This document shows positions 1 to 64,000 of a DNA stretch of 64,000 nt, in pieces. The stretch is from Desulfobulbaceae bacterium (GTDB taxonomy: Bacteria; Desulfobacterota; Desulfobulbia; Desulfobulbales; Desulfobulbaceae). The notes beneath the pieces were generated by a model. That model had not been told where the DNA came from. It was given only the letters and a program-made list of their open reading frames with translations, and ran no database searches. The stretch spans positions 5,893 through 69,892 of the forward strand of contig JAVEQK010000016.1 in assembly GCA_034007705.1 (NCBI GenBank). The letters run 5' to 3'. A program made the translations under genes and the position numbers. Numbering within the stretch: position 1 is the first letter of the stretch; each line of letters starts with the position of its first letter.

Positions 1-402
1 ATCCGCCAGGATTCTGGCATGGTCAAAGACCAGCTCAGGGAGAGTGCCCTCGAAAAAAATGCCCGCCTGGAGGGCATCGTCAGCCGCCCGGGGGGTGCCG
101 GAAGCCGAGGCGATGAATACCGTGGTCGCCGTATGCAGCCGGGGATCCCGGCCGGGATCGGAATAGGTATGAAACTGCTCAGTCAGGGTCACCCTGAGAC
201 CGGTTTCCTCAAAGGCCTCGCGCACCGCAGCCTGTTCGAAAGACTCCCCGTAGTCGACAAAGCCGCCCGGCAAGGCCCAGCCGAACGGGGGGTTTTTTCG
301 TTCAATCAGCACAATGCCGCCGTCGAGCTCGATGATGACGTCGACCGTGGGTACCGGATTTTTACGACCCGGAAGTTTCTTTCCGCATTCAGGACAATGC
401 AC
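1..402 (-). CDS. NUDIX hydrolase (C-terminal end runs off the left edge)
   Basis: Absent from the ORF track because it has no in-window stop. My minus-strand translation reads [71 protein letters not shown]..., which contains a Nudix box (GX5EX7REUXEEXGU). The only in-frame start after the upstream stop is GTG at 402. Confidence 0.8.
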
Positions 403-453
403 GGAGTACGTTACCTTGCTGGGTTCGTGCCGCCGCCGTTCAGAGCACGGCGG

Positions 454-1026
454 TCAGAAGCAGAGGGACCTGATTTCCTCCCAGGTGCTGACGGACGCGA
501 AGGCATGGCGGCCCCGGTTCCAGGGCTGGGAATACACAATGGGCATGATGCCCGCCTCCTCCATCTGAAAGCAGGTTTCGGCCCGGTCATCGACAAAAAA
601 TTCGAGACCTTGTTCCCGAACATGCCGAACCTTGTCGTCATGGGCCCCCATTGCCACAATCTTCATGTTGTCCCGCACCAATGGCGGCATGACCGCGTCG
701 ATCCAGTCCCTGACCGGTCCGCAATGCGGCCTGGCCGTCACCAGCGTGACCGGTGCGCAGGCCGTCAACTCCTCGAGCACCTTGACCGCTCCGGGCATGG
801 GACGAAGACCGGCCCCAACGGAATCAAGCAGGATCCTGGCAAACACCGCCTCCACGATTCCTGGGTCCATGTCCAGGCATCGTTCAACCTCGAAATCGGT
901 TATGTCCTCAAGCCTGATGGAACAGTGCCCGTACTCCTCGCAGGCCAGCCGGATAAACGCCTCGGCCGTGTCGGCGATCACGCCGTCAAAATCAAAGCCC
1001 AGCCGGCGGGGATGAATCTTGCTCAT
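454..1026 (-). CDS. HAD-superfamily hydrolase (5'-nucleotidase-like)
   Basis: 190-aa ORF with HAD motif I, FDFDGVIADT, near the N-terminus. Its start overlaps the panE stop by 4 bp (ATGA), which suggests an operon. Confidence 0.75.
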   Translation of the reverse strand: MSKIHPRRLGFDFDGVIADTAEAFIRLACEEYGHCSIRLEDITDFEVERCLDMDPGIVEAVFARILLDSVGAGLRPMPGAVKVLEELTACAPVTLVTARPHCGPVRDWIDAVMPPLVRDNMKIVAMGAHDDKVRHVREQGLEFFVDDRAETCFQMEEAGIMPIVYSQPWNRGRHAFASVSTWEEIRSLCF

Positions 1027-2000
1027 GTACGCTCCTCCAGTTCCTGCCTGCCCGGATAGCCTGCTTCAATCTCCCTGACCAGCCTGACCAGCTCCCTGTT
1101 GACCGGAGTGGCTATCCCCAGCCGTTCCCCTTCGGCCACGATCGCCCCGTTGATGGCATCTATTTCAGTGCGGCGATGATTTCGGACGTCCTGCAGCATG
1201 GAGGAGATATTGTTCCCCGTCGCTTTGCATACCGCCGCCGTATCAGCCACCGGGTCGCCGGCAATGGGGATGTTTGCCGCCCGGGCGACTCTCGCCGCCT
1301 CCAGAACGGCCTTTTCCATGGTATCCCGCAGCGCGGCTGCTTCAAGCAGTGCGCCGTTGGGACAGCGATGGACAGCCGTCAGGGCATTGATGCCGACATT
1401 GATGAGCAATTTGGTCCAGATATGGGGGAGGGGATCGTCGCTGAGCTCCGTTGCCATTCCGGCCCCATTGAACAGGGCCGCCGTCCGTTCCAGTACCCCG
1501 CCGGCAGGTGGCCGGCGCCGGTCCAACAGGCCCAGGCGGGTCAGCCCCGCCCCGCCGTGCCGGACATGGCCGGGGGCAATCAGCGTCGCGCCCTCCGAGG
1601 TAACCCCTGCCCCGGCGATACACGGCAGGCCGGCCAGTTTTTCCAGGTGGCCGATGCCGTTCTGCATGGCCATCAGAACCTGATCGGGACCAAGAAAGGG
1701 ACGCATCCCGTTCAGCGCCTCATCCAGGGCGGTGGTTTTGACGCACAGAAACAGGATATCCGCCGTCCGGCAAATTGCCGGAGCGGCGGTGACGGACGGA
1801 AAAGCGTGAAACCGCCGGGAACCGTCCTCAAGGATCAGACCGTGACGGGCCAGGTATTGGGCCCGTTCCGGCCGGTAATCGAGCAGATGAAGACGGATGT
1901 CATTGCCGGCCGCGGAATCCTCCTGCTGCTGCAGGTGGAGGGAAATTCGCGCCGCCAGCAGGGAGCCGAGGGCCCCCGGACCGACAATGACCATGCGCAT
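1023..2000 (-). CDS. panE: 2-dehydropantoate 2-reductase (ketopantoate reductase, ApbA/PanE family)
   Basis: N-terminal Rossmann motif VIVGPGALGSLLAARI. C-terminal SSMLQDVRNHRRTEIDAINGAIV is typical of the ApbA_C domain. Confidence 0.8.
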   Translation of the reverse strand: MRMVIVGPGALGSLLAARISLHLQQQEDSAAGNDIRLHLLDYRPERAQYLARHGLILEDGSRRFHAFPSVTAAPAICRTADILFLCVKTTALDEALNGMRPFLGPDQVLMAMQNGIGHLEKLAGLPCIAGAGVTSEGATLIAPGHVRHGGAGLTRLGLLDRRRPPAGGVLERTAALFNGAGMATELSDDPLPHIWTKLLINVGINALTAVHRCPNGALLEAAALRDTMEKAVLEAARVARAANIPIAGDPVADTAAVCKATGNNISSMLQDVRNHRRTEIDAINGAIVAEGERLGIATPVNRELVRLVREIEAGYPGRQELEERT

Positions 2001-2012
2001 GACAACCCCGGT

Positions 2013-2867
2013 TCATTTGAATTCGGCGTCTTCTATAATCACGTCGTAGCGGTAGCCGGCGCCGAAATCGCGATTGGCGTGCAGGGTGCCTTCAACCACA
2101 ACCACCTCATCCTTCTGGGGTTCGGCCATGGTCGTCACCACGAGGTCATGGGTATTGTTGAGCGGATCCCCGGTCCCGTCCTGAATATGGACCCAGTTTT
2201 TGCCCATGATCATCGACGACACCTTCATGACTTTGCCGCGCACCACGACTTTCTGATTATTGAGTTCGTCCTTCTTCTCGTGCAGCTCGCTGACGGTGAA
2301 GGCGTTCTCGCCCTCGGCCTTTTCCACCTGAACATCGGTTGAGGGGACGATTGCCGCCATGCTGCCGCCGGATGAGGCCATATCGGCCGGCGGTGCACTG
2401 GTCCCTGCAGTCTCCATCCTCAGGGCCTCGGAAAAGCTGTCGGCGGAGCCCTCGGCGGGTGCCATGCCCTGGGGATCGGCGGAGGTTTCCCCGGTCGAGA
2501 AGATAACGCTGTCAAACGTTCTTCCCAGGGTCTTGGACTCGAGGTCTTTCATTTCCATCCCGCCCGCGAAGGAAACCTCTTTCCCCACTTCCAGATCGGT
2601 TTCAGGAACCGCGACCCACTGGCTTCCCCCGCCGGTATCCACGTTGACATAGGTATAGCCGGCGGCATCGATTGTTTCCAGGACCTTGCCCTGGACAGCA
2701 ACTCTCTCCTCCGCTGCCTGCTGCATCTGAACCGGCGCCGATTCGACGGTCAACGGTGGCTGCTCGGGGGCGGGGGCGGATGCCTGTTCATTGCCGGACT
2801 TGCATCCGGCTCCGCCGAGAAGCAGCAACAGGGCGGCGGCAAGAATTACTGGTCGAAAAGTGGTCAT
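2013..2867 (-). CDS. Lipoprotein of unknown function with two beta-rich domains separated by a low-complexity linker
   Basis: Signal peptide with lipobox (LLLLGGAGC). Ala/Pro/Ser/Gly-rich linker. No catalytic motif recognised. Confidence 0.65.
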   Translation of the reverse strand: MTTFRPVILAAALLLLLGGAGCKSGNEQASAPAPEQPPLTVESAPVQMQQAAEERVAVQGKVLETIDAAGYTYVNVDTGGGSQWVAVPETDLEVGKEVSFAGGMEMKDLESKTLGRTFDSVIFSTGETSADPQGMAPAEGSADSFSEALRMETAGTSAPPADMASSGGSMAAIVPSTDVQVEKAEGENAFTVSELHEKKDELNNQKVVVRGKVMKVSSMIMGKNWVHIQDGTGDPLNNTHDLVVTTMAEPQKDEVVVVEGTLHANRDFGAGYRYDVIIEDAEFK

Positions 2868-3010
2868 GGTCTTTCTCCATTATGAAAAAGTTAAGGATTT
2901 GCCGGAATATCGATACTACTTATAAGAAGAAGTCATCTCCGTGTCAACAACGGACAGTTTGCTCCCCGGTTGGACGCGGTCCGGGCTTCCTGGCGGAAAA
3001 ACGCCGAGTG

Positions 3011-5113
3011 TTACCTGGACTGCAGGACGACGCAGGCCATCGGCTCCACAATTACCTTCGAGCCCGGGGCGACGGCCGGCGCCTTCTCCGCCCGGATGAA
3101 ATCCCTCGGCGGTTTGAGGGCGGTGTGAATGATCCTTTTCCATGTTCTCCGCCGATGGGGTCCCGGAGGCGGGGGAACGACGAACTGGGCCCTGTCCTCG
3201 CGGCTGCCGTTCAGCATGACGAAAAAATCATCGTCTTCCTCCGGATGCACGGAGCCGTTCAGGATAAAGGCCAGGGTCCTGCAGTTCTCGGACCAGTCCT
3301 GGGTCCCCGGTTCCAGGCTTTGCCAGATGATCTCGTGGCTGTCGGGCGGATCGGTGTCCGGATGCCGGGGGGGGAAAAAATCATGGCGCCTGAACACCGG
3401 ATGACGGCGGCGCAGCCATATCAGGTTTTTAAAAAAGGTGAACTGGTGCCTGTTTTTTTTCAGCAGATGCCAGTCGAGCCAGCTGATTTCATTATCCTGG
3501 CACCAGGCATTGTTGTTACCTTTCTGGCTGCGGCCGAACTCATCTCCGGCCACCAGCATCGGCACCCCCTGGGACAGAAACAGGATGACCGCCATGGTCC
3601 GGAGACGCCGGGAGCGCAGGGCATTTATCTTCGGGTCGTCGGTCTCGCCCTCCACCCCGCTGTTCCAGCTTATGTTGTGATTCTCCCCGTCCCGGTTGTC
3701 CTCGCCGTTCATGAGGTTGTGCTTTTCGTTGTAGCTGACGAGATCATAGAGGGTGAATCCGTCATGACTGGTGATGAAGTTGATCGAATTCCAGGGCCGG
3801 CGGCCGTTGTTTCTGTACAGGTCGGAGCTGCCGGAAACTCTGGTGGCCAGAGGCGCAACCATTTTCGGATAACCGCAGAGAAAGGCCCGGACATCATCCC
3901 TGAACCGGGCGTTCCATTCCGCCCAGCGGTGATGGGTGGAAAAACTGCCGACCTGATAGAGGCCCGCCGCGTCCCAGGCCTCGGCAATGATTTTCGCATC
4001 GGCCAGCAGCGGATCCTCGGCGATCTGCTCGACGACCGGCGGATTGGCGAGAACCCTGCCCTGCTGATCACGTCCGAGAATGGAGGCGAGATCGAACCGG
4101 AAGCCGTCGACGTGCATTTCCGCCACCCACCAGCGCAACACGTTCATGATCAGGTTGCGGACGATGGGATGGTTGCAGTTGAAGGTGTTGCCGCAGCCGG
4201 AAAAATTGAGATAATCACGGGTTTCCGGATCGAGCAGGTAGTAAATCGTGTTGTCGATGCCCTTGAAACTGGTTACCGGGCCGTCCATGCCCCCCTCGGC
4301 CGTATGGTTGAACACCATGTCGAGGATGACCTCGATCCCGGCGCGATGCAGGGCCTTGACCATGTCCCGGAATTCTTTGAGCTGGCTGCCCCGGGTGGAG
4401 CAATACCCTGACTTGGGCGCGTAAAAGGAAAGCGGGCTGTAGCCCCAGTAATTTTTCAGCTTTTCCCCGGTGAAGGGGTTGTGAAAAAGGGTTTCGTTTT
4501 CATTGAATTCCGTAATCGGCATCAATTCCACCGCGGTTATGCCGATCTCCCGGAGGTAAGGAATTTTTTCAACGATACCGGCAAACGTTCCCGGATGCCG
4601 GGCGCCCGCCGACGGATGGATGGTGAAGCCCCGGACATGCATTTCATAAATCACCGAGTCCTTCAGAGGGGTCTTCAACGGCCGGTCACCCTCCCAGTCA
4701 TACCCCTCATGCGACACCAGGCAGCAGGGTATCCTGCCCAGGCAGTCCCTCTCCTCTCCCCAGAGGGACGGCCGCAAGGCCTTGGCAGAGGGATCGATGA
4801 TGATGCGCCCCTCATCGAAATTATGCCCGCTCCCCCCGGGATCGTACGGCCCGCCGAGCCGGTAGCCGTAATAGAAAGTCTTCGGCAGGCCCCGGACCAG
4901 TATATGCCAGATGTCCCCGGTCTTGTTGACCGAGGGGTCGAGGGGCAGTTCAATCAGCGAGCCCTCGGCTTCCTTGCCGGTCGAAACCGGATCAATGACC
5001 AGGGTCACCGTTTCGGCATGTCGAGAAAACAGGGCGAAATTGACTCCGCCGGTGAGGACGAGCGCTCCCTTTGGCCGGGGCAAACCGATTTCCGTCTGCA
5101 GGGTATCTTTCAT
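3011..5113 (-). CDS. glgX: Glycogen debranching enzyme GlgX (GH13 isoamylase type), paralogue 1
   Basis: GH13 conserved regions [35 protein letters not shown] and [21 protein letters not shown]. The track ORF starts at 5188. I prefer Met26 (MKDTLQTEIG, 5113), because 5114-5203 is an AT-rich divergent promoter region. Confidence 0.85.
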   Translation of the reverse strand: MKDTLQTEIGLPRPKGALVLTGGVNFALFSRHAETVTLVIDPVSTGKEAEGSLIELPLDPSVNKTGDIWHILVRGLPKTFYYGYRLGGPYDPGGSGHNFDEGRIIIDPSAKALRPSLWGEERDCLGRIPCCLVSHEGYDWEGDRPLKTPLKDSVIYEMHVRGFTIHPSAGARHPGTFAGIVEKIPYLREIGITAVELMPITEFNENETLFHNPFTGEKLKNYWGYSPLSFYAPKSGYCSTRGSQLKEFRDMVKALHRAGIEVILDMVFNHTAEGGMDGPVTSFKGIDNTIYYLLDPETRDYLNFSGCGNTFNCNHPIVRNLIMNVLRWWVAEMHVDGFRFDLASILGRDQQGRVLANPPVVEQIAEDPLLADAKIIAEAWDAAGLYQVGSFSTHHRWAEWNARFRDDVRAFLCGYPKMVAPLATRVSGSSDLYRNNGRRPWNSINFITSHDGFTLYDLVSYNEKHNLMNGEDNRDGENHNISWNSGVEGETDDPKINALRSRRLRTMAVILFLSQGVPMLVAGDEFGRSQKGNNNAWCQDNEISWLDWHLLKKNRHQFTFFKNLIWLRRRHPVFRRHDFFPPRHPDTDPPDSHEIIWQSLEPGTQDWSENCRTLAFILNGSVHPEEDDDFFVMLNGSREDRAQFVVPPPPGPHRRRTWKRIIHTALKPPRDFIRAEKAPAVAPGSKVIVEPMACVVLQSR

Positions 5114-5203
5114 ATTGACCTGATAATAATTATTATTTATATTTACTCCATGGTGTATTGTACCCTTTTTTTTCAATTCCCAAAACACTGACGGAGGTGA
5201 CGA

Positions 5204-6145
5204 ATGTTTCTGTCCAAAAAACTGGAGCTTGGCACCACATTAACCATCGACTGGGAGATGACGCCTGATTATACCTTCGGCACCTTTGAAAGCTGGGGCG
5301 GCAGGGAACGGTTCCGCAGCAGCGCGGAGAGGATATACTATTTCTTCATCGACGACTGGGGTGACAATCCCAGGCTGTGCCTCATGGAAAGGGGCATCAA
5401 GCATGCCCGGGTGATGGCCGAGATTCTGGCCCCCCGGGACATGATCCGCCGGTGCGTGGCCGGGCACGGCAAAACTTCCCTGTTCGAACGGAGCTTCGCC
5501 ATCGACGAACCCTTGAAAAAATGGCTCATTGCCCATGTCATCGACGGCCGGGACGATTCCCTCATCATCCCGCTGGAACCGGAAAAGCCGGCCCCCCTGG
5601 CAGAAACGGATTTACCCGGCCGGAACGCCCCGGTTCCGGAACTGACCAGGGTATGCCTGCCCGGTGAACCGGAAGAAATGAGCGAAGCGGACGTGGCCGG
5701 GCTTGCCGTCCGGTTCAACCTCTATGACAGTGAGCGCAATCCGACGGGCACTTTTGCCAATTACCTGGTGGACAACGGCGACAATGCAACCGTCAGCGAC
5801 CTGGTGACCGGGCTCATGTGGCAGAGGGAGGGCGTGGACATCATGAGCAGCCGCATGCTGCTCAGGGAAATCGACCGGCTGAACCGGAACGGCTATGCCG
5901 GCTATTCGGACTGGCGGCTGCCGACCATGCCCGAGGCGCTCTCCCTCATAGGCGCTGAAAAAAACAGCCACGGCCAGCATATCCATGACTGCTTTTCGCC
6001 GCATCAGCCCTTTATTTTCACCGCCGCCACCCGCCGGCCCGGCGGCTGCTGGTTTGTCGACTACAAGCAGGGAAAGGCGTTCTGGTCATCGGGGACCATT
6101 CCCGGCGGCTTCGGGCGGCTCTGCAGGTCGGAGCGGACAGCGTAA
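5204..6145 (+). CDS. DUF1566 (Lcl C-terminal-like) domain protein with an unrecognised N-terminal half
   Basis: C-terminal GYSDWRLPTMPEALSL and FWSS motifs are typical of DUF1566. No signal peptide is visible. Confidence 0.6.
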   Translation: MFLSKKLELGTTLTIDWEMTPDYTFGTFESWGGRERFRSSAERIYYFFIDDWGDNPRLCLMERGIKHARVMAEILAPRDMIRRCVAGHGKTSLFERSFAIDEPLKKWLIAHVIDGRDDSLIIPLEPEKPAPLAETDLPGRNAPVPELTRVCLPGEPEEMSEADVAGLAVRFNLYDSERNPTGTFANYLVDNGDNATVSDLVTGLMWQREGVDIMSSRMLLREIDRLNRNGYAGYSDWRLPTMPEALSLIGAEKNSHGQHIHDCFSPHQPFIFTAATRRPGGCWFVDYKQGKAFWSSGTIPGGFGRLCRSERTA

Positions 6146-6160
6146 CGCCCACGAAAACGG

Positions 6161-6198
6161 AAAGCCCGCGTCACCGGCCGCAGGGTGACGCGGGCTTT
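6161..6198. terminator. Bidirectional intrinsic terminator between convergent genes
   Basis: Perfect 15-bp stem AAAGCCCGCGTCACC / GGTGACGCGGGCTTT with an 8-nt loop. It is A/T-flanked on both sides. Confidence 0.7.
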
Positions 6199-6216
6199 CT
6201 CTTCCGCCCGGCGCTC

Positions 6217-7209
6217 TTATTCGGCCAGGGCGACTTTGTTTCCTTGCAGCCCCATGGCGGCCGTCTTCACCCGTTTCTGCTTCGCAAACCCGTAATCAAC
6301 AAGATTTTCGACGTCGCTCCACATGCTTTCACTGCCCATGAGCGCCACCACTATGGTGCCGACGCCTTCCCGGGTAAACTGACCGACATAGGTCTGCCTG
6401 GCCGCACTGGTATAACCCGTCTTGCCGCCTTCGGCGCCCTCCACCCGCCAGAGGGCCTTGTTGTGGTTATGCAGTTCCTTGCCGTAGGACGTCCGGGTCT
6501 TGACCCTGTGCATGCGTGAGGCAAACTGTTCGTCCTGCATGGCATGACGGAAAATCAGCGCAAGGTCCCTGGCCGTTGACTGCTGCCCCTTGGCCGTCAA
6601 GCCGGTGGCGGTCCGGCAGACCGTGTTTTTCGCCCCCCACAGACTGGCGCGCAGGGTCATCATCTCGGCAAAATCCTGTTCGCTGCCGGCAATTCGTTCG
6701 GCCAGGGCAACGCTGGCATCGTTTGCCGAGGCAAGGAGGACGGCGTTGATCAAATCATTGGCCCGGTACGATTTGTTCGGGTCAAGGTAGACTTTTGACC
6801 GGGGCATGTCGGAGGCCCGCCTGCTGACTGGGACCCATTCCAGTTCATCGAGGGACTTCAGGGCGATCATGCCGGTCAGCACCTTGATGGTCGAAGCCGG
6901 CTGCCGGGGAGTATCCGCGTCCTTGGCAAACAGCGTCTCACCGGTTTCCGCGTCGATGACAATGGCGCTTCTGGAGGAAATTTTCCTGAGCGACGGATCC
7001 CCGGCGGCGGGAGAGGCAGCTGCCCTGCCTTGGGAAGCGGACTTTTCCGCCCGCGCAGTCTGAAGACCGCCGCTCCCGGCCGTAGCGCCGATGCGCTGTT
7101 TGGCCCCTTTATCCAGCACGGGCACCTGGCCCGAATAGAGCCGGGGAGCATCAAGAACGGCCAGGGACAGCAGGAAGGATACCAGACAGAGGAAAACGCT
7201 TTTTTTCAT
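6217..7209 (-). CDS. D-alanyl-D-alanine carboxypeptidase (peptidase S11, PBP5/6 type)
   Basis: Signal peptide. SxxK (ASTIK), SxN (SAND) and KTG (KTGYT) motifs occur in canonical order. Confidence 0.85.
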   Translation of the reverse strand: MKKSVFLCLVSFLLSLAVLDAPRLYSGQVPVLDKGAKQRIGATAGSGGLQTARAEKSASQGRAAASPAAGDPSLRKISSRSAIVIDAETGETLFAKDADTPRQPASTIKVLTGMIALKSLDELEWVPVSRRASDMPRSKVYLDPNKSYRANDLINAVLLASANDASVALAERIAGSEQDFAEMMTLRASLWGAKNTVCRTATGLTAKGQQSTARDLALIFRHAMQDEQFASRMHRVKTRTSYGKELHNHNKALWRVEGAEGGKTGYTSAARQTYVGQFTREGVGTIVVALMGSESMWSDVENLVDYGFAKQKRVKTAAMGLQGNKVALAE

Positions 7210-7379
7210 TTTTGAGCCGACTTTTCAGGACATATTACATAGTTAAAGGGTACAATATATTTGTATCTGCCTGATCCGGGCCTGTCAAGCCCATTCACTC
7301 ATTTTTTTCCTGTATTTTCCCGCATTTTTCTCCATTGACAGGGGAATTGTTTTAAGTGTACCCTGAACGGAACGGAAAA

Positions 7380-7419
7380 ACGCCCCGCAATGCGCAATGA
7401 CGCCCCGCAATGCGCAATG
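7380..7419 (+). repeat. Perfect tandem duplication of a 20-bp unit (ACGCCCCGCAATGCGCAATG x2)
   Basis: Read directly: 7380-7399 is identical to 7400-7419. It lies 24 bp upstream of the acyl-CoA ligase start codon. Confidence 0.9.
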
Positions 7420-7442
7420 GAAGACGCCACACGAGGTAGACT

Positions 7443-9227
7443 ATGGATACGAAAGGTCCGCCGCCTGAGAATACACCCTCCCCGACAGACCCGCAAACGT
7501 CGGAAGGCGGAACCGCGGCAGAATCCGCCAACCTCCCTGCCGTACAGGAGCAGTTCGCCACCCTGAATCAGCTCATTGACCACAGCGTCCGGCGCTACGG
7601 CAGCCTGCCCGCCATCGGCATGGCCCTGGAAGAGCCGCTGACCTACCAGCAGTTTCATCATCGAATCATCTGCCTTGCCCGATATCTGCAGACAGCCGGG
7701 ATCATCAAGGGAGACCGGGTCGCCCTGCTCGCTGAAAATTCCCACAACTGGGCGACCGCCTACCTGGCCGTTGTCCGGCTCGGCGCCATAGCGGTCCCCA
7801 TCCTTCCCGACCTGCCCGACGATGATGTCCGGCACATCCTGACCGAGATGAATTGCGGCTTTATCTTCGTTTCACAGCGGCAGATAGAAAAAATATATGA
7901 ACTGAAAAAACAACTGCACAAAATCATCACCCTCGACGATTACTACGAGGAAAACGGCGTCGTCACCGTCGAACCGTTTTCCAGGTGCATGCTCACTGCC
8001 GAAGAACAGTGCGAAACCCTTAAACCGCCCCCTTTTGCCGATGTGGACGGGGAGGACCTGGCCGCCATCCTCTATACCTCCGGCACCTCCGGTTTCTCCA
8101 AGGCGGTCATGCTCAGCCACGCAAACCTCTGTGCCAACGCCCTTTCCGCCGGGAGGCTCATTGAGCTCAAACCGGGCAGTACGTTCCTGTCCGTCCTCCC
8201 CATTTCCCATACCTATGAATTCACCGTGGGTTTCCTTCTCCCCCTGATCAAGGGCTGCCGCATCGTCTATGCCGGGAAAACCCCGACCCCCGCCGTCCTG
8301 CAGAAAATCTGCGCCGAGGAACGGCCCAACGCCATGCTGGTCGTTCCCCTGATCATGGAAAAAATTTACAAAAAACGGGTGCTGCCGGCCATCGAGAAAA
8401 GCAGACTGCTCAGCTATATCTGCCGGTACAGGATCGGCCGCAAGCTGGTATACAGAAAAATCGGCCGGAAACTGCTCGATTTCTTCGGCGGCAATCTGGT
8501 CGTCATGGGCATCGGCGGGGCCGCTCTCAATCCCGATGTCGAGTTGTTTCTGCGTGACGCCGGTTTCCCCTACCTGGTCGGCTACGGCCTGACGGAAACC
8601 TCACCCCTGCTTTCCGGAGGACCGCGGGGCGACGCAACCATCGTTCCCGGCTCCGCCGGCAAACCGGTGCCCAGCGTTGAAATCCGCATTGCCGACGCCG
8701 ATTCTGAATCGGGAATCGGTGAAATTCAGGCCCGCGGCCCCAATGTCATGCGGGGGTATTGGAACGATGTCGAAGCAACCAGGGAGGCGATGACCGATGA
8801 CGGCTGGTTCCGAACCGGCGACATGGGCAGGCTGGACGGGCACGGCAACCTCCACGTGGTCGGGAGATCAAAATCGGTTATCGTCCTGTCCGGGGGCGAA
8901 AATATTTATCCCGAGGCCATCGAGCACAAGCTCAACTCCTACCCCTTTGTCGTCGAGTCGCTGGTCATCGAAAACAACGGCAAGCTGGAGGCCTGGATCT
9001 ATCCGGATTATGAGTTCATTGACGCGGAAACGGTGGGACAGAGCAGGCAGCAGCGTCACCAGTACATTGTCAGCCAACTGGAACGGATGCGCACCGAGGT
9101 CAATGCCCAGCTGCATCATGCCTCCAGGCTGTCCAGGGTGATAGAACGACGGGAGCCGTTCACCAAGACGGCAACCCACAAAATCAAACGCTATCTGTAC
9201 TCCGACAGGCACATGGCCGCCGAATAA
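7443..9227 (+). CDS. AMP-dependent synthetase / long-chain-fatty-acid--CoA ligase
   Basis: AMP-binding motif LYTSGTSGFSKAVMLSH, plus GYGLTETS and TGDMG motifs. Confidence 0.85.
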   Translation: MDTKGPPPENTPSPTDPQTSEGGTAAESANLPAVQEQFATLNQLIDHSVRRYGSLPAIGMALEEPLTYQQFHHRIICLARYLQTAGIIKGDRVALLAENSHNWATAYLAVVRLGAIAVPILPDLPDDDVRHILTEMNCGFIFVSQRQIEKIYELKKQLHKIITLDDYYEENGVVTVEPFSRCMLTAEEQCETLKPPPFADVDGEDLAAILYTSGTSGFSKAVMLSHANLCANALSAGRLIELKPGSTFLSVLPISHTYEFTVGFLLPLIKGCRIVYAGKTPTPAVLQKICAEERPNAMLVVPLIMEKIYKKRVLPAIEKSRLLSYICRYRIGRKLVYRKIGRKLLDFFGGNLVVMGIGGAALNPDVELFLRDAGFPYLVGYGLTETSPLLSGGPRGDATIVPGSAGKPVPSVEIRIADADSESGIGEIQARGPNVMRGYWNDVEATREAMTDDGWFRTGDMGRLDGHGNLHVVGRSKSVIVLSGGENIYPEAIEHKLNSYPFVVESLVIENNGKLEAWIYPDYEFIDAETVGQSRQQRHQYIVSQLERMRTEVNAQLHHASRLSRVIERREPFTKTATHKIKRYLYSDRHMAAE

Positions 9228-9345
9228 CAGTTATCCCCATCCGGGAGTCGGCGGTGCATCATTGCCCTTTCGGGCGGCGCAGGGGCTCCCCCTGCCCGAT
9301 TTGACGACGGGGGCTGGCAGCCGCCATGACGAACCGGGTCCGCAG

Positions 9346-10860
9346 TTATTCCTTTTCCTGTCCGGAATCCTTCCGCTCGCTGACATCAACGGCGTGTTCG
9401 ATAAGCTGGACAACCCTGCCGTCCTTGTCGAAAACGGGATAGGCGTAAATTTCCATATACCTTTTCCTGTTCTCCTGGTCATAATGGACATGCTCAACCC
9501 GGACCGGCTTCCCGGTCCGCTTCACTTCCGCCAACGGGCAGGGGTGTTCCCCGCCCGAACAGGGTTCGCCGCAGTGATGGGTCATCCGGTGGCAGGTCAT
9601 GCCCTGAAAGGATTGCACCCCGGTCAGCTCACAGGCGGCCTTGTTGGCCATGACTATTGAAAATGTTTCCGCATCGAGGACGTAAAAGGGGTTGGTCATG
9701 GAGTCGATGATCAACTCAAGAAATTTCCGCTGCTCTTCCGCCCTGTTTTCCGCCCGGCTCCGGATCATGATTTCATCCTCCAGCCTGGCATTGGCCTTGG
9801 CGAGCTCGACGGTTCTCTCCATGACCCGGTCTTCCAGCCGGTCATGGGCCTTCTGCAGCTCTTCCCTGGCTTTTTTGTTTTCCCTGGCATAATTCTCGAG
9901 TCTGCCGATGATGGTGCCGAAGCTGTAATACAGAATAATGATCGCGATAATCAGGACGCACAGGGTCAGAAATAAGGAATGAACAATAAAAGCTCTTTTC
10001 TGATCCACCTGTTCGGAAACATCCTGGAGCATGAGCACCCTGCCGATGGCCCCGCCTTTGAAATCATTGAGCAGGCTGCAGCTGTGCAGGATATGCAGCC
10101 GGTCGTCGACCAGGACTTCCTGGTCCTCTTCCAGCCTGCTCAGATCAAGCCTTTCGGCGATACTTTCAAAAAGCCCGCTGCCGCCGGTCATGAGAACATA
10201 CTGGCCGTGTTCCTGAAATCCCTCTGCCACCAGCTTGGCCTTTTGCCATTCTTTGGCTTTGACCAGGAGCGTCACGTCGCTGTTCAGGCTTTCGGTCAAT
10301 GATTGCACCAGCAGTCCCGCATCAATGCCGAATTCAACCGCGCCGATGTGTTGCCCCTCATGGTATACCGGCTCGCTCGCCCAGAAAATGACACCGTGGG
10401 GACAGACATCGAAACCGGACAACTGCTTGCTTTCGGCATGCACGGCGGCAACCATGGGCCGCAACCCGCCTATGTGGTCTCCGAAATGTTCCGGTCTCTG
10501 CACCCTGAGAAACACCGTGTTGTCGGGCAGGGTGAAGACAAAGGCATGGAAGAATTCATTTTCCTCCTTGAATTCCTGGAACAGGGGCGCGCAGAGTTCG
10601 TACAACCGTTCCCTGTCCCTGTCGGCGAATGCCTGCGTGGCCTCGTCGAAATAGCGGACAAAACGGTTGACTTTATAACGGTACGGATCGAACGAATATT
10701 TTTTGATGTCGTTGCTGATGCTGTCTATGAGCTTTTCCCGCTCCCGGATGGCGTTGTCGATGGCTTTGTTGTAATGGCTGATTCCCTCGCTGAACAGAAA
10801 GCCGCACGCAAACAGGATGACCAGACTGACAAGAAACAATGTCCTGTTTTTTATCTCCAT
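9346..10860 (-). CDS. Membrane sensor protein: periplasmic Cache-like domain, TM helix, coiled coil, Cys-rich PAS domain. No output domain.
   Basis: N-terminal TM helix, then about 270 aa extracytoplasmic, then a second TM helix (LFLTLCVLIIAIIILYY). A coiled coil follows (REELQKAHDRLEDRVMERTVELAKANARLEDEI), then a PAS-like domain containing CHRMTHHCGEPCSGGEHPC. The ORF ends 30 aa later. Confidence 0.7.
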   Translation of the reverse strand: MEIKNRTLFLVSLVILFACGFLFSEGISHYNKAIDNAIREREKLIDSISNDIKKYSFDPYRYKVNRFVRYFDEATQAFADRDRERLYELCAPLFQEFKEENEFFHAFVFTLPDNTVFLRVQRPEHFGDHIGGLRPMVAAVHAESKQLSGFDVCPHGVIFWASEPVYHEGQHIGAVEFGIDAGLLVQSLTESLNSDVTLLVKAKEWQKAKLVAEGFQEHGQYVLMTGGSGLFESIAERLDLSRLEEDQEVLVDDRLHILHSCSLLNDFKGGAIGRVLMLQDVSEQVDQKRAFIVHSLFLTLCVLIIAIIILYYSFGTIIGRLENYARENKKAREELQKAHDRLEDRVMERTVELAKANARLEDEIMIRSRAENRAEEQRKFLELIIDSMTNPFYVLDAETFSIVMANKAACELTGVQSFQGMTCHRMTHHCGEPCSGGEHPCPLAEVKRTGKPVRVEHVHYDQENRKRYMEIYAYPVFDKDGRVVQLIEHAVDVSERKDSGQEKE

Positions 10861-11276
10861 GGGTGACCGGTTGCCTGTATATAAAAGGTCCCGACTCTCT
10901 ACTCCGGATCATCGGCTCCTGGTTCATCCGGAGAGAGCCTTTTACTCGTCGTGGAAAGGAAGGGATGGGAGAGTCCGATACATCGGAACTCAGCTCCTCA
11001 TGCTTTATTATACACAAATTTGCTCCATTTCCTACTGTCACCGCGAAAACGGAGCCCGAGTCTGAAAAAAGGCACGGTCGCAAGCCAGGCACAAATCCAT
11101 GGCCCGAGGAAAAAATTCACCCGCTGGAACAACAGGGAACGGAATGCACAAGAGGAATGTGAATCACGCCCGGCTTTCAGCCCGGGGGGATGGTCGTTCC
11201 CGGGAACAAAGCATCCCCGGAATCCCGATGCCGGTGCGGTCGTCCGCATCCACGGACAGCATTGACAAATGATGTG

Positions 11277-11353
11277 TGGCGCGCCCGGAGGGATTCGAAC
11301 CCCCGGCCCTCGGATTCGAAGTCCGATGCTCTATCCGGCTGAGCTACGGGCGC
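11277..11353 (-). tRNA. tRNA-Arg (anticodon UCG), CCA encoded
   Basis: The reverse complement folds as a cloverleaf: acceptor GCGCCCG/CGGGCGC, D arm GCTC-AGCCGGATA-GAGC, anticodon arm TCGGA-CTTCGAA-TCCGA, T arm GGGGG-TTCGAAT-CCCTC, then G-CCA. Confidence 0.9.
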
Positions 11354-11420
11354 AGGGCGGACGGCGTTTGTCCGCCGGCATAATAGAGAAAAAACCAAGG
11401 ATGCGCAAGGCCCATTATCC

Positions 11421-12041
11421 TCAGCCCAGCAGCAGGGTATTGGCAAAGCGGATAATCGGCATGATCACCTTGGAGATAATGCCGAGGTAAAACAGCACCA
11501 GCAGCAGAATAAAGCCGAAGGGCTCAAGCTTTTCGTAGCTCCTGGCCATGTCCGGCGGCAGAATGCCCATGAGGATCTTCGAGCCGTCCAGGGGCGGAAT
11601 CGGCAGGATGTTGAACACCGCCAGCATGACGTTGATCCAGACGCTGGCCGCCAGCATCTGCGCCACGGGCATGAGGACGAACATCGGCAGGAAGGGAAAC
11701 ATCAGCAACAGCTTCACCAGCAAGGCGCTGGCCACCGCCAGGACCATGTTGGCACCCGGGCCGGCCAGGGCGACCAGCAGCATGCCCTTGCGCGGGTCCC
11801 TGAAATAGACGGGATTGACCGGCACCGGTTTGGCCCAGCCGATCTTCATGATGATAAAGGCCAGCACCCCCAGCGGGTCGAGGTGCTTGAGCGGGTTCAT
11901 GGTCAGCCGCCCGGCATTTCTGGCCGTGGGGTCGCCGAGGTTCCAGGCCACATACCCGTGGGCCAGCTCATGAAACGTCAGCGCGAAGAGAAACGGCGGG
12001 GCCAGGATGATGAGCTGCTGAAGAAGATGTTGCATATCCAT
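11421..12041 (-). CDS. Site-2 protease family (peptidase M50) membrane metalloprotease
   Basis: HExxH (FHELAHGY) in a TM helix, a downstream NILPIPPLDGSK motif, and a multi-pass hydrophobic profile. Confidence 0.8.
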   Translation of the reverse strand: MDMQHLLQQLIILAPPFLFALTFHELAHGYVAWNLGDPTARNAGRLTMNPLKHLDPLGVLAFIIMKIGWAKPVPVNPVYFRDPRKGMLLVALAGPGANMVLAVASALLVKLLLMFPFLPMFVLMPVAQMLAASVWINVMLAVFNILPIPPLDGSKILMGILPPDMARSYEKLEPFGFILLLVLFYLGIISKVIMPIIRFANTLLLG

Positions 12042-12046
12042 GTGTA

Positions 12047-12787
12047 TTATTCTTCCTGTCCGACAACATATATATAATCCATAAAGGAGACTGCCGCCTC
12101 GCCGGTATCGTCGGAATCGTTCATTATCGCCAGCGAGGCGGTTGCGGGCGGCTTGCCCCCGAAAGCTTTTTCATAATCCTCGATGATGTGCACCTCCTCC
12201 TCGACCCATGTACCCTTCTCCTCTTCTCCTGAACGGAGGATGATCAGCCGGGCCCGGTCGGTATAGGAACTGGGATATATGCTCTCGGAATGGGGTTTGC
12301 TGGCCCAGACATAATTCAGGCTGCTCTGGGGAGGATATGCACCGTACACGACTTTGGCAATACCGTACTGCAGCTTTTCGCCCAATGTCGCCGCCGCCGG
12401 ATCGTACTTGAACATGATGTACACCCGCAGCGGATAATCATCGCCGGACTTCCGCTCCACATCCCCCTTCTGGTAGACGTTGTCCACTTTCCAGCGCCAT
12501 TTGACCACGGGATAGCTGTAGACATCGAATTCCTGCCGGTGGCGGATGCCGGACGCCGAGGCGCTGCTCCTGGCTTCCAGGATGGTGCCGTCCCCTGTTT
12601 TGCGGATCGCGTACCGGGTATGTTTGTCAATTTTTGGAAAGGTAACGGGCTCCCAATCGTCCAGGCTGGCAAAGTCTTCGCGAATGACCGGTTCCGCGCC
12701 ATGGACGGGGAGAAAAATCAGGGTCAGGAAGAGAAAAAAAAAGGGAACCGGCATCAGCCGCCTTATCTGCGGCCCCGGTCCATTCAT
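12047..12787 (-). CDS. DUF3047 domain protein (secreted)
   Basis: Signal-like MPVPFFFLFLTLIFLPVHG. The body resembles the DUF3047 family (DDYPLRVYIMF, LNYVWAS). The start is set at 12787 to avoid a 77-bp overlap with the upstream gene. The track ORF extends to 12868. Confidence 0.55.
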   Translation of the reverse strand: MNGPGPQIRRLMPVPFFFLFLTLIFLPVHGAEPVIREDFASLDDWEPVTFPKIDKHTRYAIRKTGDGTILEARSSASASGIRHRQEFDVYSYPVVKWRWKVDNVYQKGDVERKSGDDYPLRVYIMFKYDPAAATLGEKLQYGIAKVVYGAYPPQSSLNYVWASKPHSESIYPSSYTDRARLIILRSGEEEKGTWVEEEVHIIEDYEKAFGGKPPATASLAIMNDSDDTGEAAVSFMDYIYVVGQEE

Positions 12788-12791
12788 TGCC

Positions 12792-15566
12792 CTACTTTCC
12801 TGTTCCGGTTCCACGCCCATCCCGTTCCCCTTTATTTTTTCTCGCCTGACGAAGTGGATAGTGATCAAGAATCAGCCGCACCGCCTCGTCATGGCTCCTT
12901 ATCTCACCGTTCAACTGGGCCTCGATGACATGATTGAGCATGGTCCGGAAATTCGGCCCGGGCCTGTATCCCAGGCGCTGCAGGTCGCTCCCCCTGAGCA
13001 GGGGCTCCTCGCTGTCCAGTCTGGTCACATACTGGGAGACCGCCTTCTGGATCTGCTTTTTGCGGGCAATGGACATAAGATAGAGCAGCCCCTCATTATC
13101 CAGATCCTGGAGCAGCCAGTATATTTCACTGGGCTTCATATAGGGCCGATGCAGCATATCGAGGGCGATCCGGTCCGCCTCCGTCTTCTGGCGGACCAGT
13201 TTTTTTTCGATTTTTTCCGGCAGTTCGAAGCGCCGGCAGAACTGGATAAGCTCCCTTGCTCCGGAACGGCTCATTATGCCGAGCAGGTAGACCATCCACT
13301 GGTCCAGAGATTCATCGAGATACAGGAGCTTGAACCAGGAAACCGCCCTGGTGGCCTGGGTCAGCACATGAACGAAACGCCTGTCGATGCGGAGATTCGG
13401 CTTGAGGTCCGGCCACAGGAACTGGAACAGGTCGAAATCGGCCATGCGCCGGAGGGCCGGAAGCGGATCATCCTCCGACAGGATCAGGCGGAGCTCGTTG
13501 AAGAAGCGCTGGGGAGAGAAACGGTCGAAGAGCCGCATCTGCACGGCATTCTTGAGCAGCTTCTCGGTGTGCTTGGCGATGCGGAAATCGAGACGCTGCT
13601 CAAAGCGGATGGCCCGGAAAATTCTGGCCGGATCCTCGACAAAACTCAGGTTGTGCAGCACGCTGATCCGTTGTTTTTTCAAATCGTTCTGGCTGTTGAA
13701 AAAATCGACCAGGGTCCCGAAACGGTCGGGATTGAGGTGGATCGCCATGGCGTTGACGGTAAAATCTCGGCGGTAGAGATCAAGCTTGATGGAAGAAAGC
13801 TCCACCGTCGGGATCGCCGCCGGATACTCGTAATATTCCAGCCTGGCCGTGGCCACGTCGATCCGCGTGCCGTCCCTGAGAATGACCGTCGCCGTCGCGA
13901 ACTTCCTGTGGGTTCTGACCGCTGCCTGCAGCTCGGCAGCCAGTTCCTTGGCAAAATGGATGCCGTTGCCTTCAATGACGATGTCCAGGTCAAGGTTTCT
14001 GATGTGCAGGAGCAGGTCCCGGACGAAACCGCCCACCACGTAGGCATGGTACTTCAGCCGTTCCGCCACCTCCCCTGCCCGCCGGAGCAGGACCATGATG
14101 TCGCGGTCAAGATGGTCGGCCATCAGGGTCGTCAGGTTGCGCGTCCTGGTGGTGGACGGCTGCTCCTCCTCGTGGAGGAGGTTGCGCGGCAGGTGAGCCG
14201 GATCGTTGACCAGCAGGTTGAGGAGATCGGTGCGGGTAATGACGCCGACGATCCTGTCCTTTTCCACCACCGGAATGAGCCGCTGCCGGTGGCCGATGAT
14301 CAGTTCCTGGATATCGGCCAGTGTTGCCGTGGTCGGCAGGGTGGCGATCTCGGTGGTCATATAGTCGCTGACCGGCAGGTAGCCGAGCTTGTGAAAAATG
14401 GCCTTTTCCACCACCCGCCTGGATATCAGGCCGAGAATGGCAGGCGGCTGATCCTCCTCTTCATTGTCCTGCTCGGGAGAGACGACCGGCAGCACGGTGA
14501 TGTTGTAGCGGGTCAGCAGGTCGTGGGCCATATTGATGGAGACATCGGGGGTCACTGTGATAACCGGGGAGGACATGATCTCGGCCGCAATTGCCCGGGG
14601 CCGGATGTAGCGGTGCAGGAGGTGGACCAGCTTCTCCTCGGCCTCGATCAGGGTCATGTCCCTGATGGTCGCCGCCGCCGCCGAAGCATGGCCGCCGCCG
14701 CCGAAATCCCTGGCGATGATGCCGACGTTGACCTCCGGAATCCGGCTGCGGGCGATGAGATAGGTGCGCTCGCCCATACAGATCAGGCCGAACAGCACAT
14801 CAAGGTTTTCCATGACCATGAGCCGGTGGAGGATGACGGCGAAACTGTCCTCGTATTCCTGGAGGGTCAGCTTGGTGACGACGATCTCAATGGACTGGAT
14901 CGTATAGGTCGTCGCGTTCTTCAGCAGGTTGTTCAACAGGCCGATCTGCCGGGCGGAAAGGTCCTGGGAGATGAACTGGCTGACGATGTCGAGATTCGCC
15001 CCGTGCTGGAGCAGCCATGAGGCGGCCTGGAGGTCGGCGCCGGTCGTGGATGCATGCAGGAAGTTTCCCGTATCCTCGTAAATGCCGAGGGCAAGAAGGG
15101 TGGCTTCCTCCGGGGAAGGCTCGATCTGCCGTTCCTGAAAAAGACGGACAAAGATGGTCGAGGTCGAACCGACCAGTTCAATAACCTCCAGATCGCCGGT
15201 CAGGTCACCGGCCGTCGAGGGATGATGGTCGTAGATATGGAGCTCGATCCCCGGATTATTCAGGCATTCCTGCAGCTTGCCGATCCGGTTGGGCTGCCGC
15301 GTATCGACCACGATCAACCGCCCGACATTTTCCAGGTTAATATTTTTCAGCCGCTTGAAGGCATAGATATGACGGAATTCCTGGGCCAGGTAATCGCGCA
15401 CGACTTTTTCCTGGGACCCGGAAAACACCAGTTCGGCCTGTGGATACAGCCTTTTGGCGGCAACCATGGAGGCAAGCGCGTCAAAATCCGCATTGAGGTG
15501 GGTGGTGATGACGTCCATGTCGATCATTATACCCTTCTCCCGGCCCGGCGCAAAATGATTCGGCAC
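12792..15566 (-). CDS. Fusion protein: DHH/DHHA1 phosphoesterase, CBS pair and CCA-adding/poly(A) polymerase-family nucleotidyltransferase
   Basis: DHH motifs (NADFDALAS, YDHHP) and DHHA1 GGGGH. Two CBS repeats. Polymerase head motifs GGFVRDLLL..DLDIVIEG and RRDFTVNAMA. Confidence 0.8.
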   Translation of the reverse strand: MPNHFAPGREKGIMIDMDVITTHLNADFDALASMVAAKRLYPQAELVFSGSQEKVVRDYLAQEFRHIYAFKRLKNINLENVGRLIVVDTRQPNRIGKLQECLNNPGIELHIYDHHPSTAGDLTGDLEVIELVGSTSTIFVRLFQERQIEPSPEEATLLALGIYEDTGNFLHASTTGADLQAASWLLQHGANLDIVSQFISQDLSARQIGLLNNLLKNATTYTIQSIEIVVTKLTLQEYEDSFAVILHRLMVMENLDVLFGLICMGERTYLIARSRIPEVNVGIIARDFGGGGHASAAAATIRDMTLIEAEEKLVHLLHRYIRPRAIAAEIMSSPVITVTPDVSINMAHDLLTRYNITVLPVVSPEQDNEEEDQPPAILGLISRRVVEKAIFHKLGYLPVSDYMTTEIATLPTTATLADIQELIIGHRQRLIPVVEKDRIVGVITRTDLLNLLVNDPAHLPRNLLHEEEQPSTTRTRNLTTLMADHLDRDIMVLLRRAGEVAERLKYHAYVVGGFVRDLLLHIRNLDLDIVIEGNGIHFAKELAAELQAAVRTHRKFATATVILRDGTRIDVATARLEYYEYPAAIPTVELSSIKLDLYRRDFTVNAMAIHLNPDRFGTLVDFFNSQNDLKKQRISVLHNLSFVEDPARIFRAIRFEQRLDFRIAKHTEKLLKNAVQMRLFDRFSPQRFFNELRLILSEDDPLPALRRMADFDLFQFLWPDLKPNLRIDRRFVHVLTQATRAVSWFKLLYLDESLDQWMVYLLGIMSRSGARELIQFCRRFELPEKIEKKLVRQKTEADRIALDMLHRPYMKPSEIYWLLQDLDNEGLLYLMSIARKKQIQKAVSQYVTRLDSEEPLLRGSDLQRLGYRPGPNFRTMLNHVIEAQLNGEIRSHDEAVRLILDHYPLRQARKNKGERDGRGTGTGK

Positions 15567-15582
15567 CCTTTGGGAAAAGCGA

Positions 15583-16521
15583 TCAGTCCAGGAAGGCGAT
15601 CAGCCGGTACAGGAGCGGCAGTGTCATGAAAGACGCCAGGATGCCGTAGCCGACCATGGCCGAGGAAAGGCGGGGACTGAGCCCGGCCATGGAGGCAAGC
15701 GCTCCGGCCGCCACCATGGGCGGCATCGCTGTTTCAAACAGGGATACCTGGATCGCAGACCCGGTCAGGCCAAGGAGCATGCATGCGGCAATGAAGAGCA
15801 GCGGCGTCAGCAGCAGCCTTGCCGTCAGGCCGAAGAGCAGGGGCAGCCGTTCGGCGGACACCATGCGGAGCCGGAGCTGGAATCCTATGGCCACCATGAC
15901 CACCGGCACCAGGGAATCGGCCGTCATCTGCAGCAGCATTGCCGCCCAGGGAGGATATGAAGCGCCGCGCAGCACAAGGGCCGCCGCCAGGGCAATGAAA
16001 GGCGGAAAAAGCACGATCCGTGCCGCAATCCTCCCCGGGGTCGGCCTCTCGCCGTCGCTGTACAGCGCAAGAATCACGGCGCCGTACGTTGACAGGGCAA
16101 GAAAGGAGCCGAACTGGTCATAGAGGATGGCATAGGTCAGCCCGGACCCGCCGTAGAAAAGCTCCACCATGGGGATGCCAAGAAAGGCGGTGTTGCCGAG
16201 GGGAACCATCAGCAGCAGAGAGCCGGTGATGGCCCGGGGCCAGGCGCACAGTCTGGAGACCCCGAAAACCAGAAGCGAGGAACAAAGCACCGCCAGCCAG
16301 GCCATCAGAACCGGCGCCAGGAGCTCGGCGGTGAAGGCCAGCTTCGGCGCCTGCACAAGAATCAGCGCCGGCAGGGCGACATAGATCACGTACAGGTTGA
16401 GGCTCCTGTCCGTATCGGCCGGAAAGAGCGGGATCCGGCGCAGGATGTTGCCTGCCGCCAGAAGGAAGAGAAAAGGGAGGACACGTTCCATTTTTGCCTG
16501 CCGGACTGATATTGCCGCCAC
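15583..16521 (-). CDS. AEC (auxin efflux carrier) family transporter
   Basis: 312-aa protein with about 10 TM helices and the two-repeat hydrophobic profile typical of the AEC/Mem_trans family. Confidence 0.65.
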   Translation of the reverse strand: MAAISVRQAKMERVLPFLFLLAAGNILRRIPLFPADTDRSLNLYVIYVALPALILVQAPKLAFTAELLAPVLMAWLAVLCSSLLVFGVSRLCAWPRAITGSLLLMVPLGNTAFLGIPMVELFYGGSGLTYAILYDQFGSFLALSTYGAVILALYSDGERPTPGRIAARIVLFPPFIALAAALVLRGASYPPWAAMLLQMTADSLVPVVMVAIGFQLRLRMVSAERLPLLFGLTARLLLTPLLFIAACMLLGLTGSAIQVSLFETAMPPMVAAGALASMAGLSPRLSSAMVGYGILASFMTLPLLYRLIAFLD

Positions 16522-16913
16522 CTCCTGGGGGAGGGACCATCATGATGAAGCCACGTAGTCAATTTTCTCCGGGAATTCAAGTTGTATTTACGGATCCGGT
16601 TTTTTCTCTTTTCCTTTGTTGGCGGGAATTCCTCCAGGGTGCTCTCTCCATCCCCGGCCCAGGTTTGTCAAGGGTCGGGCCGCAATGTTCTCCCGGGAAG
16701 GGGCAGCACGCATGGCTTGGACAAGGGCGGCGGCCGCTTGGAATTGATCCTGGAACTGATTATTCTTAACAACTAAATATAATATTTTCATTGACATAGA
16801 AGAACCGAATGAATAATGAATTACCATTCATTGCCGTATTTGTTTCCGGCCGCCGGGAGATGAACGGGCACCCGTTGGTCCGGAAGGGAATGGTCAAAAA
16901 AAGGAGGAAAAAA

Positions 16914-17720
16914 ATGAACAAAATAGTTGGCGCGACGCTTGTTCTTTGCTGCTTTATCCTGGCGTTCAGTGTTTTTCAGGCCGGCGCCCGCGGCACAGCA
17001 GTTCAGAAACCGGGCCCCGATGAGGCCATCATGATGCTGAAGGAAGGAAACCAGCGTTTTGTGAGCGGCAATGCCGCTCACCCGCACACCGACAACGCCC
17101 GCCTCATCCAGGCCGGCAGGGAAAACCAGGGCGACCATGCCTATGCCACGATTCTCTCCTGCTCCGATTCCCGGGTGCCGGTCGAACGCATTTTCGACGC
17201 CGGTGTCATGGATCTCTTTATCATCCGCGTCGCCGGCAATGTTGTCGATGTCGACGAAGCGGGATCAATCGAATACGGCCTCGCCCATGTCAATACTCCC
17301 GTCCTCGTCGTCCTGGGGCACACCCAGTGCGGGGCGGTTACCGCGGTAACCAGCGCCGTTCAGGGACACGGTCATCCCCTGGAAATAAATATCCCCCCGC
17401 TGGTCGACAACATACAGCCCGCCGTGGAACGGGCCATGGCCGCGCTTCCCGGGGCGGAAACCGGACACATCATTGCCAGGGGCATCGAGGAAAACGTCTG
17501 GCAGGCCATTGAAGACCTGTTCATGCGCAGCCCGGTCAGCCGGGAATTGGTACAAAGCGGCAGGGCCAAGGTCGTCGGCGCCGTTTACGACGTCGGCACC
17601 GGGAGCGTTGCCTGGCTGCCGGAGGAAAAGACCGGTGAAATTCTCGCCCGGGTGGAGCAGGACCCCCGGCGTGAGATCAAAGCGGTTGCCGGCGAAGGGG
17701 AACCGCATCCGGCCCATTAG
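16914..17720 (+). CDS. Beta-class carbonic anhydrase with signal peptide (periplasmic)
   Basis: Zinc-ligand motifs CSDSRVP and HTQCGAV. The start is at Met36 of the track ORF, preceded by AGGAGG. Signal peptide: MNKIVGATLVLCCFILAFSVFQAGARG. Confidence 0.85.
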   Translation: MNKIVGATLVLCCFILAFSVFQAGARGTAVQKPGPDEAIMMLKEGNQRFVSGNAAHPHTDNARLIQAGRENQGDHAYATILSCSDSRVPVERIFDAGVMDLFIIRVAGNVVDVDEAGSIEYGLAHVNTPVLVVLGHTQCGAVTAVTSAVQGHGHPLEINIPPLVDNIQPAVERAMAALPGAETGHIIARGIEENVWQAIEDLFMRSPVSRELVQSGRAKVVGAVYDVGTGSVAWLPEEKTGEILARVEQDPRREIKAVAGEGEPHPAH

Positions 17721-18025
17721 GAAAAGTCGGGCCCGTCCCGGAAATATTTCCTTCAGGCCATTTCCTCCGGCACTGCCCGCTTCCGCAGGGAATGGCCTTG
17801 AAGCGCACGGCGGCCGTTTGCTGACCGCACGGCAAATTCTTGTCTTCTCCAGTTCTTTCCGATATGATCAGACTGACTGTTTATGATGATCGGCCCTGCA
17901 TGCATTGCGACGCCGGCTGAGCAGCGCGGTGATTTCCCTGATTACCGGACTCTTCATCCATGGCGCAGCCCTGCGGAGGACCGCATCGTTTCCTGAACAA
18001 CCGCGCACCGGCAGCACGGCGCAAT

Positions 18026-18739
18026 ATGGACATCATCAAGATCCACTATGCCTTTACCTTTGACGACGGGCGGGAGGAGGTCTTTGACCTTGCCATTGAT
18101 TCCCGTTCCCTGGAAGTGCTCAACACTCCCGCGGACGATCTGCCGGAGTGGACCCGGCTGGAATTTCATCAGTGTGCCAATTGTCCCTTCACGCCCGCAG
18201 CCATGCCCCACTGTCCGGTGGCAGTGTGCCTGATCCAGGTTATCGGACGCTTTCAGAACGTGGTTTCCCACAACGAGACCGTATTGACCGTCACCACCGA
18301 TGAACGGCAGGTCTCGCAGCGCACCACGGCGCAAAAAGGAATCAGCTCCCTCCTCGGTCTGCTGTTCGCCGCCAGCGGCTGTCCCCATACCTCCTATTTC
18401 AAGCCCATGGCACGGTATCATCTGCCGCTGTCCTCGGAGGATGAAACCTATTACCGGGCAACCGCCATGTATCTGCTGGCCCAGTACATGCGCCATAAAA
18501 AAGGACTGGAAGTGGACCTGGAACTGGACGGGCTCAAATCAATCTACCGCAACGTCCACAAACTGAACACCATGATCGCGGAACGGATACGCAGCGCCAC
18601 ACGGGCCGACTCTTCGGTCAATGCCGTTGTCCTGCTGGACATGATCAGCAATTTGATGCCCTTTGTCCTGGACGAGAACATGGACAAGATCCTGCCCCTG
18701 TTCAGCTCCTATCTGCCCGCGGCTGAAACAGGGCAATAA
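18026..18739 (+). CDS. Conserved-looking hypothetical protein, Cys-rich (HQCANCPF...PHCPVAVC...GCPH)
   Basis: A clean 237-aa ORF from MDIIKIHY. Codon usage resembles the neighbours. It ends 42 bp before the antiporter gene. I recognise no domain. Confidence 0.6.
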
Positions 18740-18780
18740 CCCCATCCCATCGGATACTTTTCGCACCCTCCAGGACCAAC

Positions 18781-20766
18781 ATGGGAATCGCCGCTGACAT
18801 AATCCTCATCGTGGTGGCCGCCCTGATCGGCGCCCTCATCGCCCAGAAGCTCAGGCAGCCCCTGATTCTCGGCTATATAGCCGCCGGCATTGTCATCGGT
18901 CCGCACAGCGGCGGCATCACCATCTCCGAGTTTCATGAAATTGAACTCCTGGCCGAGATCGGGGTGGCCCTGCTCCTCTTCGCCCTCGGGCTGGAATTTT
19001 CCCTGCGGGAACTCAAGCCGGTCTGGAAAATCGCCCTTATCGGCACCCCCATCCAGATTCTGTTGACCATGGCCTACGGCTATGGAATCGGCACGATGTT
19101 CGACTGGACCCCGATCCATGCCCTCTGGTTCGGCGCGCTCATCGCCTTGTCCAGCACGATGATCACCCTGAAGACACTCATGTCCCAGGGATGGATGGGC
19201 ACCCTGTCCAGCAGGGTGATGATCGGCATGCTGCTGGCCCAGGACCTGGCCGTGGTGCCGATGATGATCATCCTGCCGCAGCTCAGCGATCCGGCGGCCG
19301 GTCTGCCGCTGATCGGCATGGCGGTTGTCAAGTCGGTGGTTTTTCTGCTGTCGATGTTCTTTCTCGGCACCAGGATCCTGCCCCTGCTGCTCGGGTACAT
19401 TGCCCAGTGGAATTCACGGGAGCTCTTTATTCTTACCAATTTGGCCATAGGACTGGGCATCGGTTATGCCACGTATCTGTTCGGCCTCTCCTTCGCCTTT
19501 GGAGCCTTCATCGCCGGCATGGTCCTGAGCGAGTCCGATTACGGCCATCAGGCGCTGAGTGACATCATTCCCCTGCGGGACGTCTTCGGCCTGCTTTTTT
19601 TCACCTCGGTGGGCATGCTCCTGGACATCAACTTTCTGCTGGACAGTTGGAAGATGATTGTCATCCTGCTGCTGCTGGTCGCCCTGGGCAAGGGTGTTAT
19701 TTTCTCCCTCCTTGCCTGGCTGTTCCGGTACCGAAACATCATTCCCCTTGCCCTGGGTCTCGGCCTGTTCCAGGTCGGCGAGTTTTCCTTTGTCCTCGCC
19801 CGGGTGGGGCTGGAAACCAATTCCATCGATACCCGGATCTACTCCCTGATCCTGGCCACCTCCGTGATCAGCATGGTCATGACCCCGTTTGTGTCCGGCC
19901 TGGCCCCCCCGCTGTACCGGCTCAAACGCCATTTTTTCCAGCATGAACCGCTGCAGACCATCAATGTTCCCCAGAAAGGCCTGACCAATCATGTCGTCAT
20001 TGCCGGCGGAGGCAGGGTCGGCCAGCACATAGCCCAGGTCCTGCAGCAGCTGCATGTCCCCTTTGTCATCGTTGAACTCAATCACCAGAGGATGACCGAG
20101 TGCAAGGAGGCCGACTACCCCGTCATCTACGGCGACATGACGCAGCTGATCGTTCTTGATGCCGCGGAACTGGCCACGGCAAAGCAGCTGCTGATCACTC
20201 CGCCTTCGATTGTCGACGCCCGGGCCATTGTCCGCCACGCCCGGAAAATCAATCCAGGCCTCCAGATCGTGGCCAGGGCCGAAGGGGTGGAGCAAACCAG
20301 AACCTTGTATGAGGACGGCGTCTCCATGGTCGTTCTTCCTGAAATGGAAGCCGGATTGGAAATTGCCCGGCAGGCGCTGCTGGGTCTGCAGATCCCGGCC
20401 ACCCTGATCCAGGAATATACCGATATGGTCCGGCAGGAGATGTACGAACCCCTTTTCTCCTCCCGGTATGACTACCGTCTGATCACCCAGCTCAACAGCG
20501 CCAAGAACCTGCTGGAAATCTCCTGGGTGGAGATAGAGCCCGAAAGTCCGTTGAACGGGCAGGCCATAAAGGATGCGGGGATCCGCACCCGCACCGGGGC
20601 AACCATCGTCGGTATTATCCGCCACGGGATCTTCCGGCCCAACCCCGACCCGGAGCACACCTTTTCGCCCGGCGACCTTGTTGCCATTGTCGGCAGTCCC
20701 AGGGAGCGGGACCTGTTCAGGGAGATAATGCTGGGCGGGACCGGACCGACGGAGGGAACAGGTTAA
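18781..20766 (+). CDS. Monovalent cation:proton antiporter (CPA2/Kef type) with TrkA-N and TrkA-C (RCK) domains
   Basis: About 12 TM helices in the N-terminal part. The Rossmann segment [15 protein letters not shown] marks TrkA-N, and the C-terminal [11 protein letters not shown]...PGDLVAIVG marks TrkA-C. Confidence 0.85.
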
Positions 20767-22559
20767 AAGTAGTACCAGATCGTTTCGTAATCCTCCCCGT
20801 TCTCGCCGATCGCTTCCAGCCTGGCAAGGTAGTCAAGGATCGGTACGTCACGGCAGACATACGTTTTCATGGCGTGCGTTGAGATGTTTTTCTCCCACGG
20901 ATGAAATTCATACAATCTGCTGCCGTCCGGCAGAATCGATATAAGGTCCCGCAGACTGCTCGCCTTGAGGTAGTTCTTGCCCATGCCGGGCACATTGTAT
21001 ACGGCCTCGTCGGTTCTGGACAGGCCCGGCAGCAGCCGCGACTCCTCCCTTTGTTCCTGCAGGAGCCTGGCGATGGGAACCCGATAGGTTTCGGTCTCGT
21101 CTTTGCCCTTGGCGTTGAAGGTATAATAGGGATCGATCCCGACCTGGGTCAGCAGACGCCGCAGATACGCCGCTTCGAAGCGCCGCGAGACAAAAAAGGT
21201 ATACACCAGCTGATTGTACACCGGAATGCCCCGGGTCCTGAGCCGTTCCACGGCGGCGGCCAGGTCGGGATTCACCTCGTAGGAATGCTGAACATGGGTA
21301 ACAATCGACACCTGCCTCTTTGCCGGCTCCCTGTATTTCGCCAGGATGGAGACCAGTTCGTCGGTGAAGCGCATGGGCAGCGTCACCGGGGTTCTGGTGC
21401 CGATCCTGATCCGCTCCACCGACGGTATGGCCGCCACCAGGCCCAGGATCCTGTCCAGTTTCCGGTCGCCCATGGCCAGGGGGTCACCGCCGGTGATCAG
21501 TACCTCATGGATCGCCGGATGGTCACGAATCCAATCGACCGCCCTCTGAATCGCCTCGTCCGTGGCCATGGCCCCGGGCTGCATGGCGTCGTCAATTTCC
21601 CAGTTGCGCTGGCAATAGACGCAGATCTGGGGGCAGGTGTTGAACGGCTTGAAAATGCAGATCGAGGGGTACCGCCTTGTGACCAGGTCAACCGGGGAGG
21701 TCTCGGACTCCAGCATGAAATCCATGCACGCGCCCCTCTCTTTTGCCTCCAGCGTTTTCTGGACATAACTGCCCGGAGGGATCACCTGGGCCCGGATTGC
21801 CCGGTCGCGCTCCCGGGTCGAATCGTCATCCATCAGCGAAAGATAGAACGGCGTAATGCCGAACGGCAGCCTGTGCCTGCGGGCGTCGGCGATGGCCTGC
21901 TTTTCTTCTTTCGACAGGGTGAGCATTCTGCCGATCTTCCCGGCATCGCGCAGGATATTGCCAACCTGCCATTTCCAGTCCGACCAGTTTTCCTCCGTTC
22001 CCCCCAGTACTTCCAGGATCCGCTCCCGCCTTTCGGCCCGGCGGCGCACACTTTCCGGTGACAGCCCCGACATGCTCTTATCCAGCCGCTGCCTCACCTC
22101 GGCATACAGCTGATCCAGCTGCCGGGACCTCTCCCGGGCCGCCTCCCTGTCCTTGAGGGGGCTCGGCACCAGATGGTGCTCATAGAAGGCCTTGCCCGGG
22201 CCCCGCCCCTGCAGGCCGAGGAAAAGATAGATCAGGTCGGCGTAAAAAGCCGGGGCAAGGTCCGGCCGGGGAACACCGCGGGCAATATCCATGATGGCCC
22301 GGGCCACGGAAAACTTCGCCTTGTCCTCGCTGCGCCTGGTCATCATCCGGACGAGAACCTTGGCGCAGTCGCGAACGCGCATGATCGAGCCGGCGCTGAA
22401 GGCATCGTATTCATCAAAGGTCTCGAACATCATGTCGTGCGCCAGACGGGCGAGATTTGACCGCAGCTCGTCGACCGATTTGGCCTGACGGGCGATGGTG
22501 CAGATTTCCGGCAGTTTTGATCTGAAATAATCGGGGTTGAACTTGGCGGGATCCATCAT
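20763..22559 (-). CDS. KamA-family radical SAM aminomutase-like protein with an N-terminal extension of about 185 aa
   Basis: [10 protein letters not shown] (CxxxCxxC). [10 protein letters not shown] and [10 protein letters not shown] match the KamA N-terminus but sit at about aa 190-240. Its stop codon overlaps the antiporter stop codon (convergent, 20763-20766). Confidence 0.8.
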
Positions 22560-22962
22560 AATGCACTTTCTTCAAATAGGTATTGCGCCGCCATGAGGTG
22601 CGGCAATGAACCACAATGTCGCCGATGCAGTCGGCTTTTCTTTTCCTGTCACAATGTGGGAGGATACAAACGGAGAACAAACCATGCCGGTTTGAACAGA
22701 CCGACATACAGTTAACCATGGATAACCCACCGCGTCAATACCTGCAGCTCCGTGGAATGGCCGTACGACGACGGGCCAAATTGGAAATGCCCGAGGATTC
22801 AGAGCATGTGCCAGGAGGGGAAACAGTGCTCTGAACCGCCCACCCCTGCCGCCGTTTCCGCAGTTTCCCCGCGCCGCGTGATTCATTTCCCGCTACGGCA
22901 GCGGCGAGCGGCTTTTCTTTGCTGTCCGGGCTTGACCCGGCCGCGCAGTCAGCCAGCTTCTT

Positions 22963-22978
22963 GTTACCAAACGGTAAC
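22963..22978. promoter_or_regulatory. Perfect palindrome GTTACC-AAAC-GGTAAC (putative enhancer/UAS site 1)
   Basis: Read directly. It lies about 100 bp upstream of the sigma-54 promoter at 23062. Confidence 0.55.
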
Positions 22979-22993
22979 GTCCGGGGCCGGATT

Positions 22994-23009
22994 GTTCCCA
23001 TCAGGTAAC
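22994..23009. promoter_or_regulatory. Palindrome variant GTTCCC-ATCA-GGTAAC (putative UAS site 2)
   Basis: 11/12 half-site positions match site 1. It is offset 31 bp from site 1. Confidence 0.45.
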
Positions 23010-23061
23010 ACCCGCTGTTCTTCAACAGGGCTAATATCTTGTTTTCACAAACATTGCATAC

Positions 23062-23077
23062 TGGCACATGTCTTGCT
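23062..23077 (+). promoter_or_regulatory. Sigma-54 (-24/-12) promoter TGGCAC-ATGTC-TTGCT
   Basis: Exact match to the TGGCAC-N5-TTGCW consensus with correct GG/GC spacing. It faces the kinase operon. Confidence 0.7.
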
Positions 23078-23168
23078 TCGGCAGGATTGGCGACCCCATG
23101 GACGGCTCCCCGCAGGAAGGGGACGGATCGGTTCACCCCCCTGTCCCTGCCGGAAACCATACCGATTC

Positions 23169-23184
23169 GTTACCATACGGTAGC
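23169..23184. promoter_or_regulatory. Palindrome variant GTTACC-ATAC-GGTAGC (site 3), abutting a sigma-70-like promoter
   Basis: 11/12 half-site match. It ends 8 bp before the -35 element at 23192. Confidence 0.45.
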
Positions 23185-23191
23185 AAAAAAA

Positions 23192-23220
23192 TTGTTTCCC
23201 GGGAAAATCGAGGATATAAT
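23192..23220 (+). promoter_or_regulatory. Sigma-70-like promoter TTGTTT-N17-TATAAT
   Basis: Perfect -10 hexamer, 17-nt spacer and a weak -35. It lies about 95 bp upstream of the kinase start. Confidence 0.45.
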
Positions 23221-23314
23221 AGGAAAACGGCAGTTGAGCGTGAACCCTGTGCTTCGCGCCGCCGCTCCACGGCGCGAATGCCGAATTGCCCTGGCGAGGC
23301 GGTGAGAATACCCC

Positions 23315-24898
23315 GTGAATCTGACCATCAAGTTCATTGTTGCCATCAGCGCCGTCATCCTGCTGTCCTACGGTTTTCTGCTGTACCAGACCTCGCATCT
23401 GCAGAATGAACTGGTCATGGAACAGGCCCGGCAGCAGACCCGCATCCTCTATAAACAGATCATTCTGACCCGCCAGTGGATATCCGACCACCAGGGATTG
23501 TTCCTGATCAAGACCGAAAAGGTGCTGGAAAACCCCTACCTGCACGAGGCCTCCATTAAAGCCGATGACGGGACCATTTTCGTCAAGCGCAACCCCGCCA
23601 TGGTGACCAGGGAACTGTCCGAATATGCGGCCCGGACAGGATTCTGCTGGTTTCGCATCATCAGTCTGAAACCGGTCAATCCCGCCAACACCCCGGATGA
23701 TTTCGAGCGGGCGGCCATGCTGCGCTTTGAGCAGGGGGTCCGGGAAGTCGATGCCGTCACCAACGGACCGGCCGGGAGGGTTCAACGTTATATCGCCCCG
23801 CTCATCGTCCAGGAGTCCTGTCTCGGATGCCATGCCGAACACGGCTATTCCTTAGGCGACATCCGCGGCGCCCTGAGCATCAGCGTTCCCCTGTCCTGGG
23901 CCGACAGTGTAATCCGGAAAAACAACACCACCATTTTCAAATATGCCTTTTTCTCTGTTTTCGCGGTCGCCCTGGCCCTCATCTATCTGTTCAACAAACT
24001 GGTGGCCCGGCGGATCGACCGGCTGTCCCAGGCCATGGAGAAGTATCCCGAGCAGGGATACAACGTCGCCGACGACAAGCACCTGTACAAGGACGAAATC
24101 GGCCGGCTGATCAAGGGGTTCGGTGATCTCTGCGAACGGCTTGAACGGGCCCAGACCGAACTGGACAAAACGATGCAGCAGGCGTTCTATAACGAAAAAA
24201 TGGCCTCCCTGGGGCAACTGACCGCCGGCATCGCCCATGAAATCAACAATCCGCTCGGAGGGCTGCTCAACTGCGTCAAGACCATGCGGGAGGAGCCCGA
24301 CAACCTGGAACTGCACATGCGCTATCTGCCCCTGCTGGAAAAGGGACTCCGCCGCATCGAGCATATCATGCGCCAGCTCCTGAACTTCGGCAGAAAAGCA
24401 CCGTTGAACATGAGCAAGGTCGATATTGACGACATCGTCCGGGAATGCTGTGAACTGCTCGAATACCGGCTGAAAAACATCTCCCTGTCCCTGGACCTGC
24501 AGCTCCGGGAGCTCTATTGCATCGATGTGGAAGCCCTGCGCCAGATTATCGTCAACACCACCCTCAATGCAATCCAGGCCATGCCCGACGGCGGCAGCCT
24601 GACCGTCGCCACCGGGCGGCGGGGCATCCAGATCTTCATAGAGGTACGCGACACCGGGACGGGCATCGATCCGGCCCTCATGGACAAAATTTTCGATCCC
24701 TTCTTCACCACCAAGGAAGTGGGGGAGGGAACCGGCCTGGGACTGGCGGTCACCTATTCGCTCGTCAAGCAGATGCAAGGCAACATCGCGGTGGAGAGCG
24801 AACCGGGCAGAGGTTCGCTGTTCACGATCACGCTGCCGGCCACCCAGGACTGCGTCATTCTCCCGCACCGGTCCGAACCGGAACCAGACAAGGAATAA
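23315..24898 (+). CDS. Sensor histidine kinase with a periplasmic Tll0287-like (DUF3365) domain carrying a single CXXCH haem-c motif, plus HAMP, HisKA and HATPase domains
   Basis: GTG start. TM1 is IVAISAVILLSYGFLL. The periplasmic domain ends with QESCLGCHAEHGYSLGDIRGALSISVP, followed by TM2. H-box AHEINNPLGG. N, G1 and G2 boxes (DTGTGI, GTGLGLAV). Confidence 0.85.
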   Translation: MNLTIKFIVAISAVILLSYGFLLYQTSHLQNELVMEQARQQTRILYKQIILTRQWISDHQGLFLIKTEKVLENPYLHEASIKADDGTIFVKRNPAMVTRELSEYAARTGFCWFRIISLKPVNPANTPDDFERAAMLRFEQGVREVDAVTNGPAGRVQRYIAPLIVQESCLGCHAEHGYSLGDIRGALSISVPLSWADSVIRKNNTTIFKYAFFSVFAVALALIYLFNKLVARRIDRLSQAMEKYPEQGYNVADDKHLYKDEIGRLIKGFGDLCERLERAQTELDKTMQQAFYNEKMASLGQLTAGIAHEINNPLGGLLNCVKTMREEPDNLELHMRYLPLLEKGLRRIEHIMRQLLNFGRKAPLNMSKVDIDDIVRECCELLEYRLKNISLSLDLQLRELYCIDVEALRQIIVNTTLNAIQAMPDGGSLTVATGRRGIQIFIEVRDTGTGIDPALMDKIFDPFFTTKEVGEGTGLGLAVTYSLVKQMQGNIAVESEPGRGSLFTITLPATQDCVILPHRSEPEPDKE

Positions 24899-24901
24899 CT
24901 C

Positions 24902-26245
24902 ATGGCAAGAATACTGCTTGTTGAAGACGACGATATAATGAGGATTACCATCCAGGACCGGCTGGAAAGGCACGAACTGGATGTCGACGCGGTCGAGAAC
25001 GGCCTGAGGGCGATCGACCGCCTGAAAAAGAACAACTACCATCTGGTCATTTCCGATATCCGCATGCCGGGGATCAGCGGTCTGGAACTGCTGGAGACCG
25101 TCCGCCAGGAGGCCCCCTATACGGACATCATCATGATGACCGCCTACGGCAGCGTCGACGACGCGATCGGGTGCATGACCAAAGGGGCTGCCGACTACAT
25201 CCTCAAACCCTTCAACATGGACGACCTCATCATCCGGGTCAGCAGAATCCTGGAAATGCAGACGATGAAAGCCCGCTTTTCATCCCTGCAGGAGAGCTGC
25301 CGCGAGATGCAGAAGGACATGATCGGCGACAGCCGGGCCATGCAGATGGTCCACGACCTCATCAACCAGGTGGCGCCGACCGATTCCACCATCCTCATCA
25401 CGGGCGAATCGGGAACAGGCAAGGAGCTGGCGGCGGCCGGCATTCACAGGAAAAGCAGAAGGGCCGACAAGCCGTTTGTCCGCATCAACTGCGCCGCCAT
25501 CCCCGAAGGGTTGATGGAATCGGAACTGTTCGGCCACGAAAAAGGGGCCTTTACCGGGGCGCACGCCCGCAAACCCGGCAAATTCGAACTGGCTGACGGC
25601 GGCACCATGCTGCTGGATGAAATCGGCGAACTGCCGCTGCCCCTGCAGGCGAAGCTTCTCAGGGTCCTCCAGGAAAGTTCGTATGAACGGGTCGGCGGCA
25701 CCGGCACGGTCCGCGTCGATGTCCGCATCCTCTGCGCCACCGCCAAGAACCTGGAAGAGGAAGTGCGGCGGGGAAATTTCCGCCAGGACCTGTATTACCG
25801 GCTCAACGTCATTCCCCTTGTCATGCCGCCGCTGCGGGACCGGAAAGAGGACATCCCGGCCCTGACCAACCATTTTCTGCATGAATTCAGCATCAAGCGC
25901 GGGATTGCCCTGGGAATACGCCAGGACGCCATGCAGCTCCTGATCGACTACGCCTATCCCGGCAATGTCCGGGAACTGCGCAATATCATTGAACGGGCCT
26001 CGGTCCTGGCCCCGGAGGCGGTCATTACCGTCAAAGACCTGCCTGCCGATCTGTCTCCTGCCGGAAAATTCGAGGCACCGGAAACCCACTGCACCCTTGC
26101 CGAGGCCCTTGCCCGGGCTGAAAAAGAGCTGGTGCTGAAAGCGCTGGCCAGGGTGCAGGGCCGAAGAGCCGAAGCAGCCGATCTGCTCGGCATCAGCAGA
26201 AAAAACCTGTGGGAAAAAATGAAGCTGCACGGCATTGCGCTCTGA
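24902..26245 (+). CDS. Sigma-54-dependent response regulator (NtrC family enhancer-binding protein)
   Basis: Receiver domain (DIRMPGISG), AAA+ Walker A GESGTGKE, ESELFGHEKGAFTGA (GAFTGA loop) and a C-terminal Fis-type HTH (AADLLGISRKNLWEKMK). Confidence 0.9.
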   Translation: MARILLVEDDDIMRITIQDRLERHELDVDAVENGLRAIDRLKKNNYHLVISDIRMPGISGLELLETVRQEAPYTDIIMMTAYGSVDDAIGCMTKGAADYILKPFNMDDLIIRVSRILEMQTMKARFSSLQESCREMQKDMIGDSRAMQMVHDLINQVAPTDSTILITGESGTGKELAAAGIHRKSRRADKPFVRINCAAIPEGLMESELFGHEKGAFTGAHARKPGKFELADGGTMLLDEIGELPLPLQAKLLRVLQESSYERVGGTGTVRVDVRILCATAKNLEEEVRRGNFRQDLYYRLNVIPLVMPPLRDRKEDIPALTNHFLHEFSIKRGIALGIRQDAMQLLIDYAYPGNVRELRNIIERASVLAPEAVITVKDLPADLSPAGKFEAPETHCTLAEALARAEKELVLKALARVQGRRAEAADLLGISRKNLWEKMKLHGIAL

Positions 26246-26294
26246 GGCCGCTGCCGGGCATTTATTTTCCAACTTTACATGGGGAGGAGAAATC

Positions 26295-27593
26295 ATGCGC
26301 ATGAAATTGATGGTCCTGGGAATGGCCGCGGCAATCCTCGGGTTTGCCGGCACGGCTGCGGCAGCCGATCCCTGCGTTGACTGCCACAACACGATTTCAC
26401 CCGGTCAGGTCCGGGACTGGCAGGTCAGCAAACATTCCGAAAATGATGTGACCTGCTCCACCTGTCACGGCGACCTCCACACAAAGGCGGAAGACGCCAT
26501 GCTGGCGGAGCTGCCCGATGAAAAAGTGTGTGCCGGATGCCATGAAGAACAGTTCAATCAGTTTGGCCGCGGCAAACACAACTTCGGCTGGACATCCCTG
26601 AATGCGATTCCGGCAACCCACTTCGCCCCTGATGAGCTCATCGAGGGCGGCAGGGGGTGCGGCGGGTGCCATAACATGGGCATCAAGACCGAAGAACAGA
26701 AAAAGGAGCTCCGCGACAAGGGGTACCGCTACCAGAGCAACTCGTGCGACGAGTGCCACACCCGGCACGCCTTTTCCAAGAAAGAAGCCCTGAATCCCAG
26801 GGCCTGCCAGCAGTGCCACATGGGCTACGACCATCCGCAGTGGGAAATGTGGTCCAGCTCCAAGCACGGGGCCCGGTATTACATCCGGAAGGAAGGGGAC
26901 CTGCCGGCTGAGGCGGCCGGCCCGAGCTGCCAGAACTGCCATATGCCGGACGGCGATCATGAAAACCGGACGGCCTGGGGCTTTCTCGGCGTACGGCTGC
27001 CCCTGCCCGAGGACAAGCAGGCCGCGGACGACCGGGTGACCATTCTCAAGGCCCTCGGGGTCCTGAATCCCGAGACCGGCGAGCCCACCCCGATCCTCGA
27101 TGCGGTCAAGGCCGTGGACATGGTCCGGCTGGATCAGGAATCCTGGGAAAAGGAACGAAGCAAGATGATCAAGACCTGCACCGGCTGCCACTCGGAAAAA
27201 TACGCCCGCGAGCAGCTGGCCATGGGCGACGCCATCCTGCAGAAGTCCGACCGGCTGATGGCCGACGCCATTGAAACCGTCGCCGCCCTCTACCGGGAGG
27301 GCATCATTGCAAAACCGGAAGGATACCCCTTCAACTATCCGTTCCTGCTGGCCTTCATGCACACCAACGGCGCCAACTGGAATGAAAAGCTGGACGACCT
27401 GTCCTTTATCGACCAGGTCCTGGTGCAGATGTACATGAAGCACCGTATGCGCGCCTACCAGGCCTTTTTCCACGTCAATCCGGATTACGCCTACTGGTAC
27501 GGCTGGAATGAAATGACCAAGGATCTCGGAGAAATCAAGGAGCTGGCGAGGACCATGCGGGCGACGCACGCACCGCAGGATAAACCCCAATAA
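26295..27593 (+). CDS. Octahaem c-type cytochrome, hydroxylamine oxidoreductase (HAO) family, exported (paralogue 1)
   Basis: Eight CXXCH motifs (CVDCH, CSTCH, CAGCH, CGGCH, CDECH, CQQCH, CQNCH, CTGCH). HAO-type core CHTRHAFS...CQQCHMGYDHPQWEMWSSSKHG and C-terminal NPDYAYWYGW. Sec signal MRMKLMVLGMAAAILGFAGTAAAA. RBS GGAGGAG. The track ORF starts upstream at 26235. Confidence 0.85.
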   Translation: MRMKLMVLGMAAAILGFAGTAAAADPCVDCHNTISPGQVRDWQVSKHSENDVTCSTCHGDLHTKAEDAMLAELPDEKVCAGCHEEQFNQFGRGKHNFGWTSLNAIPATHFAPDELIEGGRGCGGCHNMGIKTEEQKKELRDKGYRYQSNSCDECHTRHAFSKKEALNPRACQQCHMGYDHPQWEMWSSSKHGARYYIRKEGDLPAEAAGPSCQNCHMPDGDHENRTAWGFLGVRLPLPEDKQAADDRVTILKALGVLNPETGEPTPILDAVKAVDMVRLDQESWEKERSKMIKTCTGCHSEKYAREQLAMGDAILQKSDRLMADAIETVAALYREGIIAKPEGYPFNYPFLLAFMHTNGANWNEKLDDLSFIDQVLVQMYMKHRMRAYQAFFHVNPDYAYWYGWNEMTKDLGEIKELARTMRATHAPQDKPQ

Positions 27594-27659
27594 AGAACAG
27601 GCCTGGAAACCGGGCGGGTTCGGCCGGCGATCATTCTGACCGACTCACCTGCCCTGCAA

Positions 27660-27685
27660 GGGGACCCATTGCGGGTCCCCTTTTT
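27660..27685 (+). terminator. Intrinsic terminator after the octahaem gene
   Basis: GGGGACCC-ATTGC-GGGTCCCC followed by TTTTT. Confidence 0.75.
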
Positions 27686-27792
27686 CGTTGCCTCCGCACC
27701 GCCTCACTTTCCTGATTCCGCAACGGCGGCACGAATCATCATACCCCCTCCGAATCCGGTTCCGCCTGCCGGACGAATCGGACAGCCACCGG

Positions 27793-28770
27793 TCACTGGC
27801 GAAAGATGCAGAGCACCAGGAAGGCATTGTAGCCGATATACGCGGCAAACAGGAGCGCCCCTTCAAAGCGGTTGATGCGCCCCTTTCCCGGCCCCCGGAA
27901 CCCGTAGCCGAAGATGAACAGCGACAGGGTCAGCACGGCCATGACCATGATGTCCCTGGAGAAGACCTCGCGACCGACGGTCATGGGCGCAATGCCCCCG
28001 GCAATGCCGACCACGGCCAGGGTGTTGAACAGGTTGGAGCCCAGCACATTGCCCAGGGCGATGTCGTGCTCGCCCTTGCGGATGGCCAGCAGGGACGAGG
28101 CCAGCTCGGGCAGCGACGTGCCCACCGCGATGATGGTCAGGCCGATGATCAGATCGCTGACCCCGAAGCCGCGGGCGATTGCCACCGCCCCCCAGACCAG
28201 CATCCTGGAGCTGGCAATCAGCACGGCCAGGCCGGTGACCAGCAAGAACACCGCCCGGCCCAGGGGCATGGCGTGCATCTCCAGCTCCTGCTCCATCTCG
28301 CTGGCCAGGGGATCAATCATGGTCCGCATGCCCTGGCGGATCGTCCACCCCATCACTCCGCAAAACACCGCCATCAGCACCATGGCCTCCAAGCGGGTGA
28401 TCCGCCCGTCCCAGACCTGCCAGGCCGCCAGGACCGTGACCGCGGTGAGAAGGGGCAGCTCCTTGCGCAGCACCCCCGACTTCACGGCGATGGGACTGAT
28501 AAGAGACGTCAAACCAAGGATCAGGGCAATATTGGCGATGTTGGAACCGTAGGCATTGCCCAGGGCGATGCCCGGATTGCCCTGCAGGGCCGCCAGCGCC
28601 GAGACCACCATTTCCGGCGCCGAGGTCCCGAAGCCGACAATGACCATGCCGATCAGCAGGGGCGGCATGCCGAAATACCGGGCGGCGGCGGCCGATCCCT
28701 CGACAAACCGATCGGCGCTCCAGACCAGCAGGACGAAACCGACGGCAACGGCGAGAAAGGGCACCGTCAT
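27793..28770 (-). CDS. Ca2+/cation antiporter (CaCA family, YrbG-like)
   Basis: Two alpha-repeat regions (GTSAPE and GTSLPE), about 10 TM helices, and a 1-bp gap to the upstream gene. Confidence 0.8.
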   Translation of the reverse strand: MTVPFLAVAVGFVLLVWSADRFVEGSAAAARYFGMPPLLIGMVIVGFGTSAPEMVVSALAALQGNPGIALGNAYGSNIANIALILGLTSLISPIAVKSGVLRKELPLLTAVTVLAAWQVWDGRITRLEAMVLMAVFCGVMGWTIRQGMRTMIDPLASEMEQELEMHAMPLGRAVFLLVTGLAVLIASSRMLVWGAVAIARGFGVSDLIIGLTIIAVGTSLPELASSLLAIRKGEHDIALGNVLGSNLFNTLAVVGIAGGIAPMTVGREVFSRDIMVMAVLTLSLFIFGYGFRGPGKGRINRFEGALLFAAYIGYNAFLVLCIFRQ

Positions 28771-28771
28771 G

Positions 28772-30106
28772 TCATTTCCCTTCCCCGGCCGGGAGCTGTT
28801 CCCCTCCGGCCGTTCCCTCTTCCTTGCCAGGCAGGCGGCTTGCCAGCACCTTGTCGACCCGGTTGCCGTCCATGTCCACCACCTCGAGCCGCCACTGTTC
28901 CCATTCCGCTATGTCGCCGGTGCGGGGTATGTGACCGATCAGCCACATCATCATGCCGCTGAGTGTGTGGTACCTTCCTTTGTCCTCCTCGGGTACACTC
29001 CTCAGTTCGAGACGGTCCTTGAGTTCCGGAATGGGAGACAGGCCCTCCAGCAGCAATGAGCCGTCTTCACGCTCAAACACCCAGACGTCGGAGGGATTCC
29101 GCGGTTTAAACTCGCCGGCCAGGGCCTCCAGCACGTCATGAAGTGTGATCAGTCCCTGGATGCCCCCGTATTCGTCCACCACGAAGACCATCTGCACGCC
29201 GGTGTCGCGGAACTGCTCCAGCAGCTTGATCCCGGTCAGCGATTCGGGCACATACACGCCCGGCTCCAGCTGCTCCGACAGGTCGATCGTCCCTCCCCGT
29301 AATTTCTGGCGGAGCACCTTTTTGGCCGAAAGCACCCCAAGGATATCCTCCAGCCCCCCACGGCAGACCGGAAAACGGGAGTGATAGGAGCTGATCATCT
29401 TTTCCAGGTTCCGGTCCAGGGGCTCATTGACGTCCAGAAAAACGATCTCGCTGCGCGGCGTCATCAGGGAGATAATCTGCCGGTCGTCAAGGCGGAAGAC
29501 GTTGCGCACCATCCGGTGCTCCTGCTTTTCGATCACTCCTGTTTGCGAGCCTTCGGCCAGCATGGCATGGATGTCCTCCTCCGTCAGGTTGGCCCCGCCC
29601 AGGTCGCCCTTGCCCATCAGCCGCAGCAGGGCGTCGGTCGACACGGACAGCAGGGAAACGATGGGACGGGACAGGCGGGCCAGCACCGCAACGGGCCGGG
29701 CCATCCGCCGGGCGATGCCCTCGGCATTGAACTGGGCGAGGCGCTTGGGCACCAGTTCGCCGATGACGATGGTGCAGTAGGTGATGCCGGCGACCACGAT
29801 AATCGAGGCCCCGGTCATGCTGAATTGACGATCAATGCCGATGATCTGCAGCCAGTTGGCAAGCGGTTCCGCCAGGGCGGCCTTGCCGATGAAACCGTTG
29901 AGGATGCCGATGGCGGTGATGCCGATCTGGATGGTCGAAAGAAACTGGGTCGGCTCCTCGCTGAGCCGTATGGCGATCGCCGCGGAGGCGTCGCCGTCAT
30001 CGGCCAGCCGCACCAGGCGGCTCCGACGCGCGGTGACCAGGGCGATCTCCGACATGGCGAAAACGCCGTTGAGCAAAATCAGGACGGTCAGAATCAGTAT
30101 ATCCAA
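28772..30106 (-). CDS. CNNM/HlyC-CorC family transporter (DUF21, CBS pair, CorC_HlyC)
   Basis: TTG start preceded by AAGGAG. The N-terminal DUF21 region has 4 TM helices (SEIALVTARRSRL), followed by a CBS pair and a C-terminal CorC/HlyC transporter-associated domain. Confidence 0.8.
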   Translation of the reverse strand: MDILILTVLILLNGVFAMSEIALVTARRSRLVRLADDGDASAAIAIRLSEEPTQFLSTIQIGITAIGILNGFIGKAALAEPLANWLQIIGIDRQFSMTGASIIVVAGITYCTIVIGELVPKRLAQFNAEGIARRMARPVAVLARLSRPIVSLLSVSTDALLRLMGKGDLGGANLTEEDIHAMLAEGSQTGVIEKQEHRMVRNVFRLDDRQIISLMTPRSEIVFLDVNEPLDRNLEKMISSYHSRFPVCRGGLEDILGVLSAKKVLRQKLRGGTIDLSEQLEPGVYVPESLTGIKLLEQFRDTGVQMVFVVDEYGGIQGLITLHDVLEALAGEFKPRNPSDVWVFEREDGSLLLEGLSPIPELKDRLELRSVPEEDKGRYHTLSGMMMWLIGHIPRTGDIAEWEQWRLEVVDMDGNRVDKVLASRLPGKEEGTAGGEQLPAGEGK

Positions 30107-30379
30107 TTGCGGTCTCCTTACTCGGCCGACGGGTCAGGCAAAACGGGGTTGCGGACGCAGCTGCAGATGCCGCGGGACAACGGTCGGCGGTCGATGCCAA
30201 CGGAAAAACCCTGCAGAATACTACATGGAAAAGAGGGAGTTGAAAATCGCTTTCTCCCCGATGGACACCTTCAGCTGCAAACGGCGCCGGGAAAACCCCT
30301 GTAATCCATCAGTTGACCACCACAGGCAGAAAAGCTGATCCTGTTTCTGCCCCCGTTCACTGCTGATCGCCATCGATCA

Positions 30380-30429
30380 GCTTGACAAAAACAGAGAAAG
30401 GAATACAGTAAACAGTAAGTAATTAATTA
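30380..30429 (+). promoter_or_regulatory. Sigma-70-like promoter (TTGACA-N16-TACAGT) followed by a perfect 14-bp palindrome AGTAATTAATTACT (putative TetR operator)
   Basis: -35 at 30380-30385, -10 at 30402-30407, and the palindrome at 30416-30429, 20 bp before the tetR start. Confidence 0.5.
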
Positions 30430-30449
30430 CTATCTTCCATGGAGGCACC

Positions 30450-31058
30450 ATGCATTCACCCGCCAAACATCTCCCCGCTGAAAAACGCCGCGCCGTCACC
30501 GTCGAGACGGTGATCGAACTGGCCGGGGAGCAGAATCCCAGCGACATCACCACCTCTGCCATCGCCCGGCGGATGGGACTGACCCAGGGCGCCCTGTTCC
30601 GGCACTTCCCCAACAAGGAAGCCATCATCGGCGCGGTGATGGAATGGGTGGCGGAGCGGCTGCTGGCCCGGGTTGAACAAGCGGCGCAAAAGCAGTCGTC
30701 CCCGCTGGCGGCGCTGGAGGCGATGTTCCTGGCCCACGTGGATTTTGTCGCCGAGCATCCCGGCATTCCCCGCATGCTGTTCGGCGAATTGCAGCGGGCC
30801 GGGGAGACCGCTCCCAAGCTTATGGTCCGCACCCTCATTCATCGCTACGGGGAACTGCTCGGCCGAATCATCGAGCTGGGCAAGGAAAGCGGGGAACTGG
30901 ACGACCGCCTCGACACCGAGGCGGCAGCCACCCTGTTTATCGGCACCATCCAGGGACTGGTGATGCAGTCCATGCTGGCCGGTGACGTACAGCGCATCCG
31001 CCGCGAGGCACCTCGGGTTTTCGGCCTCTTCCGGCGGGGCATCAGGAGGACGCCATGA
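30450..31058 (+). CDS. TetR/AcrR family transcriptional regulator
   Basis: N-terminal HTH TTSAIARRMGLTQGALFRHFPNKEAI. 4-bp overlap with the next gene. Confidence 0.85.
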   Translation: MHSPAKHLPAEKRRAVTVETVIELAGEQNPSDITTSAIARRMGLTQGALFRHFPNKEAIIGAVMEWVAERLLARVEQAAQKQSSPLAALEAMFLAHVDFVAEHPGIPRMLFGELQRAGETAPKLMVRTLIHRYGELLGRIIELGKESGELDDRLDTEAAATLFIGTIQGLVMQSMLAGDVQRIRREAPRVFGLFRRGIRRTP

Positions 31059-32206
31059 AACATTTCCCTGTCCGCGGACGCACCCTGGCCCTGCTGGCGG
31101 TTCTTGTCCCTCTGCTGGCCCTTTTTGTCTACGTTGCAGCGCGCTCCGGGCCGCTGGCGCCGGTGAAGGTCACCGTGACCGAGGTGGAGCACAGGAGCAT
31201 TTCCCCGGGCCTGTTCGGCATCGGCACGGTCGAAGCGCGCTTCACCTACCGGATCGGGCCGACATTTGCCGGCCGGCTCCAGCGCCTGGATGTCGACGTG
31301 GGAGCCCGGGTACAGGCCGGGGACATTCTCGGCGAAATGGATCCGGTGGACCTTGACGACCGGCTCCGGGCCCAGCAGGCTGCCCTGCTCCGGGCCGAGG
31401 CGCAGCTGGCCGAGGCCGAAGCGCGCCGGGACCATGCCAGGGTCCAGGAGCGGCGCTACGAAGAACTGTGGCTCGCCCGCTCCGCCAGCGAGGAAACCCA
31501 TGCCACCAAGCGCCAGGAGCTCCAGATTGCCGAGGCGGGACTGAAGGCGGCGACCCAGGAGCTGGCGAGGATACGCGCCGAACTGGAAGCCCTGACCGCC
31601 CAGCGCGAGAACCTGCGGCTGATCGCCCCCGCCGACGGCCTGATCACCGCCCGGGAGATCGAGCCGGGGACCACGGTGGTGGCCGGCCAGACCGTAGTGG
31701 AGATGATCGATCCGGCAAGCGTGTGGATCAATGTCCGCTTTGACCAGATCCAGGCGGGCGGCCTGGCCGCCGACCTGCCGGCGCTCATCGTCCTGCGGTC
31801 GCAGGGCGGTGCTCCGCTCGCCGGGAGCGTTCTCCGGGTGGAGCCGCTGGCGGACGCCGTGACCGAGGAAACCCTGGCCAAGGTGGTCTTCGACCGGCTG
31901 CCGGATCCCCTGCCGCCGGTCGGTGAACTGGCCGAAGTCACGGTGGCCCTGCCGGCCCTGCCCGCTGCCCCCGTGATCAGCAATGCCGCCATTCACCGCA
32001 TCGACGGCCGTCTCGGCGTATGGCTGGTGACGGACGGCGAACCGCGTTTCACCCCGGTCGATCCCGGCACTTCCGACCTGGCGGGGCAGGTGGTGATCCG
32101 GGCGGGTCTCGAACCGGGAGACCGGGTCGTGGCCTACAGCGAAAAGGCCCTGCATGCCCGCAGCCGCATCCATGTGGTGGGGCAGCTGACGGAGGCGCAG
32201 CCATGA
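31055..32206 (+). CDS. Efflux periplasmic adaptor (membrane fusion protein, HlyD/MacA/DevB type)
   Basis: N-terminal anchor, lipoyl-like motifs, a long coiled coil (LRAQQAALLRAEAQLAEAEARR) and a beta-barrel C-terminus. Confidence 0.8.
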   Translation: MKHFPVRGRTLALLAVLVPLLALFVYVAARSGPLAPVKVTVTEVEHRSISPGLFGIGTVEARFTYRIGPTFAGRLQRLDVDVGARVQAGDILGEMDPVDLDDRLRAQQAALLRAEAQLAEAEARRDHARVQERRYEELWLARSASEETHATKRQELQIAEAGLKAATQELARIRAELEALTAQRENLRLIAPADGLITAREIEPGTTVVAGQTVVEMIDPASVWINVRFDQIQAGGLAADLPALIVLRSQGGAPLAGSVLRVEPLADAVTEETLAKVVFDRLPDPLPPVGELAEVTVALPALPAAPVISNAAIHRIDGRLGVWLVTDGEPRFTPVDPGTSDLAGQVVIRAGLEPGDRVVAYSEKALHARSRIHVVGQLTEAQP

Positions 32207-33405
32207 TCAGCCTCGCCGGACGCGACATCCTGCACGCCTGGGGCAAGTTCGTCTTCACCGGTTTCGGCCTGGGGCTGCTGATCGGCGTGACTCTGACCAT
32301 GGCCGGCGTCTACCGCGGCATGGTGGACGACGCCAGGGTCCTTCTCGACAACAGCGGCGCCGACCTCTGGGTGGTGCAGAAAGACACCCTCGGCCCCTAC
32401 GCCGAATCATCAAGCATCTACGACGACGTGTGGCGGAGCGTCCGCGCCATGCCCGGGGTGGCCCGGGCCGCCGGGGTAACCTATCTTACCATGCAGGTGC
32501 GCCTGGGCGACCGCGACGTCCGGGCGATGGTGACCGGCATTGCGGCCGGGCAGCCGGGAATTCCTGGCTGGCCGCCCTATCTCGTCGCCGGCCGCCAGAT
32601 CACCCGCGGCCACTACGAGGCCGTGGCCGACATCGCCGCCGGCTTCAAGCTCGGCGACCGGATCAAGATCCGCCGCAACCACTATACCGTGGTCGGCCTG
32701 ACCCGGCGGATGGTCTCCTCCAACGGCGACCCCATGGTGTTCATTCCCCTGAAGGACGCCCAGGAGGCCCAGTTCCTCAAAGACAACGACGCCGTCCTGC
32801 AGCAGCGCCGCCGCACCGCCGAAAATCCCGCCTTCAACCGGCCCGGCCAGCCCGGGGTGCTGGAGGCGGTGATCGACTCCCAGGGCAGCAACCCTTATGT
32901 CAACGCCGTCCTGGTGCAGGTCGACACGGGACACCGTCCCGACGAAGTGGCCGAGGCCATCCGTCAATGGAAACGGCTGACCGTCTACACCCGGGAGCAG
33001 ATGGAAGGGATTCTGGTGGGCAAGCTGATCGCCACCTCGGCGAAGCAGATCGGCATGTTCCTGGTCATCCTGGCCGTGGTCAGCGCGGCCATCGTCGCCT
33101 TCATCATCTACACCCTGACTCTGGGCAAAATCCGTGAAATAGCGGTGCTGAAACTGATCGGCACCAGGAACCGGACCATCGCCGTGATGATCCTCCAGCA
33201 GGCGGTCGCCCTGGGGGCCATCGGCTTCGTGGTCGGCAAAATCACCGCCACCTTCGGCGCCCCCCTGTTCCCCAAGTACGTGCTGTTGGAGCCGATGGAC
33301 TCGGCGGCCGGATTCATAGCCGTGGTGATCATCTGCGTCCTATCGAGCATCATCGCCATCCGCGCCGCCCTGAGGGTGGACCCGGCCGAGGCCATAGGAG
33401 GCTGA
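32203..33405 (+). CDS. ABC transporter permease, MacB/FtsX (DevC-like) type
   Basis: The start at MISLAGRD overlaps the upstream stop (ATGA). One TM helix, a large periplasmic domain, then a 3-TM FtsX module. Confidence 0.8.
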   Translation: MISLAGRDILHAWGKFVFTGFGLGLLIGVTLTMAGVYRGMVDDARVLLDNSGADLWVVQKDTLGPYAESSSIYDDVWRSVRAMPGVARAAGVTYLTMQVRLGDRDVRAMVTGIAAGQPGIPGWPPYLVAGRQITRGHYEAVADIAAGFKLGDRIKIRRNHYTVVGLTRRMVSSNGDPMVFIPLKDAQEAQFLKDNDAVLQQRRRTAENPAFNRPGQPGVLEAVIDSQGSNPYVNAVLVQVDTGHRPDEVAEAIRQWKRLTVYTREQMEGILVGKLIATSAKQIGMFLVILAVVSAAIVAFIIYTLTLGKIREIAVLKLIGTRNRTIAVMILQQAVALGAIGFVVGKITATFGAPLFPKYVLLEPMDSAAGFIAVVIICVLSSIIAIRAALRVDPAEAIGG

Positions 33406-33406
33406 C

Positions 33407-34117
33407 ATGGACGGCAAGGGCATCCGCATCGAAAACCTGACCAAACGCTACGGCAGCGGGGACACCGCGGTTGACGCCCTCAAAAACGTCAACATGGGGG
33501 TGGTGCCGGGCGAGGTCGTCGGCCTCATCGGTCCCTCGGGTTCCGGCAAGAGCACTCTGCTCAAATGCCTGGGCGCGGTGATCGAGCCCACGGCCGGCCT
33601 CATGGTGCTGGGCGACGAGGTCATTTACGACGGCGGCTGGAGGGTCAGGGACATCCGCGCCCTGCGGCGGGACCGGATCGGCTTCGTCTTTCAGGCGCCC
33701 TATCTTATCCCCTTTCTCGACGTCACCGACAATGTCGCCCTGCCCGCCATGCTGGCCGGGAGAACGAATTCCGATGCCCGCCGGCGGGCGCGGGAGCTGC
33801 TGCAGTCCCTCGATGTAGACCACCGGGCCGCGGCCATGCCTTCCCAGCTCTCCGGCGGCGAGCAGCAGCGGGTGGCCATCGCCCGGGGCCTGGTCAATCA
33901 CCCCCCGGTGATCCTGGCCGACGAACCCACCGCCCCGCTGGACAGCGAACGCGCCCTGGCGGTGATCCGGATCCTCAACGAGATGGCGCGCAAATTTGAG
34001 ACCGCGGTCATCGTCGTCACCCACGACGAAAAGATCATCCCCACCTTCCGGCGCATCTACAACATCCGCGACGGGGTCACCTACGAGGAGCAGGGCGAAG
34101 GCCGCAGTTTCGACTAA
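33407..34117 (+). CDS. ABC transporter ATP-binding protein (MacB/LolD-like)
   Basis: Walker A GPSGSGKST, signature LSGGEQQRVAIARG, Walker B ILADEPT. Confidence 0.9.
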   Translation: MDGKGIRIENLTKRYGSGDTAVDALKNVNMGVVPGEVVGLIGPSGSGKSTLLKCLGAVIEPTAGLMVLGDEVIYDGGWRVRDIRALRRDRIGFVFQAPYLIPFLDVTDNVALPAMLAGRTNSDARRRARELLQSLDVDHRAAAMPSQLSGGEQQRVAIARGLVNHPPVILADEPTAPLDSERALAVIRILNEMARKFETAVIVVTHDEKIIPTFRRIYNIRDGVTYEEQGEGRSFD

Positions 34118-34127
34118 GGAGGACCAT

Positions 34128-34310
34128 ATGCACACCGACGCCGATTCCACGACGCGGTCCGGCACCGCCGCAATCTGGGCGCCGCCGCCTACAACGAGGT
34201 GCTGACGGGCCGGGAAAAACCCTGCAGACCCGCCTCGAAGTGATCGACGCCCGGCCCGACCCCTGGTCAACACCCTGGCCCTGTATCTGGCCATGGGGGG
34301 GAGTGCTTGC
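34128..34310 (+). pseudogene. Probable remnant of an outer-membrane efflux factor (TolC/NodT-family) gene: start codon fused to a frameshifted C-terminal end
   Basis: AAGGAGG-N6-ATG follows the ATPase stop directly, but the ORF is only 25 codons long. Across three frames I read ...AAAYNEVLTGRE / TLQTRLEVIDAR / LVNTLALYLAMGGS. This resembles the conserved OMF C-terminus (..Y..vL.A.r.L......l..A......LY.ALGGGW). Confidence 0.35.
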
Positions 34311-34612
34311 CTGCGGCATGGAAGCGTCGTCGGCACGATGAGGCATCCGCCGTCTCCCAGGTTCTTCCGTGCCCGGATCCAGGTTTCCCATTTGACCACG
34401 ATCCATGCGTTGGAGTACACTGGGATTGTTGTCATTCAACGGATGGAGCATGAGATGATCGGGAAAATACCCTCGATGCCGCCGGGGAAAGGGCCGGAAG
34501 CGCTCCTCGCAACCCCGGAAGGCCGACAGGGAAATCGGCAGCCACCGGCCGCCTGCGCCACCCTGCCCGCCTTTGTCTCGGCCCCGGGCCGCTGCATCTT
34601 GGTGAGCATGAC

Positions 34613-35611
34613 ATGAAACCATGCACCGCCGCGGCAGCCCTGGTCCTGGTGAGCATAATCGCCGCAGCCCGCGCCGGGGCGGTTGAGGAGGAGCCGCCCC
34701 GGGGGACCCTCAGCTTCGTCATCGAAAACGACCTGTTTTACGATATCGACCGCCACTACACCAACGGCGTGCGGCTCATCTGGGTTCCGGACCCGCGGAC
34801 AGCAACGCCGGCGTGGGCCATGAAGCTGGCCCGCCTGGCCCCGTGGTTTCCGGAAGAAGGCCTGGTTCGCCACGGCTATGCCCTCGGCCAGAGCATGTTC
34901 ACCCCGGAGGATATCACCATTGTTGACCCGCCCCTCCGGGACCGTCCCTATGCCGGCTGGCTGTACACCACCATCGGCCTGGGGCTGGAAACGGGCCGGC
35001 AACTCGACCAGTTCGCCCTGGCCGTCGGCATGGTGGGCCCGGCTTCCCTGGCCGAGCAGAGCCAGAAAATCGTCCACCGGACAATCAATTCGGACAAGCC
35101 GGAAGGCTGGGACACCCAGCTCAAAAACGAACCGGGGCTCGTCGCGACCTACCAGCGCAGCTGGCGGCAGTTCGCCGCCGCCGCCTTTTTCGGCAACGAG
35201 CTGGACCTCTCCCCCCATGCTGGTATTGTACTGGGCAACGTGTTCACCTATGCCAACGCCGGGTTGACCCTGCGCTACGGCGGACAGCTGCCCAACGACT
35301 ACGGCCCGCCCCGCATTCAGCCCGGCCTGCCCGGCTCGGCGGACTTCTCGCCCCTGGCCGGTTTCGGCTGGTACCTGTTCGCCGGCGTTGACGTGCGGGC
35401 GGTGGCCCGCAACATCTTTCTCGACGGCAGCACCTTCCGCGACAGCCGCAGCGTGGACAGGGAAATCCTGGTCGGCGACCTGCAGTTCGGCATCGTCCTG
35501 GACTGGCCCGTCGTCCGTTTCAGCTACACCCACGTCTTTCGGACCAGCGAGTTCACCACCCAGCAAAACAACGACAATTTCGGCGCCATCAGCCTGTCGG
35601 TCAAATTCTGA
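34613..35611 (+). CDS. LpxR-family (DUF2219) outer-membrane lipid A deacylase-like protein
   Basis: Signal peptide, LSFVIENDLFYDIDRHYTNGVRLIWV, and a beta-barrel-like alternating pattern ending in F. Confidence 0.55.
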   Translation: MKPCTAAAALVLVSIIAAARAGAVEEEPPRGTLSFVIENDLFYDIDRHYTNGVRLIWVPDPRTATPAWAMKLARLAPWFPEEGLVRHGYALGQSMFTPEDITIVDPPLRDRPYAGWLYTTIGLGLETGRQLDQFALAVGMVGPASLAEQSQKIVHRTINSDKPEGWDTQLKNEPGLVATYQRSWRQFAAAAFFGNELDLSPHAGIVLGNVFTYANAGLTLRYGGQLPNDYGPPRIQPGLPGSADFSPLAGFGWYLFAGVDVRAVARNIFLDGSTFRDSRSVDREILVGDLQFGIVLDWPVVRFSYTHVFRTSEFTTQQNNDNFGAISLSVKF

Positions 35612-35625
35612 TCCCCTAATATTTC

Positions 35626-35642
35626 TTGACAACAGGTGTTGT
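35626..35642 (+). promoter_or_regulatory. TTGACA hexamer overlapped by a perfect 14-bp palindrome ACAACAGGTGTTGT
   Basis: Read directly, about 250 bp upstream of the HlyD-RbbA-YhhJ-like operon. The -10 element is uncertain. Confidence 0.3.
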
Positions 35643-35893
35643 TCATTTAAAACCTGAATCAATCATCATCTTTTGAATCAGTTCGCCATTTTATGCGGGA
35701 GGACAGCCAACCTTCCCGCGGAAAAAGTGAGAAGCGCAGGCAGAGGCGGCAAATGCCCGCCCCTGCCCGGGGGGATGCGGACAGAATTATAAATATTCTC
35801 TTCCGGGGCCCTGGCGGATTCCCGCCGCCGGGAAAACCCGGAGGGCTGTGGCGAAAAAGGCGTGGACGCGCCTGAAACCGTGGAAAATCAACG

Positions 35894-36967
35894 ATGAAGA
35901 CAGAAATCGGAAAGTGGCTGCTTCGCGGCCTGTTGGTACTTGTCTTTGGGGCAGCCGCCATTCTTGCCTGGCTCCAGTATGGGACCAGGAACGAGGCCGA
36001 CAGCATCGCCGGCGGCAACGGGCGCATCGAGGCGGTGGAGTTCGACGTCACCGCCAGGCTGCCTGGGCGGATCACGGAAATCACGGTGCGCGAAGGTGAT
36101 TTCGTCACCGCCGGCCAGGTGGCAGCTCGCATGGACACCGCCGCACTGGAGGCCCAACTGCGCCAGGCCGAGGCGCAGCTGCGTGAAGCGGAAAGCGGGG
36201 TCGTCACCGCCCGCAGCCAGGTGGTGCTGAGGGAGGCGGAAAAAACCGCGGCCCTGGCGCTGCTGGCCCAGCGCGAGACGGAACTCGACATCGCCCGCAC
36301 CCGCCTGTCGCGCTCTTCGGTGCTGGCAAAACAAGGGGCCGCCTCCCAGCAGAAAGCAGACGACGACAGGGCCAGCGTCAAAGGGGCTGAAGCCGCCGTC
36401 AGCGCAGTGCATGCCCAGATCGCCGCCGCCGATGCGGCCATCGCCACCGCCCGTGCCCAGGTCACCGGAGCGGAATCGGCGATGGAAGCGGCAAAGGCCG
36501 CCATTGATCGCATCCGCGCCGATATTTCCGACTGCACGCTCATTGCACCACGGGACGGCCGCATCCAGTACCTCGTGGCCCGGGAGGGTGAAGTGGTGGG
36601 CGCAGGCGGCCGGGTACTGAACATGATCGACCTGGCCGATGTATATATGACGTTCTTCCTGCCCACGGCCCAGGCGGGCAGGATTGCCCTGGGCGGCGAG
36701 GTGCGGCTGGTGCTTGACGCCGCGCCCGGGTACGTGATCCCGGCAACAGTGTCCTTTGTCGCCGACGTCGCCCAGTTTACGCCCAAAACCGTGGAAACCG
36801 CGGAAGAAAGAGAAAAACTCATGTTCCGGGTCCGGGCCGCCATTCCGCCCGAACTGCTCAGAAAGCACATCCTGCGGGTCAAGACCGGGCTGCCGGGCAT
36901 GGCCTATGTCCGGCTTGACCCGGCGGTTCCGTGGCCGGCCCACCTGCAGGTGAACGTGCCCCAATGA
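35894..36967 (+). CDS. HlyD-family secretion/adaptor protein (YhiI/YbhG-like)
   Basis: N-terminal TM helix, long Ala-rich coiled coils, and a 4-bp overlap with the next gene. Confidence 0.8.
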
Positions 36968-39732
36968 GCGGATCCGGATCGGCAACAGCGCCGCCGGTCG
37001 TCCGGCTGCGGGAGGTGAGCCAGCGCTACGGCACAGCAAAGGCCCTGGACCGCGTCAGCATGGACCTGCCGGCAGGCTGCATGGTCGGCGTCATCGGTCC
37101 CGACGGGGTGGGCAAGTCCAGCCTTTTTGCACTGATTGCCGGTTCCAGAAAAATCCAGTCCGGCCGGGTCGAGGTGCTGGGAGGCAGCATGGCCGACAAG
37201 CGCCATCGCCTGGGCCTTTATCCGCGGGTGGCCTACATGCCCCAGGGGCTCGGCCGGAATCTCTACCCGACCCTGTCGGTATTCGAAAACATTGATTTTT
37301 TCGCCCGCCTTTTCGGCCATGGCCGGCAGGAGCGTGAACGCCGCATCGGTGAACTGCTGCGGGCCACCGGCCTGGCTCCCTTTGCCGGCCGCCCCGCCGG
37401 CAAGCTCTCCGGCGGCATGAAACAGAAACTGGGCCTCTGCTGCGCCCTGATCCACGATCCCGAACTCCTGATCCTGGACGAACCGACCACCGGCGTCGAT
37501 CCCCTGTCGCGCAGGCAGTTCTGGGAGCTGATCGACCGCATCCGGGCCAGACAGGCCGGAATGAGCGTGCTGGTCGCAACCGCCTACATGGAGGAGGCCG
37601 CGCGTTTCGACTGGCTGGTGGCCATGCATGGCGGACGGCTGCTTGACAGCGGCTCCCCGGAAGAACTTCTGAAACGGACCGGCGCCTCCTCCCTGGAAAA
37701 AGCGTTCATCGCCCTGCTGCCGCAATCGCAGCGCGAGGGCTACCGGCCGGTTGCCATTCCTCCCCGGGAAACGGAGGAAAACGGGGAGGCCGCCATCGAG
37801 GCCCACGACCTCACCATGCGCTTCGGCGATTTCACCGCCGTTGATCACGTCAGCTTCCGCATCGGCCGGGGGGAAATCTTCGGCTTCCTGGGCTCCAACG
37901 GCTGCGGCAAGACCACCACCATGAAAATGCTCACCGGCCTGCTGCAGGGCAGCGGGGGGCAGGCCCTGCTGTTCGGCCGGCCGGTGGATCCCCGCGATAT
38001 CGACACCCGGCGGCGGGTCGGCTACATGACCCAGTCCTTTTCCCTGTACGGCGAGTTGACGGTGCGGCAGAACCTGGTGCTGCATGCCCGCCTGTATTCA
38101 ATACCCGAACAGCGGATCCCCGGACGGGTGCGGGAAATGGCGGAACGCTTCGGCCTCGACGGGGTGATGGATTCCCTGCCCGACTCCCTGCCGCTGGGCC
38201 TCAAACAGCGGCTCTCCCTGGCGGTGGCCATGATCCACGGGCCGGAGATGCTGATTCTCGACGAGCCGACCTCGGGAGTGGACCCGGTGGCCCGCGACGA
38301 ATTCTGGCGAATCATGCTGGACCTGGCGCGGCGGGAGGGGGTGACCATCTTTATTTCCACCCATTTCATGAACGAAGCCGAGCGTTGCGACCGGATCTCG
38401 CTTATGCATGCGGGCCGGGTGCTGGTCAGCGATGCACCGGCGTCCCTGATCAAAAAACGAGGGGTGCAAACCCTGGAGGAAGCCTTTATCAGCTACCTCG
38501 AGGAGGCAGCGAAGGAAGGTGAAGCGGAACGTGCGGAAGCGGCCGGGGAAGAGGCCCCTGTTCCCGCGCCGCCGCAAACGCAGGTCCCGACCCGGAAGCG
38601 GCGTTTTTTCAGCCTGCGCCGCCTGTCCAGCTATGCCCGGCGCGAGTCGATGGAACTGGGCCGCGACCCCCTTCGCCTGAGCCTGGCCCTGCTGGGCTGC
38701 GCCATCCTGATGTTCGTCATGGGCTACGGCATCAGCCTGGACGTGGAGGACCTTGCCTTTGCCGTACTCGACCGGGACCGGACCGGTCTCAGCCGCGACT
38801 ACACCCTCAATCTCTCCGGATCGCGCTATTTCAGCGAGCGCCCCCCCATCCGCGACTACGCCGACCTGGACCGGCGGATGCGCGCCGGCGAGATCAGCCT
38901 GGCCCTTGAACTGCCGCCCGGATTCGCCCGGGACATCGACCGGGGCGCCCCGGTCAGCGTGGGCGCGTGGATCGACGGCGCCATGCCCACCCGGGCCGAA
39001 ACGGTGCGGGGCTATGTCCAGGGAATGCACAATCACTGGCTGACCACCCGGGTGCGGCAGGAGCGGGGCACCGGGGCGGCCGGCGGCCCGGTCACCATCG
39101 AAACCCGTTTCCGCTACAATCCCGACGTAAAAAGTCTGAACGCCATGGTCCCGGCGGTGATTCCGCTCCTGCTGATGATGATTCCGGCCATACTGACCGC
39201 CCTTTCGGTGGTGCGGGAAAAGGAGCTGGGTTCCATCATCAACTTCTACGTCACCCCGGTTACCCGGCTGGAATTCCTGCTGGGCAAGCAGATTCCCTAC
39301 GTGGTCCTGGGGATGATCAGCTTTCTGCTGCTGACGGGGATGGCCGTCTTCCTCTTCGGGGTTGAACTCAAGGGGAGCTTTTCCACCCTGTTTGCGGGAG
39401 CCCTGCTTTACGTGGCCGCCGCCACCGCCCTGGGGCTGGTGATCTCGACCTTCATGCGCAGCCAGATCGCCGCCCTGTTCGGCACGGCCCTGCTGACCAT
39501 CCTGCCCGCGATCCAGTTCTCCGGATTGATCGATCCGGTCTCGTCCCTGGAGGGTTTCGGCGCCGTGATCGGCCGGATCTACCCGACCACCCATTTTCTC
39601 ACCATCGCCAGAGGCACCTTTTCCAAGGCCCTTGGTTTTCAGGATCTTCAGGCCTCGTTCCTCCCCCTGCTCCTCGCCGTGCCCTTCCTGATCGGCCTGG
39701 GGAGTGCGCTGCTCCGGAAACAGGACCGCTGA
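36964..39732 (+). CDS. Fused ABC transporter: two ATPase domains plus an ABC-2 permease (RbbA/YhiH-like)
   Basis: Two Walker A motifs ([18 protein letters not shown]) and two signatures ([16 protein letters not shown]). The C-terminal part is a 6-TM ABC-2 domain. The start is at Met12 of the track ORF (ATGA overlap). Confidence 0.85.
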
Positions 39733-39734
39733 CC

Positions 39735-40856
39735 ATGCGCGCCGCCAACGTCTTCCATTTCGGCATCAAGGAGCTGCGCAGTCTGCTGCGCGACCCGATC
39801 ATGCTGGTCCTGATCGTCTATGCCTTCACCTTCGCCATCTACACCGCCGCCACGGTCATGCCGGAAACCCTGCACAAAGCGGCCATCGCCATTGTCGACG
39901 AGGACCGCTCCCAACTCTCCGCCCGGATCAGGGACGCCTTTTATCCGCCCTATTTCCTGCCGCCGGTCCTGATCAGCCGGGCCGAGATGGATGCCCGGAT
40001 GGACGCCGGCCTGGACACCTTTGCCCTCGACATCCCTCCCAATTTCCAGCGTGACGTTCTGGCCGGACGCAGCCCGGCCGTGCAGCTCAACATCGATGCC
40101 ACCCGGACGAGCCAGGCCTTCACCGGCAGCGGCTACATCCATGCCATCATCAGCAGCGAAACCGCCGCCTTTCTTGAAGGACTCCGCACCAACCCCGTCC
40201 CCGCGGTGGACCTGTCCCTGCGGGTCCGTTTCAACCCGGAGCTGAACAAAAGCTGGTTCGGCGGAGTCATGAAGATCATCGACAACGTCACCATGCTCTC
40301 CATCATCCTCACTGGCGCCGCCCTAATCCGGGAGCGGGAGCACGGAACGGTGGAGCACCTGCTGGTGATGCCCGTGACTCCTTTCGAGATCATGGCCGGC
40401 AAGGTGTGGGCCATGGCCCTGGTGGTCCTGGCGGCCTCGGCCTGCTCCCTGCTCCTGGTCGTCCAGGGTCTGCTGAGGGTGCCCATCGAAGGCTCCGTCC
40501 CCCTGTTCCTGGCCGGCACGGCGATCCACCTCTTCGCCGCCACCTCCCTGGGGATCTTCCTCGGCACCGTGGCCCGATCCATGCCGCAGTTCGGCCTCCT
40601 CCTGATGCTGGTCCTGATGCCCCTGCAGATCCTTTCCGGCGGCACCACGCCCCGTGAGAGCATGCCGGATCTCATCCAACTCGTCATGCTGGCGGCACCC
40701 AACACCCATTTCGTCATGCTCGCCCAGGCCATCCTCTATCGCGGCGCCGGCTTCACCGTGGTCTGGCCGCAGTTCATGAGCCTGGCCCTGATCGGCTCTA
40801 TCCTGTTCATTTTCTCCCTGGCCCGCTTCCGGAAAACCCTGGCAGCCATGGCCTGA
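39735..40856 (+). CDS. ABC-2 type transporter permease (YhhJ-like)
   Basis: N-terminal TM helix, a periplasmic loop and five C-terminal TM helices. 2-bp gap from the upstream gene. Confidence 0.8.
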   Translation: MRAANVFHFGIKELRSLLRDPIMLVLIVYAFTFAIYTAATVMPETLHKAAIAIVDEDRSQLSARIRDAFYPPYFLPPVLISRAEMDARMDAGLDTFALDIPPNFQRDVLAGRSPAVQLNIDATRTSQAFTGSGYIHAIISSETAAFLEGLRTNPVPAVDLSLRVRFNPELNKSWFGGVMKIIDNVTMLSIILTGAALIREREHGTVEHLLVMPVTPFEIMAGKVWAMALVVLAASACSLLLVVQGLLRVPIEGSVPLFLAGTAIHLFAATSLGIFLGTVARSMPQFGLLLMLVLMPLQILSGGTTPRESMPDLIQLVMLAAPNTHFVMLAQAILYRGAGFTVVWPQFMSLALIGSILFIFSLARFRKTLAAMA

Positions 40857-41005
40857 ATCCAGCCCGATGGAGAAGACCGGATCGCAATGGTGCTCATCTT
40901 TTCCAGGTTCAGGCCCAGGGGCCGGACACGGTGATCGAGCCGGCGACCGGCTGCATGCGTCCGGCGCGGACAGCATGCAGGATGACGCTGGCGGGACACC
41001 CTCAT

Positions 41006-41021
41006 GATACCGTACGGTAAC
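41006..41021. promoter_or_regulatory. Palindrome GATACC-GTAC-GGTAAC (same family as 22963; putative UAS)
   Basis: 11/12 half-site match to GTTACC/GGTAAC. It lies about 190 bp upstream of the nap sigma-54 promoter. Confidence 0.45.
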
Positions 41022-41038
41022 AAACCCCCGGCAATTAT

Positions 41039-41054
41039 ATTACCCATCCGTAAC
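41039..41054. promoter_or_regulatory. Palindrome variant ATTACC-CATC-CGTAAC (putative UAS)
   Basis: 10/12 half-site match. It is offset 33 bp from the previous site. Confidence 0.35.
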
Positions 41055-41090
41055 ATTTCCTGACGGTTGAAAACCCCGGGACAATCCCTT

Positions 41091-41121
41091 GTCGGCGCCC
41101 CCTTTCCGCCGACACTTTTTT
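41091..41121 (+). terminator. Intrinsic terminator-like hairpin (probably ends the upstream ABC operon)
   Basis: GTCGGCG-CCCCCTTTC-CGCCGAC followed by ACTTTTTT. Confidence 0.5.
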
Positions 41122-41193
41122 CCCCGCAAAATATGAAGTGATATCGAACCGTTTCCTTGCTGACGGGGTGCTGACCGGTACCGCATTTGACCC

Positions 41194-41209
41194 TGGCACT
41201 GTTGTTGCT
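41194..41209 (+). promoter_or_regulatory. Sigma-54 (-24/-12) promoter TGGCAC-TGTTG-TTGCT upstream of napF
   Basis: Exact match to TGGCAC-N5-TTGCW, about 80 bp before the napF ATG. Confidence 0.7.
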
Positions 41210-41287
41210 ATACAATAGAACAAAGCTGATCAAACCGATTCACCGAACGGCCGGCAAGTGACCCGGCCCTTCACAGGACGCACCCCG

Positions 41288-41827
41288 ATGAATCTCACTT
41301 CGTACCTGGCCAACAAATGTCTGGCCTTCCTGCTGGACAGCGGCCCCGGCCGTTCCCGGCCGAGGCCGCTGCAGCCCATGCGACCCCCCTGGTCGGCGAA
41401 AAGCGCGGACTTCGCTTCGCTCTGCGACGGCTGCGGCCTGTGCATCATTGCCTGTCCGGAAAAAATCCTGGCCGGAGACGACAAGGGGCGCCCCCGGGTC
41501 GACTTTGCCGCCGGCTCGTGCACCTTCTGCGGCGCCTGCGCCCAAAGCTGCCACACAGGGGCGCTCTCGCCCGAACCGGCAGCCGCACCGTGGGCTGTGA
41601 AGGCCTTCGTTTCGCCCGGCTGCCTGGCCCGCAACAATGTCCTCTGCAGGACCTGCGCCGAGCACTGCAGTGGAGGCGCGATCATTTTTGCCAACACAAC
41701 AACCGCGGTCCCCGCCCCGGTAATCCTGTCCGGCAGATGCACCGGCTGCGGCGCCTGTTTCGCACCCTGCCCGGCCGGGGCCATCGTCATGCGGCCGGGG
41801 ACGCAACCAACTGAGGTGAGCGGATGA
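41288..41827 (+). CDS. napF: Ferredoxin-type protein NapF (4Fe-4S clusters)
   Basis: Cys clusters CDGCGLCIIACP, CTFCGACAQSC, CRTCAEHC and CTGCGACFAPCP. The start is uncertain: ATG 41288, or GTG 41258 as in the track. Confidence 0.75.
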   Translation: MNLTSYLANKCLAFLLDSGPGRSRPRPLQPMRPPWSAKSADFASLCDGCGLCIIACPEKILAGDDKGRPRVDFAAGSCTFCGACAQSCHTGALSPEPAAAPWAVKAFVSPGCLARNNVLCRTCAEHCSGGAIIFANTTTAVPAPVILSGRCTGCGACFAPCPAGAIVMRPGTQPTEVSG

Positions 41828-42054
41828 ACATATCCGGCATCGTTGTCCACGCCCGGCCCGGCGATTCAGCCGGCCTGGCCGATACATTGCAGCGGATGCC
41901 CGGCGTTGATGTGCACACGGTCACCGATGACGGCCGGATCGTCATCACCGTGGAAGATACGCCGGAAAACGAACCGCCCGAAACCCTGATGAACGTCCAG
42001 AATCTGCCCGGCGTGCTGAGCGCCGCCATGGTCTACAACTACTGCGACGAGTGA
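41824..42054 (+). CDS. napD: NapD chaperone
   Basis: 76 aa. [13 protein letters not shown]... is typical of NapD. ATGA overlap with napF, directly upstream of napA. Confidence 0.8.
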
Positions 42055-42085
42055 TCGATACCCAACCGAGGAAAGGAGGGAAGCA

Positions 42086-44581
42086 ATGAAACTGAACAGG
42101 CGCGAGTTTATCAAGGCCAATGCCGCCGCAGCCGCCGCCGCGGTCGTCGGCGCCCACCTTCCGGCCGCCCAGGCATACGCAAAGGGACAGGACTCAATCC
42201 GCTGGGACAAGGCCCCCTGCCGCTTCTGCGGCGTCGGCTGCAGCGTCCTGGTCGGCACCAGGGACGGCCGGGTGGTCGCCACCCAGGGCGACCCGGATGC
42301 TCCGGTGAACAGGGGCCTGAACTGCATCAAGGGATACTTCCTGGCCAAGATCATGTACGGCAAGGACCGGGTCACCACCCCCCTGCTGCGCAAAAAAGAC
42401 GGCAAGTATGACAAGAACGGGGAATTCGCCCCGGTCTCCTGGGACGAAGCCTTCACGGTCATGGCGGAGAAATACAAGGAGGCCATCCGCACCGGCGGCC
42501 CCACCACCGTCGGCATGTTCGGCTCCGGCCAGTGGACCGTGTGGGAAGGGTATGCGGCCGCCAAACTGTACAAGGCCGGATTCCGCTCCAACAATATCGA
42601 TCCCAACGCCCGGCACTGCATGGCCTCCGCCGTGGCGGCCTTCATGCGGACCTTCGGCATCGACGAGCCCATGGGCTGCTACGACGACCTCGAGCATGCC
42701 GACGCCTTTGTCCTGTGGGGCGCCAACATGGCCGAAGCCCACCCCATCCTCTGGTCGCGCCTGACCAACCGCCGCCTGACGGCAAACCATGTCAAGGTGG
42801 CCGTGCTCTCCACCTTCACCAACCGCTGTTTCGAACTCGCCGACCTGGGCATGATCTTCAAGCCCCACACCGACCTGGTCCTCCTCAACTACATTGCCAA
42901 TCACATCATCCAGGCGGGCAAGGTCAACGAGGAGTTCGTCAGGCAGCACGTCAACTTCCGCATCGGCAACACCGACATCGGCTACGGCCTGCGCCCCGAC
43001 AATCCGCTGGAAGTCCAGGCCAAGAACGCCAAGACGCCCGACGACCAGGGCGGTTCCCGCGAAGCCGCCTTTGAGGAGTACGCCCGGTTCGTTTCCGAAT
43101 ACACCCTGGACAAGGCCCATGAAATGTCCGGCGTCCCCAAAAAGGACCTGGAAGCCCTGGCCGAAATCTACGCGGACCCGAAAACCAAGGTGGTCTCCTA
43201 CTGGACCATGGGGTTCAACCAGCACACCCGCGGCACCTGGGTCAACAACCTGGTGTACAACGTCCACCTGCTGACCGGCAAGATCTCGGAGCCGGGCAAC
43301 GGACCCTTCTCCCTGACCGGCCAGCCGTCGGCCTGCGGCACGGCCCGCGAGGTGGGCACCTTCGCCCACCGGCTGCCGGCCGACATGGTGGTCAACAACA
43401 AGGAGCACCGGGACAGGACGGAAAAAATCTGGCAGGTGCCCGAAGGGACCATCCCGGACAAGCCGGGCTACCATGCCGTGCTGCAGAACCGGATGCTGAA
43501 GGACGGCAAGCTCAACGTCTACTGGGTCATGTGCAACAACAACATGCAGGCCGGACCCAATGTCAACGGGGAAATGTATCCCGGCTACCGGAATCCGAAA
43601 AACTTCATCATCGTCTCCGACCCTTATCCGACGGTCACCGCCATGGCCGCCGACCTCATCCTGCCGACGGCGATGTGGGTGGAAAAGGAAGGCGCCTACG
43701 GCAACGCCGAGCGCCGTACCCAGTTCTTCCGCCAGCAGATCAAGGCCCCGGGTGAGTCGCGGAGCGATCTCTGGCAGCTGGTGGAATTCTCCAAATACTT
43801 CAAGACGGACGAGGTCTGGCCGGCGGAGCTGCTCGACAGCAACCCCGCCTACAGGGGCAAGACCCTCTTTGACGTGCTCTTTGCCAACGACCGGATCAAC
43901 AAATTCCCGTTGACCGACCTGCAGAAGGGCTACGACAACGATGAATCGACCCATTTCGGCTTCTACCTGCAGAAAGGCATCTACGAGGAATATGCCTCGT
44001 TCGGCCGCGGCAAGGCCCATGACCTTGCCCCCTTTGACATGTACCACCAGTCCCGCGGCCTGCGCTGGCCCATCGTGGACGGCAAGGAAACCCTGTGGCG
44101 GTTCCGGGAAGGATACGACCCCTACGTCAAGCAGGGGGAAGGGATCCGCTTCTACGGTAAACCGGACGGCCGGGCCGTCATTTTCGCGCTGCCCTACGAG
44201 CCGCCGGCCGAATCGCCGGACCGGGAATACGACCTGTGGCTGTGCACCGGCCGGATACTGGAGCACTGGCACTCCGGCTCCATGACCACGAGGGTGCCGG
44301 AGTTGTACCGGGCCGTGCCCGATGCAGTGGTCTTCATGCATCCCGATGACGCGAAAAAGCGGGGCCTGCAGCGCGGCCAGATGGCCAGAATCGCCTCCCG
44401 CCGCGGCGAGATAACCTGCCCGGTGGAAACCATGGGCCGCAACAAAATGCCGGAGGGCATGGTGTTCATCCCCTTCTTTGACGCGGGCCGTCTGGTCAAC
44501 AAGCTGACCCTTGACGCCACCTGCCCGATCTCCAAGGAAACGGACTTCAAAAAATGCGCGGTCAGGGTCAGCAAGGCATGA
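42086..44581 (+). CDS. napA: Periplasmic nitrate reductase catalytic subunit NapA (Mo-bisMGD, 4Fe-4S)
   Basis: Tat signal NRREFIK. 4Fe-4S motif [12 protein letters not shown]...C, and NapA-typical length and motifs throughout. Confidence 0.95.
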
Positions 44582-44624
44582 ACACCGGGCAGGCCGAAAC
44601 CGGAACGTAAAATAACGGGATACA

Positions 44625-45398
44625 GTGAACGGACAACACAATACCAGCGGCGGCGGCCAACCAAAGGAACCGGCCCGGCGGCGGTTTCTCGCCGAAACCC
44701 TGAGCGCCGCCGCCGGCGCCCTGGTGCTGGCGGCAAGCCTCGGGCTGTACCAGCGATCCGCCGGGGCCCTGCCGGCTTACGCCTGCCGGCCGCCGGGGGC
44801 TCTGCCCGAGAAGCAGTTCCTCGGCGCCTGTCTGCGCTGCGGCCAGTGCGTCCGCGGCTGCCCCTATGATGTCCTGCACCTGGCCGCACCGGGGGGGGAA
44901 ATCCCCACCGGCACCCCCTATTTCGTTGCCCGGGAAAACCCCTGCCGGATGTGCGAGGACATCCCCTGCCTGAAAGCCTGCCCGTCCGGCGCCCTGAACA
45001 GGAGCCTGGCGACGGTTTACGAGTCAAGGATGGGACTGGCTGTCCTCCTGGATCACGAAAACTGCCTCAACCATCTCGGACTGCGCTGCGATGTCTGCTA
45101 CCGTGCCTGCCCGCTCATTGACCAGGCCATCACCCTCGAGGTCCAGGTCAACCGGCGCAGCGGCGTCCACACCCTGTTCATCCCCACGGTCCATTCCGAC
45201 CACTGCACCGGCTGCGGCATGTGCGAACACGCCTGCGTGCTGGACAACGCAGCCATCAAGGTGCTGCCCCTCAGCCAGGCCCGGGGCGAACTGGGCAAGC
45301 ACTACCGTCTCGGCTGGGAGGAACAGGAAAAGGCCGGCGGCTCCCTTATCCCCGAACAGTTGAAACTTCCTGTCCGGCGGCCGGAGGAACTGCCATGA
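44625..45398 (+). CDS. napG: NapG ferredoxin-type subunit (periplasmic, Tat signal)
   Basis: RRRFL Tat motif. Four Cys clusters ([46 protein letters not shown]). GTG start. Confidence 0.85.
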
Positions 45399-46237
45399 CG
45401 GCCCGCATACCCGGCAGGGAGGCAATCCGGAAGAAAGGCATGGTGCGGGCCGCCAAGTGGCTGGCGCTCCGGCGCATATCGCAGCTGGCCATTCTCCTGC
45501 TGTTCCTGCTCGGGCCGTTGGCCGGCGTCTGGATCGTCAGGGGCAGCTTCTCCGCCAGCATGACCCTTGATGTTCTGCCCCTCACCGATCCGCTGACCGC
45601 CCTGCAGTCCCTGCTGGCCGGCCATACCCTCGGCGCCACCGCCCTGATCGGCGCTCTGATTGTCGCGGTCTTCTACCTGCTCGTCGGCGGGCGGGCCTAC
45701 TGCAGCTGGGCCTGTCCGGTCAACCTGGTGACCGACGCCGCCGCCTGGCTGGGCCGGCGTCTGGATCTGAAAAAAAGCATCGGCTTCAACAATACGGTCC
45801 GCTACTGGCTGCTCGGCTTCATTCTGCTGCTGGCACCCCTGACCGGCGCCGTTGTCTGGGAATGGGTCAACCCGGTGACCATCCTGCAGCGCGGCCTGCT
45901 GTTCGGCATCGGCCTGGGCTGGGCAGTGGTGGCGGCCATCTTCCTCTTTGACCTGCTGGTCGTCCGCCGCGGCTGGTGCGGACACCTGTGCCCGGTCGGC
46001 GCCCTCTACAGCCTGCCGGGGTTCCTGTCTCTCCTGCGGGTCAGGGCCGCCCGCCGCGAGCAGTGCACGGACTGCATGGACTGCTACAGCGTCTGTCCCG
46101 AACCGCAGGTCATCCGCCCGGCCCTCAAGGGAGAGGCCAGCGGCTCCCCGGTCATATTATCCGGCAACTGCACAAACTGCGGGCGATGCATCGACATCTG
46201 CCCCGAGAATGTCTTTCAATTTTCGCAACGATTCTAA
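45395..46237 (+). CDS. napH: NapH membrane quinol-dehydrogenase subunit
   Basis: 4 TM helices, CSWACP and CGHLCP motifs, and two C-terminal 4Fe-4S motifs ([24 protein letters not shown]). ATGA overlap with napG. Confidence 0.85.
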
Positions 46238-46249
46238 GGAGGGAACGGT

Positions 46250-46672
46250 ATGAAGAAAATAGTATGGGCTCTCTTTCTGCTGCTCTGTGCCGCCAGCTTT
46301 GCCGCCGCCGCTTGGGCTTCAACGGATACAGCCGCCAAGGGAAAAGCGGAACTGCCCTCCGGGACAGCGCCGGCTGCGGGGCTGGACTGGAAGGACGAAC
46401 AATCGGCCATTCCCAGGACCTTTGTCCATCAGCCGCCCCTGATCCCCCATGCGATTCATGAATACGAGACAACGACCTCGCGCAACGACTGCCTCGATTG
46501 TCATCGAACCGGTGATGACGCCCAGGCTGCTCCGCCCCACGAAAGCCATTACCTGGACCGGGACGGGAAAGCCGGGGAAACGGTCGCGGCCCAGTGGTAT
46601 TTCTGCACCCAGTGCCATGTGGGACAGGTCGACGCCAAGCCGCTGATCGAGAACACATTTCAGGGCAAATAA
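46250..46672 (+). CDS. napB: NapB dihaem cytochrome c
   Basis: Signal peptide, two CXXCH motifs (CLDCH, CTQCH) and NapB-like PPLIPH. Confidence 0.85.
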   Translation: MKKIVWALFLLLCAASFAAAAWASTDTAAKGKAELPSGTAPAAGLDWKDEQSAIPRTFVHQPPLIPHAIHEYETTTSRNDCLDCHRTGDDAQAAPPHESHYLDRDGKAGETVAAQWYFCTQCHVGQVDAKPLIENTFQGK

Positions 46673-46754
46673 AACCTCTCCCTGCCCGCATTCCAGGGCG
46701 CAGGGCGTTGCCGGCCGGAGAAGCTGAACGGAGCTGCCACCGGCCCGGGGGCTG

Positions 46755-47930
46755 TTATTCCGGCGGACTTTCCTCCTCCCCCGGGTCATCCTGCCCCCGG
46801 GCCGGCTGGACATTGAACTCCCGGATGAAAATTTCCCACACCGCCACAAACACCACTGCGGTCAAGGGGCCGAGCACGAAGCCGTTCATGCCGAACAGCA
46901 CGAAGCCGCCGAGGGTCGAGAGCAGAACGAGGTAATCGGGCAGCTTGGTGTCGCGCCCGACGAGGAGGGGGCGAAGGATATTGTCGGCCAGGCCGATGAC
47001 CCCCGCGCCGAACACAACCAGAATCACCCCCTGCACCACTTGGCCGACGGCAAACAGGTAGACGGCCACCGGACCCCAGATCAGGCCGGCCCCGACGACG
47101 GGGATCAGCGAAAGCAGGGTCATGATCACCCCCCAGAGCACGGCGCCCTGGATGCCCAGCAGCCAGAAGATGATGCCGCCCAGCGCTCCCTGGACCATGG
47201 CGACCACCAGATTGCCCTTGACCGTGGCGCGGGTCACTTCGGCGAGTTTGTCGAAAAGCAGTTGCTCCCGCTCATCCCCCAGCGGCAGGGCGCGGACCAG
47301 CAGCCTGACCAGGCCGGGTCCGTCGCGCAGCATGAAAAACGCCACGTAGAGCATCAGGGCGAGGCTGATCAGGAACTGCATGGTGCTCTGGCCGAACTGC
47401 GCGGCATTCTGCGCGATGTAGCGGCTGACCGTGATGGCCGCCCCGGATAGCTCCGCCTTGACCTTGTCGATGTCCACGTTGAAGCGGTCCAGGAAGTCCT
47501 GGACCACCGGGAAGGACTGTTTGATCGGGTCGATGAAGTCTCCGGGGTCGAGTGCCCCGCTCTGCAGGCGCTGATAGAGGGCCGCGCCCTCCCGGACAAA
47601 CGAACCGACCACGAACAGCGTCGGGACAATGCCGATGAGCAGGCAGGCGGCAAGCGTCGTCAGGGCCGCCAGGCTGGGGCTTCCCCAGAGCCTGCTCAGG
47701 CGGGAATGCAGCGGGTAGAACAGCAGGGCGATGACGCAGGCCCAGAAAATTGAGCCGAAAAACGGTTTGAGCAGGTAGAGGAACAGCAGCGACACCAGGG
47801 CGAGGATGAAAAGAAAGGAGCGCTGCTCCAGTCTTGCATGGTCATCCCGCCCCCGGTGCACATACTGCGAACCATCCGCCGGTTCAACCGGCCGGCCGGG
47901 GAGTGTCCCCTTCTCCTTGTCATTCGCCAT
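46755..47930 (-). CDS. AI-2E family transporter (PerM/UPF0118)
   Basis: 8-TM profile and typical length. The start is at MANDKEK, preceded by AGGAGGAG. The track ORF starts 54 nt upstream. Confidence 0.7.
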   Translation of the reverse strand: MANDKEKGTLPGRPVEPADGSQYVHRGRDDHARLEQRSFLFILALVSLLFLYLLKPFFGSIFWACVIALLFYPLHSRLSRLWGSPSLAALTTLAACLLIGIVPTLFVVGSFVREGAALYQRLQSGALDPGDFIDPIKQSFPVVQDFLDRFNVDIDKVKAELSGAAITVSRYIAQNAAQFGQSTMQFLISLALMLYVAFFMLRDGPGLVRLLVRALPLGDEREQLLFDKLAEVTRATVKGNLVVAMVQGALGGIIFWLLGIQGAVLWGVIMTLLSLIPVVGAGLIWGPVAVYLFAVGQVVQGVILVVFGAGVIGLADNILRPLLVGRDTKLPDYLVLLSTLGGFVLFGMNGFVLGPLTAVVFVAVWEIFIREFNVQPARGQDDPGEEESPPE

Positions 47931-48101
47931 TGGTCCCCTCTCCTCCTGATTCCCGACCCGTTCACCACATCCTGTGCCAGGCAAACGGCAACCGCCTGAT
48001 ATGGTTCAGCAGGAGTTTACCCTCCGATACCCTTCATGTAAATGAACATAACCGGAAACAGCAGCCTGGCGGCAACCTTCTGCGGGACCGGCAGCCTCCG
48101 G

Positions 48102-49079
48102 CTACAGGATTTCCCTGACCGCCGCCACCAGCTTCTCCTCGTCGGGGATATAAAAGCGCTCCAGGGGCGGGCTGGCCGGCACCGGGATATCCGGGCCGGT
48201 CACGCGCCGCAGCGGGGCTTTCAGGGCGGCAAAGGCCTCTTCCATCACCACCGCCGCCACCTCTCCTCCAAAACCCCCGGTGCGCGTGGCCTCATGCAGC
48301 ACGACCAGACGGCCGGTCTTGCGCACCGAGGCCAGGATGGTCTCCTTGTCCAGCGGCGACAGGGTCCGCAGATCGACGATTTCCAGTTCAATGCCCTCCC
48401 CGGCCAGTTGCTCGGCCGCCTTTTCGGCCACCTGCAGCATCTTGGACCAGGTCACAACGGTGACATCGCCGCCTGCCCGCTTGACATCGGCCCTGCCGAT
48501 GGGGATCAGGTACTCCTCCTCCGGCACCGGTCCCGGCGCGAAATACAGCTTCATGTCTTCGATGAAAATCACCGGGTTGGGATCCCGGACGGCAGACTTG
48601 AGAAGTCCCTTGGCATCGGCCGGGGTGGAGGGCATGACCACCTTCAGGCCCGGGCAGTGGGCAACCCAGGCCTCCAGGTTGTGGGAGTGCTGGCACCCGG
48701 CGCCGAAACCGGCGCCGGACTTCATCCGCACCACCAGGGGAAAAGAGGACTTGCCGCCGGACAGGTAGCGCAACTTGGCGGCATGATTGACAATCATGTC
48801 CGAGGCGAGGGTGAAAAAGGGGTTGAACATGATCTCGATCACCGGCTTGAGACCGGCCTCGGCCGCCCCCACCGCCAGACCGGCGATGGCAGCCTCCGAA
48901 ACCGGCGTGTCCCTGACCCGGCCCGGGCCGAACGCCTCCAGAAGCCCGGAGGTGGGGAGCATCGGACTGTCATGAATACTCACACCGACGCCTTCGCCGG
49001 CAAGAAAGACATCGGGGTCCCGGGTCATCTCTTCCCGCAGGGCCTGGTTCAATGCCTGCCCCATCCCTAAATGCTGCAT
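48102..49079 (-). CDS. 2-oxoacid (pyruvate/acetoin) dehydrogenase E1 component, beta subunit
   Basis: MGQALNQALREEM..DPDVFLAGEGVG, and a transketolase-like pyrimidine-binding domain plus C-terminal domain. Confidence 0.85.
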   Translation of the reverse strand: MQHLGMGQALNQALREEMTRDPDVFLAGEGVGVSIHDSPMLPTSGLLEAFGPGRVRDTPVSEAAIAGLAVGAAEAGLKPVIEIMFNPFFTLASDMIVNHAAKLRYLSGGKSSFPLVVRMKSGAGFGAGCQHSHNLEAWVAHCPGLKVVMPSTPADAKGLLKSAVRDPNPVIFIEDMKLYFAPGPVPEEEYLIPIGRADVKRAGGDVTVVTWSKMLQVAEKAAEQLAGEGIELEIVDLRTLSPLDKETILASVRKTGRLVVLHEATRTGGFGGEVAAVVMEEAFAALKAPLRRVTGPDIPVPASPPLERFYIPDEEKLVAAVREIL

Positions 49080-49118
49080 GGTCCTGCTCCTTTCATTCGC
49101 AAATCTTTTCCTCCGCCT

Positions 49119-50081
49119 TCAGGCAAAAACATCCTCCAGGGCCTCATGGGGCTCGGGATAGGGGCTCTCTTCCGCAAAGCGGATGGCCTCCCGAACCGTC
49201 TCACCGATTTCGCTCTCCATTGCCTGCAGTTCGTCCGCGCTGATGAGCCCCTCGGCGAGCATATCGCCGCGCAGTTTCGGGATGGGACACATGGCCTGCC
49301 ATCGCTCGATCTCTTCCCTGGGCTGGTAGAGCTGCAGGTCGCTTTCGCCATGGCCCCGCCAGCGATAGGTCTTGTATTCAATGAGCGTCGGCCCCTTGCC
49401 GGCCAGGGCGCGCTCCCTGGCGTCCACTGCCGACATGTACACCGCCAGGGCGTCATTGCCGTCCACCACCACCCCCGGCATGGCGTAGCCGGCCGCCCGG
49501 TCGGCGATGTTCTCCGCCCTGGTATGCTGTTCATAGCTCTGGGCCCCGGCGTACAGATTGTTTTCGCACACAAAGATCACCGGCAGTTCCCAGACGCTTG
49601 CAAGATTCAAGGCCTCGTGAAAGGAGCCCTCGTTGGCCGCGCCGTCCCCGATAAAACAGACGGTGACGCATTTCTCCCCCCGGTACTGCTGGGCAAAGGC
49701 CCTGCCCACGGCAATGGGCGGCCCCCCTCCGACCACGGTCGTCGTGCACGGGGCGTTGATCTCAGGCACCGCCAGATGCAGCGTGCCGCTTTTGCCTTTA
49801 TTGCAGCCGGTCCGCTTGCCGAAGATTTCCGCCATCAGCGCTTTCGGGTCCGCCCCCTTGGCCAGCAGGTGTGCGTGGCTGCGGTGATTGGTGAAGATCA
49901 CGTCCTCCGGCTGCAGGGCGGCGCACACTCCCGCGCCCACCGCCTCCTGTCCTGTGCACAGGATCATCATGCCGTGGATCTTGCCCTCGATTTTGCACAG
50001 TTCCGTCAGCGCTTCCTCGAACCTGCGGGACAGCAGCAGCGCCCGGAGCATTTCCAGCTTCTTTTCCCTGGATATCTGCAT
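49119..50081 (-). CDS. 2-oxoacid dehydrogenase E1 component, alpha subunit (TPP-binding)
   Basis: TPP motif FIGDGAANEGSFHEALNLASVWELPVIFVCENN. Confidence 0.85.
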   Translation of the reverse strand: MQISREKKLEMLRALLLSRRFEEALTELCKIEGKIHGMMILCTGQEAVGAGVCAALQPEDVIFTNHRSHAHLLAKGADPKALMAEIFGKRTGCNKGKSGTLHLAVPEINAPCTTTVVGGGPPIAVGRAFAQQYRGEKCVTVCFIGDGAANEGSFHEALNLASVWELPVIFVCENNLYAGAQSYEQHTRAENIADRAAGYAMPGVVVDGNDALAVYMSAVDARERALAGKGPTLIEYKTYRWRGHGESDLQLYQPREEIERWQAMCPIPKLRGDMLAEGLISADELQAMESEIGETVREAIRFAEESPYPEPHEALEDVFA

Positions 50082-50391
50082 CGGTCCTCCTTTTTGCCGG
50101 CAACGGACTTTTCAACAATGCCGCCGGGATGTCCGACCAGCTTCCTGGCGGAACACCCTGCTCATAATTCCTATTTTACGGTTTATTGACCTTTCTCCAA
50201 CATGTTTTTTTCAATTATCCTGTTTTTGTCGCGCATCCCCTCCAGTCCCGCGCCGTCGACCTTCCGGCGGGCCGATGATGCCGGAAAAGCATGATCCCCT
50301 GAAAACTGCGGATCGTCACCGGCGGGAAATCAAGTGACTTTTTCCATGGCATTGCGCCGCGGGGCAAAACGATAAAACCGGTAAAAGGAAC

Positions 50392-50421
50392 TTGTTTTTT
50401 TGCGGAAAAATAAAATATAAT
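50392..50421 (+). promoter_or_regulatory. Sigma-70-like promoter TTGTTT-N18-TATAAT in an AT-rich intergenic region
   Basis: Perfect -10 hexamer, about 95 bp upstream of the tetrahaem gene. The -35 is weak. Confidence 0.35.
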
Positions 50422-50515
50422 TTTTACATGAAATAATAATTTCGGATGCGGCCTGTCGAGTACTGAAAAATCCAATTTTACCCCATCCCAAATCAAAACA
50501 ATGCAGGGAGGGCCT

Positions 50516-51073
50516 ATGAAAAAAGTGCTTACTCCTCTTGTCTGGGTAGTGGTGGGTATTGTCGCGGGGTTTCCGCTCTTCAGCCTCACCTATTACACCA
50601 TGGTCCGCACATCCACCCCTCTCTTCTGCGCAACATGTCATGAAATCCAGCCTGCTTACGATGCCTGGAAAACCTCGTCCCATGTGAATAACGGACAGGG
50701 CTTTGTGGCTGACTGCATGGACTGTCATCTGCCGCCGCCGCACGAGACCTTCAATTTTTTTTATGCCAAGACTCTGCACGGTCTCAAGGATATTTACGTT
50801 CATTTTCGGCAAGGGGCGGAGGCCTACGACAGGAGTGTCAACCGGGAGAAAGCCTATGCGTCGATGCACAATTCCCAGTGCCAGAAATGCCACCGCAACA
50901 TTCTTTACATGCCCTACAATCGGGGAGCCATGCTGGCCCACCGGACAGTTATGTACCCGCGGCCCGGCTACGAGAAAAAATGTGTTGACTGCCACCGTAA
51001 TCTGGTCCACGTGGACCGGCCGGCTTACAACTACAGGAAAGACTACGGTTCATACCGGGCGACACGAATATGA
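50516..51073 (+). CDS. NapC/NirT/NrfH-family membrane-anchored tetrahaem cytochrome c (quinol dehydrogenase)
   Basis: N-terminal TM helix plus four CXXCH motifs (CATCH, CMDCH, CQKCH, CVDCH). RBS GGGAGG. The track ORF begins 15 nt upstream. Confidence 0.85.
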   Translation: MKKVLTPLVWVVVGIVAGFPLFSLTYYTMVRTSTPLFCATCHEIQPAYDAWKTSSHVNNGQGFVADCMDCHLPPPHETFNFFYAKTLHGLKDIYVHFRQGAEAYDRSVNREKAYASMHNSQCQKCHRNILYMPYNRGAMLAHRTVMYPRPGYEKKCVDCHRNLVHVDRPAYNYRKDYGSYRATRI

Positions 51074-51130
51074 ATACGGTTAACGGAAGCTCAATTTTGT
51101 CATAAATTGAACTGATGGGGGGAGCAAATT

Positions 51131-52519
51131 ATGAAAAAATCCGGATTTCCATTCTTTCTTTTGAGCGTGATTCCCCTGGCAATATGCTGCGTTGCGGCAG
51201 CACACGCGCAGAATTACCCCAAGGCGAAGGAGTTCAGAATAGAGCGGAGTCTGGCGCCCCAGGCAATAGCATGCCTTGAATGCCACAAGCAGCAGAACCC
51301 GGGCCTGTTTGCGGACTGGTCGCACAGCCGTCATGCCTCAGCCGGCATCACCTGCCTGGACTGCCATCAGGCCGAAGAGCATGATCCGGACGTCAGCGTC
51401 GAACACTACACGCAGTACCAGCGCACCGACTCTCCCTACGGAACCCAGGAATATAAAATTCCGGTTTCCGCCGTGGTGACGCCCAAGGACTGCTCCCGCT
51501 GCCATCCCGATGAGGTCACCCAGTACAGCCGCAGCAAGCATGCCAATACCATGGAAATCATGTGGAAGATCGATCCCTGGCTCAACAATGGCATGAACTC
51601 CGATATCGAGAGGAAAACAGGGTGCTACCACTGCCACGGAACCGTCCTGAAGACCAAGGACGGCAAGCTTGACCCCATGACCTGGCCCAATGTCGGGGTC
51701 GGCCGGGTGAATATGGATGGCAGCCTCGGCAGCTGCACCAGCTGCCATACACGGCACCGCTTCTCCGTCATGGAAGCCAGAAAGCCGGAAGCCTGCGGTC
51801 AATGCCATCTTGGGCCGGACCATCCGCAGATTGAAATCTACATGGAATCCAAGCACGGCGACATCTATACGGCCTTCGGCGATGAGTACAACTGGAACTC
51901 GGCGCCGGGGACCTGGACGCCGGGGGTCGATTTCCGGGGACCGACCTGCGCCTCGTGCCATATGTCGGGGGCCGGTACGGTTCTGACTTCCCACGATGTC
52001 ACCGAGCGGCTTTCCTGGGAGACACAGGCGCCCCTCACTGTCAGGCCTTCCGATTTCGCGGCCTTCCCGGCCAAAACCGATTGGGAGGTGGAACGCGGCA
52101 AAATGAAGGAAATCTGTCTCCAGTGCCACGGCAACGCCTGGGTCGAGGACTTTTATGTGAACTTCGACCAGGCGGTGGAAAATTACAACGAGATATACTT
52201 CAAGCCGGCAAAAGCAATGCTGGACAGCCTTTACGAGAAAGGACTGCTGGACAAGAGCAGGTTCTTCGATGAAGACCTGGAAGTGGAATACTATGAATTA
52301 TGGCATCATGAAGGCCGCCGCGCGCGGATGGGCGTCATGATGATGGCGCCCGATTATGCCTGGTGGCACGGGTTCTACGAATGCAAAAAGCGCTTCAATA
52401 CCTTCATGAAGGAAGCCGAGCACCTGCTGGCCACCGGTGAAAAGGCGCATAGATATGAAGATTACCCCGGAGCGACGGGCGTTACCACGAAACCGGAGGA
52501 AATATTCGGCAATAAATGA
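51131..52519 (+). CDS. Octahaem c-type cytochrome, HAO family, exported (paralogue 2)
   Basis: Eight CXXCH motifs (CLECH, CLDCH, CSRCH, CYHCH, CTSCH, CGQCH, CASCH, CLQCH). Core CHTRHRFS...CGQCHLGPDHPQIEIYMESKHG and C-terminal APDYAWWHGF. Sec signal. Confidence 0.9.
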   Translation: MKKSGFPFFLLSVIPLAICCVAAAHAQNYPKAKEFRIERSLAPQAIACLECHKQQNPGLFADWSHSRHASAGITCLDCHQAEEHDPDVSVEHYTQYQRTDSPYGTQEYKIPVSAVVTPKDCSRCHPDEVTQYSRSKHANTMEIMWKIDPWLNNGMNSDIERKTGCYHCHGTVLKTKDGKLDPMTWPNVGVGRVNMDGSLGSCTSCHTRHRFSVMEARKPEACGQCHLGPDHPQIEIYMESKHGDIYTAFGDEYNWNSAPGTWTPGVDFRGPTCASCHMSGAGTVLTSHDVTERLSWETQAPLTVRPSDFAAFPAKTDWEVERGKMKEICLQCHGNAWVEDFYVNFDQAVENYNEIYFKPAKAMLDSLYEKGLLDKSRFFDEDLEVEYYELWHHEGRRARMGVMMMAPDYAWWHGFYECKKRFNTFMKEAEHLLATGEKAHRYEDYPGATGVTTKPEEIFGNK

Positions 52520-52555
52520 GGCTGCGAATTCCTCCGGGATAAACCTGTTCACAGT

Positions 52556-52589
52556 ACGGAAGGGGACGGAATAAACCGTCCCCTTCCGT
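52556..52589 (+). terminator. Strong hairpin after octahaem 2 (terminator-like)
   Basis: Perfect 14-bp stem ACGGAAGGGGACGG / CCGTCCCCTTCCGT with loop AATAAA. The downstream tract is T-poor (ATCTTCTCC). Confidence 0.55.
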
Positions 52590-52683
52590 ATCTTCTCCTG
52601 TGCGTTGCGGCTTGCGATAAAGGGGTGGACCCTGGAAACCGACCAACATCGGTCCGCCTGCCTTCAGGCTGGGATAGGCATTG

Positions 52684-53505
52684 TTACTTGTCCGCTTCCA
52701 TCAATGAACACCAGGTGTGCCGCTCCAGAAAGCTTCCCGGCACGTTGGCCTCCATTTCGAGAAACATCTCCGTGGGCACGGCGAATGAGAGGTATTCCGA
52801 GCCGAGAAGATTGCGGACATACTTGCGGGCCGAGATGTCCGTCAGCCCCACCACGGCCCTGGGCTGTGCCGACCTGCCCTCCCGATAGGGAAGGATGCCC
52901 ACGGTCTGGCAGCCGGCGGCCCAGGGGATGATCACGTTTTCCATCCCTTCCCTCCCGTAATTGGCAAGGATGACCAGGGCCGACAGCTGGTCCGGATTGG
53001 CAAGGAAAACCACTGTCTCCGGCGTTTCGGCCTCAAGATCAACTTCCCCCAGCGGTTTGAACAGCACATAGGTTGATTTGATTTCCGTTATCGGCAGTTC
53101 TTCCACCCACTGGTTCACCAGCTCCGGTGTTTTCGTGTAGCCTTCCCCTTGCAGAAAATTGTCCATGAACTCTTTGCCTGCGGCCCCTTCAAGGCCCCGG
53201 GCCACCTCTTTTCCCTTTTCCCATCCCTTGTTGCCGGATGACAGAAAGCGGGCAAAGCACTCCACTCCGCCCGGGAAACGGAGATAGGCGTTGCCGAAGC
53301 CAAGCCCGACGCCCCCGCCCCAGCAGCCGTAGGTCTCCGCATCGAAGGCCGCGGTTCTGCCTTTTGCCGCATTGGCAAACATGAACATCACACAGCCCCA
53401 CCTGCCTTTCTTGAACTGCAGGGCATTTTCCGGCTTGTCATCCCCCAGGACAACGGCAACCGGGTTGTACCTGAGCCCGAGGGCTGTGGCGATTCTCGAT
53501 TCCAT
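52684..53505 (-). CDS. DUF169 domain protein
   Basis: The N-terminus ...LGLRYNPVAVVLGDDKP...RWGCVMFMF and the overall length resemble the DUF169 family. Confidence 0.55.
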   Translation of the reverse strand: MESRIATALGLRYNPVAVVLGDDKPENALQFKKGRWGCVMFMFANAAKGRTAAFDAETYGCWGGGVGLGFGNAYLRFPGGVECFARFLSSGNKGWEKGKEVARGLEGAAGKEFMDNFLQGEGYTKTPELVNQWVEELPITEIKSTYVLFKPLGEVDLEAETPETVVFLANPDQLSALVILANYGREGMENVIIPWAAGCQTVGILPYREGRSAQPRAVVGLTDISARKYVRNLLGSEYLSFAVPTEMFLEMEANVPGSFLERHTWCSLMEADK

Positions 53506-53938
53506 AAGCGCACCTCTTTCCGATTTTCAGCTTGGACAACAGCAGTATTTTTGTGCGGGCAAGCGGCAAGCCGTCCGGCCCGGCCGCTCCGAACCAGCCT
53601 CCATGCCCAGGCCGTTCATGCGCCTGCTCCAATGCAGCCGGACAAGCTTTTGATGAAACGTTGTCATGGTTCCCATTGTACGGTTTATGGCCTTTGTTCA
53701 ACAGTTTTTTACGATTTTTCTGTTCTTCCCGCACCCCGGCGGTTCAGTGTCCAAAAAACAGCGGTATTGTTGCGGGCAGCCATGTTCCTGCTTCTTCTCA
53801 TTCCCGGAGAAAAAAAAAGAAGATAATATACCGGGAATTGGTTTATTTATCAGAGAAGATTGGCGCTGTATGCACGGAAATTAGAGCCTGCCGCGGCGCA
53901 GGACCAAATCCGCGGTTCCTAAAACAAGGAGAGGCAAA

Positions 53939-55423
53939 ATGGCGGACTATGATTACGATATCGGCATCATCGGCGGCGGAGCGGCCGGGCTCACTGTCGC
54001 GTCCGGGGCGGCCCAGCTTGGCGCCAAAACCCTGCTGGTCGAAAAGGAAGAGGCCCTGGGCGGCGACTGTCTCCATTACGGCTGCGTGCCGAGCAAAACC
54101 CTGATCAGGACGGCCCATGTCTATCATCTCATGAAAAACGGGCAGAAATTCGGACTGCCGGCCATTTCTCCGCCTGCCGTTGATTTCAGGGAGGTCGCGG
54201 CCCGGATCAGGTCCGTGATCAGTGTTATCCAGCAACACGACTCGGTGGAACGGTTCTGCAAACTCGGGGCAAAGGTCGAGTTCGGAAGCCCCGAATTCCT
54301 TGACGAACATGTGGTCTCCCTCGCCGGCAGGTCCGTTTCCGCCCGCGCCTGGGTGATCGCCACCGGATCGTCGGCGGCGGTGCCGCCCCTCGAAGGTCTC
54401 GACAAAACATCCTATCTGACCAATCGTGACCTCTTCTCCCTTGACAGGCTGCCCGCTTCGATGATCGTGATCGGCGCCGGTCCCATCGCCGCCGAAATGG
54501 CCCAGGCCTTCTGCCGGCTCGGCACCAGGGTTACGGTGATCCAGCGCAGCGGCCAGATCCTCAGCAGGGAAGACAAGGACATGGCGGACCTCGTCCAGCA
54601 GGAGCTGGAAAAAGAAGGCGTGGTCTTTCAGATGAACGCCGCGGTGGTCCGGGTCAACGATTCGGGCCGCGAACGTGAAGTGGTGATAAGAGATGCGGCA
54701 GGCCGGACCCGGACCCTCAGGGCCGAAACCCTGCTGGCGGCGCTTGGCCGTTCGCCCAACATCGAAGGTCTGGGGCTCGAAAAAATCGACATTCCCTTTG
54801 ATCACCGGGGCATCAAGGTCGACAATCGACTCCGGACCAGCCACAAGCATATCTACGCGGCCGGCGATGTGAACGGCGGTCACCAGTTCACGCATGTGGC
54901 CGGCTATGAAGGGGGAGTGGTGTTAAGCAACGCCGTTTTCCATCTGCCCAGGAAAACCGATTACACCTATGTGCCCTGGTGCACCTATACCCATCCCGAA
55001 CTGGCCAGCATCGGCATGAACGAGAAGCGCGCCCGGGAGGCCGGCATCGACTACACTGTCTTCACCGAAGAGTTCAGCGGCAATGACCGGGCCCTGGCCG
55101 AAGGCGAGAGCACCGGCCGGCTCAAACTGCTGCTGGACAAAAAGGAAAAACCCCTGGGCATCCAGATTCTGGGCCCCGAGGCCGGCAATCTCCTGAGCGA
55201 ATGGGTGGCGATTATGAACGGCGGGATCGGGTTGTCGAAAATCGCCTCGGCCATTCACCCCTATCCCACCCTCGGCGAGATCAACAAAAAAGTGGCGGGA
55301 TCGGTTTTTGCCCCGAAGATTTTTTCCAGTACGGTCAAGAAGGGCCTGAAGTTTTTCTTCAGCCTCAAAGGACGCGCCTGTACCTGCGGGGAGGATGCGG
55401 ACTGCGGGGAGGAAGGGAAATGA
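53939..55423 (+). CDS. FAD-dependent pyridine nucleotide-disulfide oxidoreductase (dihydrolipoyl dehydrogenase / mercuric reductase-like) with a Cys-containing C-terminal tail
   Basis: FAD motif [11 protein letters not shown], redox-active disulfide [16 protein letters not shown] motif [10 protein letters not shown], and dimerisation-domain HPYPTLGE. About 45 extra residues follow, ending [16 protein letters not shown]. Confidence 0.8.
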
Positions 55424-55640
55424 AGGAGAAGGAGCGCCTCGAAGCGCAGCGGCACCGAACCAAAGACTGGCGGCTCTGGGGGCCGTATCTGAGCGAGCGG
55501 GCGTGGGGCACGGTTCTGGAGGAGACCACGGCGCCGACGGCGAGGCCTGGGACTATTTTGCCCATGCCCAGGCCCGGTCGCGGCGCTGCGCATCAGACAG
55601 ACCGGACCGGCCTGGCGGCAAATCTCATTAAGCGGCGCTA
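55420..55640 (+). pseudogene. Frameshifted N-terminal remnant of a GH63/MGH1-like glucosidase gene
   Basis: [32 protein letters not shown] continues in another frame as [18 protein letters not shown] and then RTGLAAN. This matches my memory of the conserved N-terminus W(R)[43 protein letters not shown] of proteins about 900 aa long. Nothing follows it here. Confidence 0.45.
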
Positions 55641-55792
55641 TGCATTGGCTGCCGAAAAGAAGGGGAAGCAAAGGTGAGGCGGAAAGGCATCCACCCATTT
55701 CGGCAGTAACAAGGAGGACTCAATTTCATCTTCCGGCTGAAAATGCAGAAGTTCAGGGAACTTCCTGGCAGAGAGACGCCGGGCATTTTCAT

Positions 55793-56206
55793 TCAGCGAT
55801 GGTACTCGCCGGCACGTTCGGGCTGATAAACCACTTCCATAATGCGTACCCGTATCTTGCCGCCGCCCGGCTTCGGCCACTCAATTTCGTCCCCCTGGGA
55901 AAGACCGAGCAGGGCGCTGCCCACCGGCGCCAGTATGGATATTTTTCCTCCGCCGGCATCAACGTCCTGGGGATAGACCAGCGTCAGGCAGAACTCTTCG
56001 TTCGACGGTTGGATTTGAAACCGTATGGTCGAGTTCATTGTCACCACGGTCGGCGGGACATCTTCCGGAGGCAGGATTTTCGCCCGATCCAGTTCTTCCT
56101 CCAACTCCTCCCTGCCCGGGAAGCCGCCATTGGGCAATGCATCCAAAAGCTCCTCCAGCCTTTCCGCATCAATCGAAGAGATGATAATTTCAGGTTTTGT
56201 GTCCAT
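55793..56206 (-). CDS. rnk: Nucleoside diphosphate kinase regulator Rnk (GreA/GreB-family C-terminal domain)
   Basis: 137 aa. An N-terminal helical region is followed by a GreA/B C-terminal-like beta domain (VTMNSTIRF...ISILAPVGSALLGLSQGDEIEW). Confidence 0.7.
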   Translation of the reverse strand: MDTKPEIIISSIDAERLEELLDALPNGGFPGREELEEELDRAKILPPEDVPPTVVTMNSTIRFQIQPSNEEFCLTLVYPQDVDAGGGKISILAPVGSALLGLSQGDEIEWPKPGGGKIRVRIMEVVYQPERAGEYHR

Positions 56207-56392
56207 TCTGAGCTCCCTGGATCAAGGTTCCGTCAAATGCCAACTTTCATTATAAACTGAACCGAGGGGAATTTCATGCTTAATCCCATTTTTTCGGGCC
56301 GCATCCGGCCACGCCGACGATTGGGGCGCAACCTATCGTCAAAAACGCCGCTTCAGGAGGCAGGCCGGCAAGGATAACACCCGCTCTTCCTT

Positions 56393-58630
56393 TCAATTGC
56401 TCAGCACATGGGCATACACCCGCTCAATTCTTCGGCCGAATTCATCTATCCCGAACCGGCCCGCCCTCGATGTCGCCTGACCTGACAGCTTTTGCCGCAA
56501 CGTGTCATCTTCGAGCAAAAGCTGGACCTTCTCCGCCCATGCCGCGGTATGCTGCCCCGTTTTAAATCCGGTTATGCCGTCCGCGACAAAATCATCGATT
56601 CCGCTTGCCCTTATGGCCACTACGGGCATTCCGCTTGCCATCGCTTCGAGTATAACCATCCCCTGGGTTTCCGATGTTGAGGCAAAGACAAAGACATTTC
56701 CCAAACTGTAGTAGACCGGCATGCGTTCGGGCGGTACCGCGCCCGAAAATATCACCAAATCCCGCAAACCGAACTTTTCGGCAAGCTGGCAAAGATGTTC
56801 CCGCTCAGGTCCTTCGCCGATCAGTATAAATTTGAACTTTTTCGAACATTTTTTTGCCAATCCGGAAACGGCTTCAAGCATGAAATCTATGTTTTTCTCT
56901 ACACTCAGCCGGGAAACGGTGAGCAAGACCAATTCATCGCTGCCAATGCCAAGCTCCTCCCGCAGTCTCGACTTCTCCTTTTCAGTGCATGATCCGAACC
57001 TGTCTGTCTCGATGCCGGTGGGAACAACGAACACAGGAATTTTCACCCCGATCATGCGGAGATAGCTCTCAGAAGCCTCGGTCGGGACCACAATGGCATT
57101 ACACCTGTTGCCGAGCCGCCGCACAAGAGCATGCGAAAGAAAATTGCGAAACAGCGCTTTGGGCACCGGCACTGCGTACGAAAAATGTTCCAATCTGGTG
57201 TGGTATGTATAGACAACTGGAACCTTCAAGCGCCGTGCTATCCATAGACCCAGCGTCCCCATCCAGAACGGATGATGAATATGAATCACGTCCGGGGAGA
57301 ATTCGCGTGCCTTCCTGATTGCGGAGACCGAGAATATGTTCGGGACGACAATACCCTTGTCTGCCGCTCGTTGAAAAAAACAGGAAAGTCTGAAAACGTC
57401 ATTCCCATCCCGCGGATGATCATCCCGTTCATATCGGGGCGCGAAAATCACAACCTTGTGCCCCATCTTCCTGAGAACCGAGGACAACCGGTATATTGAA
57501 ACAGGTACGCCGCCTATGAACGGCAGGTAATTGTTGGTGAACATGGCCACGTTGATCGGCCGGCCAAGATCCGGGTCGGACGGCTGGTTGAAATCAGGAT
57601 AATAATCCCGTTCTTTCCACAAGAGTGAATGCAGCCAGTAAGCGCTGACGACAAGACAGCAGACGAAAAGCAGATAATTGAGATACCCGACGTAAAACAG
57701 CGAATGAATAAAGAACCAGACACTTTCAACGGTACGAAAAAGTTTGTACTGTCCGACATTCAGCCTGACAGGTTCAATCGTCACCTGGTCCCGGTTGACA
57801 TGCACTTTCACGAAGTGATAGAAGCTTCGATTGGTGTTGAGTACCAGTCCACCAGCGCCTCCCGTCACGACAAAGGAGGTGTGGTTTGATTTCTGAACTG
57901 AATAAAGTGGCAGATTGGACGAAAAAACCGCCTTTACCCTGGCGTCTGCAAATATCGGCATGAGGAGTTTGCGAAACTCCTCGTCCGCCAGATACTCGTC
58001 ATCGAAGTCGAAAATGCCCTTTTTGTCGACCGGCAGCAGAGGGTGCCCGACGAAAATGAAAATATTGTCATTCGGCCTGACTTCAAGTTCCTCCTCCAGC
58101 CAGCGCGCCTGCCATCGAAAAGACGTCTTTCCGGAGCTGTCGAGGAAAATAAATCTGCTGTTCCCGGCGGAAAACGCGAAAACATACGGCCCATAGTGAT
58201 CATAATACCGGAAGCCGCCAAAAGCGCCGTACTCGTTATCGCCAAAGGTCAACAGATACGGTTTGGCGAAATGTCCCAATGTCCGGTGCAGTGCGCGGTA
58301 TTTGTCTTCCCCGCCGCTGCTGACCGCATTGCCCGCAGAAACGACGAATTCAACCTCGCTCCTGTTCAGCTCGGGAATTATCTTTCGTTCAAAAATCCCC
58401 ACGGAGTTGTTGATGTTGCCCACGACGGCAAAACTGAAAACATCCTGACCGTAAAGCGCCGACTCTATCCGCTCAACTTGATCGGCATGAACCGCGCCGT
58501 AGTCCTGCTCAAAAAAATGAAGATATATCTTATAGAAGACCACCAGAAAGAGAACGAGCACGTTCAGGTAGAACAGTGTCCGCCACCATGACAGCCTAGG
58601 CATTGTTCCGCCCCCGCCGGAAGAATTCAT
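56393..58630 (-). CDS. Membrane fusion protein: calcineurin-like metallophosphoesterase-fold domain (metal ligands substituted), TM segment, GT4-family glycosyltransferase
   Basis: N-terminal TM helix. The MPE-like strand pattern reads VVGNINN / SAGNAVS / FGDNEYG / FVGHPL, where canonical motifs are GDxHG / GDxxDR / GNHE. Central TM helices. GT4 C-terminus with ETQGMVILEAMASGMPVVA (EX7E). An alternative start at Met10 (58603) would remove the 35-nt overlap. Confidence 0.75.
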   Translation of the reverse strand: MNSSGGGGTMPRLSWWRTLFYLNVLVLFLVVFYKIYLHFFEQDYGAVHADQVERIESALYGQDVFSFAVVGNINNSVGIFERKIIPELNRSEVEFVVSAGNAVSSGGEDKYRALHRTLGHFAKPYLLTFGDNEYGAFGGFRYYDHYGPYVFAFSAGNSRFIFLDSSGKTSFRWQARWLEEELEVRPNDNIFIFVGHPLLPVDKKGIFDFDDEYLADEEFRKLLMPIFADARVKAVFSSNLPLYSVQKSNHTSFVVTGGAGGLVLNTNRSFYHFVKVHVNRDQVTIEPVRLNVGQYKLFRTVESVWFFIHSLFYVGYLNYLLFVCCLVVSAYWLHSLLWKERDYYPDFNQPSDPDLGRPINVAMFTNNYLPFIGGVPVSIYRLSSVLRKMGHKVVIFAPRYERDDHPRDGNDVFRLSCFFQRAADKGIVVPNIFSVSAIRKAREFSPDVIHIHHPFWMGTLGLWIARRLKVPVVYTYHTRLEHFSYAVPVPKALFRNFLSHALVRRLGNRCNAIVVPTEASESYLRMIGVKIPVFVVPTGIETDRFGSCTEKEKSRLREELGIGSDELVLLTVSRLSVEKNIDFMLEAVSGLAKKCSKKFKFILIGEGPEREHLCQLAEKFGLRDLVIFSGAVPPERMPVYYSLGNVFVFASTSETQGMVILEAMASGMPVVAIRASGIDDFVADGITGFKTGQHTAAWAEKVQLLLEDDTLRQKLSGQATSRAGRFGIDEFGRRIERVYAHVLSN

Positions 58631-59735
58631 GCAGGGTCACGGGGACACCGATGAGCATGCCCAGGTATACTGTCAGAAACCGCCAAAGCAGCATAATCCC
58701 GACCAGCTCGGAAGCGTTTACCATCGAAGCAAAAAACAAGCCGAAAATCCCCTCGGCAAAACCCGCCCCGCCCGGGGACGGCGCAAAATACATAATGCAT
58801 GTCGATACAGCCAGCAGGCCGGTAGTCTCAAGATAGTCCGCCTGGTATCCTGCGCCCCGGAGGAGCAGGTAGGGAAACGAGAATAACGATAAAAGGAAAA
58901 CCGCCGTGAAAAGAACAGAAAGCATGACATCCCACCTATCTCCACGAGTGTAAATTCTCAGGCAATGCGAGAACCGCACTGCTTCTCTGAGAACGTTCCG
59001 TTTGAGACGGCGCATGCTTCCAATGCTGACAATGTGCATCCCCACCAGAACCTTTGCGGCGGCATCAAGCATCCCCAACAGCCATCGCAGGCGGTAAAGA
59101 ATCATCAAAAAACAGGCGAGATACCCAATAGCAAAAAAGGCCAGAGTCCAGCCCGCACCAGCCATGGCTCCGCCATCCCGGAAATATGGCAGTCCCGCCA
59201 CCAGGAACGGTACCGGAAAGAAAATGAGAACCATCGCAATGAAGGTCCGGATGGTTGTCGCCGCCATTGCTGTGCCTATAGGAACGCCGCGCCGGCGAAG
59301 ATACCAGACTTGGGCGAAACCACCGCCAGTGGCCATGGGGGTGATGTTGGAAAAGAGGATGTTCATGAATGTCAGTTTTCCAAGTGTTCCCGCATCGAGG
59401 CGACGGCCCGCCGCCTTGAGAATGTAGTGCAGGCGCAAAGCGTCACTTGTAAAATACACAACCAGCAGGACGGCCGCTCCGGCAAGGACGGGCCAGGAAA
59501 ACAGTTGCGGATTCAGGGAAAACGACTGTGCGCCGACTTTCTGATAGATGACATAAGGGACGCCGCAACTCAACGCGACAAACAGAAGAACGGAACCAAT
59601 CCACCGGCTAAAGTAAGCTTTGTTCTGTAAACCTTTCGCGTCTGCAAGGCGTTGTTCACTCACCTGCCGGCCTCTCACGTTATAATCGTTGTTACCAGGC
59701 AGGCTGAGCAGCCCACGCAAACAGGCCGGAAGCAC
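58596..59735 (-). CDS. Flippase-like / lysyl-phosphatidylglycerol-synthase TM-region family protein (UPF0104)
   Basis: About 8 TM helices, with TPMATGGGFAQ and FAPSPGGAGFAEG motifs characteristic of the family. Confidence 0.65.
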   Translation of the reverse strand: MLPACLRGLLSLPGNNDYNVRGRQVSEQRLADAKGLQNKAYFSRWIGSVLLFVALSCGVPYVIYQKVGAQSFSLNPQLFSWPVLAGAAVLLVVYFTSDALRLHYILKAAGRRLDAGTLGKLTFMNILFSNITPMATGGGFAQVWYLRRRGVPIGTAMAATTIRTFIAMVLIFFPVPFLVAGLPYFRDGGAMAGAGWTLAFFAIGYLACFLMILYRLRWLLGMLDAAAKVLVGMHIVSIGSMRRLKRNVLREAVRFSHCLRIYTRGDRWDVMLSVLFTAVFLLSLFSFPYLLLRGAGYQADYLETTGLLAVSTCIMYFAPSPGGAGFAEGIFGLFFASMVNASELVGIMLLWRFLTVYLGMLIGVPVTLHEFFRRGRNNA

Positions 59736-60054
59736 CTCGCCCTTGATGTGGTTGTTCGGCCGGAATTACCGAAACTGCCGCCGCATTGCCGACCGTCGAG
59801 TAAATTAGTGGTTTTGATGTATTTCGCCAAGAGAATAATGAGAGTATTCCCTGTCGTCCGGTGCGTCCCCTCCCTGTTTGACTTGTTCCGTTTCCGGGTC
59901 ATATAGTTGTATTAATGGGAAACATCCGAGGTTCAGGTTGTGTACTGACAGGATAGATGCTATCCATGGGGAGTGGAAATTTGCGCGACGTTCTATCCCC
60001 GGCGATCCGCCAACCGGGCCTGATGTAAATGACTGAGATTGATTACGGTTCAAC

Positions 60055-62163
60055 ATGCCGGACGGTTCCATGAAAAAAAGTAGAACAACGGCTGATCTTC
60101 TTGACAGGTTTTCTCCGCCGGAGGGAATACCGCTGCTGTTGCTCGCGATTTTCATCGGGGCCGGGACCGGACTGGCCGCGGTTCTTTTCATCTGGATGAT
60201 TGAAACGATCCATGGCCAATCCTACGCGGCCTTTGCCCGTATCCTCCCCAATACCGGAATGCTTGCCTACCTCCTGGTGCCCCTGATCGGCGCCCTTCTG
60301 GGGGGAGCCCTGATTGCGTGGTTTGCCGCCGAAACCAAGGGGCACGGCGTACCGGAGGTCATGCAGGCCATGGTGCTGAAGGGAGGGCGCATCCGGTCCA
60401 GGGTGGTGGTCGCCAAAGTAATCACCTCGGCGCTGTGCATCGGTACAGGCGGGTCAGCCGGCCGGGAAGGTCCCATTGTCCAAGTTGGTGCCGCGCTGGG
60501 TTCGTCCATGGGACAGGTACTGCGCCTGTCGGACGAAAGAATTAAAAACCTGGTAGCCTGCGGGGCTGCCGGCGCCATTGCCGCGACCTTTAATGCCCCC
60601 ATTGCCGGGGTGGCGTTTGCCATCGAAGTCCTGATGAGTGAACTGCAGGTGCGGATGTTCGGCAACGTGGTGATCGCCTCGGTGTCGGCCTCCATTGTCA
60701 GCCAGATGTATCTTGGGGATAATCCGGCATTCAGCGTCCCCAGCTACGCAATGCAGTCTCCCCTGGCGATCGTTTTTTTTCTGCTGCTCGGGCTGGCTGC
60801 CGCACTTGCGGCGATTATGTTTATCCGGATGCTCGGCTGGTTCGAGGTGAAATTCGACAACTGGCGGTTTCCGCTTTTCCTCAAACCAGCCGTTGGGGCA
60901 CTGCTCCTCGGACTGCTGGGGATGGGCTACCTCTATTTGTCCGGGAATTTCGAATCCGCTGCCGCTCCAAATTCGTCCGGACGGGAACTGGCCGCCCGGA
61001 TGCCGTATTTTTACGGGACGGGTTTTCATTTCATGGAAGATGCCCTGCAGGATAAGGTCGGCCTTCTGGTGCTGGCCCTGTTGATTGTCATCAAGCCGCT
61101 GGCCACCTCGTTTACCCTGGGATCAGGCAATTCCGGCGGGGTTTTCGCACCTTCCCTCTTTATCGGCGCCATGCTCGGCGGAACCATGGGCCATATTTTT
61201 GCCGCGATACATCCCGGCATCTCCGGTCCTCCCGGCGCCTACGCCCTGGTCGGAATGGCCGCGGTCTTTGCTGCGGCTGCCCGGGCTCCGCTGACCGCCC
61301 TGCTGATTGTTTTCGAGATGAGCAATGATTATGCGATGATTCTTCCCTTGATGGTGGCGACGGTGACTGCCTCTACCTTTGCCCAGTGGCTGTATCCCGA
61401 ATCCATCTATACCCACAAACTGACCCGTCGGGGGATCCGTTTTGTTCAGGGCAGGGATATGGATGTCATGCAGGCTGTGGCCGTCAGCGAAGTGATGAAC
61501 AGGACTCCCGAGGTTGTCTACCGGCAGATGCCGCTGGCCGACCTGTACCGCAAGTTCCAGGAAACAAATTATCTCGGTTTCCCGGTTCTTGATGAGCAGG
61601 ACCATTTGTTTGGCATAGTCACCCTCCAGGACATGGAACGGATGCTTTCCGACAATACGGTTCAGCTTCGCGGCCTGACAGTGGAAGATGTGGCCGTCAC
61701 GAAGCCGGTAACCATATTTCCCGACGAACCGATCTGGACCGCCATTCAGAAGATGGCGCCCCGGGGTCTGGCCAGGCTTCCCGTCGTCAACCGTGACGGC
61801 AGCGGCAGGCTGTTGGGACTCATCAGCAGAAGCGAGATCCTGCGGGCGTATGATGTGGCACTTGTCCGTAAACAACGTGGACAACTGCTGGGGGGTGATA
61901 TCTCTCTGCGCAGCGAGAAAAAGAATGTCTTTATGGAGATCAGCCTGCAGGAGGGGGACAGTGGATCGGGGCTGCCTCTGCGTTCCCTGTCCCTGCCGGT
62001 GACCGTCAATGTGGTCTCCATAGAACGGGATGGCAGGATCATCATACCACGGGGCGATACCGTTTTTCTGCCGGGAGACGTGGTGACGGTATTCGGCCGG
62101 AAAGAGGCCATGGGGCAGGTGCGGGAAATTTTTACCGCCGCATCATCACCGGGGCAGGTGTAA
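60055..62163 (+). CDS. ClC-family chloride channel/antiporter with C-terminal CBS pair and TrkA-C (RCK_C) domain
   Basis: ClC selectivity motifs GSGIPE-like (GHGVPEV), GREGP and GGVFAPSLFIGA. Two CBS repeats. C-terminal VVSIERDGRIIIPRGDTVFLPGDVVTVFG. Confidence 0.85.
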   Translation: MPDGSMKKSRTTADLLDRFSPPEGIPLLLLAIFIGAGTGLAAVLFIWMIETIHGQSYAAFARILPNTGMLAYLLVPLIGALLGGALIAWFAAETKGHGVPEVMQAMVLKGGRIRSRVVVAKVITSALCIGTGGSAGREGPIVQVGAALGSSMGQVLRLSDERIKNLVACGAAGAIAATFNAPIAGVAFAIEVLMSELQVRMFGNVVIASVSASIVSQMYLGDNPAFSVPSYAMQSPLAIVFFLLLGLAAALAAIMFIRMLGWFEVKFDNWRFPLFLKPAVGALLLGLLGMGYLYLSGNFESAAAPNSSGRELAARMPYFYGTGFHFMEDALQDKVGLLVLALLIVIKPLATSFTLGSGNSGGVFAPSLFIGAMLGGTMGHIFAAIHPGISGPPGAYALVGMAAVFAAAARAPLTALLIVFEMSNDYAMILPLMVATVTASTFAQWLYPESIYTHKLTRRGIRFVQGRDMDVMQAVAVSEVMNRTPEVVYRQMPLADLYRKFQETNYLGFPVLDEQDHLFGIVTLQDMERMLSDNTVQLRGLTVEDVAVTKPVTIFPDEPIWTAIQKMAPRGLARLPVVNRDGSGRLLGLISRSEILRAYDVALVRKQRGQLLGGDISLRSEKKNVFMEISLQEGDSGSGLPLRSLSLPVTVNVVSIERDGRIIIPRGDTVFLPGDVVTVFGRKEAMGQVREIFTAASSPGQV

Positions 62164-62201
62164 GCAGCGTAACCGGATCATGTAAATGAAAGGAGGAACT
62201 T

Positions 62202-64000
62202 GTGAAAATATGGCCTGGCAAGCCCTATCCCCTGGGGGCAACTTATGACGGAGTGGGAACCAATTTCTCCATCTTTTCGGAGGCGGCCCACAGGGTTGAA
62301 CTCTGTCTCTTCGATGAAAAGGGGGAGGAAACCCGCGTGGATCTTCCCGAGGTCAGCGGTTTCTGCTGGCACGGCTATCTGCCGACGGTGGAACCGGGAC
62401 AGCGGTACGGGTTCCGCGTGCACGGCCCATGGGAGCTCCGGGAGGGTCACCGGTGCAATCCCGGCAAGCTCCTGCTCGATCCGTATGCCAAGGCAGTGGA
62501 AGGGGAGGTCAACTGGAACGAGGCGGTCTTTCCCTATCGTTTCAACGACCCTGAAGGATCCGTGAACGAGGAAAACAGTGCCCCCTATGTTCCCAAGTCG
62601 GTGGTGATCAACCCCTTTTTTGACTGGGGCAGCGACCAGCCCCTTGGCAAATCCCTCCACGAAACCGTGATCTACGAAGTGCATGTGAAGGGATTCACCG
62701 CGCGCCATCCCGGAATCCCGCCGGAAATCAGGGGAACCTACGCCGGACTTTCCCATCCTGCCGCCATCAGGTACCTCACCAGCCTGGGGATCACGGCCGT
62801 GGAGCTGCTTCCCGTGCACCAGTTTATCCACGATGCCCACCTGCTGGAACAGGGTCTCCGCAACTACTGGGGATATAATTCCATCGCCTATCTTGCGCCC
62901 CACAACGATTATTCAAGCAGGGGGCAGCGCGGTCAGCAGGTCCAGGAGTTCAAGCAGATGGTCAAGACCCTGCACAAGGCGGGCCTTGAGGTCATCCTGG
63001 ACGTGGTCTACAACCACACGGCGGAGGGCAACCACCTCGGGCCGATGCTTTCTTTCAAGGGAATCGACAACGCCGCCTACTACCGCCTGGTTGACGATGA
63101 CCGCAGCTACTACATGGATTACACGGGCACCGGCAACAGCCTGAACATGCAGCACCCCCATGTGCTCCAGCTCATCATGGATTCGCTCCGGTACTGGATC
63201 CTGGAAATGCACGTGGACGGCTTCCGCTTCGACCTTGCATCCACCCTGGCGCGGGAGCTCCATGAGGTGGACAAGCTCTCAACCTTTTTCGACCTCGTCC
63301 AGCAGGACCCGGTGGTCAGCCAGGTAAAGCTCATTGCCGAACCCTGGGACCTGGGGGAGGGCGGCTACCAGGTGGGCAATTTTCCATCCCTGTGGTCGGA
63401 ATGGAACGGCAAGTACCGTGATTGCGTGCGCGACTTCTGGCGCGGTGAGGATCAGACCCTGGCCGAATTCGCCTATCGGTTCACCGGCAGCTCGGACCTC
63501 TATGAACGCACCACCAGACGACCCAACGCCTCCATAAATTTCATCACGGCCCATGACGGCTTCACCCTCCATGACCTGGTCTCGTACAACGAAAAACATA
63601 ACGAGGCCAACGGCGAGCAGAACCGCGACGGTGAAAGCCACAACCGCTCCTGGAACTACGGGGAGGAAGGTCCCACGGAAAATCCCGATGTCCTCACGCT
63701 CCGGGCCAGACAGATACGCAATTTCCTGGCCACCCTTTTCCTTTCCCAGGGCGTGCCCATGCTTCTGGGCGGGGATGAGATGGGCCGAACCCAGCAGGGA
63801 AACAACAACGGCTATTGCCAGGACAGCGAAATATCCTGGTTTGACTGGGAAAAAGCCGATGGCGCCCTCCTGCGGTTCACCAGGGAGCTCATCCGGTTCA
63901 GGCTGGAACACCCGGTGTTCATGCGCCGGGGGTGGTTTCTCGGCCGGGCCATCCATGGAGGGAGGGTTGACGATATCGGGTGGTTCACGCCGGACGGCAA
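62202..64000 (+). CDS. glgX: Glycogen debranching enzyme GlgX (GH13), paralogue 2, 3' end beyond the window
   Basis: Not in the track because it has no in-window stop. GTG start after AGGAGG. My translation reads [27 protein letters not shown]..., [43 protein letters not shown] and [21 protein letters not shown]. Confidence 0.85.

Follow-up and report, generated by a model that had tools for sequence, protein, structure and literature searches.

The stretch of DNA analysed here, a window of 64,000 nucleotides from a Desulfobulbaceae bacterium, contains a 755-bp intergenic region (22560-23314) that separates a divergent radical-SAM gene on the minus strand (20763-22559) from an operon on the plus strand. 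The first gene of this operon (23315-24898) encodes a sensor histidine kinase, in which two membrane spans surround a periplasmic Tll0287-like domain with a single haem-c motif, CLGCH; HisKA and HATPase domains come after it. The second (24902-26245) encodes an NtrC-type response regulator, the presumed binder of the palindromes discussed below, which consists of a receiver domain, an AAA+ domain (Sigma54_activat, E = 5e-72) with GAFTGA from residue 215, and an HTH_8 domain (E = 9e-11). The last gene (26235-27593) encodes an octahaem c-type cytochrome with eight CxxCH motifs, and the operon is closed by a hairpin and T-run resembling an intrinsic terminator (27658-27682, plus strand). The genome also carries rpoN (contig C70, 64546-65952; 456 bits against TIGR02395, above its cut-off). 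A preliminary description of this DNA had given the length of the gap and taken the operon to encode a sigma-54 activator, and both statements were correct.

The intergenic region is rich in recognizable elements. A perfect palindrome, GTTACCAAACGGTAAC (22963-22978), is followed by a second with one mismatch, GTTCCCATCAGGTAAC (22994-23009), which starts 31 bp past the distal site and 68 bp ahead of the -24 element of a sigma-54 promoter, TGGCACatgtcTTGCT (23062-23077, plus strand). The latter reads TGGCAC-N5-TTGCT, with GG at 23063-4 and GC at 23075-6, and its predicted start lies at about 23088. Further downstream, a third, single palindrome, GTTACCATACGGTAGC (23169-23184), stands 7 bp ahead of the -35-like hexamer TTGTTT (23192-23197, plus strand), which is separated by 17 bp from a TATAAT -10 hexamer (23215-23220, plus strand); the start predicted for this sigma-70-like promoter is at about 23227, leaving a leader of 88 nt. 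Relative to the two predicted starts, the third palindrome is centred at about -50.5 (sigma-70) and about +88 (sigma-54). A direct reading of the sequence reproduced every coordinate first given for the palindromes, the sigma-54 box, the -35 and -10 hexamers and a stem in the leader.

This stem, TTCGCGCCG / CGGCGCGAA (23253-23261 and 23270-23278, plus strand), has 9 bp and an 8-nt loop as described, but a functional role for it did not hold up. The leader folds no better than its shuffled versions (z = -0.57). In the closest related locus (L001) the stem is degraded, and in another (L002) it is absent. An attenuator or terminator was rejected because the hairpin is unconserved, no more stable than shuffled sequence and not followed by a T-run. 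Within the 755-bp gap, an Rfam scan of the window recognized no RNA family, its one hit being a tRNA elsewhere. A small RNA or small open reading frame in the interval from the sigma-54 box to the third palindrome was likewise considered and rejected, given that this interval measures 107 bp in the window and 112, 70 and 238 bp in L001, L002 and L009, respectively; the alignment of the window with L001 across it contains 2-nt indels.

With up to two mismatches, the palindrome was matched six times in the window against an expectation of 0.70, and none of 100 shuffles reached six. The genome-wide count of the motif that the preliminary description had proposed was also made. In the 3.2-Mb assembly there are eight sites of the form GTTACC-N4-GGTAAC with no more than one mismatch, while six genomes simulated with a third-order Markov model held between none and three each. 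Six of these eight good sites fall within three intergenic regions, each region holding one pair with its members 31-33 bp apart, and each pair is followed after 66-155 bp by a same-strand -24/-12 box, sigma-54 boxes being found only 43 times (loose) or 19 times (strict) in the whole genome. Palindrome pairs 25-40 bp apart numbered three in the real genome against none in the six simulated ones. Sites with exactly two mismatches were at chance level (37 observed, 40-55 simulated), so the signal resides in the good sites and their arrangement rather than in the raw count. This chance-level frequency is what could be said for the view that the motifs are fortuitous matches with no function, a view effectively refuted, since the sites cluster, come in pairs, accompany sigma-54 boxes and are conserved across genera far more than chance would allow. 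Positions 22963-23220 form a genuine and conserved control region.

The sigma-54 promoter is an exact match to the TGGCAC-N5-TTGCW consensus with its -24 GG and -12 GC, and only two exact boxes of this form were found in the window, each downstream of a palindrome pair. Enhancers of sigma-54 promoters are expected to comprise at least two dyad sites some 80-150 bp upstream of the start; the distal and proximal palindromes are centred at about -117 and -86. Together with the box, both palindromes are conserved in L001, L002 and L009, and the spacing of 66-70 bp from site to -24 box recurs at nrfHA promoters of several genera. The consensus sigma-54 promoter of the preliminary description is supported, as a predicted promoter, by the exactness of the box, its conservation in three relatives and the presence of rpoN.

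The second exact box of the window, TGGCACtgttgTTGCT (41194-41209, plus strand), lies ahead of napF-napA-napG-napH, and is preceded by a second palindrome pair, GATACCGTACGGTAAC and ATTACCCATCCGTAAC (41006-41054), whose members start at 41006 and 41039, 33 bp apart. A third cassette of a pair and a sigma-54 box was found on contig C38 ahead of nrfH-nrfA. The three cassettes in the genome are thus found ahead of napFAGH, nrfHA and the operon of the regulator itself, and because of the first two the system is considered a regulon for nitrate/nitrite ammonification, a role that the preliminary description had not named. Among six related loci (L004-L008 and L012), palindromes downstream of the regulator gene towards nap were limited to one single site, in L006. 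The literature search gave no match for the motif GTTACC-N4-GGTAAC, and no regulator of nitrate/nitrite ammonification genes in Desulfobulbaceae was encountered in the literature searched. The motif provides a concrete, testable operator for a regulon made up of nap, nrfHA and the kinase-regulator-octahaem cytochrome operon, and can be used for annotating such regulons in metagenome-assembled genomes.

Which protein binds the palindromes was approached through a sample of 61 genomes of the family, searched for NrfA and the kinase. Each of the 25 orthologous loci that could be evaluated, which represent about 11 genera, had a palindrome ahead of the kinase gene, and the palindrome accompanied the kinase-regulator operon at these loci whatever the neighbouring genes were. 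At nrfHA, palindromes were found in seven of seven evaluable genomes bearing the kinase, mostly as pairs with a sigma-54 box 66-70 bp further on, before nrfH. They were found in none of eight genomes without the kinase, even when two mismatches were allowed. These two counts cover NrfA-positive genomes with enough upstream sequence, and the genomes are related to one another and hence not independent; both states, kinase with palindromes and neither, occur within one genus. Judged from these comparisons, the NtrC-type response regulator at 24902-26245 very probably has GTTACC-N4-GGTAAC as its operator. As the genome encodes about 24 enhancer-binding proteins, the assignment depends on co-localization and on co-occurrence in related genomes. 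The same abundance of candidates would favour binding by another factor, either a different enhancer-binding protein or an unrelated dimeric regulator, as would a cluster of similar half-sites, GTTAC-N6-GTAAC, close to the gene of a different enhancer-binding protein on contig C1. Such a binder is nonetheless very unlikely, given that the palindrome stays with the kinase-regulator operon at every evaluable orthologous locus and that the nrfHA palindromes are missing exactly where the kinase is missing.

The third palindrome and the sigma-70-like promoter next to it form a unit of their own. TTGTTT agrees with TTGACA at only three of six positions, and for this reason the promoter was not called by a consensus sigma-70 scan; conservation was used instead. 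Of 13 close orthologous loci, 11 have kept the series of operator, 7 bp, TTGTnn, 17 bp and TATAAT; L001 has two extra A's in a spacer of the module, and the operator itself was found at the same place in all of the close loci. In an ungapped alignment of these loci anchored on the operator, column identity reached 0.99 in the half-sites, 0.85 in the -35 and 0.94 in the -10, compared with 0.44-0.45 in the flanks and 0.39-0.64 in the spacers. The third operator and the two hexamers are, at the level of aligned sequence, a clear phylogenetic footprint, and the sigma-70-like promoter of the preliminary description gains support from conservation in spite of its weak -35.

The third site stands a constant 46 bp from the -10, whereas its distance to the sigma-54 box is the interval of 70-238 bp given above, which indicates that the site is coupled to the sigma-70 promoter and not to the sigma-54 promoter. 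The module is also kept in six loci that have nrfHA directly upstream and lack a local sigma-54 box, as well as where a co-directional gene ends 20 bp ahead of it, and in L007 the single site and both hexamers are retained without any sigma-54 box. These observations bear on the proposal that the third palindrome is a downstream enhancer site, looped in to complete the hexamer at the sigma-54 promoter, with TTGTTT-17-TATAAT being non-functional. One hexamer corresponds to three dimers, NtrC sites are able to act from downstream, and the nrfHA promoter of one relative (L084) has three sites in a 33-bp register, all of which would suit the proposal. It is nevertheless highly improbable, as the module persists in L007 and in the six loci whose nearest sigma-54 box precedes nrfH, beyond both nrf genes; it would account neither for the fixed distance to TATAAT alongside a variable one to the sigma-54 box, nor for the conserved columns of the -10 and -35. 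A site belonging to the sigma-70 promoter thus remains the preferred reading.

The full layout, comprising the pair, the sigma-54 box, the single site and the sigma-70-like promoter, recurs in L001, L002 and L009, and alignment of the window with L002 showed the motifs to be conserved and the DNA between them to have diverged. In these three loci and in the window, nrfHA is not upstream, and the pair and sigma-54 box lie directly upstream of the operator-flanked sigma-70 promoter. A different gene order was observed in the six loci with nrfHA (L004, L005, L006, L008, L011 and L012): nrfH, nrfA, the operator with the sigma-70 promoter, the kinase and the regulator. In four of them (L005, L006, L011 and L012) a pair, a 66-bp gap and a sigma-54 box precede nrfH; in L008 the box was seen ahead of nrfH within 97 bp of upstream sequence. 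A hairpin resembling a terminator can be read after nrfA in L005.

Set against this order, the compound region may be regarded as the family's usual inducible upstream promoter and the basal promoter of the regulator, minus the intervening nrfHA. In relatives the succession is sigma-54 promoter, nrfH, nrfA, operator and sigma-70 promoter, kinase and regulator. Here nrfHA is found elsewhere (contig C38), and a sigma-54 module sits immediately ahead of what would be the old internal promoter. A blastn search of the region for nrfHA remnants with 9-base words returned only the palindromes, so that this origin is deduced from gene order. The same feedback logic appears to have been built in two ways, either through gene order, with nrfHA between a sigma-54 promoter and the internal sigma-70 promoter of the regulator, or through adjacent promoters.

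On this basis a circuit can be proposed. Judging from its conservation, the sigma-70-type promoter would supply a basal level of kinase and regulator. As expected of NtrC-class proteins, the kinase would phosphorylate the regulator upon a signal, and regulator dimers would then fill the pair at 22963 and 22994, form an ATPase ring and open the sigma-54 closed complex, with transcription starting at about 23088. The resulting transcripts would traverse the third site and the sigma-70 promoter before entering the genes for the kinase, the regulator and the octahaem cytochrome, a positive feedback that would accompany the induction of nap and nrfHA. The least certain step concerns the single third site, which may allow the regulator to modulate the basal promoter. 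Repression could arise by occupancy of the zone of the UP element and alpha-CTD, and might also hinder read-through; the operon would in this way be handed from the sigma-70 to the sigma-54 promoter and the feedback capped. Taken together, this explanation, in which the palindrome is the operator of the regulator, the haem-c sensor kinase is its partner, nap and nrfHA are controlled by it and two tandem promoters serve its own operon, with a lean to repression at the third site, is given a probability of roughly 0.6. Positive autoregulation combined with an operator-flanked sigma-70 promoter, which the preliminary description had put forward, is the best reading of the sequence and of its comparison with relatives, given that the layout recurs in three of them.

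For the third site, repression is the slightly favoured prediction, with activation next and a small remainder for other outcomes. In more distant genera only 40-90 bp separate the palindrome pair from the start codon, which leaves no room for a sigma-54 promoter and probably places the pair over the core promoter, and the lean to repression is based in part on these pairs. A TATCAT within the distal palindrome of other genera was considered as a -10 and dropped, as a -35 was not found. The opposite possibility is that the regulator, bound at about -51, recruits or stabilizes sigma-70 RNA polymerase through a class-I-like contact with the alpha-CTD or sigma region 4, which would make autoregulation positive at both promoters. 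The operator never overlaps the -35 and is near a class-I-type activator position, and sites near -51 that are clear of the -35 typify activators no less than repressors. Its 7-bp spacing is kept while the sequence of the spacer diverges, a strictness that hints at a face-specific contact with RNA polymerase, and the imperfect -35 (TTGTnn, three to four of six positions) also speaks for activation. NtrC-family proteins acting at sigma-70 promoters are known, namely NtrC of Rhodobacter capsulatus, TyrR and FleQ. However, a promoter that combines a perfect TATAAT with the optimal spacer length of 17 bp should be active unaided, and the classical behaviour of NtrC-class proteins bearing GAFTGA at sigma-70 promoters (glnAp1, glnLp, pspF and xylR Pr) is repression, so that activation at the third site is viewed as a rather unlikely alternative, albeit one to be taken seriously. 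The broader proposition, that one GAFTGA regulator serves two sigma factors, activating sigma-54 promoters from paired distal sites and directly activating a sigma-70 promoter from a single dyad 7 bp off the -35 (centre at about -51), in a rigid module kept across a Desulfobulbaceae clade behind either nrfA or a sigma-54 promoter, is doubtful. If the direction were measured, the fixed 7-bp coupling of operator and -35 would show how enhancer-binding proteins communicate with sigma-70 polymerase.

In biological role, the closest counterpart is the NrfS-NrfR system of Desulfovibrio (DVU0622/DVU0621; D. vulgaris and D. desulfuricans) (PMC5701242, PMC6456213, PMC4641369). As in that system, the local pairs and -24/-12 boxes precede the same two operons, nrfHA and nap. 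The operators are different: that of Desulfovibrio NrfR is GTCATCTTTTTCTGAC-like (GTCAnnTTTTTCTGAC type) and its sites are spaced by 20 bp (PMC4641369, supplement), whereas the local operator is GTTACC-N4-GGTAAC with sites 31-33 bp apart. A hand alignment of 41 residues put the local helix-turn-helix at about 29% identity to that of DVU0621 (42 residues), and the recognition helix differs. In the accessible part of the literature searched, autoregulatory sites at the Desulfovibrio regulator's own promoter were not found described, and among those published D. vulgaris enhancer-binding-protein motifs that were available for comparison, none matches the local palindrome.

The local arrangement also resembles, in its logic, better-known cases of autoregulation. 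PspF at pspF and XylR at Pr, which are negatively autoregulated, use enhancer sites that double as operators for their own sigma-70 promoter, the same sites serving a divergent sigma-54 promoter and overlapping the promoter of the regulator. The promoters found here instead follow one another on the same strand, and the sigma-70 promoter has a single site to itself. In the glnALG operon of enteric bacteria, NtrC (NR-I) acts at glnAp1, which is a sigma-70 promoter, and glnAp2, which is a sigma-54 promoter, as well as at glnLp. Common to that operon and the present one are an NtrC-class response regulator with dyad sites (its binding being predicted in the present case), a sigma-54 promoter with an upstream pair of sites, and the same family of operators at a sigma-70 promoter of the operon that holds the regulator's own gene. 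The outcome in glnALG is a basal and an inducible promoter under autoregulation, and the same is predicted here from two promoters that are present and conserved as sequences.

The analogy with glnAp1/p2 drawn in the preliminary description is therefore sound in its logic and fails in its geometry. Unlike in glnALG, the sigma-54 box (23062) is upstream of the sigma-70-like hexamers (23192-23220), so that the order of the promoters is reversed. The local operator ends 7 bp upstream of the -35 without overlapping the core promoter, and each promoter has separate sites, the enhancer pair being more than 180 bp upstream of the -35. The sequence of the operator is different too, and the local role is in nitrate/nitrite respiration rather than nitrogen assimilation. 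The general picture of sigma-54 regulation is left unchanged by these findings; the circuit is a new example of a textbook kind, ordinary in kind and built with a new operator.

The two-component system headed by the haem-c sensor histidine kinase is not confined to genomes in which nrfHA could be recognized. In the family survey of 61 genomes, 17 sampled genomes carry an orthologue of the kinase with no NrfA found (G003, G004, G005, G010, G012, G014, G016, G025, G030, G032, G033, G040, G042, G045, G047, G052 and G059), and palindromes precede the kinase gene in those of the 17 that could be checked. The distribution of the system thus exceeds that of nrfHA, and in those genomes its main targets must be others, of which nap and the octahaem cytochrome encoded in the operon are possible candidates.

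The arrangement of the operator, GTTACC-N4-GGTAAC, varies among relatives. The nrfHA promoter of one of them (L084, on G002 contig C98) has three palindromes in an exact 33-bp register before its sigma-54 box, at -951, -918 and -885 from nrfA, a number of sites sufficient for three dimers, or one hexamer. At loci of other genera (L116-L124 and others), where palindrome pairs lie 40-120 bp ahead of the kinase start codon, the right half of the distal copy is consistently GGTATC rather than GGTAAC, with ATTTT next to it on the downstream side. That the deviation is itself conserved suggests that another signal overlaps the site; no convincing promoter was found around the distal GGTATC copy at these loci. 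At L005 (3892-3933), and also at L008, the operator is enclosed by a 42-nt perfect inverted repeat with arms of 19 bp each (AAACAACCTTTATGTTACC...GGTAACATAAAGGTTGTTT), the right arm of which takes in the -35 element TTGTTT.

A leader motif, TTAACCYGTWYCAGGTGRAT, is conserved within the last ~40 nt before the kinase start codon in L005, L006, L007, L008 and L012; neither the window nor its closest relative, L001, has it. Within the motif, the inverted repeat ACCTG...CAGGT overlaps what is likely to be the Shine-Dalgarno sequence (AGGTGG), and by folding into a hairpin it may mask the ribosome-binding site.

In the intergenic gap, the upstream half (22560-22960) shows 83% identity to L001, approximately the same conservation as the flanking genes, and a block in it, at 22700-22740, includes a weak palindrome, GTTAACCATGGATAAC, at 22711. 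A 1-nt indel speaks against an ORF being conserved there, and an Rfam scan returned no match; this upstream half may serve the divergent radical-SAM gene as its promoter or leader.

Elsewhere in the genome, on contig C1 of G000 and so beyond the window, three sites of the form GTTAC-N6-GTAAC (GTTACCTGAACGTAAC, GTTACTTTCCCGTAAC and GTTACTTTTACGTAAC, at 66935, 67106 and 71820) span less than 5 kb, with no sigma-54 box within 400 bp of them. They adjoin the gene of another enhancer-binding protein (AAA+ domain at 67584-68087, minus strand), and a regulator related to, but distinct from, the one in the window may use them as its operator.

Follow-up and report, generated by a model that had tools for sequence, protein, structure and literature searches.

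Why would an octahaem cytochrome of the HAO family be encoded behind a sensor kinase and an NtrC-type activator, and what might it do there? We addressed this question in a 64,000-nucleotide stretch of DNA from a Desulfobulbaceae bacterium (here, the window), where a first-pass annotation had described the three genes as one operon. The ORF coordinates (Table 1) bear out three + strand genes separated by gaps of 3 bp (genes 1 and 2) and 49 bp (genes 2 and 3). Scanning the two junctions revealed no promoter or terminator signals, and the junction RNAs folded no better than shuffled sequences (z scores of -0.59 and -0.31; -2.75 at the 3' end). As annotated, a terminator was found only after gene 3, where a 10-bp stem plus T run (27658 to 27682) is the sole + strand terminator-like site. 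These data support a single operon with a predicted transcript spanning the kinase, activator, and octahaem genes, and they support the predicted co-expression of gene 3 with the kinase/activator pair.

Table 1. Features of the window, numbered from its first nucleotide
Feature	Position	Strand	Details
Palindrome pair	22963-23009	.	16 bp each, GTTACCAAACGGTAAC at 22963 and GTTCCCATCAGGTAAC at 22994, 31 bp apart; inferred UAS for gene 2 activator
Sigma-54 promoter P1	23062-23077	+	TGGCACATGTCTTGCT, perfect -24/-12 element, 238 bp 5' of kinase start
Single palindrome	23169-23184	.	GTTACCATACGGTAGC, 7 bp upstream of P2 -35 box; inferred autoregulatory site
Sigma-70-like promoter P2	23192-23220	+	-35 TTGTTT (23192-23197), 17-bp spacer, -10 TATAAT (23215-23220)
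Gene 1, sensor histidine kinase	23315-24898	+	ORF, 527 aa
Gene 2, NtrC-type response regulator/sigma-54 enhancer-binding protein	24902-26245	+	ORF, 447 aa
Gene 3, Sec-exported HAO-family octahaem cytochrome c	26295-27593	+	432 aa from ATG behind GGGGAGGAG
Intrinsic terminator	27658-27690	+	GGGGACCC-loop-GGGTCCCC then TTTTT; end of operon
Second palindrome pair	41006-41054	.	GATACCGTACGGTAAC at 41006, ATTACCCATCCGTAAC at 41039; inferred UAS of nap operon
Second perfect sigma-54 promoter	41194-41209	+	TGGCACTGTTGTTGCT, 48 bp before napF
napF	41258-41827	+	Periplasmic nitrate reductase operon
napD	41824-42054	+	Periplasmic nitrate reductase operon
napA	42086-44581	+	Periplasmic nitrate reductase operon
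napG	44625-45398	+	Periplasmic nitrate reductase operon
napH	45221-46237 (ORF)	+	True start probably near 45395
napB	46250-46672	+	Periplasmic nitrate reductase operon
NapC/NirT-type tetrahaem cytochrome	50501-51073	+	Directly before paralogue 2
HAO-family paralogue 2	51131-52519	+	25% identical to gene 3; Trp at cross-link position

Domain searches and hydropathy agree with the initial description of gene 1 as a kinase with a Tll0287-like loop. PF11845 (Tll0287-like) scored 80 bits over residues 34 to 192 (cutoff, 24.1 bits), HisKA and HATPase_c were also present, and two transmembrane segments (about residues 1 to 26 and 205 to 232) enclose the periplasmic Tll0287-like/sCache_haem domain, with a single CXXCH at residues 169 to 173. 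The haem-c signature also held among orthologues: the CXXCH is invariant in 15 of them, at identities down to 52%, and their alignment gives His59, Met96, and His176 as invariant distal-side candidates. P0121 (MAG, Desulfobulbaceae) is 100% identical to gene 1. Signalling-fused sCache_haem (DUF3365/Tll0287-like) sensors, including the NO-binding domain of P. azotoformans and GSU0582/GSU0935, have PF11845, a strict CXXCH, and an extracytoplasmic location in common with gene 1, and such domains bind NO, not O2 (PMC12889525). Those that have been studied have no assigned regulon, whereas the output and targets of gene 1 can be read from the DNA; Tll0287 itself has Cys/His ligation, whereas a second invariant Cys is absent from the gene 1 orthologues. 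Gene 2 was correctly annotated as NtrC type (Response_reg, Sigma54_activat, AAA_lid_14, and HTH_8, with an intact GAFTGA at residue 215), supporting its assignment as an intact sigma-54 enhancer-binding protein (EBP) with predicted cognate promoters within the window. Its stop codon is overlapped by a weak hairpin, with AUUUAUUUU a few bases later, that falls below terminator criteria.

Two predicted promoters precede the kinase. P1 is conserved in related loci (L001, L085, L111, and L081). P2 was read from the sequence and from aligned upstream regions of the kinase loci; a consensus scan missed it because TTGTTT fits the -35 hexamer at only 3 of 6 positions. The window shares the conserved P2 motif, TTGTnT-17/18-(G)ATATAAT, with L001/L085, L081, L084, L086, and L087. 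In glnA-ntrBC of E. coli, a sigma-54 promoter with tandem activator sites and a sigma-70 promoter with an activator site drive the regulator genes; the P1/P2 layout resembles this dual-promoter autoregulation, although signal and regulon differ. The palindromes before the promoters follow the consensus GTTACC-N4-GGTAAC, which matched 6 times in the window against 0.7 expected, a count reached in 0 of 100 shuffles. In 64 kb, two perfect sigma-54 promoters are not above chance by number alone; they are significant because a palindrome pair adjoins each, 68 to 99 bp upstream of P1 and 155 to 188 bp upstream of the nap promoter. From these predicted sites, we infer that the activator targets its own operon and, as a second regulon member, napFDAGHB (41258 to 46672). 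No EBP site was found upstream of the NapC/NirT-paralogue 2 pair.

We then surveyed 88 related kinase loci (orthologues 49 to 87% identical), across which the palindrome was about 90-fold enriched: allowing up to 1 mismatch, 159 occurred in 0.79 Mb of kinase-centred sequence versus 6 in 1.15 Mb of octahaem-centred control loci, 3 of the 6 falling in the one control locus that carries the kinase. Every close-orthologue locus with upstream sequence has one palindrome 93 to 175 bp before the kinase start, and in more distant orthologues the usual number is one or two within about 360 bp. Pairs spaced 31 to 34 bp apart lie 66 to 99 bp upstream of the sigma-54 promoters of nrfH, nap, and HAO modules, and the geometry found before nrfH in >10 loci (-99/-66) is that found before the kinase in the window. 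The activator follows the kinase in every related locus long enough to show it, and the neighbours of the pair include nrfHA, nap, moaA, a NrfD-linked 528-aa HAO module, and HAO-type octahaems. In most close relatives, nrfHA separates the kinase from the sigma-54 promoter. Here it is apparently missing between P1 and the kinase, the promoter region resembles a fusion of nrfH-upstream and nrfA-downstream sequence, and no NrfA was found in the window. Because of these neighbours and the palindrome enrichment, we interpret the pair as a putative NrfS/NrfR-like regulator of nitrate ammonification.

The first-pass annotation knew of no characterized example of this architecture, which still stands for the exact triad. 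Related systems are known, however: in Desulfovibrio, nrfHA and nap are under joint control of NrfS-NrfR, a two-component system of the sigma-54 type (PMC5701242, PMC6456213), and NO binding has been reported for haem-c Cache sensors that are fused to signalling modules (PMC12889525). In D. vulgaris and D. desulfuricans, NrfS-NrfR activates nrfHA and has predicted sites at nap. Its likeness to the window pair, drawn from published descriptions, extends to a kinase with an NtrC-type GAFTGA activator, a place beside nrfHA (in relatives of the window pair), sigma-54 promoters with 16-bp 6-4-6 palindromes before nitrite/nitrate reductase operons (PMC5701242, PMC6456213, PMC4641369), and a proposed role in coordinating nitrate and nitrite reduction. 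The NrfSR system is induced by nitrite (PMC5701242). However, the NrfR site is of the LurR-like GTCCGC-N4-..AGAC type (PMC6456213) rather than GTTACC-N4-GGTAAC, and the window pair differs in sharing its transcript with an HAO-family octahaem and in belonging to a lineage where nrfHA is apparently missing.

Gene 3 matches its earlier description as a Sec-exported octahaem of the HAO family, with a hydrophobic N terminus ending in AAA/AD, eight CXXCH and no CXXCK motifs, a PF13447 match, and best solved relatives that are all HAO-family (6t5e, 6h5l, 4n4j, 4fas, and 6hif; profile E values of 1e-25 to 1e-29). Asp179-His180 align with Asp267-His268 of Nitrosomonas europaea HAO (NeHAO), a pair invariant in orthologues. 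The cross-linking Tyr, whose possible absence had been raised at the outset, is present: both HMMER and MAFFT align Tyr400 with NeHAO Tyr467, and the surrounding loop, DYAYWYG, is unchanged in all 77 orthologues that could be read. HVNP on one side of the Tyr and GW on the other anchor this alignment; the loop, however, has one residue fewer than that of NeHAO, and in HMMER the Tyr of KsHOX falls one column away. The AlphaFold model (pLDDT 56) is too poor for site geometry. Tyr400 is a candidate cross-link residue, a Tyr by itself being no proof of a haem cross-link.

Like oxidative HAO/HOX (NeHAO and Kuenenia kustc1061), gene 3 has an eight-haem core with an Asp-His distal pair and a helical domain at the C terminus; as in NeHAO, a Tyr also precedes a conserved Gly-Trp by three residues (Y-T-E-G-W in NeHAO versus Y-W-Y-G-W in gene 3). 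Gene 3 differs in its identity of only about 20 to 30%, its length (432 versus 500 to 570 aa), a 24-residue insert between the haem-4 and haem-5 motifs, the shorter loop, and its host, an anaerobic Desulfobulbaceae bacterium with no evident ammonia or hydrazine metabolism. Reductive HAOs (epsilon-Hao with HaoB, Kustc0458/HAOr, and cable-bacterium pMHC) are likewise periplasmic octahaems, used by anaerobes that ammonify nitrate or reduce nitrite and often encoded near nap (PMC8042395; bioRxiv 10.1101/2020.02.22.960823), but lack the Tyr. Epsilon-Hao and paralogue 2 each stand beside a NapC/NrfH-type gene and Kustc0458 pairs with the dihaem Kustc0457, whereas gene 3 has, as annotated, no adjacent quinol dehydrogenase gene. 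The paralogue 2 module (50501 to 52519), whose own quinol dehydrogenase neighbour was also confirmed, fits the reductive class better than gene 3 does and is likely a reductive nitrite/hydroxylamine module.

Conservation of the triad as a unit was largely refuted. Among 80 species-representative genomes with a gene 3 orthologue (74 to 96% identity), the orthologue is preceded by the kinase and activator in only one, a very close relative; the EBP palindrome is lacking at orthologue loci, and 79 upstream regions gave 1 weak sigma-54 promoter match. Of the close kinase loci that could be read, about 5 of 19 have the triad, with moaA, nap, or another HAO downstream in the rest; about 14 have no downstream octahaem (moaA, nap, or nothing recognizable). 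Therefore, the triad is a lineage-specific cassette. The slot after the pair holds a gene 3-type octahaem (76 to 96% identical) in at least 4 lineages and, in L081, a different HAO under its own sigma-54 promoter. For about 70 of the 80 octahaem orthologues, no N-cycle gene lies within 6 kb and the adjoining genes are unrelated regulators, so the substrate of gene 3 may be no N-oxide. Identity within the family stays at about 75% from Desulfobulbales and Desulfuromonadales to Zixibacteria and Acidobacteriota, suggesting horizontal spread. Its N-linked contexts are NapC+OCC2 (the window and, with the NapC/paralogue 2 orthologue pair directly after gene 3 orthologues, the Desulfuromonadales L034, L044, and L074), nrfHA (L086), and the NrfD-linked HAO (L082 and L110); one Desulfoprunum benzoelyticum copy has ytfE/scdA on one side and, on the other, hcp plus a flavodiiron-like gene.

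From the observed gene order, domains, motifs, and conservation of sites and context, we lean toward a switch for ammonification (genes 1 and 2) with an accessory enzyme (gene 3) as the explanation of the whole locus. The pair would act in this lineage as the two-component switch for respiratory nitrate/nitrite ammonification. The kinase would display a covalent c-type haem in its Cache-like periplasmic domain, most probably sense an N-oxide (NO or nitrite), and phosphorylate the activator, which would bind GTTACC-N4-GGTAAC and open the sigma-54 promoters at P1 (23062) and nap (41194). P2, with a single activator site by its -35 box, would give basal, autoregulated expression, the sign of regulation there being presumed. 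Since gene 3 has no promoter of its own and would be read through from P1/P2, it would be made basally with the sensor and induced with the nitrate reductase. Its product would be a periplasmic accessory that acts on a reactive intermediate (hydroxylamine and/or NO) escaping from nitrite ammonification, with the pool of soluble cytochromes or the 50.5-kb NapC-type protein as its probable electron partner. It would not be the main nitrite reductase, given the conserved Tyr and the separate reductase module in every N-linked context that we found. For Desulfobacterota HAOs, a published phylogeny notes an independent change from His to Tyr (PMC12758564). Counting against the accessory role, the apparent loss of nrfHA at P1 fits equally well a takeover of nitrite reduction by gene 3.

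Such a takeover, in which gene 3 is an inducible epsilon-Hao-like nitrite (or NO/hydroxylamine) reductase that replaces NrfA and is induced with Nap to carry nitrate to ammonium, had been offered by the annotation as one of two readings; we consider it unlikely. The predicted co-transcription with the regulator and co-regulation with nap, the missing nrfHA, the fusion-like promoter region, and the lack of NrfA in the window would all suit it, and nitrite, NO, and NH2OH are reduced by HAO-family proteins that have no cross-link (PMC8042395). At the key site, the nearest 50%-identity clusters mostly have the reductive-type His. A simple epsilon-Hao-like reductase is nevertheless argued against by the invariant Tyr400, the equivalent residue being Trp in paralogue 2, His in the 528-aa HAO, and Trp in Kustc0458. 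Further, gene 3 stands without a quinol dehydrogenase while a complete NapC-type and Trp-type HAO module lies at 50.5 kb, and most orthologues lie outside N-respiration clusters. Orthologues also coexist with nrfHA (L086) or the NrfD-linked HAO module (L082 and L110), suggesting that gene 3 is not simply a substitute.

The other early suggestion was that gene 3 shapes the signal, making or removing the kinase ligand in the periplasm (e.g., NH2OH to NO, as in anammox HOX, or NO scavenging) in a feedback loop of sensor and enzyme. The sensor belongs to a class reported as NO binding (PMC12889525), gene 3 carries the Tyr signature of oxidative HAOs, of which KsHOX makes NO from NH2OH (PMC8042395), one transcript would suit stoichiometric co-expression of sensor and accessory, and HAO-type genes of two subfamilies fill the slot. 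We find this improbable, since most such pairs have no octahaem and most octahaem orthologues no such kinase nearby. It is very improbable that a mobile stand-alone octahaem of non-N function (e.g., sulfur-compound or peroxide chemistry) landed incidentally 3' of the regulators: the absence of the pair at 79 of 80 orthologue loci, the widely varying neighbours (Fur-like, TetR, GAF kinase, tatC, and tyrS), and the apparent horizontal spread would fit, but the repeated filling of the same slot (by gene 3-type octahaems in at least 4 lineages and by another HAO in L081), the additional N-linked contexts (nrfHA in L086, NapC+OCC2 in L034/44/74, and ytfE-hcp-FDP in L003), and the invariant catalytic Asp-His pair argue otherwise.

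Returning to the switch with an accessory octahaem, what is new at this locus is P1 with its site pair, the P2-adjacent site, and the matching site pair and sigma-54 promoter at napFDAGHB. The kinase/activator pair looks like the bacterium's switch for nitrate/nitrite respiration.

Genes 1 to 3 of the window encode, in order, a haem-c sensor kinase, an NtrC-type activator and a HAO-family octahaem cytochrome, separated by 3 bp (gene 1/gene 2) and 49 bp (gene 2/gene 3) (see the table). The gene order and identities given in the first-pass annotation (a Tll0287-like kinase, an activator with a GAFTGA loop and an octahaem with eight CXXCH motifs, with termination only after the third forward-strand ORF) were confirmed. 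Its proposal of a single operon also held at the level of predicted signals, with no promoter or terminator signal between the genes. When RNA folding was compared with shuffled sequences, both junctions folded no better than the shuffles, and the operon 3' end folded better. Gene 3 starts at an ATG preceded by GGGGAGGAG. The interval from gene 2 to gene 3 showed neither a sigma-54 nor a sigma-70 signal (26100-26300 held no sigma-54 match even when 3 mismatches were allowed, and the forward strand no match to the sigma-70 consensus), and a promoter of its own was rejected for gene 3 in the window. A short hairpin at 26230-26275 overlaps the gene 2 stop codon, with AUUUAUUUU a few bases later; it was not significant against shuffles (z of -0.59), and such a structure could attenuate read-through into gene 3. 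An Rfam search of the window gave a single match, a tRNA gene (11280-11353, reverse strand), and none near the operon, including the 755-bp intergenic region upstream of it.

Predicted genes and transcription signals of the three-gene operon and the nap promoter (window numbering)
Feature	Position	Strand	Description
Sigma-54 promoter P1	23062	+	Perfect TGGCAC-N5-TTGCT; 238 bp upstream of the kinase gene
Sigma-70-like promoter P2	23192-23220	+	TTGTTT-17 bp-TATAAT; palindrome 23169 sits 7 bp upstream
Gene 1	23315-24898	+	ORF; PF11845, HisKA, HATPase_c
Gene 2	24902-26245	+	ORF; REC, sigma-54 AAA+, lid, HTH_8
Gene 3	26295-27593	+	ORF; eight CXXCH; signal-peptide-like N-terminus
Terminator	27658-27682	+	Sole convincing forward-strand terminator
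Second sigma-54 promoter	41194	+	Perfect TGGCAC-N5-TTGCT; 48 bp before napF

Perfect sigma-54 elements occur only twice in the 64-kb window, ahead of the kinase gene (P1) and ahead of a complete napFDAGHB operon. A 16-bp palindrome, GTTACC-N4-GGTAAC, is present in 6 copies versus 0.7 expected: one pair lies 68-99 bp upstream of P1, a second pair 155-188 bp upstream of the nap promoter, a single copy downstream of P1 at 23169, and a weak sixth copy at 22711. The features expected of the NtrC-type class are present as predicted sites (two -24/-12 promoters, each with an upstream palindrome pair), and the layout is conserved in relatives. Conserved as well, in the equivalent position before the kinase gene of relatives, is a P2-type promoter with its palindrome. 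Given the sites upstream and the lack of any between gene 2 and gene 3, the operon is predicted to have tandem promoters, an inducible sigma-54 promoter (P1) and a basal one (P2), with gene 3 dependent on both.

Haem-c Cache (DUF3365) sensors form a very large family. To our knowledge, the evidence for NO binding by DUF3365/sCache_haem sensors is from in vitro work only, and no regulon or target genes have been assigned to them; a literature search found no paper linking DUF3365 to nrf. The first-pass annotation had proposed that the kinase loop would score as Tll0287-like and that orthologues would keep its CXXCH. Gene 1 scored 80.0 bits against Pfam PF11845 (cut-off, 24.1), with residues 34-192 spanning profile positions 4-144 of 144, and the residues of its single CXXCH, at residue 169 (C169, C172 and H173), were invariant in 15 orthologues (52-84% identity). 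Family-wide, this motif is 99% conserved in sCache_haem, and in vitro the signalling-fused members bind NO and do not bind O2 (PMC12889525). The PF11845 domain is flanked by two hydrophobic segments (KD > 1.6 in windows that begin at residues 1-8 and 205-214) and is predicted to be extracytoplasmic. Gene 2 matched PF00072, PF00158 (241 bits), PF25601 and PF02954, with GAFTGA at residue 215.

We then surveyed relatives from the octahaem side. The gene-3 family is highly conserved: the best 120 database matches listed share 73-85% identity, and mean column identity across a 16-sequence alignment was 75%. A scan of one genome per species gave 403 relatives, of which the best 80 were used (74-96% identity; Desulfobulbales, Desulfuromonadales, Zixibacteria and Acidobacteriota). 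Among these 80 loci, tblastn with the window kinase and activator placed the two upstream of the gene-3 orthologue only in L001 (96% identity). The first-pass annotation had described the triad as one architecture and had named synteny in related genomes as a test; at 1 of 80 loci, the triad is not a conserved unit. All-against-all clustering of flanking ORFs in the 80 loci found no neighbour family in more than 10, a sigma-54 match upstream of the orthologue was seen in 1 of 79 cases and was weak, and the palindrome stood at background (6 matches in 1.15 Mb, with L001 supplying 3). Regulators beside gene-3 orthologues varied by lineage, including Fur-like and TetR proteins, a GAF kinase and, downstream in Desulfocapsa, an unrelated activator and PAS kinase. 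In this Desulfocapsa clade (L020, L026, L028, L030, L039 and L049), the genes downstream of the orthologue, all on its strand, encode in turn a small GIY-YIG protein, the unrelated sigma-54 activator (41-44% identity) and a PAS histidine kinase with multiple TM segments. These loci represent a second, independent association of gene 3 with a sigma-54 two-component system.

The survey from the kinase side covered eight annotated contexts and 80 metagenome loci, analysed by tblastn. Kinase orthologues are common in Desulfobulbaceae, with one MAG protein 100% identical, many at 73-87% and all carrying PF11845, and the activator always follows the kinase. Among close orthologues (at least 74% identity), the commonest arrangement was nrfH-nrfA-kinase-activator followed by moaA or nap; more than 15 loci had this four-gene order, with nap next in several, and the window has the link to nap only. 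A second arrangement ran tetrahaem cytochrome, FeS protein, NrfD, 528-aa HAO, 202-aa protein, kinase and activator, and then a gene-3 orthologue or moaA. In the third, to which the window belongs together with L085/L111/L001 and L081, no genes lie between the sigma-54 promoter and the kinase. DNA after the activator was readable in about 19 close-orthologue loci and held a gene-3 orthologue (76-100% identity) in 5, moaA in 7, nap in 3, a different HAO (with its own sigma-54 promoter and 42% identity to paralogue 2, the second HAO-family octahaem of the window) in 1 and nothing recognised in 3. Distant kinase orthologues (49-62% identity) divergently adjoin nap-like, nrfHA or NrfD-HAO clusters.

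The distribution of the palindrome tracked the kinase. With at most 1 mismatch, it occurred 159 times in 0.79 Mb of kinase-centred loci. Every close-orthologue locus whose upstream sequence was available had a single copy 93-175 bp ahead of the kinase, and most distant orthologues had one or two copies within about 360 bp. Ahead of nrfH, nap and the NrfD-HAO operon, the copies form pairs that stand 66 and 99 bp upstream of the sigma-54 promoters. This abundance and the placement before the kinase and the sigma-54 promoters constitute strong comparative evidence that the palindrome is the activator's site and that the kinase-activator pair controls nitrate ammonification genes.

Several individual loci merit description. 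In L087, L089, L090, L094, L095, L099 and L101, moaA directly follows the activator (moaC/moaB are also annotated in L087), a placement that fits co-regulation with the molybdoenzyme Nap. L081, which has the different HAO after the activator, differs from the window in having a sigma-54 promoter before that gene; the identical 16-mer element TGGCATATCTTTTGCT stands at 6758, before the kinase, and at 9972, directly before the HAO-family gene, and looks like a duplicated promoter. The NrfD-HAO operon of L082 (1835-6866) and L087 (1850-6889) encodes a tetrahaem cytochrome, an FeS protein, NrfD, a 528-aa HAO-family octahaem and a conserved exported protein of 202-206 aa with no Pfam match. The palindrome pair and a sigma-54 promoter stand ahead of this operon, whose product may be a quinol-linked nitrite reductase complex of the HAO type.

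The region upstream of the window kinase (22930-23320; compared with L084 and L089) resembles a fusion. The first half of this 350-bp region aligns with the nrfH-upstream regions of relatives (palindrome pair and sigma-54 promoter), and the second half with their nrfA-to-kinase spacers (single palindrome and sigma-70 promoter). nrfHA was not found between the sigma-54 promoter and the kinase or anywhere else in the window. The simplest reading of these alignments is that nrfHA was lost, or never inserted, in the window's sub-lineage, and that a nitrite-reductase promoter would now drive the regulator genes and gene 3. Control of the NapC/NirT and paralogue 2 cluster by the same activator was considered and rejected, as neither a sigma-54 element nor a palindrome, with 2 mismatches allowed, lies in 50100-50520; ahead of the cluster is only a sigma-70-like TTGTTT-18-TATAAT at about 50393-50422. 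G+C content across this stretch (50000-52600) is 0.54, versus 0.63-0.66 upstream (42-50 kb) and 0.52-0.61 downstream, and the cluster may have been acquired horizontally.

Gene 3 itself is a member of the HAO family, as judged from its sequence. In a profile search against solved structures, strong matches were to HAO-family entries only (6t5e, 6h5l, 4n4j, 4fas and 6hif; E of 1e-25 to 1e-29), covering residues ~24-226 and 284-423, that is, the haem core and C-terminal helical domain. An AlphaFold2 monomer without haems (16-sequence alignment) was too poor for geometry (pLDDT 56, pTM 0.53, haem core below 50), and the top five Foldseek hits of this poor model were all HAO family at a TM of about 0.3. 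Identity as a TaNiR/ONR-type (CXXCK) nitrite reductase like that of Desulfurivibrio (PMC12142623) was rejected, since all eight motifs are CXXCH, none is CXXCK and the 8rv0 match was marginal. The distal Asp-His pair of Nitrosomonas europaea HAO (NeHAO; D267-H268) aligns with D179-H180, present in 80 of 80 orthologues. The haem-4 to haem-5 spacing (CGGCH...CDECH; window 26658-26759, residues 122-155) is 24 residues versus 5 in Nitrosomonas HAO, and the insert at this place, beside the catalytic haem, is longer still in paralogue 2 and the 528-aa HAO.

In NeHAO, Tyr467 is the residue cross-linked to haem P460. The first-pass annotation had suggested checking whether this Tyr was absent from gene 3; on the contrary, gene 3 carries a Tyr at the aligned position. 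Within the C-terminal domain, the gene 3 segment ...FHVNP-DYAYWYGWN... is aligned to ...AHVNPGGWTYTEGWG... of NeHAO, placing Tyr467 on Tyr400. HMMER and MAFFT put both in the same column, where MAFFT also places the Tyr of the anammox hydroxylamine oxidase KsHOX, although the gene 3 loop is one residue shorter than that of NeHAO and HMMER shifts KsHOX by 1-2 columns. The DYAYWYG loop was identical, and Y400 invariant, in 77 of 77 readable orthologues. In the MAFFT alignment this column is Trp in paralogue 2, the L081 HAO and Kustc0458 and His in the 528-aa HAO; among 50%-identity cluster representatives nearest gene 3 it is mostly His, with Tyr a minority. This distribution fits a 2025 phylogeny in which His is the inferred ancestral "reductive" state and a separate His-to-Tyr change occurred within Desulfobacterota (PMC12758564). 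By this residue, gene 3 is a candidate for the oxidative (P460) HAO subgroup.

Clues to the role of gene 3 came from its surroundings, although most gene-3 loci offer no functional hint. The nitrogen-linked contexts we found place gene-3 orthologues beside a separate, complete reductase module: a NapC-type gene with paralogue 2 (at 50.5 kb in the window; directly adjacent in L034, L044 and L074), nrfHA (L086) or an NrfD-linked HAO (L082 and L110). Genes for ytfE/scdA, hcp and flavodiiron-like proteins make up a typical nitrosative-stress set. In Desulfoprunum benzoelyticum DSM 28570 (L003 8188-14488), one of the two gene-3 orthologues (89% identity) has ytfE/scdA on one side and, on the other, hcp (prismane) with a flavodiiron-like gene, and an hcp or flavodiiron gene is within 8 kb of the orthologue in three more loci. 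Together, the separate reductase modules and the nitrosative-stress neighbours make it more likely that gene 3 is an accessory enzyme for a reactive intermediate than that it is the primary nitrite reductase. Two features of epsilon-Hao, a reductive HAO that goes with HaoB, are not shared by gene 3: epsilon-Hao lacks the cross-link Tyr (paralogue 2 has Trp), and it has an adjacent NapC/NrfH-type gene, which paralogue 2 also has and gene-3 orthologues have only in L034, L044 and L074. The outline of the first-pass interpretation, a kinase and activator controlling an HAO-type enzyme, stands; it gave the triad too much weight as a unit, and the epsilon-Hao-like class that it put forward is disfavoured by the evidence.

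A bolder version of the accessory role, which we consider improbable, is that gene 3 is a true P460-type (Tyr cross-linked) oxidative HAO in a strict anaerobe, converting hydroxylamine leaked by the ammonifying nitrite reductase into periplasmic NO that the co-transcribed kinase would bind as its ligand; as a self-contained device, the operon would report hydroxylamine/nitrite flux and tune Nap and the nitrite-reducing modules. If true, an oxidative HAO would for the first time have a physiological role beyond nitrifiers and anammox bacteria, and an sCache_haem kinase would for the first time have a defined input and regulon.

For the regulatory pair, the nearest characterised counterpart is Desulfovibrio NrfS-NrfR; this sigma-54 two-component system is induced by nitrite, acts on nrfHA and has sites predicted at nap (PMC5701242, PMC4641369, PMC6456213). 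Like it, the window-type pair adjoins nrfHA in relatives and, by analogy, would work alike; however, the NrfR motif is LurR-type, e.g., GTCCGCTTTTTCAGAC (PMC6456213), and differs from the GTTACC-N4-GGTAAC site proposed here. Within an otherwise known kind of circuit, two things appear new from sequence comparison: haem-c Cache kinases gain a proposed regulon, and anaerobic nitrate ammonifiers a clade of HAOs that bear the Tyr. The locus and its relatives make that circuit readable, from sensor and sigma-54 activator through a putative DNA site to a regulon of nap, nrfHA, moaA and HAO-type modules, so that the physiological role of the haem-c Cache family becomes directly testable in Desulfobulbaceae. 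Relatives of cable bacteria and sulfide-oxidising nitrate ammonifiers belong to this bacterial group. The gene-3 clade in anaerobes, ~75% identical across phyla, bears the Tyr that is taken to mark oxidative HAOs; should the cross-link form, Tyr could no longer be read as the sign of a nitrifier or anammox oxidase alone, and nitrate ammonification would come to include the recycling of hydroxylamine.

Follow-up and report, generated by a model that had tools for sequence, protein, structure and literature searches.

The 64-kb stretch of DNA analysed here (64,000 nucleotides from a Desulfobulbaceae bacterium; hereafter the window) carries a napFDAGHB operon at 41288-46672 on the plus strand, assigned with Pfam and NCBIfam models and composed of napF (41288-41827), napD (41824-42054), napA (42086-44581), napG (44625-45398), napH (45395-46237) and napB (46250-46672), all on the plus strand. 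NapA scored 1563 bits against an NCBIfam cut-off of 904; NapF, NapG and NapH also exceeded their NCBIfam cut-offs and NapB that of the Pfam NapB model, and the NapD model was matched weakly. The window NapA belongs with the proteobacterial NapAB enzymes: it shares 70-77% identity with NapA of gamma-, beta- and alphaproteobacteria and 81-84% with that of Ca. Electrothrix, which was the closest among the reference genomes scanned. Its identity to the Desulfovibrio-type NapA encoded beside a regulator orthologue in the cultured strain B35, accession GCA_046599375.1, is 36.5%.

The nap genes lie 15 kb downstream of a regulator gene that belongs to a second operon on the plus strand. The first gene of this operon (23315-24898) encodes a sensor histidine kinase with two transmembrane segments, a periplasmic Tll0287-like/DUF3365 (sCache_haem) domain, HisKA and HATPase. 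The periplasmic domain (residues 34-192) matches PF11845 with 80 bits (cut-off 24.1; E = 3e-22), is flanked by hydrophobic segments, and retains a CXXCH motif (CLGCH at residue 169). The second gene (24902-26245) encodes an NtrC-type enhancer-binding response regulator with REC-AAA+(sigma-54)-HTH_8 architecture: PF00072, PF00158, PF25601 and PF02954 all score above their cut-offs, and the protein contains D52 (DIRMPG), a Walker A motif (GESGTGKE at 168) and GAFTGA at 215. Among the NCBIfam models it fell below every equivalog cut-off, with AtoC as the best match and no named family. The third gene (26295-27593) encodes an octahaem cytochrome c of the HAO family with eight CXXCH motifs, whose best PDB relatives are 6t5e and 4n4j; it is likely to be a nitrite or hydroxylamine reductase.

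Palindrome pairs and sigma-54 promoters in the window

A palindrome scan upstream of napF identified two putative enhancer sites, neither assigned to a strand. The distal site, UAS-1 (GATACCgtacGGTAAC; read as GATACCGTACGGTAAC), occupies 41006-41021 and fits the frequency matrix derived from 37 sites (GTTACY-N4-RGTAAC). The proximal site, UAS-2 (ATTACCcatcCGTAAC; read as ATTACCCATCCGTAAC), occupies 41039-41054, giving a start-to-start distance of 33 bp, or about three helical turns. Downstream of the pair, at 41194-41209 on the plus strand, lies a predicted sigma-54 promoter (TGGCACtgttgTTGCT; -24 TGGCAC, -12 TTGCT), the sequence of which (TGGCACTGTTGTTGCT) is a perfect match to TGGCAC-N5-TTGCT with the GG and GC dinucleotides 10 nt apart. 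Transcription of nap is predicted to start at approximately 41219-41221, which places the centre of UAS-1 at about -205.

The same set of elements precedes the kinase operon, in the region 22963-23220. Here a putative enhancer pair without assigned strand (GTTACCaaacGGTAAC at 22963 and GTTCCCatcaGGTAAC at 22994; together 22963-23009) is followed, 52 bp past the proximal site, by a predicted plus-strand sigma-54 promoter for the kinase-activator-octahaem operon (TGGCACatgtcTTGCT, 23062-23077); the elements matching the nap set read GTTACCAAACGGTAAC (22963), GTTCCCATCAGGTAAC (22994) and TGGCACATGTCTTGCT (23062). With up to two mismatches allowed, GTTACCN4GGTAAC has six matches in the 64-kb window against about 0.7 expected, a number reached in 0 of 100 shuffled windows, and all six fall in these two intergenic regions. 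TGGCACN5TTGCW with up to one mismatch has two matches in the 64 kb, both perfect, and these are the nap and kinase-operon promoters. The original prediction had placed three elements at 41006, 41039 and 41194 and described them as a mirror of 22963-23077; position and likeness were both borne out, as were its assignments of the nap genes and of the activator. The two nap palindromes are the most degenerate of the set (one and two mismatches), and the nap enhancer is unusually distant from its promoter, with a gap of 139 bp versus about 50 bp in most other cassettes; at the kinase operon it is 52 bp, a difference that the original prediction did not mention.

A third, single palindrome (GTTACCatacGGTAGC, 23169-23184) lies further into the kinase-operon upstream region, within a plus-strand feature spanning 23169-23220. 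Seven base pairs after it begins a sigma-70-like sequence, TTGTTT-17-TATAAT (23192-23220), and together the two probably provide the kinase and activator with a promoter that is basal or autoregulated. A single palindrome occupies the equivalent place in seven loci from relatives (L165, L166, L168, L169, L172, L173 and L174), and the -35/-10 layout behind it is also present in L169. The latter locus has an additional sigma-54 promoter before its octahaem gene. A second sigma-54 promoter was considered at the same place in the window and rejected, given that only a degenerate remnant is present, and the window octahaem gene was therefore taken as co-transcribed with the kinase and activator.

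Binding sites of other regulators were sought in the region 40857-41287 upstream of napF. The FNR box TTGAT-N4-ATCAA and NarP/NarL 7-2-7 heptamers gave only matches with three to four mismatches, which overlap the sigma-54 element or a palindrome; no credible CRP or HcpR box was found, and the NrfR box GTCAT-N6-ATGAC had no match with up to three mismatches in this region and chance-level matches in the window.

Between the enhancer and the promoter lies a GC-rich hairpin followed by a run of six T residues (41090-41121, plus strand), with an 8-bp stem (41090-41097/41107-41114), a 9-nt loop and T6 at 41116-41121. It was detected by folding (-12.7 kcal/mol, z = -4.8), the simple terminator scan having overlooked it owing to its loop limit of 8 nt. 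An ABC-2 transporter operon in the same direction as nap ends at 40856, and the palindromes therefore lie in its 3' flank. The terminator-like hairpin that had been described as an oddity is thus real, and the enhancer does sit behind the preceding ABC operon as had been proposed. The hairpin is most likely the intrinsic terminator of this co-directional operon; it would insulate nap against read-through, and most of the additional ~88 bp between enhancer and promoter at nap would be due to it. A terminator in this position would not disturb the enhancer, which acts as DNA. An Rfam scan lent no support to an RNA element at the hairpin: for the whole window it returned only a tRNA, and for 40857-41287 nothing.

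Recurrence of the cassette in relatives

A metagenome scan with NapF recovered two close relatives of the window locus, L085 (87%) and L086 (81%). The latter and L165 represent the same place in the same organism, the activator of which is 88% identical to that of the window. Both relatives have two palindromes 33 bp apart and a sigma-54 16-mer identical to that of the window. In the alignment of the three sequences (A1), similarity starts exactly at the first palindrome, and no alignment is possible further upstream. Half-sites are kept and the 4-nt spacers vary (GTAC/ATCC in the first site, CATC/GTCC/GTTC in the second); many substitutions have accumulated between the sites and the promoter, and the -24/-12 element is invariant. 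Part of this conservation reflects shared ancestry, given that these close relatives are only modestly diverged. The palindromes are also kept before the napFDA genes of the more distant L173 (NapA 86% and activator 74% identical), where the cassette has the canonical spacing of 52 bp, and the footprinting of nap upstream regions suggested with the original prediction thus came out in its favour.

One further block of invariant columns in this alignment, AGTGATATCGAA (41137-41148, no strand assigned), has the hairpin on one side and the promoter on the other. An IHF-like sequence, TATCGAACCGTTT at 41142, overlaps it and matches the IHF consensus weakly, with two mismatches; to read this block as an IHF site is speculative.

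At the place of the window hairpin, L086 has a hairpin with a different stem (-12.4 kcal/mol), and in L085 the T-run is kept and no fold is present. The long-spacer cassette of L030, which lies behind a co-directional gene, has its own 8-bp hairpin directly after the enhancer. Cassettes in divergent intergenic regions, including the one before napF in L173, have a spacing of about 50 bp and no hairpin.

Eleven contexts of activator orthologues, with 64-90% identity to the activator encoded at 24902, were fetched, and all of them adjoin nap, nrfHA or octahaem operons. An orthologue lies beside nap in five loci (L167, L170, L171, L172 and L173), and in three of these (L167 from strain B35, L170 and L171) a Desulfovibrio-type napC(M)ADGH operon preceded by the cassette is divergent from the kinase-activator pair. 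The order nrfH-nrfA-kinase-activator is found in L166, L168 and L172, with cassettes upstream of nrfH in each, and the order kinase-activator-octahaem in L165, L169 and L173. In L173 and L174, c3-Fer4_11-NrfD-octahaem genes lie upstream of the kinase-activator pair, and in L173 this operon is divergent from napFDA. The GG-N10-GC elements are on the strand of the target operon, so that the cassettes point at the adjoining nap, nrf or octahaem genes. A cassette was looked for and not found at the nap cluster of L172.

The coupling between palindromes and promoters was without exception. In the window and the loci first assembled (1.77 Mb), each of the 17 palindrome pairs has a correctly oriented GG-N10-GC element downstream, at 48-53 bp for 12 pairs, at 139-140 bp for four (the window-type napF loci) and at 113 bp for L030. 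Loci L172-L174 contributed four further pairs, each with its GG-N10-GC element at 49-52 bp, for a total of 21 of 21 pairs in about 1.83 Mb; 20 of these are independent, L086 and L165 being counted as one place. The sites within a pair are spaced by 31-34 bp, and by 33-34 bp in nearly all cassettes. The matrix of the 37 sites (G34 T31 T34 A36 C37 C30/T7 - N4 - G27/A6 G37 T36 A35 A31 C36) gives the consensus GTTACY-N4-RGTAAC. This motif is unchanged over 64-100% regulator identity, and the HTH region of the regulator is conserved. The recurrence of the cassette beside activator orthologues supports the regulon link between kinase operon and Nap that was originally predicted from the window, at the level of genome organisation.

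Other nap operons frame this distribution. In L030 and L115 (NapA 74-75% identical), the cassette lies directly before napD-napA, the fetched part containing no regulator gene. Neither of the two Ca. Electrothrix nap loci examined has a cassette, and that of Ca. Electrothrix YB6 (L005) carries instead a Crp-family gene together with a TTGAC-N4-GTCAA box. Since Ca. Electrothrix lacks it, cassette control of nap, as predicted from these sequences, is not universal in the Desulfobulbaceae. A scan of GTDB genomes with NapA yielded 80 loci, of which about 75 were proteobacterial and served as negative controls only; no palindrome pair was found in these ~75 nap loci.

A predicted enhancer for nap and its alternatives

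Taken together, we consider it probable, at roughly 85%, that 41006-41209 comprises a sigma-54 promoter and upstream enhancer for napFDAGHB that are served by the regulator encoded at 24902, which is the predicted binder of the palindromes. Each 16-bp palindrome would accept one dimer of this NtrC-type regulator, and the 33 bp between the two sites, equal to three helical turns, would place both dimers on one face of the helix. Phosphorylation by the kinase encoded at 23315 would lead the regulator to oligomerise on the paired sites, and the oligomer would then loop to RNA polymerase-sigma-54 at TGGCAC-N5-TTGCT (41194) and use ATP for promoter opening. The same cassette would drive the regulator's own operon, including the HAO-like octahaem cytochrome, and in relatives also nrfHA and octahaem/quinol-dehydrogenase operons. 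Such a system may co-ordinate nitrate reduction by Nap with the reduction of nitrite and other N-oxides, thereby limiting nitrite build-up. The signal perceived by the kinase is probably nitrite or NO, because signalling members of the haem-Cache family behave like NO sensors (PMC12889525).

The nap genes might instead be transcribed mainly from a sigma-70-type promoter that overlaps the sigma-54 element, which would make the sigma-54 match incidental or secondary and leave the palindromes acting on sigma-70 polymerase or idle. The candidate hexamers, TTGACC (41187)-18-TACAAT (41216), match at 10 of 12 positions where 0.2 such matches are expected per region, and the single palindrome beside the sigma-70-like promoter of the kinase gene implies that the regulator may serve sigma-70 promoters too. 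In L086, however, these hexamers weaken to GTGACC and AACAAT and the -24/-12 element is identical, and the 21 palindrome pairs are all coupled to GG-N10-GC at a fixed distance, most of them without a sigma-70 match. Sites centred at about -172 and -205 are also too far upstream for classical sigma-70 activation. We therefore regard a mainly sigma-70-driven nap operon as unlikely, while a sigma-70-like promoter could add to nap transcription.

A sigma-54 enhancer could also be bound by a protein other than the regulator encoded at 24902: a different sigma-54 activator, or a dimeric regulator of unrelated type. The assignment of the motif to this regulator rests on adjacency, and these genomes surely encode other sigma-54 activators, probably many in the Desulfobulbaceae; in the window, moreover, 15 kb separate nap from the regulator gene. 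Throughout the 11 contexts, however, cassettes lie immediately beside kinase-regulator orthologues, including upstream of the pair's own operon, and in L167, L170 and L171 nap and the kinase-regulator pair have a divergent intergenic region in common. A foreign binder would also have to be reconciled with a motif that stays constant as the regulator diverges down to 64% identity with its HTH region conserved, and we consider it somewhat less probable still than the sigma-70 alternative. Finally, that the two regions resemble each other by chance or as a low-level repeat without regulatory meaning, as the imperfect nap sites with their one and two mismatches might suggest, is effectively refuted by the six clustered matches against 0.7 expected, by the shuffled windows (0 of 100), by the adjacency of both sigma-54 consensus matches of the window to palindromes and by 20 independent recurrences of the cassette, always promoter-coupled.

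Known systems and implications for nitrate respiration

The reading that we favour, an NtrC-type regulator acting at a sigma-54 promoter of nap, differs from the best-known nap control. The napF promoter of Escherichia coli is of the sigma-70 class and is controlled by FNR and NarP/NarL (and ModE). The window shares the operon type, napFDAGHB, whereas its predicted promoter is of the sigma-54 class and FNR and NarP 7-2-7 boxes were not found upstream of napF. Another comparison is with NtrB-NtrC of enteric bacteria: at glnAp2, two strong activator sites about three helical turns apart serve a -24/-12 promoter, and NtrC itself is a REC-AAA+-HTH_8 protein with GAFTGA, the operon of which is autoregulated and has an extra site at a sigma-70 promoter. 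Site pairing, activator architecture, the putatively autoregulated operon and the extra site by a sigma-70-type promoter all have counterparts here. The two systems differ in motif and in purpose, NtrB-NtrC linking PII and nitrogen status to nitrogen assimilation, and the present system a periplasmic haem sensor to what would be respiratory N-oxide reduction.

The nearest precedent is NrfS-NrfR of Desulfovibrio, a sigma-54 two-component system through which nitrite induces nrfHA (PMC5701242; PMC6456213; PMC12285233); candidate NrfR sites and sigma-54 determinants are also reported upstream of Desulfovibrio napCMADGH (PMC5701242). Both systems combine a histidine kinase and an NtrC-type sigma-54 activator beside nrfHA (here in L166, L168 and L172, outside the window), both have paired 16-bp palindromes upstream of sigma-54 promoters at nrf and nap, and both have been proposed to co-ordinate nitrate and nitrite reduction. 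The two motifs share their outer GTnA...TnAC positions and differ otherwise (GTTACY-N4-RGTAAC in the Desulfobulbaceae versus GTCAT-N6-ATGAC for NrfR), and the sites are 33-34 bp apart in the Desulfobulbaceae versus about 20-22 bp in tandem for NrfR. The lineage is also distinct, Desulfobulbaceae here and Desulfovibrionales for NrfS-NrfR; no NrfS/NrfR (DVU0621/DVU0622) family exists among the NCBIfam models. The targets in the Desulfobulbaceae would add HAO-like octahaem cytochromes, a c3/Fer4_11/NrfD module and a proteobacterial-type napFDAGHB operon. Given this precedent, sigma-54/activator control of nap is not new as an idea, and the original prediction that nap departs here from the FNR/NarXL/NarQP paradigm holds as regards the missing boxes, with the correction that such control has a published precedent (PMC5701242). 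No paradigm is overturned, because with NrfS-NrfR control by sigma-54 was already shown for nrf and probable for nap.

For the sCache_haem (DUF3365/Tll0287-like) domains, members fused to signalling modules show NO-sensor-like ligand behaviour (Deshpande et al. 2026 preprint, PMC12889525). The periplasmic domain of the window kinase matches the family model, PF11845, with the family-defining CXXCH intact. No regulon is assigned in that study, whereas genomic context here ties the domain to nap, nrf and octahaem genes. No description of the GTTACY-N4-RGTAAC motif or of a Desulfobulbaceae regulon was found in the literature searched. The system thus resembles a known kind, and what would be new, as judged from genome comparison, is the motif, the haem-Cache kinase, the HAO-like octahaem targets and the captured proteobacterial-type nap operon, apparently brought into a regulon resident in the Desulfobulbaceae.

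A broader proposal, which we advance tentatively and consider more doubtful than the enhancer itself, is that the haem-c Cache kinase senses NO or nitrite and, through the sigma-54 activator and a portable cassette of two GTTACY-N4-RGTAAC sites, a spacer of about 50 bp and a -24/-12 promoter, switches on the whole nitrate-to-ammonium pathway of the Desulfobulbaceae, including relatives of cable bacteria. This pathway would comprise Nap of either type, NrfHA or an HAO-like octahaem reductase, and the c3/Fer4_11/NrfD quinol module, and the cassette would have been grafted before a horizontally acquired proteobacterial-type napFDAGHB operon. If true, this would be the first regulon for sCache_haem kinases, giving these recently described sensors a physiological output, and it would clearly illustrate how an operon gained by horizontal transfer can be rewired to a resident regulator. 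There would also be genetic evidence that these organisms use HAO-like octahaem cytochromes as their nitrite reductases, and the presence of these cytochromes and the c3/Fer4_11/NrfD module in one regulon with Nap and NrfA would support their proposed role in nitrite reduction. Cable bacteria and other sulfur cyclers of sediments, for which pure cultures cannot be obtained, belong to the Desulfobulbaceae. For this family, a motif paired at 33 bp and set ~50 bp from a sigma-54 promoter would constitute a precise and testable cis-regulatory code for nitrate and nitrite respiration, and the cassette could be used to read regulons from metagenome-assembled genomes.

Predicted promoters of the kinase operon

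A lone third palindrome lies just 5' of the kinase gene in all orthologous loci with a co-directional layout. In the window it occupies 23169-23220 together with a sigma-70-like promoter, and its counterparts in the loci fetched for their activator orthologues are at L165 8267, L166 8321, L168 8324, L169 8239, L172 8313, L173 8289 and L174 8316. The sigma-70-like element (-35, 17 bp, -10) begins 7 bp past this palindrome in the window (TTGTTT...TATAAT) and in L169 (TTGTAT...TATAAT). The adjoining palindrome and hexamers suggest that the kinase gene has two promoters in tandem, one for sigma-54 and one for sigma-70, and is autoregulated, an arrangement likewise found at glnA-ntrBC.

The octahaem gene in L169 is immediately preceded by a second sigma-54 element, TGGCATatcttTTGCT (11383-11398), identical in sequence to the first sigma-54 element of that locus; at the equivalent place in the window (26256-26271) all that is left is a degenerate version, GGGCATttattTTCCA, which lacks the -12 GC. 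A weak palindrome with two mismatches, GTTAACCATGGATAAC (window 22711-22726), is located close to the 5' end of the divergently transcribed radical-SAM gene (minus strand, 20763-22559), and L165 has its counterpart with three mismatches.

Further operons and gene neighbourhood

Cassettes of paired palindromes and a sigma-54 promoter were also found 5' of operons that combine a gene for a 528-aa HAO-like octahaem protein with genes for a c3-type cytochrome, a Fer4_11 protein and a membrane protein resembling NrfD (L171 857-957, L173 3076-3191 and L174 3090-3205). These operons look like a quinol-dehydrogenase/reductase module of the same regulon.

The kinase-activator pair adjoins molybdenum-cofactor biosynthesis genes in three relatives (L168 12725-14116, L172 18556-20844 and L174 11638-13684), including a moaA-like gene and a moaC/mog fusion, to which L168 and L172 add a MOSC-domain gene. 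These neighbours fit a gene neighbourhood centred on nitrate reductase.

The nap locus and its regulation in relatives

In the stretch that separates the hairpin from the sigma-54 promoter of nap, the block AGTGATATCGAA (window 41137-41148) is unchanged in the window and in the napF loci of two close relatives (L085, L086); the IHF-like match overlapping it is weak, and no stronger one overlaps. Farther upstream, a block of ~6.2 kb (window 34613-40856), containing LpxR, an HlyD-like gene and two ABC-2 transporter genes, separates the MacB-like ABC genes from nap. L165, with an activator 88% identical, lacks this block (compared region, 19196-19619), and nap there directly follows the ABC ATPase gene.

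Among the scanned reference genomes, the NapA closest to that of the window was from Ca. Electrothrix sp. YB6 (CP178758.1; L005 3078-5959). The palindrome/sigma-54 cassette is absent from this nap locus, whose neighbours are instead a Crp-family regulator gene in divergent orientation, an HAO-like multihaem gene and a TTGACttatGTCAA box; nap regulation has apparently turned over within the Desulfobulbaceae. The window NapA (42086-44581) shares 70-77% identity with proteobacterial NapA, but only 36.5% with NapA of strain B35 (L167 4687-7080), encoded beside the regulator's orthologue. The same cassette is present at two evolutionarily distinct nap types, which implies that nap would have been acquired laterally and then captured by the regulator.

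Follow-up and report, generated by a model that had tools for sequence, protein, structure and literature searches.

Two octahaem cytochromes of the HAO family are encoded in the 64,000-nucleotide stretch of Desulfobulbaceae DNA analysed here (the window), and one of them, octahaem 2, follows directly on a gene for a membrane tetrahaem cytochrome. What does this tetrahaem-octahaem pair do? We addressed the question through the structure of the locus, the family and key site of each protein, the distribution and neighbours of the gene pair in other genomes, and comparison with enzymes of known activity.

Organisation of the gene pair

A preliminary description had recognised a NapC/NirT-type tetrahaem followed by an HAO-family octahaem. 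The matches to PF03264 and PF13447 and the four and eight CxxCH motifs bear this out (Table 1), and the public gene calls place both open reading frames at identical coordinates. The intergenic gap is 57 nt, and a Shine-Dalgarno sequence precedes each gene. Upstream lies a leader with a GC content of 34.7%, as against 60.3% for the whole window. The pair had also been credited with an AT-rich promoter of its own; the leader composition and the -35 and -10 elements read manually in it agree with this, but a strict scan for the sigma-70 consensus gave no promoter match for the pair. A sigma-54 scan of the leader found no site; a sigma-54-like site is present at the orthologous pair of another genome (locus L002).

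A hairpin begins 36 nt past the octahaem 2 stop codon, before a convergent DUF169 gene. It had been described with a 14-bp stem; the hairpin is there, but its stem is a perfect 15 bp. Over 101 nt the region folds at -46 kcal/mol (z -5.2), none of 200 shuffles folded equally well, and the hairpin is kept in the nearest relative, locus L001. The U-tract (UAUCUUCUCCU) is weak and not clean, which is why a terminator scan left the hairpin uncalled; it is a probable transcription terminator of the pair. Rfam gave nothing within or near the pair. We regard the two genes as probably forming a self-contained operon for a quinol-dependent periplasmic reductase.

Table 1 Features of the window, with positions counted from its first nucleotide
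Feature	Position	Strand	Remarks
Sigma-54 promoter-like site TGGCACATGTCTTGCT	23062-23077	+	Upstream of sensor kinase
Sensor kinase	23315-24898	+	Periplasmic Tll0287-like domain, single CLGCH haem-c motif
Sigma-54-dependent response regulator	24902-26245	+	Directly upstream of octahaem 1
Octahaem 1, 432 aa	26295-27593	+	Paralogue in different HAO subfamily
Sigma-54 promoter-like site	41194-41209	+	Before nap operon
Periplasmic nitrate reductase operon napF-D-A-G-H-B	41258-46672	+	
napF	41258-41827	+	
napD	about 41824-42054	+	
napA	42086-44581	+	
napG	44625-45398	+	
napH	to 46237	+	
napB	46250-46672	+	
AT-rich leader and putative promoter of the pair	50374-50515	+	GC 0.347 over 50392-50515
Putative -35, TTGTTT (weak)	50392-50397	+	Manual reading; kept in L001
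Putative -10, TATAAT (perfect)	50416-50421	+	Manual reading; kept in L001
Shine-Dalgarno GGGAGGG of tetrahaem gene	50505-50511	+	
NapC/NirT/NrfH-family tetrahaem cytochrome c, 185 aa	50516-51073	+	PF03264, E 3.2e-37; 4 CxxCH
Octahaem 2, periplasmic, HAO family, 462 aa	51131-52519	+	PF13447, E 3e-30; 8 CxxCH
Hairpin, perfect 15-bp GC-rich stem	52555-52590	+	Arms 52555-52569 and 52576-52590, loop AATAAA

The tetrahaem is a remote member of the NapC/NirT/NrfH family

The tetrahaem shows the three features by which this family was recognised: a hydrophobic N-terminus predicted to form a membrane helix (about residues 4-26), four CxxCH motifs (C38, C67, C122 and C156) and a profile match, here covering positions 6-169 of the 174 in PF03264. 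When the curated NCBIfam cut-offs were taken as the threshold for equivalog assignment, however, it was rejected as NrfH (TIGR03153, 77 bits vs 134), as NapC/NirT (TIGR02161, 55 bits vs 311) and as TorC (TIGR02162, 79 bits vs 478). Its sole solved relative is NrfH (2j7a_C, E 4.5e-6), and its first haem motif, CATCHEI, is without the Met of the CxxCHxM motif of NrfH. It is remote from every characterised NapC/NrfH equivalog, and is predicted to be a menaquinol dehydrogenase and the electron donor to octahaem 2.

Octahaem 2 belongs to the HAO family and lacks the cross-linking Tyr

Octahaem 2 has a Sec signal peptide, with cleavage predicted after AHA26, and CxxCH motifs at C48, C75, C121, C165, C202, C222, C273 and C329. 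Its sequence matches in the PDB are HAO, HOX, HDH, HAOr and IhOCC (E 5e-45 to 6e-13), in the order IhOCC (4qo5, E 5e-45), then HAOr (6h5l), NeHAO and HOX. An AF2 model of medium confidence (pLDDT 72, pTM 0.66), which contains no haems, was compared with the PDB using Foldseek. The top 11 matches all belong to the HAO family (E 2.7e-16 to 1e-8, TM 0.46-0.65), 4qo5 ranking first (E 2.7e-16, TM 0.65), followed by 6h5l and then by HAO, HOX and HDH; in the same search ONR, NrfA and MccA were without significance. Assignment to ONR/TvNiR or OTR was rejected: there is no CxxCK motif, 3f29 was matched at E 0.05 and TM 0.23-0.34, and OTR was unmatched.

A distal Asp-His pair, Asp230-His231, sits in GPDHPQ adjoining the sixth haem motif. 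Of the 120 family members, 113 have CGQCHLGPDHPQIE; D230 and H231 do not vary in either octahaem family. The catalytic role assigned to the two residues follows the literature.

The key site bears on direction. In octahaem 2 this region reads M404-M405-A-P-D-Y-A-W411-W412-H413-G, and MMAPD-YAWWHGF aligns to HVNPGGWTY467TEGW of NeHAO, which places W, W and H at the counterparts of H+7, H+8 and H+9. All 120 family members carry MMAPDY[AST]WWHGF; none has a Tyr at or adjoining the cross-link position (NeHAO Tyr467), and we rejected octahaem 2 as an oxidative P460-type HAO, HOX or HDH. Since the cross-linking Tyr is absent and Met stands in place of His, octahaem 2 is predicted to work in the reductive direction, as the likeness to eHao had suggested from the outset. 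It also fits a rule by which a His at the key site marks reductive enzymes (PMC12758564). The Met eight residues before Trp (M404 to W412) corresponds to the epsilon-Hao signature as a passage in PMC8940962 gives it, with attribution to Haase et al. 2017.

The reverse assignment would make the pair a hydroxylamine:quinone redox module, in which octahaem 2 oxidises hydroxylamine or hydrazine and the tetrahaem delivers the electrons to the quinone pool. The gene pairing is indeed like that of the HAO-cM552 module of ammonia oxidisers (PMC3701875), and both proteins fall into the same superfamilies as that module. But the missing Tyr speaks against it, tested Tyr-less HAOs being unable to sustain oxidation, and we hold an oxidative function to be extremely improbable. 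Moreover, the host lineage consists of anaerobes that are not known to have ammonia monooxygenase.

Base composition and spread of the cassette

The GC contents first given for the pair were too low: we computed 53.2% for the tetrahaem gene and 56.9% for octahaem 2, with 60.4% for octahaem 1 and 64-66% for the ABC genes. Among the 45 genes of the window, octahaem 2 has a GC z of -1.1 and a GC3 z of -0.6, and its synonymous codon usage is ordinary when set against the pooled usage of the window (z 0.8, rank 29/42). Only the short tetrahaem gene is mildly off, with the second-lowest GC of the 45 (z -2.1) and a mild deviation in codon usage (z 2.9). The codon-usage outliers of the window are napA (z 12.6) and a glycosyltransferase/LPG-synthase block (z 18.9 and 10.6). 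The suggestion that composition hints at a separate origin fails for octahaem 2, whose codon usage is ordinary for the window; the lack of a properly computed difference is an outcome that the preliminary description had itself named as refuting this point.

Relatives of octahaem 2 are encoded in at least 557 species genomes, the best 80 being 70-97% identical to it. This is a large family, and the label "divergent" initially attached to the protein had to be dropped. Most members come from Desulfobacterota, including many sulfate reducers, and close homologues include those of other Desulfobulbaceae (80%). Neighbouring genes were counted in the loci of these best 80 relatives, which are mutually related phylogenetically. 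In 78 of them the octahaem gene is immediately preceded by one for a tetrahaem homologue, the remaining two lying at contig ends, and the cassette is found in unrelated contexts in different genomes.

Could the pair nevertheless be a recently acquired foreign island, its lower GC being thereby accounted for? The values for the tetrahaem gene would fit, as would the unrelated contexts and the colinearity with L001 (blastn, 90% identity), which begins exactly at the leader (50374) with wholly different genes upstream. However, the DUF169 gene downstream is common to L001, so that this breakpoint can be an ordinary rearrangement; octahaem 2 is ordinary in codon usage and GC3, the real outliers lie elsewhere in the window, homologues occur within the Desulfobulbaceae, the pair is not bordered by any integrase, transposase or repeat, and the tRNA at 11280 is distant from it. 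Recent acquisition is unlikely. As far as sequence comparison can tell, the cassette is common and highly conserved in sulfate-reducer relatives, neither divergent nor foreign.

In a neighbour-joining tree of 76 sequences, computed with no bootstrap and leaving out the oxidative HAO sequences (Klotz clade III), octahaem 2 falls in a tight Desulfobacterota clade, and the Nautilia/Caminibacter cluster in a neighbouring one. The likeness to eHao proposed earlier is thus retained as that of a neighbouring clade, but membership of the Campylobacterota epsilon-Hao clade itself was rejected, as octahaem 2 is placed beside it.

Conserved neighbours and the nap operon

The most frequent neighbour of the cassette is hcp (PF03063), which encodes a hydroxylamine/NO-reducing enzyme and in 15 of the 80 related loci is found no more than 6 kb away, mostly directly downstream. 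Assuming 1-3 hcp copies per 4-Mb genome, the binomial p is <1e-14, a statistic that overstates independence because the 80 loci are phylogenetically related. The window itself does not encode hcp. No sulfur-metabolism gene recurs as a neighbour among the 80 loci. The proximity of hcp therefore favours nitrogen-oxide reduction over sulfur chemistry.

Two other linkages were rejected. DUF169 was discounted as a functional partner, since among the loci only the near-identical L001 has it as a neighbour. A conserved nap linkage finds no counterpart, the genes upstream in the window, including napG, napH and napB, being absent from the flanks of the 80 loci. Within the window, the octahaems had been placed "next to Nap". 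The nap operon does lie 4 kb upstream of the pair, but the two are separated by three genes on the opposite strand (AI-2E transporter, E1 beta and E1 alpha), and napF begins only 13.7 kb downstream of octahaem 1.

Proposed mechanism

Our preferred reading, which we consider somewhat more likely than not, is that the pair reduces nitrogen oxides, for instance nitrite or hydroxylamine, in a quinol-dependent manner. The tetrahaem, held in the membrane by its single N-terminal helix, would oxidise menaquinol in the manner of NapC, NrfH and CymA and would hand the electrons to soluble, Sec-exported octahaem 2. There, seven haems of the HAO fold would serve electron transfer and one, haem 4 (C165YHCH), would be catalytic, with Asp230-His231 predicted on its distal side. 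As no Tyr is present to convert haem 4 to the oxidative P460 cofactor, octahaem 2 should run reductively, and the likely reaction would be the reduction of nitrite and hydroxylamine, and probably also of NO, with ammonium or in part hydroxylamine as the product. Nitrite could come from NapAB, 4 kb upstream, in which case the module would bring nitrate ammonification to completion or serve to detoxify nitrite as well as hydroxylamine.

For the substrate of octahaem 2 we extrapolate from enzymes with at best 34% identity to it. At the key site, the Nautilia profundicola Hao homologue P0479 (34% identity, E 1e-79) has MGSPDYAHWHG. PMC8042395, quoting Haase 2017, describes four epsilon-Hao proteins as reductases of nitrite and hydroxylamine that show scarcely any oxidation of hydroxylamine. 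The physiological role of epsilon-Hao has been described as unclear (PMC9213671). Against nitrogen-oxide reduction stands the distribution of the family, which is commonest in sulfate reducers not known for nitrate respiration.

This distribution raises the alternative of a sulfur compound as substrate (sulfite, tetrathionate, thiosulfate or polysulfide), with the module acting as a reductase in the sulfur metabolism dominant in Desulfobacterota. HAO-family proteins occur in 65 phyla and most often in Desulfobacterota; sulfur substrates have been proposed for other HAO-family proteins of this phylum, and the reduction of sulfur species has been hypothesised for one clade, with MccA and OTR as precedents (all PMC9213671). 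In sulfidic mats, hao-like genes increase with depth (PMC8940962). However, neither the Asp-His pair nor the CHTRH core, both common to HAOs that convert nitrogen oxides, shows any variation; the fold search with octahaem 2 gave no link to MccA or OTR/ONR; the recurrent neighbour is hcp and not a sulfur gene; and the closest relatives of assayed activity are reductases of nitrite and hydroxylamine. Taken together, a sulfur substrate is improbable.

A second alternative concerns physiology. The module may mainly detoxify nitrite, hydroxylamine and NO, the flux of ammonification passing through octahaem 1 or through an NrfA encoded outside the window. We regard this as a possibility to be taken seriously, though not the favoured one, and its probability overlaps with that of nitrogen-oxide reduction in general and cannot be added to it, because the enzyme chemistry is the same and detoxification is a sub-case on physiological role. 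Many sulfate reducers have the cassette without linked nap, the linked hcp is a nitrosative-stress gene, and the pair has its own putative promoter outside the nap operon, which is preceded by a sigma-54 promoter-like site. NrfA of Desulfovibrio vulgaris likewise serves detoxification and not respiration (PMC12285233). A quinol-dehydrogenase partner and nap at 4 kb suit respiration equally, however, and relatives among the cable bacteria highly express a nap-adjoining HAO-family cytochrome during DNRA.

Octahaem 1 and the regulatory genes upstream of it

Octahaems 1 and 2 had been described as paralogues of 432 and 462 aa with shared core motifs. We confirmed both the lengths and the relationship: they are 25% identical (E 6e-33), both carry CHTRHxF and CxQCHxGxDHPQxE...SKHG, and they belong to different subfamilies. 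Each has orthologues of 70-85% identity in many other genomes, and by this measure they are ancient paralogues, not in-genome duplicates.

The best solved relatives of octahaem 1 are anammox HOX enzymes. That octahaem 1 corresponds to the cable-bacterial "pMHC" is conceivable. Its family has an invariant key-site region, FHVNPDYAYWYGW, with His and Tyr residues: the His of oxidative HAOs is kept, and an invariant Tyr flanks the cross-link position on each side. Counted from the conserved His, an HMM alignment to NeHAO picks the Tyr at H+7 as the cross-link residue, an alignment to HOX picks the one at H+9, and Trp stands at H+8. A His-to-Tyr switch has been inferred somewhere within Desulfobacterota (PMC12758564). 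The two enzymes of this genome might differ in catalytic direction, octahaem 2 as a quinol-fed reductase and octahaem 1, which may form a P460-type cross-link, in the other, with the haem-c sensor kinase and sigma-54 system possibly shared between them; at L002, orthologues of this kinase and regulator flank a tetrahaem-octahaem pair. We consider such a division of labour quite unlikely. If true, it would mean hydroxylamine or NO cycling in an anaerobe by octahaems 1 and 2, for example with one producing hydroxylamine or NO from nitrite and the other converting it further, a nitrogen-oxide pathway so far undescribed in Desulfobulbaceae.

Comparison with known systems

The pair adds no new kind of system. 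HAO-family genes of the octahaem 2 type are among the most abundant "nitrogen-cycle" genes of anoxic sediments and mats (PMC8940962) and occur in hundreds of Desulfobacterota species, with the literature split between nitrogen-oxide and sulfur substrates. The near-invariant tetrahaem-octahaem operon, the significant hcp linkage and the recurrent linkage to a periplasmic haem-c sensor kinase and sigma-54 activator provide comparative handles, and the cultured carriers Desulfatibacillum, Desulfobacter and Thermodesulforhabdus make knock-outs and assays feasible.

Epsilon-Hao shares with octahaem 2 the eight CxxCH motifs of an HAO octahaem, the lack of the cross-linking Tyr and, as far as the quoted accounts of its signature go, the Met at -8, the key-site Trp and WHG. 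A NapC/NrfH-type tetrahaem is likewise the proposed quinol-oxidising partner, as in the reverse-HURM proposal for Nautilia profundicola HaoA (PMC3701875), and there is an association with Nap and Hcp. Octahaem 2 differs in forming a separate clade, with about 38 other 50%-identity clusters nearer to it than the Nautilia cluster, in being about 50 aa shorter (462 vs 510 aa) and in having Desulfobacterota as hosts of its family. In Nautilia profundicola, the gene of the proposed tetrahaem partner, cycB (NAMH_0559), is at the nap locus and does not adjoin hao (NAMH_1280) (PMC3701875), whereas here the tetrahaem gene is almost always in the same operon. Of the epsilonproteobacterial eHao architecture first suggested for the pair, the combination of a tetrahaem with a Tyr-less, reductive-type octahaem therefore stands, but the adjacency of the two genes has no parallel in Nautilia profundicola.

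IhOCC of Ignicoccus hospitalis (Igni_0955, 4qo5; Parey et al. 2016), also a Tyr-less HAO-type octahaem, stands nearest to octahaem 2 among solved structures, in sequence as well as in fold. It differs in being archaeal and membrane-associated, with long insertions (521 aa), a C-terminal region that aligns weakly and a key site, QDWTTFKRG, without WWHG. Kuenenia stuttgartiensis HAOr (Kustc0458/0457, 6h5l; about E 4e-23) is likewise Tyr-less, with the GPDHP Asp-His motif and a key-site Trp (SWWWG), and is a nitrite reductase unable to oxidise hydroxylamine; its partner, however, is a soluble dihaem in place of a membrane tetrahaem, it yields NO, and it forms a 60-haem heterododecamer.

In NrfHA of Desulfovibrio vulgaris (2j7a), a membrane tetrahaem of the NapC/NirT/NrfH family is encoded beside a periplasmic multihaem nitrite reductase, and the evolutionary relation of NrfA and HAO is established. 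Here, in contrast, the octahaem is of HAO type with eight CxxCH and no CxxCK, its fold does not match NrfA significantly, and the tetrahaem stays below the NrfH cut-off and is without the CxxCHxM Met.

Finally, the oxidative HAO, HOX and HDH enzymes (Nitrosomonas europaea HAO, 1fgj/4fas; Kuenenia HOX, 4n4j) have the same fold, haem arrangement and CHTRH and GxDHP core, and the HAO of ammonia oxidisers has a NapC-family partner, cM552. They differ at the key site, their Tyr467/Tyr451 being absent from octahaem 2 and the His eight residues before replaced by Met. Genes like octahaem 2 are best annotated neither as "hydroxylamine dehydrogenase" nor as nitrification markers.

Anatomy and surroundings of the gene pair

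In this window, which belongs to a Desulfobulbaceae metagenome-assembled genome, the tetrahaem and octahaem 2 genes are co-directional, separated by 57 nt, and each is preceded by a Shine-Dalgarno sequence. The boundaries of both ORFs are identical in public gene calls on independent assemblies, and octahaem 2 is 100% identical to an NCBI-named protein. Octahaem 2 contains eight CxxCH motifs in addition to a Sec-type signal peptide and matches the multihaem profile PF13447 (E 3e-30); the tetrahaem protein has a single N-terminal hydrophobic helix, four CxxCH motifs and a match to the NapC/NirT profile PF03264 (E 3e-37). The divergent intergenic region 5’ of the pair spans 434 nt, the final 124 nt of which have a GC content of 34.7% (60.3% for the window). 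A putative promoter is present in this leader, with a perfect TATAAT 18 nt past TTGTTT, both kept in L001, the nearest of the related loci in other genomes; scans of the leader returned no sigma-54 site and no match to a strict sigma-70 pattern. A perfect hairpin with an AATAAA loop follows octahaem 2 (folding energy z -5.2 against shuffles, none of 200 being equally stable). The preliminary description thus had the ORFs, the AT-rich leader and the trailing hairpin right; the stem is 15 bp long, not 14.

Features of the window, with base composition and codon usage where computed
Feature	Position	Strand	GC (%)	Codon-usage z	Remarks
tRNA gene	11280-11353	-			Sole Rfam match in the window
Kinase and NtrC-type regulator genes	23062-26245				Span includes the sigma-54 promoter-like site TGGCACATGTCTTGCT that precedes the genes
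Octahaem 1 gene	26295-27593		60.4	-0.2	432 aa; 13.7 kb upstream of napF
Na/Ca exchanger gene	27793-28770	-
Sigma-54 promoter-like site TGGCACTGTTGTTGCT	41194				64 nt ahead of napF
nap operon	41258-46672		60-67	12.6 (napA)	napF-napD-napA-napG-napH-napB
E1 beta (2-oxoacid dehydrogenase)	48102-49079	-			Next but one upstream of pair
E1 alpha (2-oxoacid dehydrogenase)	49119-50081	-			Directly upstream of pair
AI-2E transporter gene		-			Among immediate upstream genes
TATAAT element	50416-50421				Pair leader
Tetrahaem gene	50516-51073	+	53.2	2.9	185 aa
Octahaem 2 gene	51131-52519	+	56.9	0.8	462 aa
Hairpin	52555-52569 / 52576-52590				36 nt past octahaem 2 stop
Disulfide oxidoreductase gene	53939-55423
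GT4 glycosyltransferase gene	56393-58630			18.9	745-aa fusion
LPG-synthase-like gene				10.6
ABC genes			64-66

ABC genes were rejected as the immediate upstream neighbours of the pair, a place held by the E1 alpha, E1 beta and AI-2E transporter genes. Beyond these minus-strand genes lies a complete operon for periplasmic nitrate reductase (nap); napC is absent from it. On its downstream side, the pair is followed by a DUF169 gene in convergent orientation, along with the pyridine-nucleotide disulfide oxidoreductase gene. The plus-strand ORFs at 48042-50189 and 27688-28962 are shadows of minus-strand genes (GC1 > GC3), the true genes being E1 beta and E1 alpha in the former and the Na/Ca exchanger in the latter.

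Octahaem 2 belongs to the HAO family and lacks the cross-linking tyrosine

By sequence, the closest solved structure is that of IhOCC from Ignicoccus hospitalis (4qo5, E 5e-45), followed by reductive Kuenenia HAOr (6h5l), Nitrosomonas HAO, and anammox HOX and HDH. An AlphaFold2 model (pLDDT 72, pTM 0.66) ranked these folds in the same order, and a fold search with it gave no significant match to octahaem nitrite reductase, NrfA or MccA. No CxxCK motif occurs in octahaem 2. Together, the sequence and fold matches and the lack of CxxCK identify it as an HAO-family octahaem, not an ONR/OTR.

We then compared the C-terminal key site with that of N. europaea HAO, in which chain and mature numbering coincide, using a HMMER alignment. 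HVNPGGWTY467TEGW in the Nitrosomonas enzyme stands against MMAPD-YAWWHGF in octahaem 2. Wherever the one-residue gap is put, the candidates for the cross-link position are Trp, Trp and His, and no candidate position holds a Tyr. MMAPDY[AST]WWHGF is found in all 120 family members retrieved. The cross-linking Tyr, which the preliminary description had proposed to check, is thus absent, in agreement with a reductive reading. PMC8940962, crediting Haase et al. 2017, describes epsilon-Hao as having Trp where the Tyr would be, with Met located 8 residues ahead of it, and PMC12758564 distinguishes His at the key site of reductive HAOs from Tyr in oxidative ones; octahaem 2 agrees with both. The Tyr-less HAOs so far assayed are reductases: Kuenenia HAOr converts nitrite to NO and is incapable of hydroxylamine oxidation, and four epsilonproteobacterial Hao enzymes are active in the reduction of both nitrite and hydroxylamine and show negligible oxidation (PMC8042395).

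The tetrahaem partner falls in the NapC/NirT/NrfH superfamily and is the equivalog of no named member, scoring 77 bits for NrfH (cut-off 134), 55 for NapC/NirT (cut-off 311) and 79 for TorC (cut-off 478). Among solved structures, only D. vulgaris NrfH is related to it (E 4.5e-6); unlike NrfH, the tetrahaem lacks the Met ligand of haem 1 (CxxCHxM), the motif being CATCHEI instead. By analogy with its family, it would act as a menaquinol dehydrogenase. At family level, we can describe the pair with high confidence as a reductive-type HAO octahaem and a NapC/NrfH-type partner.

The pair is a fixed cassette in a variable context

More than 6,000 homologues of octahaem 2 were found, the best 120 being 71-100% identical, and when a single genome was scanned for each species, relatives turned up in at least 557 species. 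The protein is therefore not divergent, contrary to what had been proposed. The best 80 of these species relatives are 70-97% identical and nearly all are hosted by Desulfobacterota, with Desulfatibacillum alkenivorans (two copies), Desulfobacter curvatus and D. vibrioformis as cultured carriers; Thermodesulforhabdus norvegica is among the named homologues. Some close relatives (P0242 and P0243, 728-734 aa; P0257, 727 aa) are fusion proteins, 45-58% identical to octahaem 2, which are extended at the N-terminus by about 300 aa and carry a ninth CxxCH.

In 78 of the 80 best related loci, the gene directly 5’ of the octahaem encodes the tetrahaem (53-91% identity); the other two loci are cut by contig ends. 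Thus, the pair is a fixed two-gene cassette. The wider context varies: unrelated genes surround the cassette in a 922-kb contig, and none of the window's genes upstream of the pair recurs in the 80 loci. L001 is 90% identical to the window in nucleotide sequence, and is colinear with it only at 50374-53494 and 55792-56299. Upstream of 50374 its genes are unrelated to those of the window, and about 2.3 kb (53495-55791), including the oxidoreductase gene, is missing from it (at L001 8130-8326). Two indel or rearrangement boundaries hence flank the cassette and DUF169 gene, one of them a local rearrangement boundary at the leader. Mobile-element genes are absent.

Composition does not set octahaem 2 apart

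The low GC content of the pair had been taken as a hint that octahaem 2 has a separate origin. Against 45 window genes, however, its GC z is -1.1 and its GC3 z -0.6 (-2.1 and -1.8 for the tetrahaem gene). A test of synonymous codon usage, in which simulations took account of the length and amino-acid content of every gene, ranks it 29 of 42. It is thus ordinary within the window, and the case for its separate origin from composition fails. The codon usage of napA is strongly atypical (GC3 0.87). Of the blocks of the window, 56393-59735 has the lowest GC (51-55%); it comprises the GT4 glycosyltransferase fusion and the LPG-synthase-like membrane protein, which are also the strongest codon-usage outliers. 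This block makes a stronger candidate for foreign origin than the cytochrome pair does. The two octahaems of the window share 25% identity, whereas each has orthologues of 70-85% identity elsewhere, so they have separate histories and are old paralogues, in line with the paralogy first proposed.

Octahaem 1 and a putative haem-c sensor are repeatedly linked to the pair

Directly 5’ of octahaem 1 are a sensor kinase gene and then one for a sigma-54-dependent (NtrC-type) response regulator. The kinase has two membrane helices flanking a periplasmic Tll0287-like domain, and is a probable haem-c sensor because this domain carries a single CxxCH motif (CLGCH). In L002, a Desulfobulbaceae MAG locus with an 80% identical octahaem, the pair is preceded by divergently oriented orthologues of the window's kinase (56%) and regulator (61%), and its leader carries palindromic repeats as well as a sigma-54-like site, TGGCCCACAACTTGCT. 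Similar kinases adjoin the pair in L009, L042 and L057, and octahaem 1 orthologues (71-73% identity) do so in L003 (7217-8470), L012 (1-1077) and L015 (4031-5209). Both octahaem types and the regulator are therefore repeatedly linked, and the adjacency of the two octahaems suggests that they act in one process.

The closest solved relatives of octahaem 1 are anammox HOX structures (6t5e, 4n4j; E about 1e-21). Its key-site region, FHVNPDYAYWYGW (approximately residues 390-402), is the same in 119 of 120 relatives. The His located 8 residues ahead of the cross-link Tyr in Nitrosomonas HAO and HOX is kept in octahaem 1, whereas octahaem 2 has Met. Tyr residues are found at H+7 and H+9, with Trp between them at H+8; HMMER pairs the H+7 Tyr with Tyr467 of Nitrosomonas HAO and the H+9 Tyr with the HOX Tyr preceding a conserved Gly. 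Since the His is kept and Tyr flanks the cross-link position on both sides, octahaem 1 may have a P460-type Tyr cross-link, in an anaerobe. An independent His-to-Tyr transition has been described in Desulfobacterota (PMC12758564), which may or may not concern this family.

Linkage to hcp and comparison with epsilon-Hao

For every locus, the closest ORFs to the left and right of the pair were collected, and all of these were clustered. Hcp, the hybrid-cluster protein (PF03063, E about 1e-176), makes up the largest cluster; sensor kinases together with sigma-54 activators form the second largest. In 15 of the 80 loci, hcp is found no more than 6 kb from the pair, mostly directly downstream; both orientations occur, and the copies are 43-93% identical to one another. 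With 1-3 hcp per 4-Mb genome, less than one such locus is expected by chance (p < 1e-14, a value inflated by shared ancestry). Hcp reduces hydroxylamine and NO. The order tetrahaem-octahaem-hcp is seen in L010, L026, L059, L068, L074, L076 and L080, and also in L062 and L063, two copies on separate contigs of Desulfatibacillum alkenivorans DSM 16219, a cultured strain and as such suited to genetic tests.

Hcp has been proposed to partner Hao both in Nautilia, as part of the reverse-HURM pathway (PMC3701875), and in Deferribacter (PMC6896113). A role in sulfur metabolism has been hypothesised for a different Desulfobacterota HAO clade (PMC9213671), but no sulfur-metabolism gene recurs among the neighbours of the pair in the 80 loci. 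This and the hcp linkage move the balance towards nitrogen-oxide chemistry and away from the sulfur hypothesis, and we consider nitrogen-oxide reduction the probable, though far from certain, function of the pair. That it is the host's respiratory ammonifying nitrite reductase seems rather unlikely. The pair is a known type of module, of a family known from genome surveys and biochemically uncharacterised in Desulfobacterota.

The Nautilia profundicola protein ACM93230.1 (P0479), found in a cluster shared with Caminibacter proteins, is most probably NAMH_1280, as we infer from this being the only hao that PMC3701875 mentions for that genome. This protein shares 34% identity with octahaem 2 (E 1e-79) and has the matching MGSPDYAHWHG at the key site; with octahaem 1 it shares just 22%. 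An exhaustive search grouped into 50%-identity representatives recovered the octahaem 2 family as one cluster, with about 38 other clusters nearer to it than that of Nautilia. In a neighbour-joining tree, built with no bootstrap support and without oxidative HAO (Klotz clade III) sequences, the family makes up a tight clade of its own that has other sisters, next to the Nautilia clade. Octahaem 2 thus shares the signature residues of the epsilon-Hao enzymes invoked in the preliminary description and is predicted to work as they do, but represents a sister lineage outside the Campylobacterota clade.
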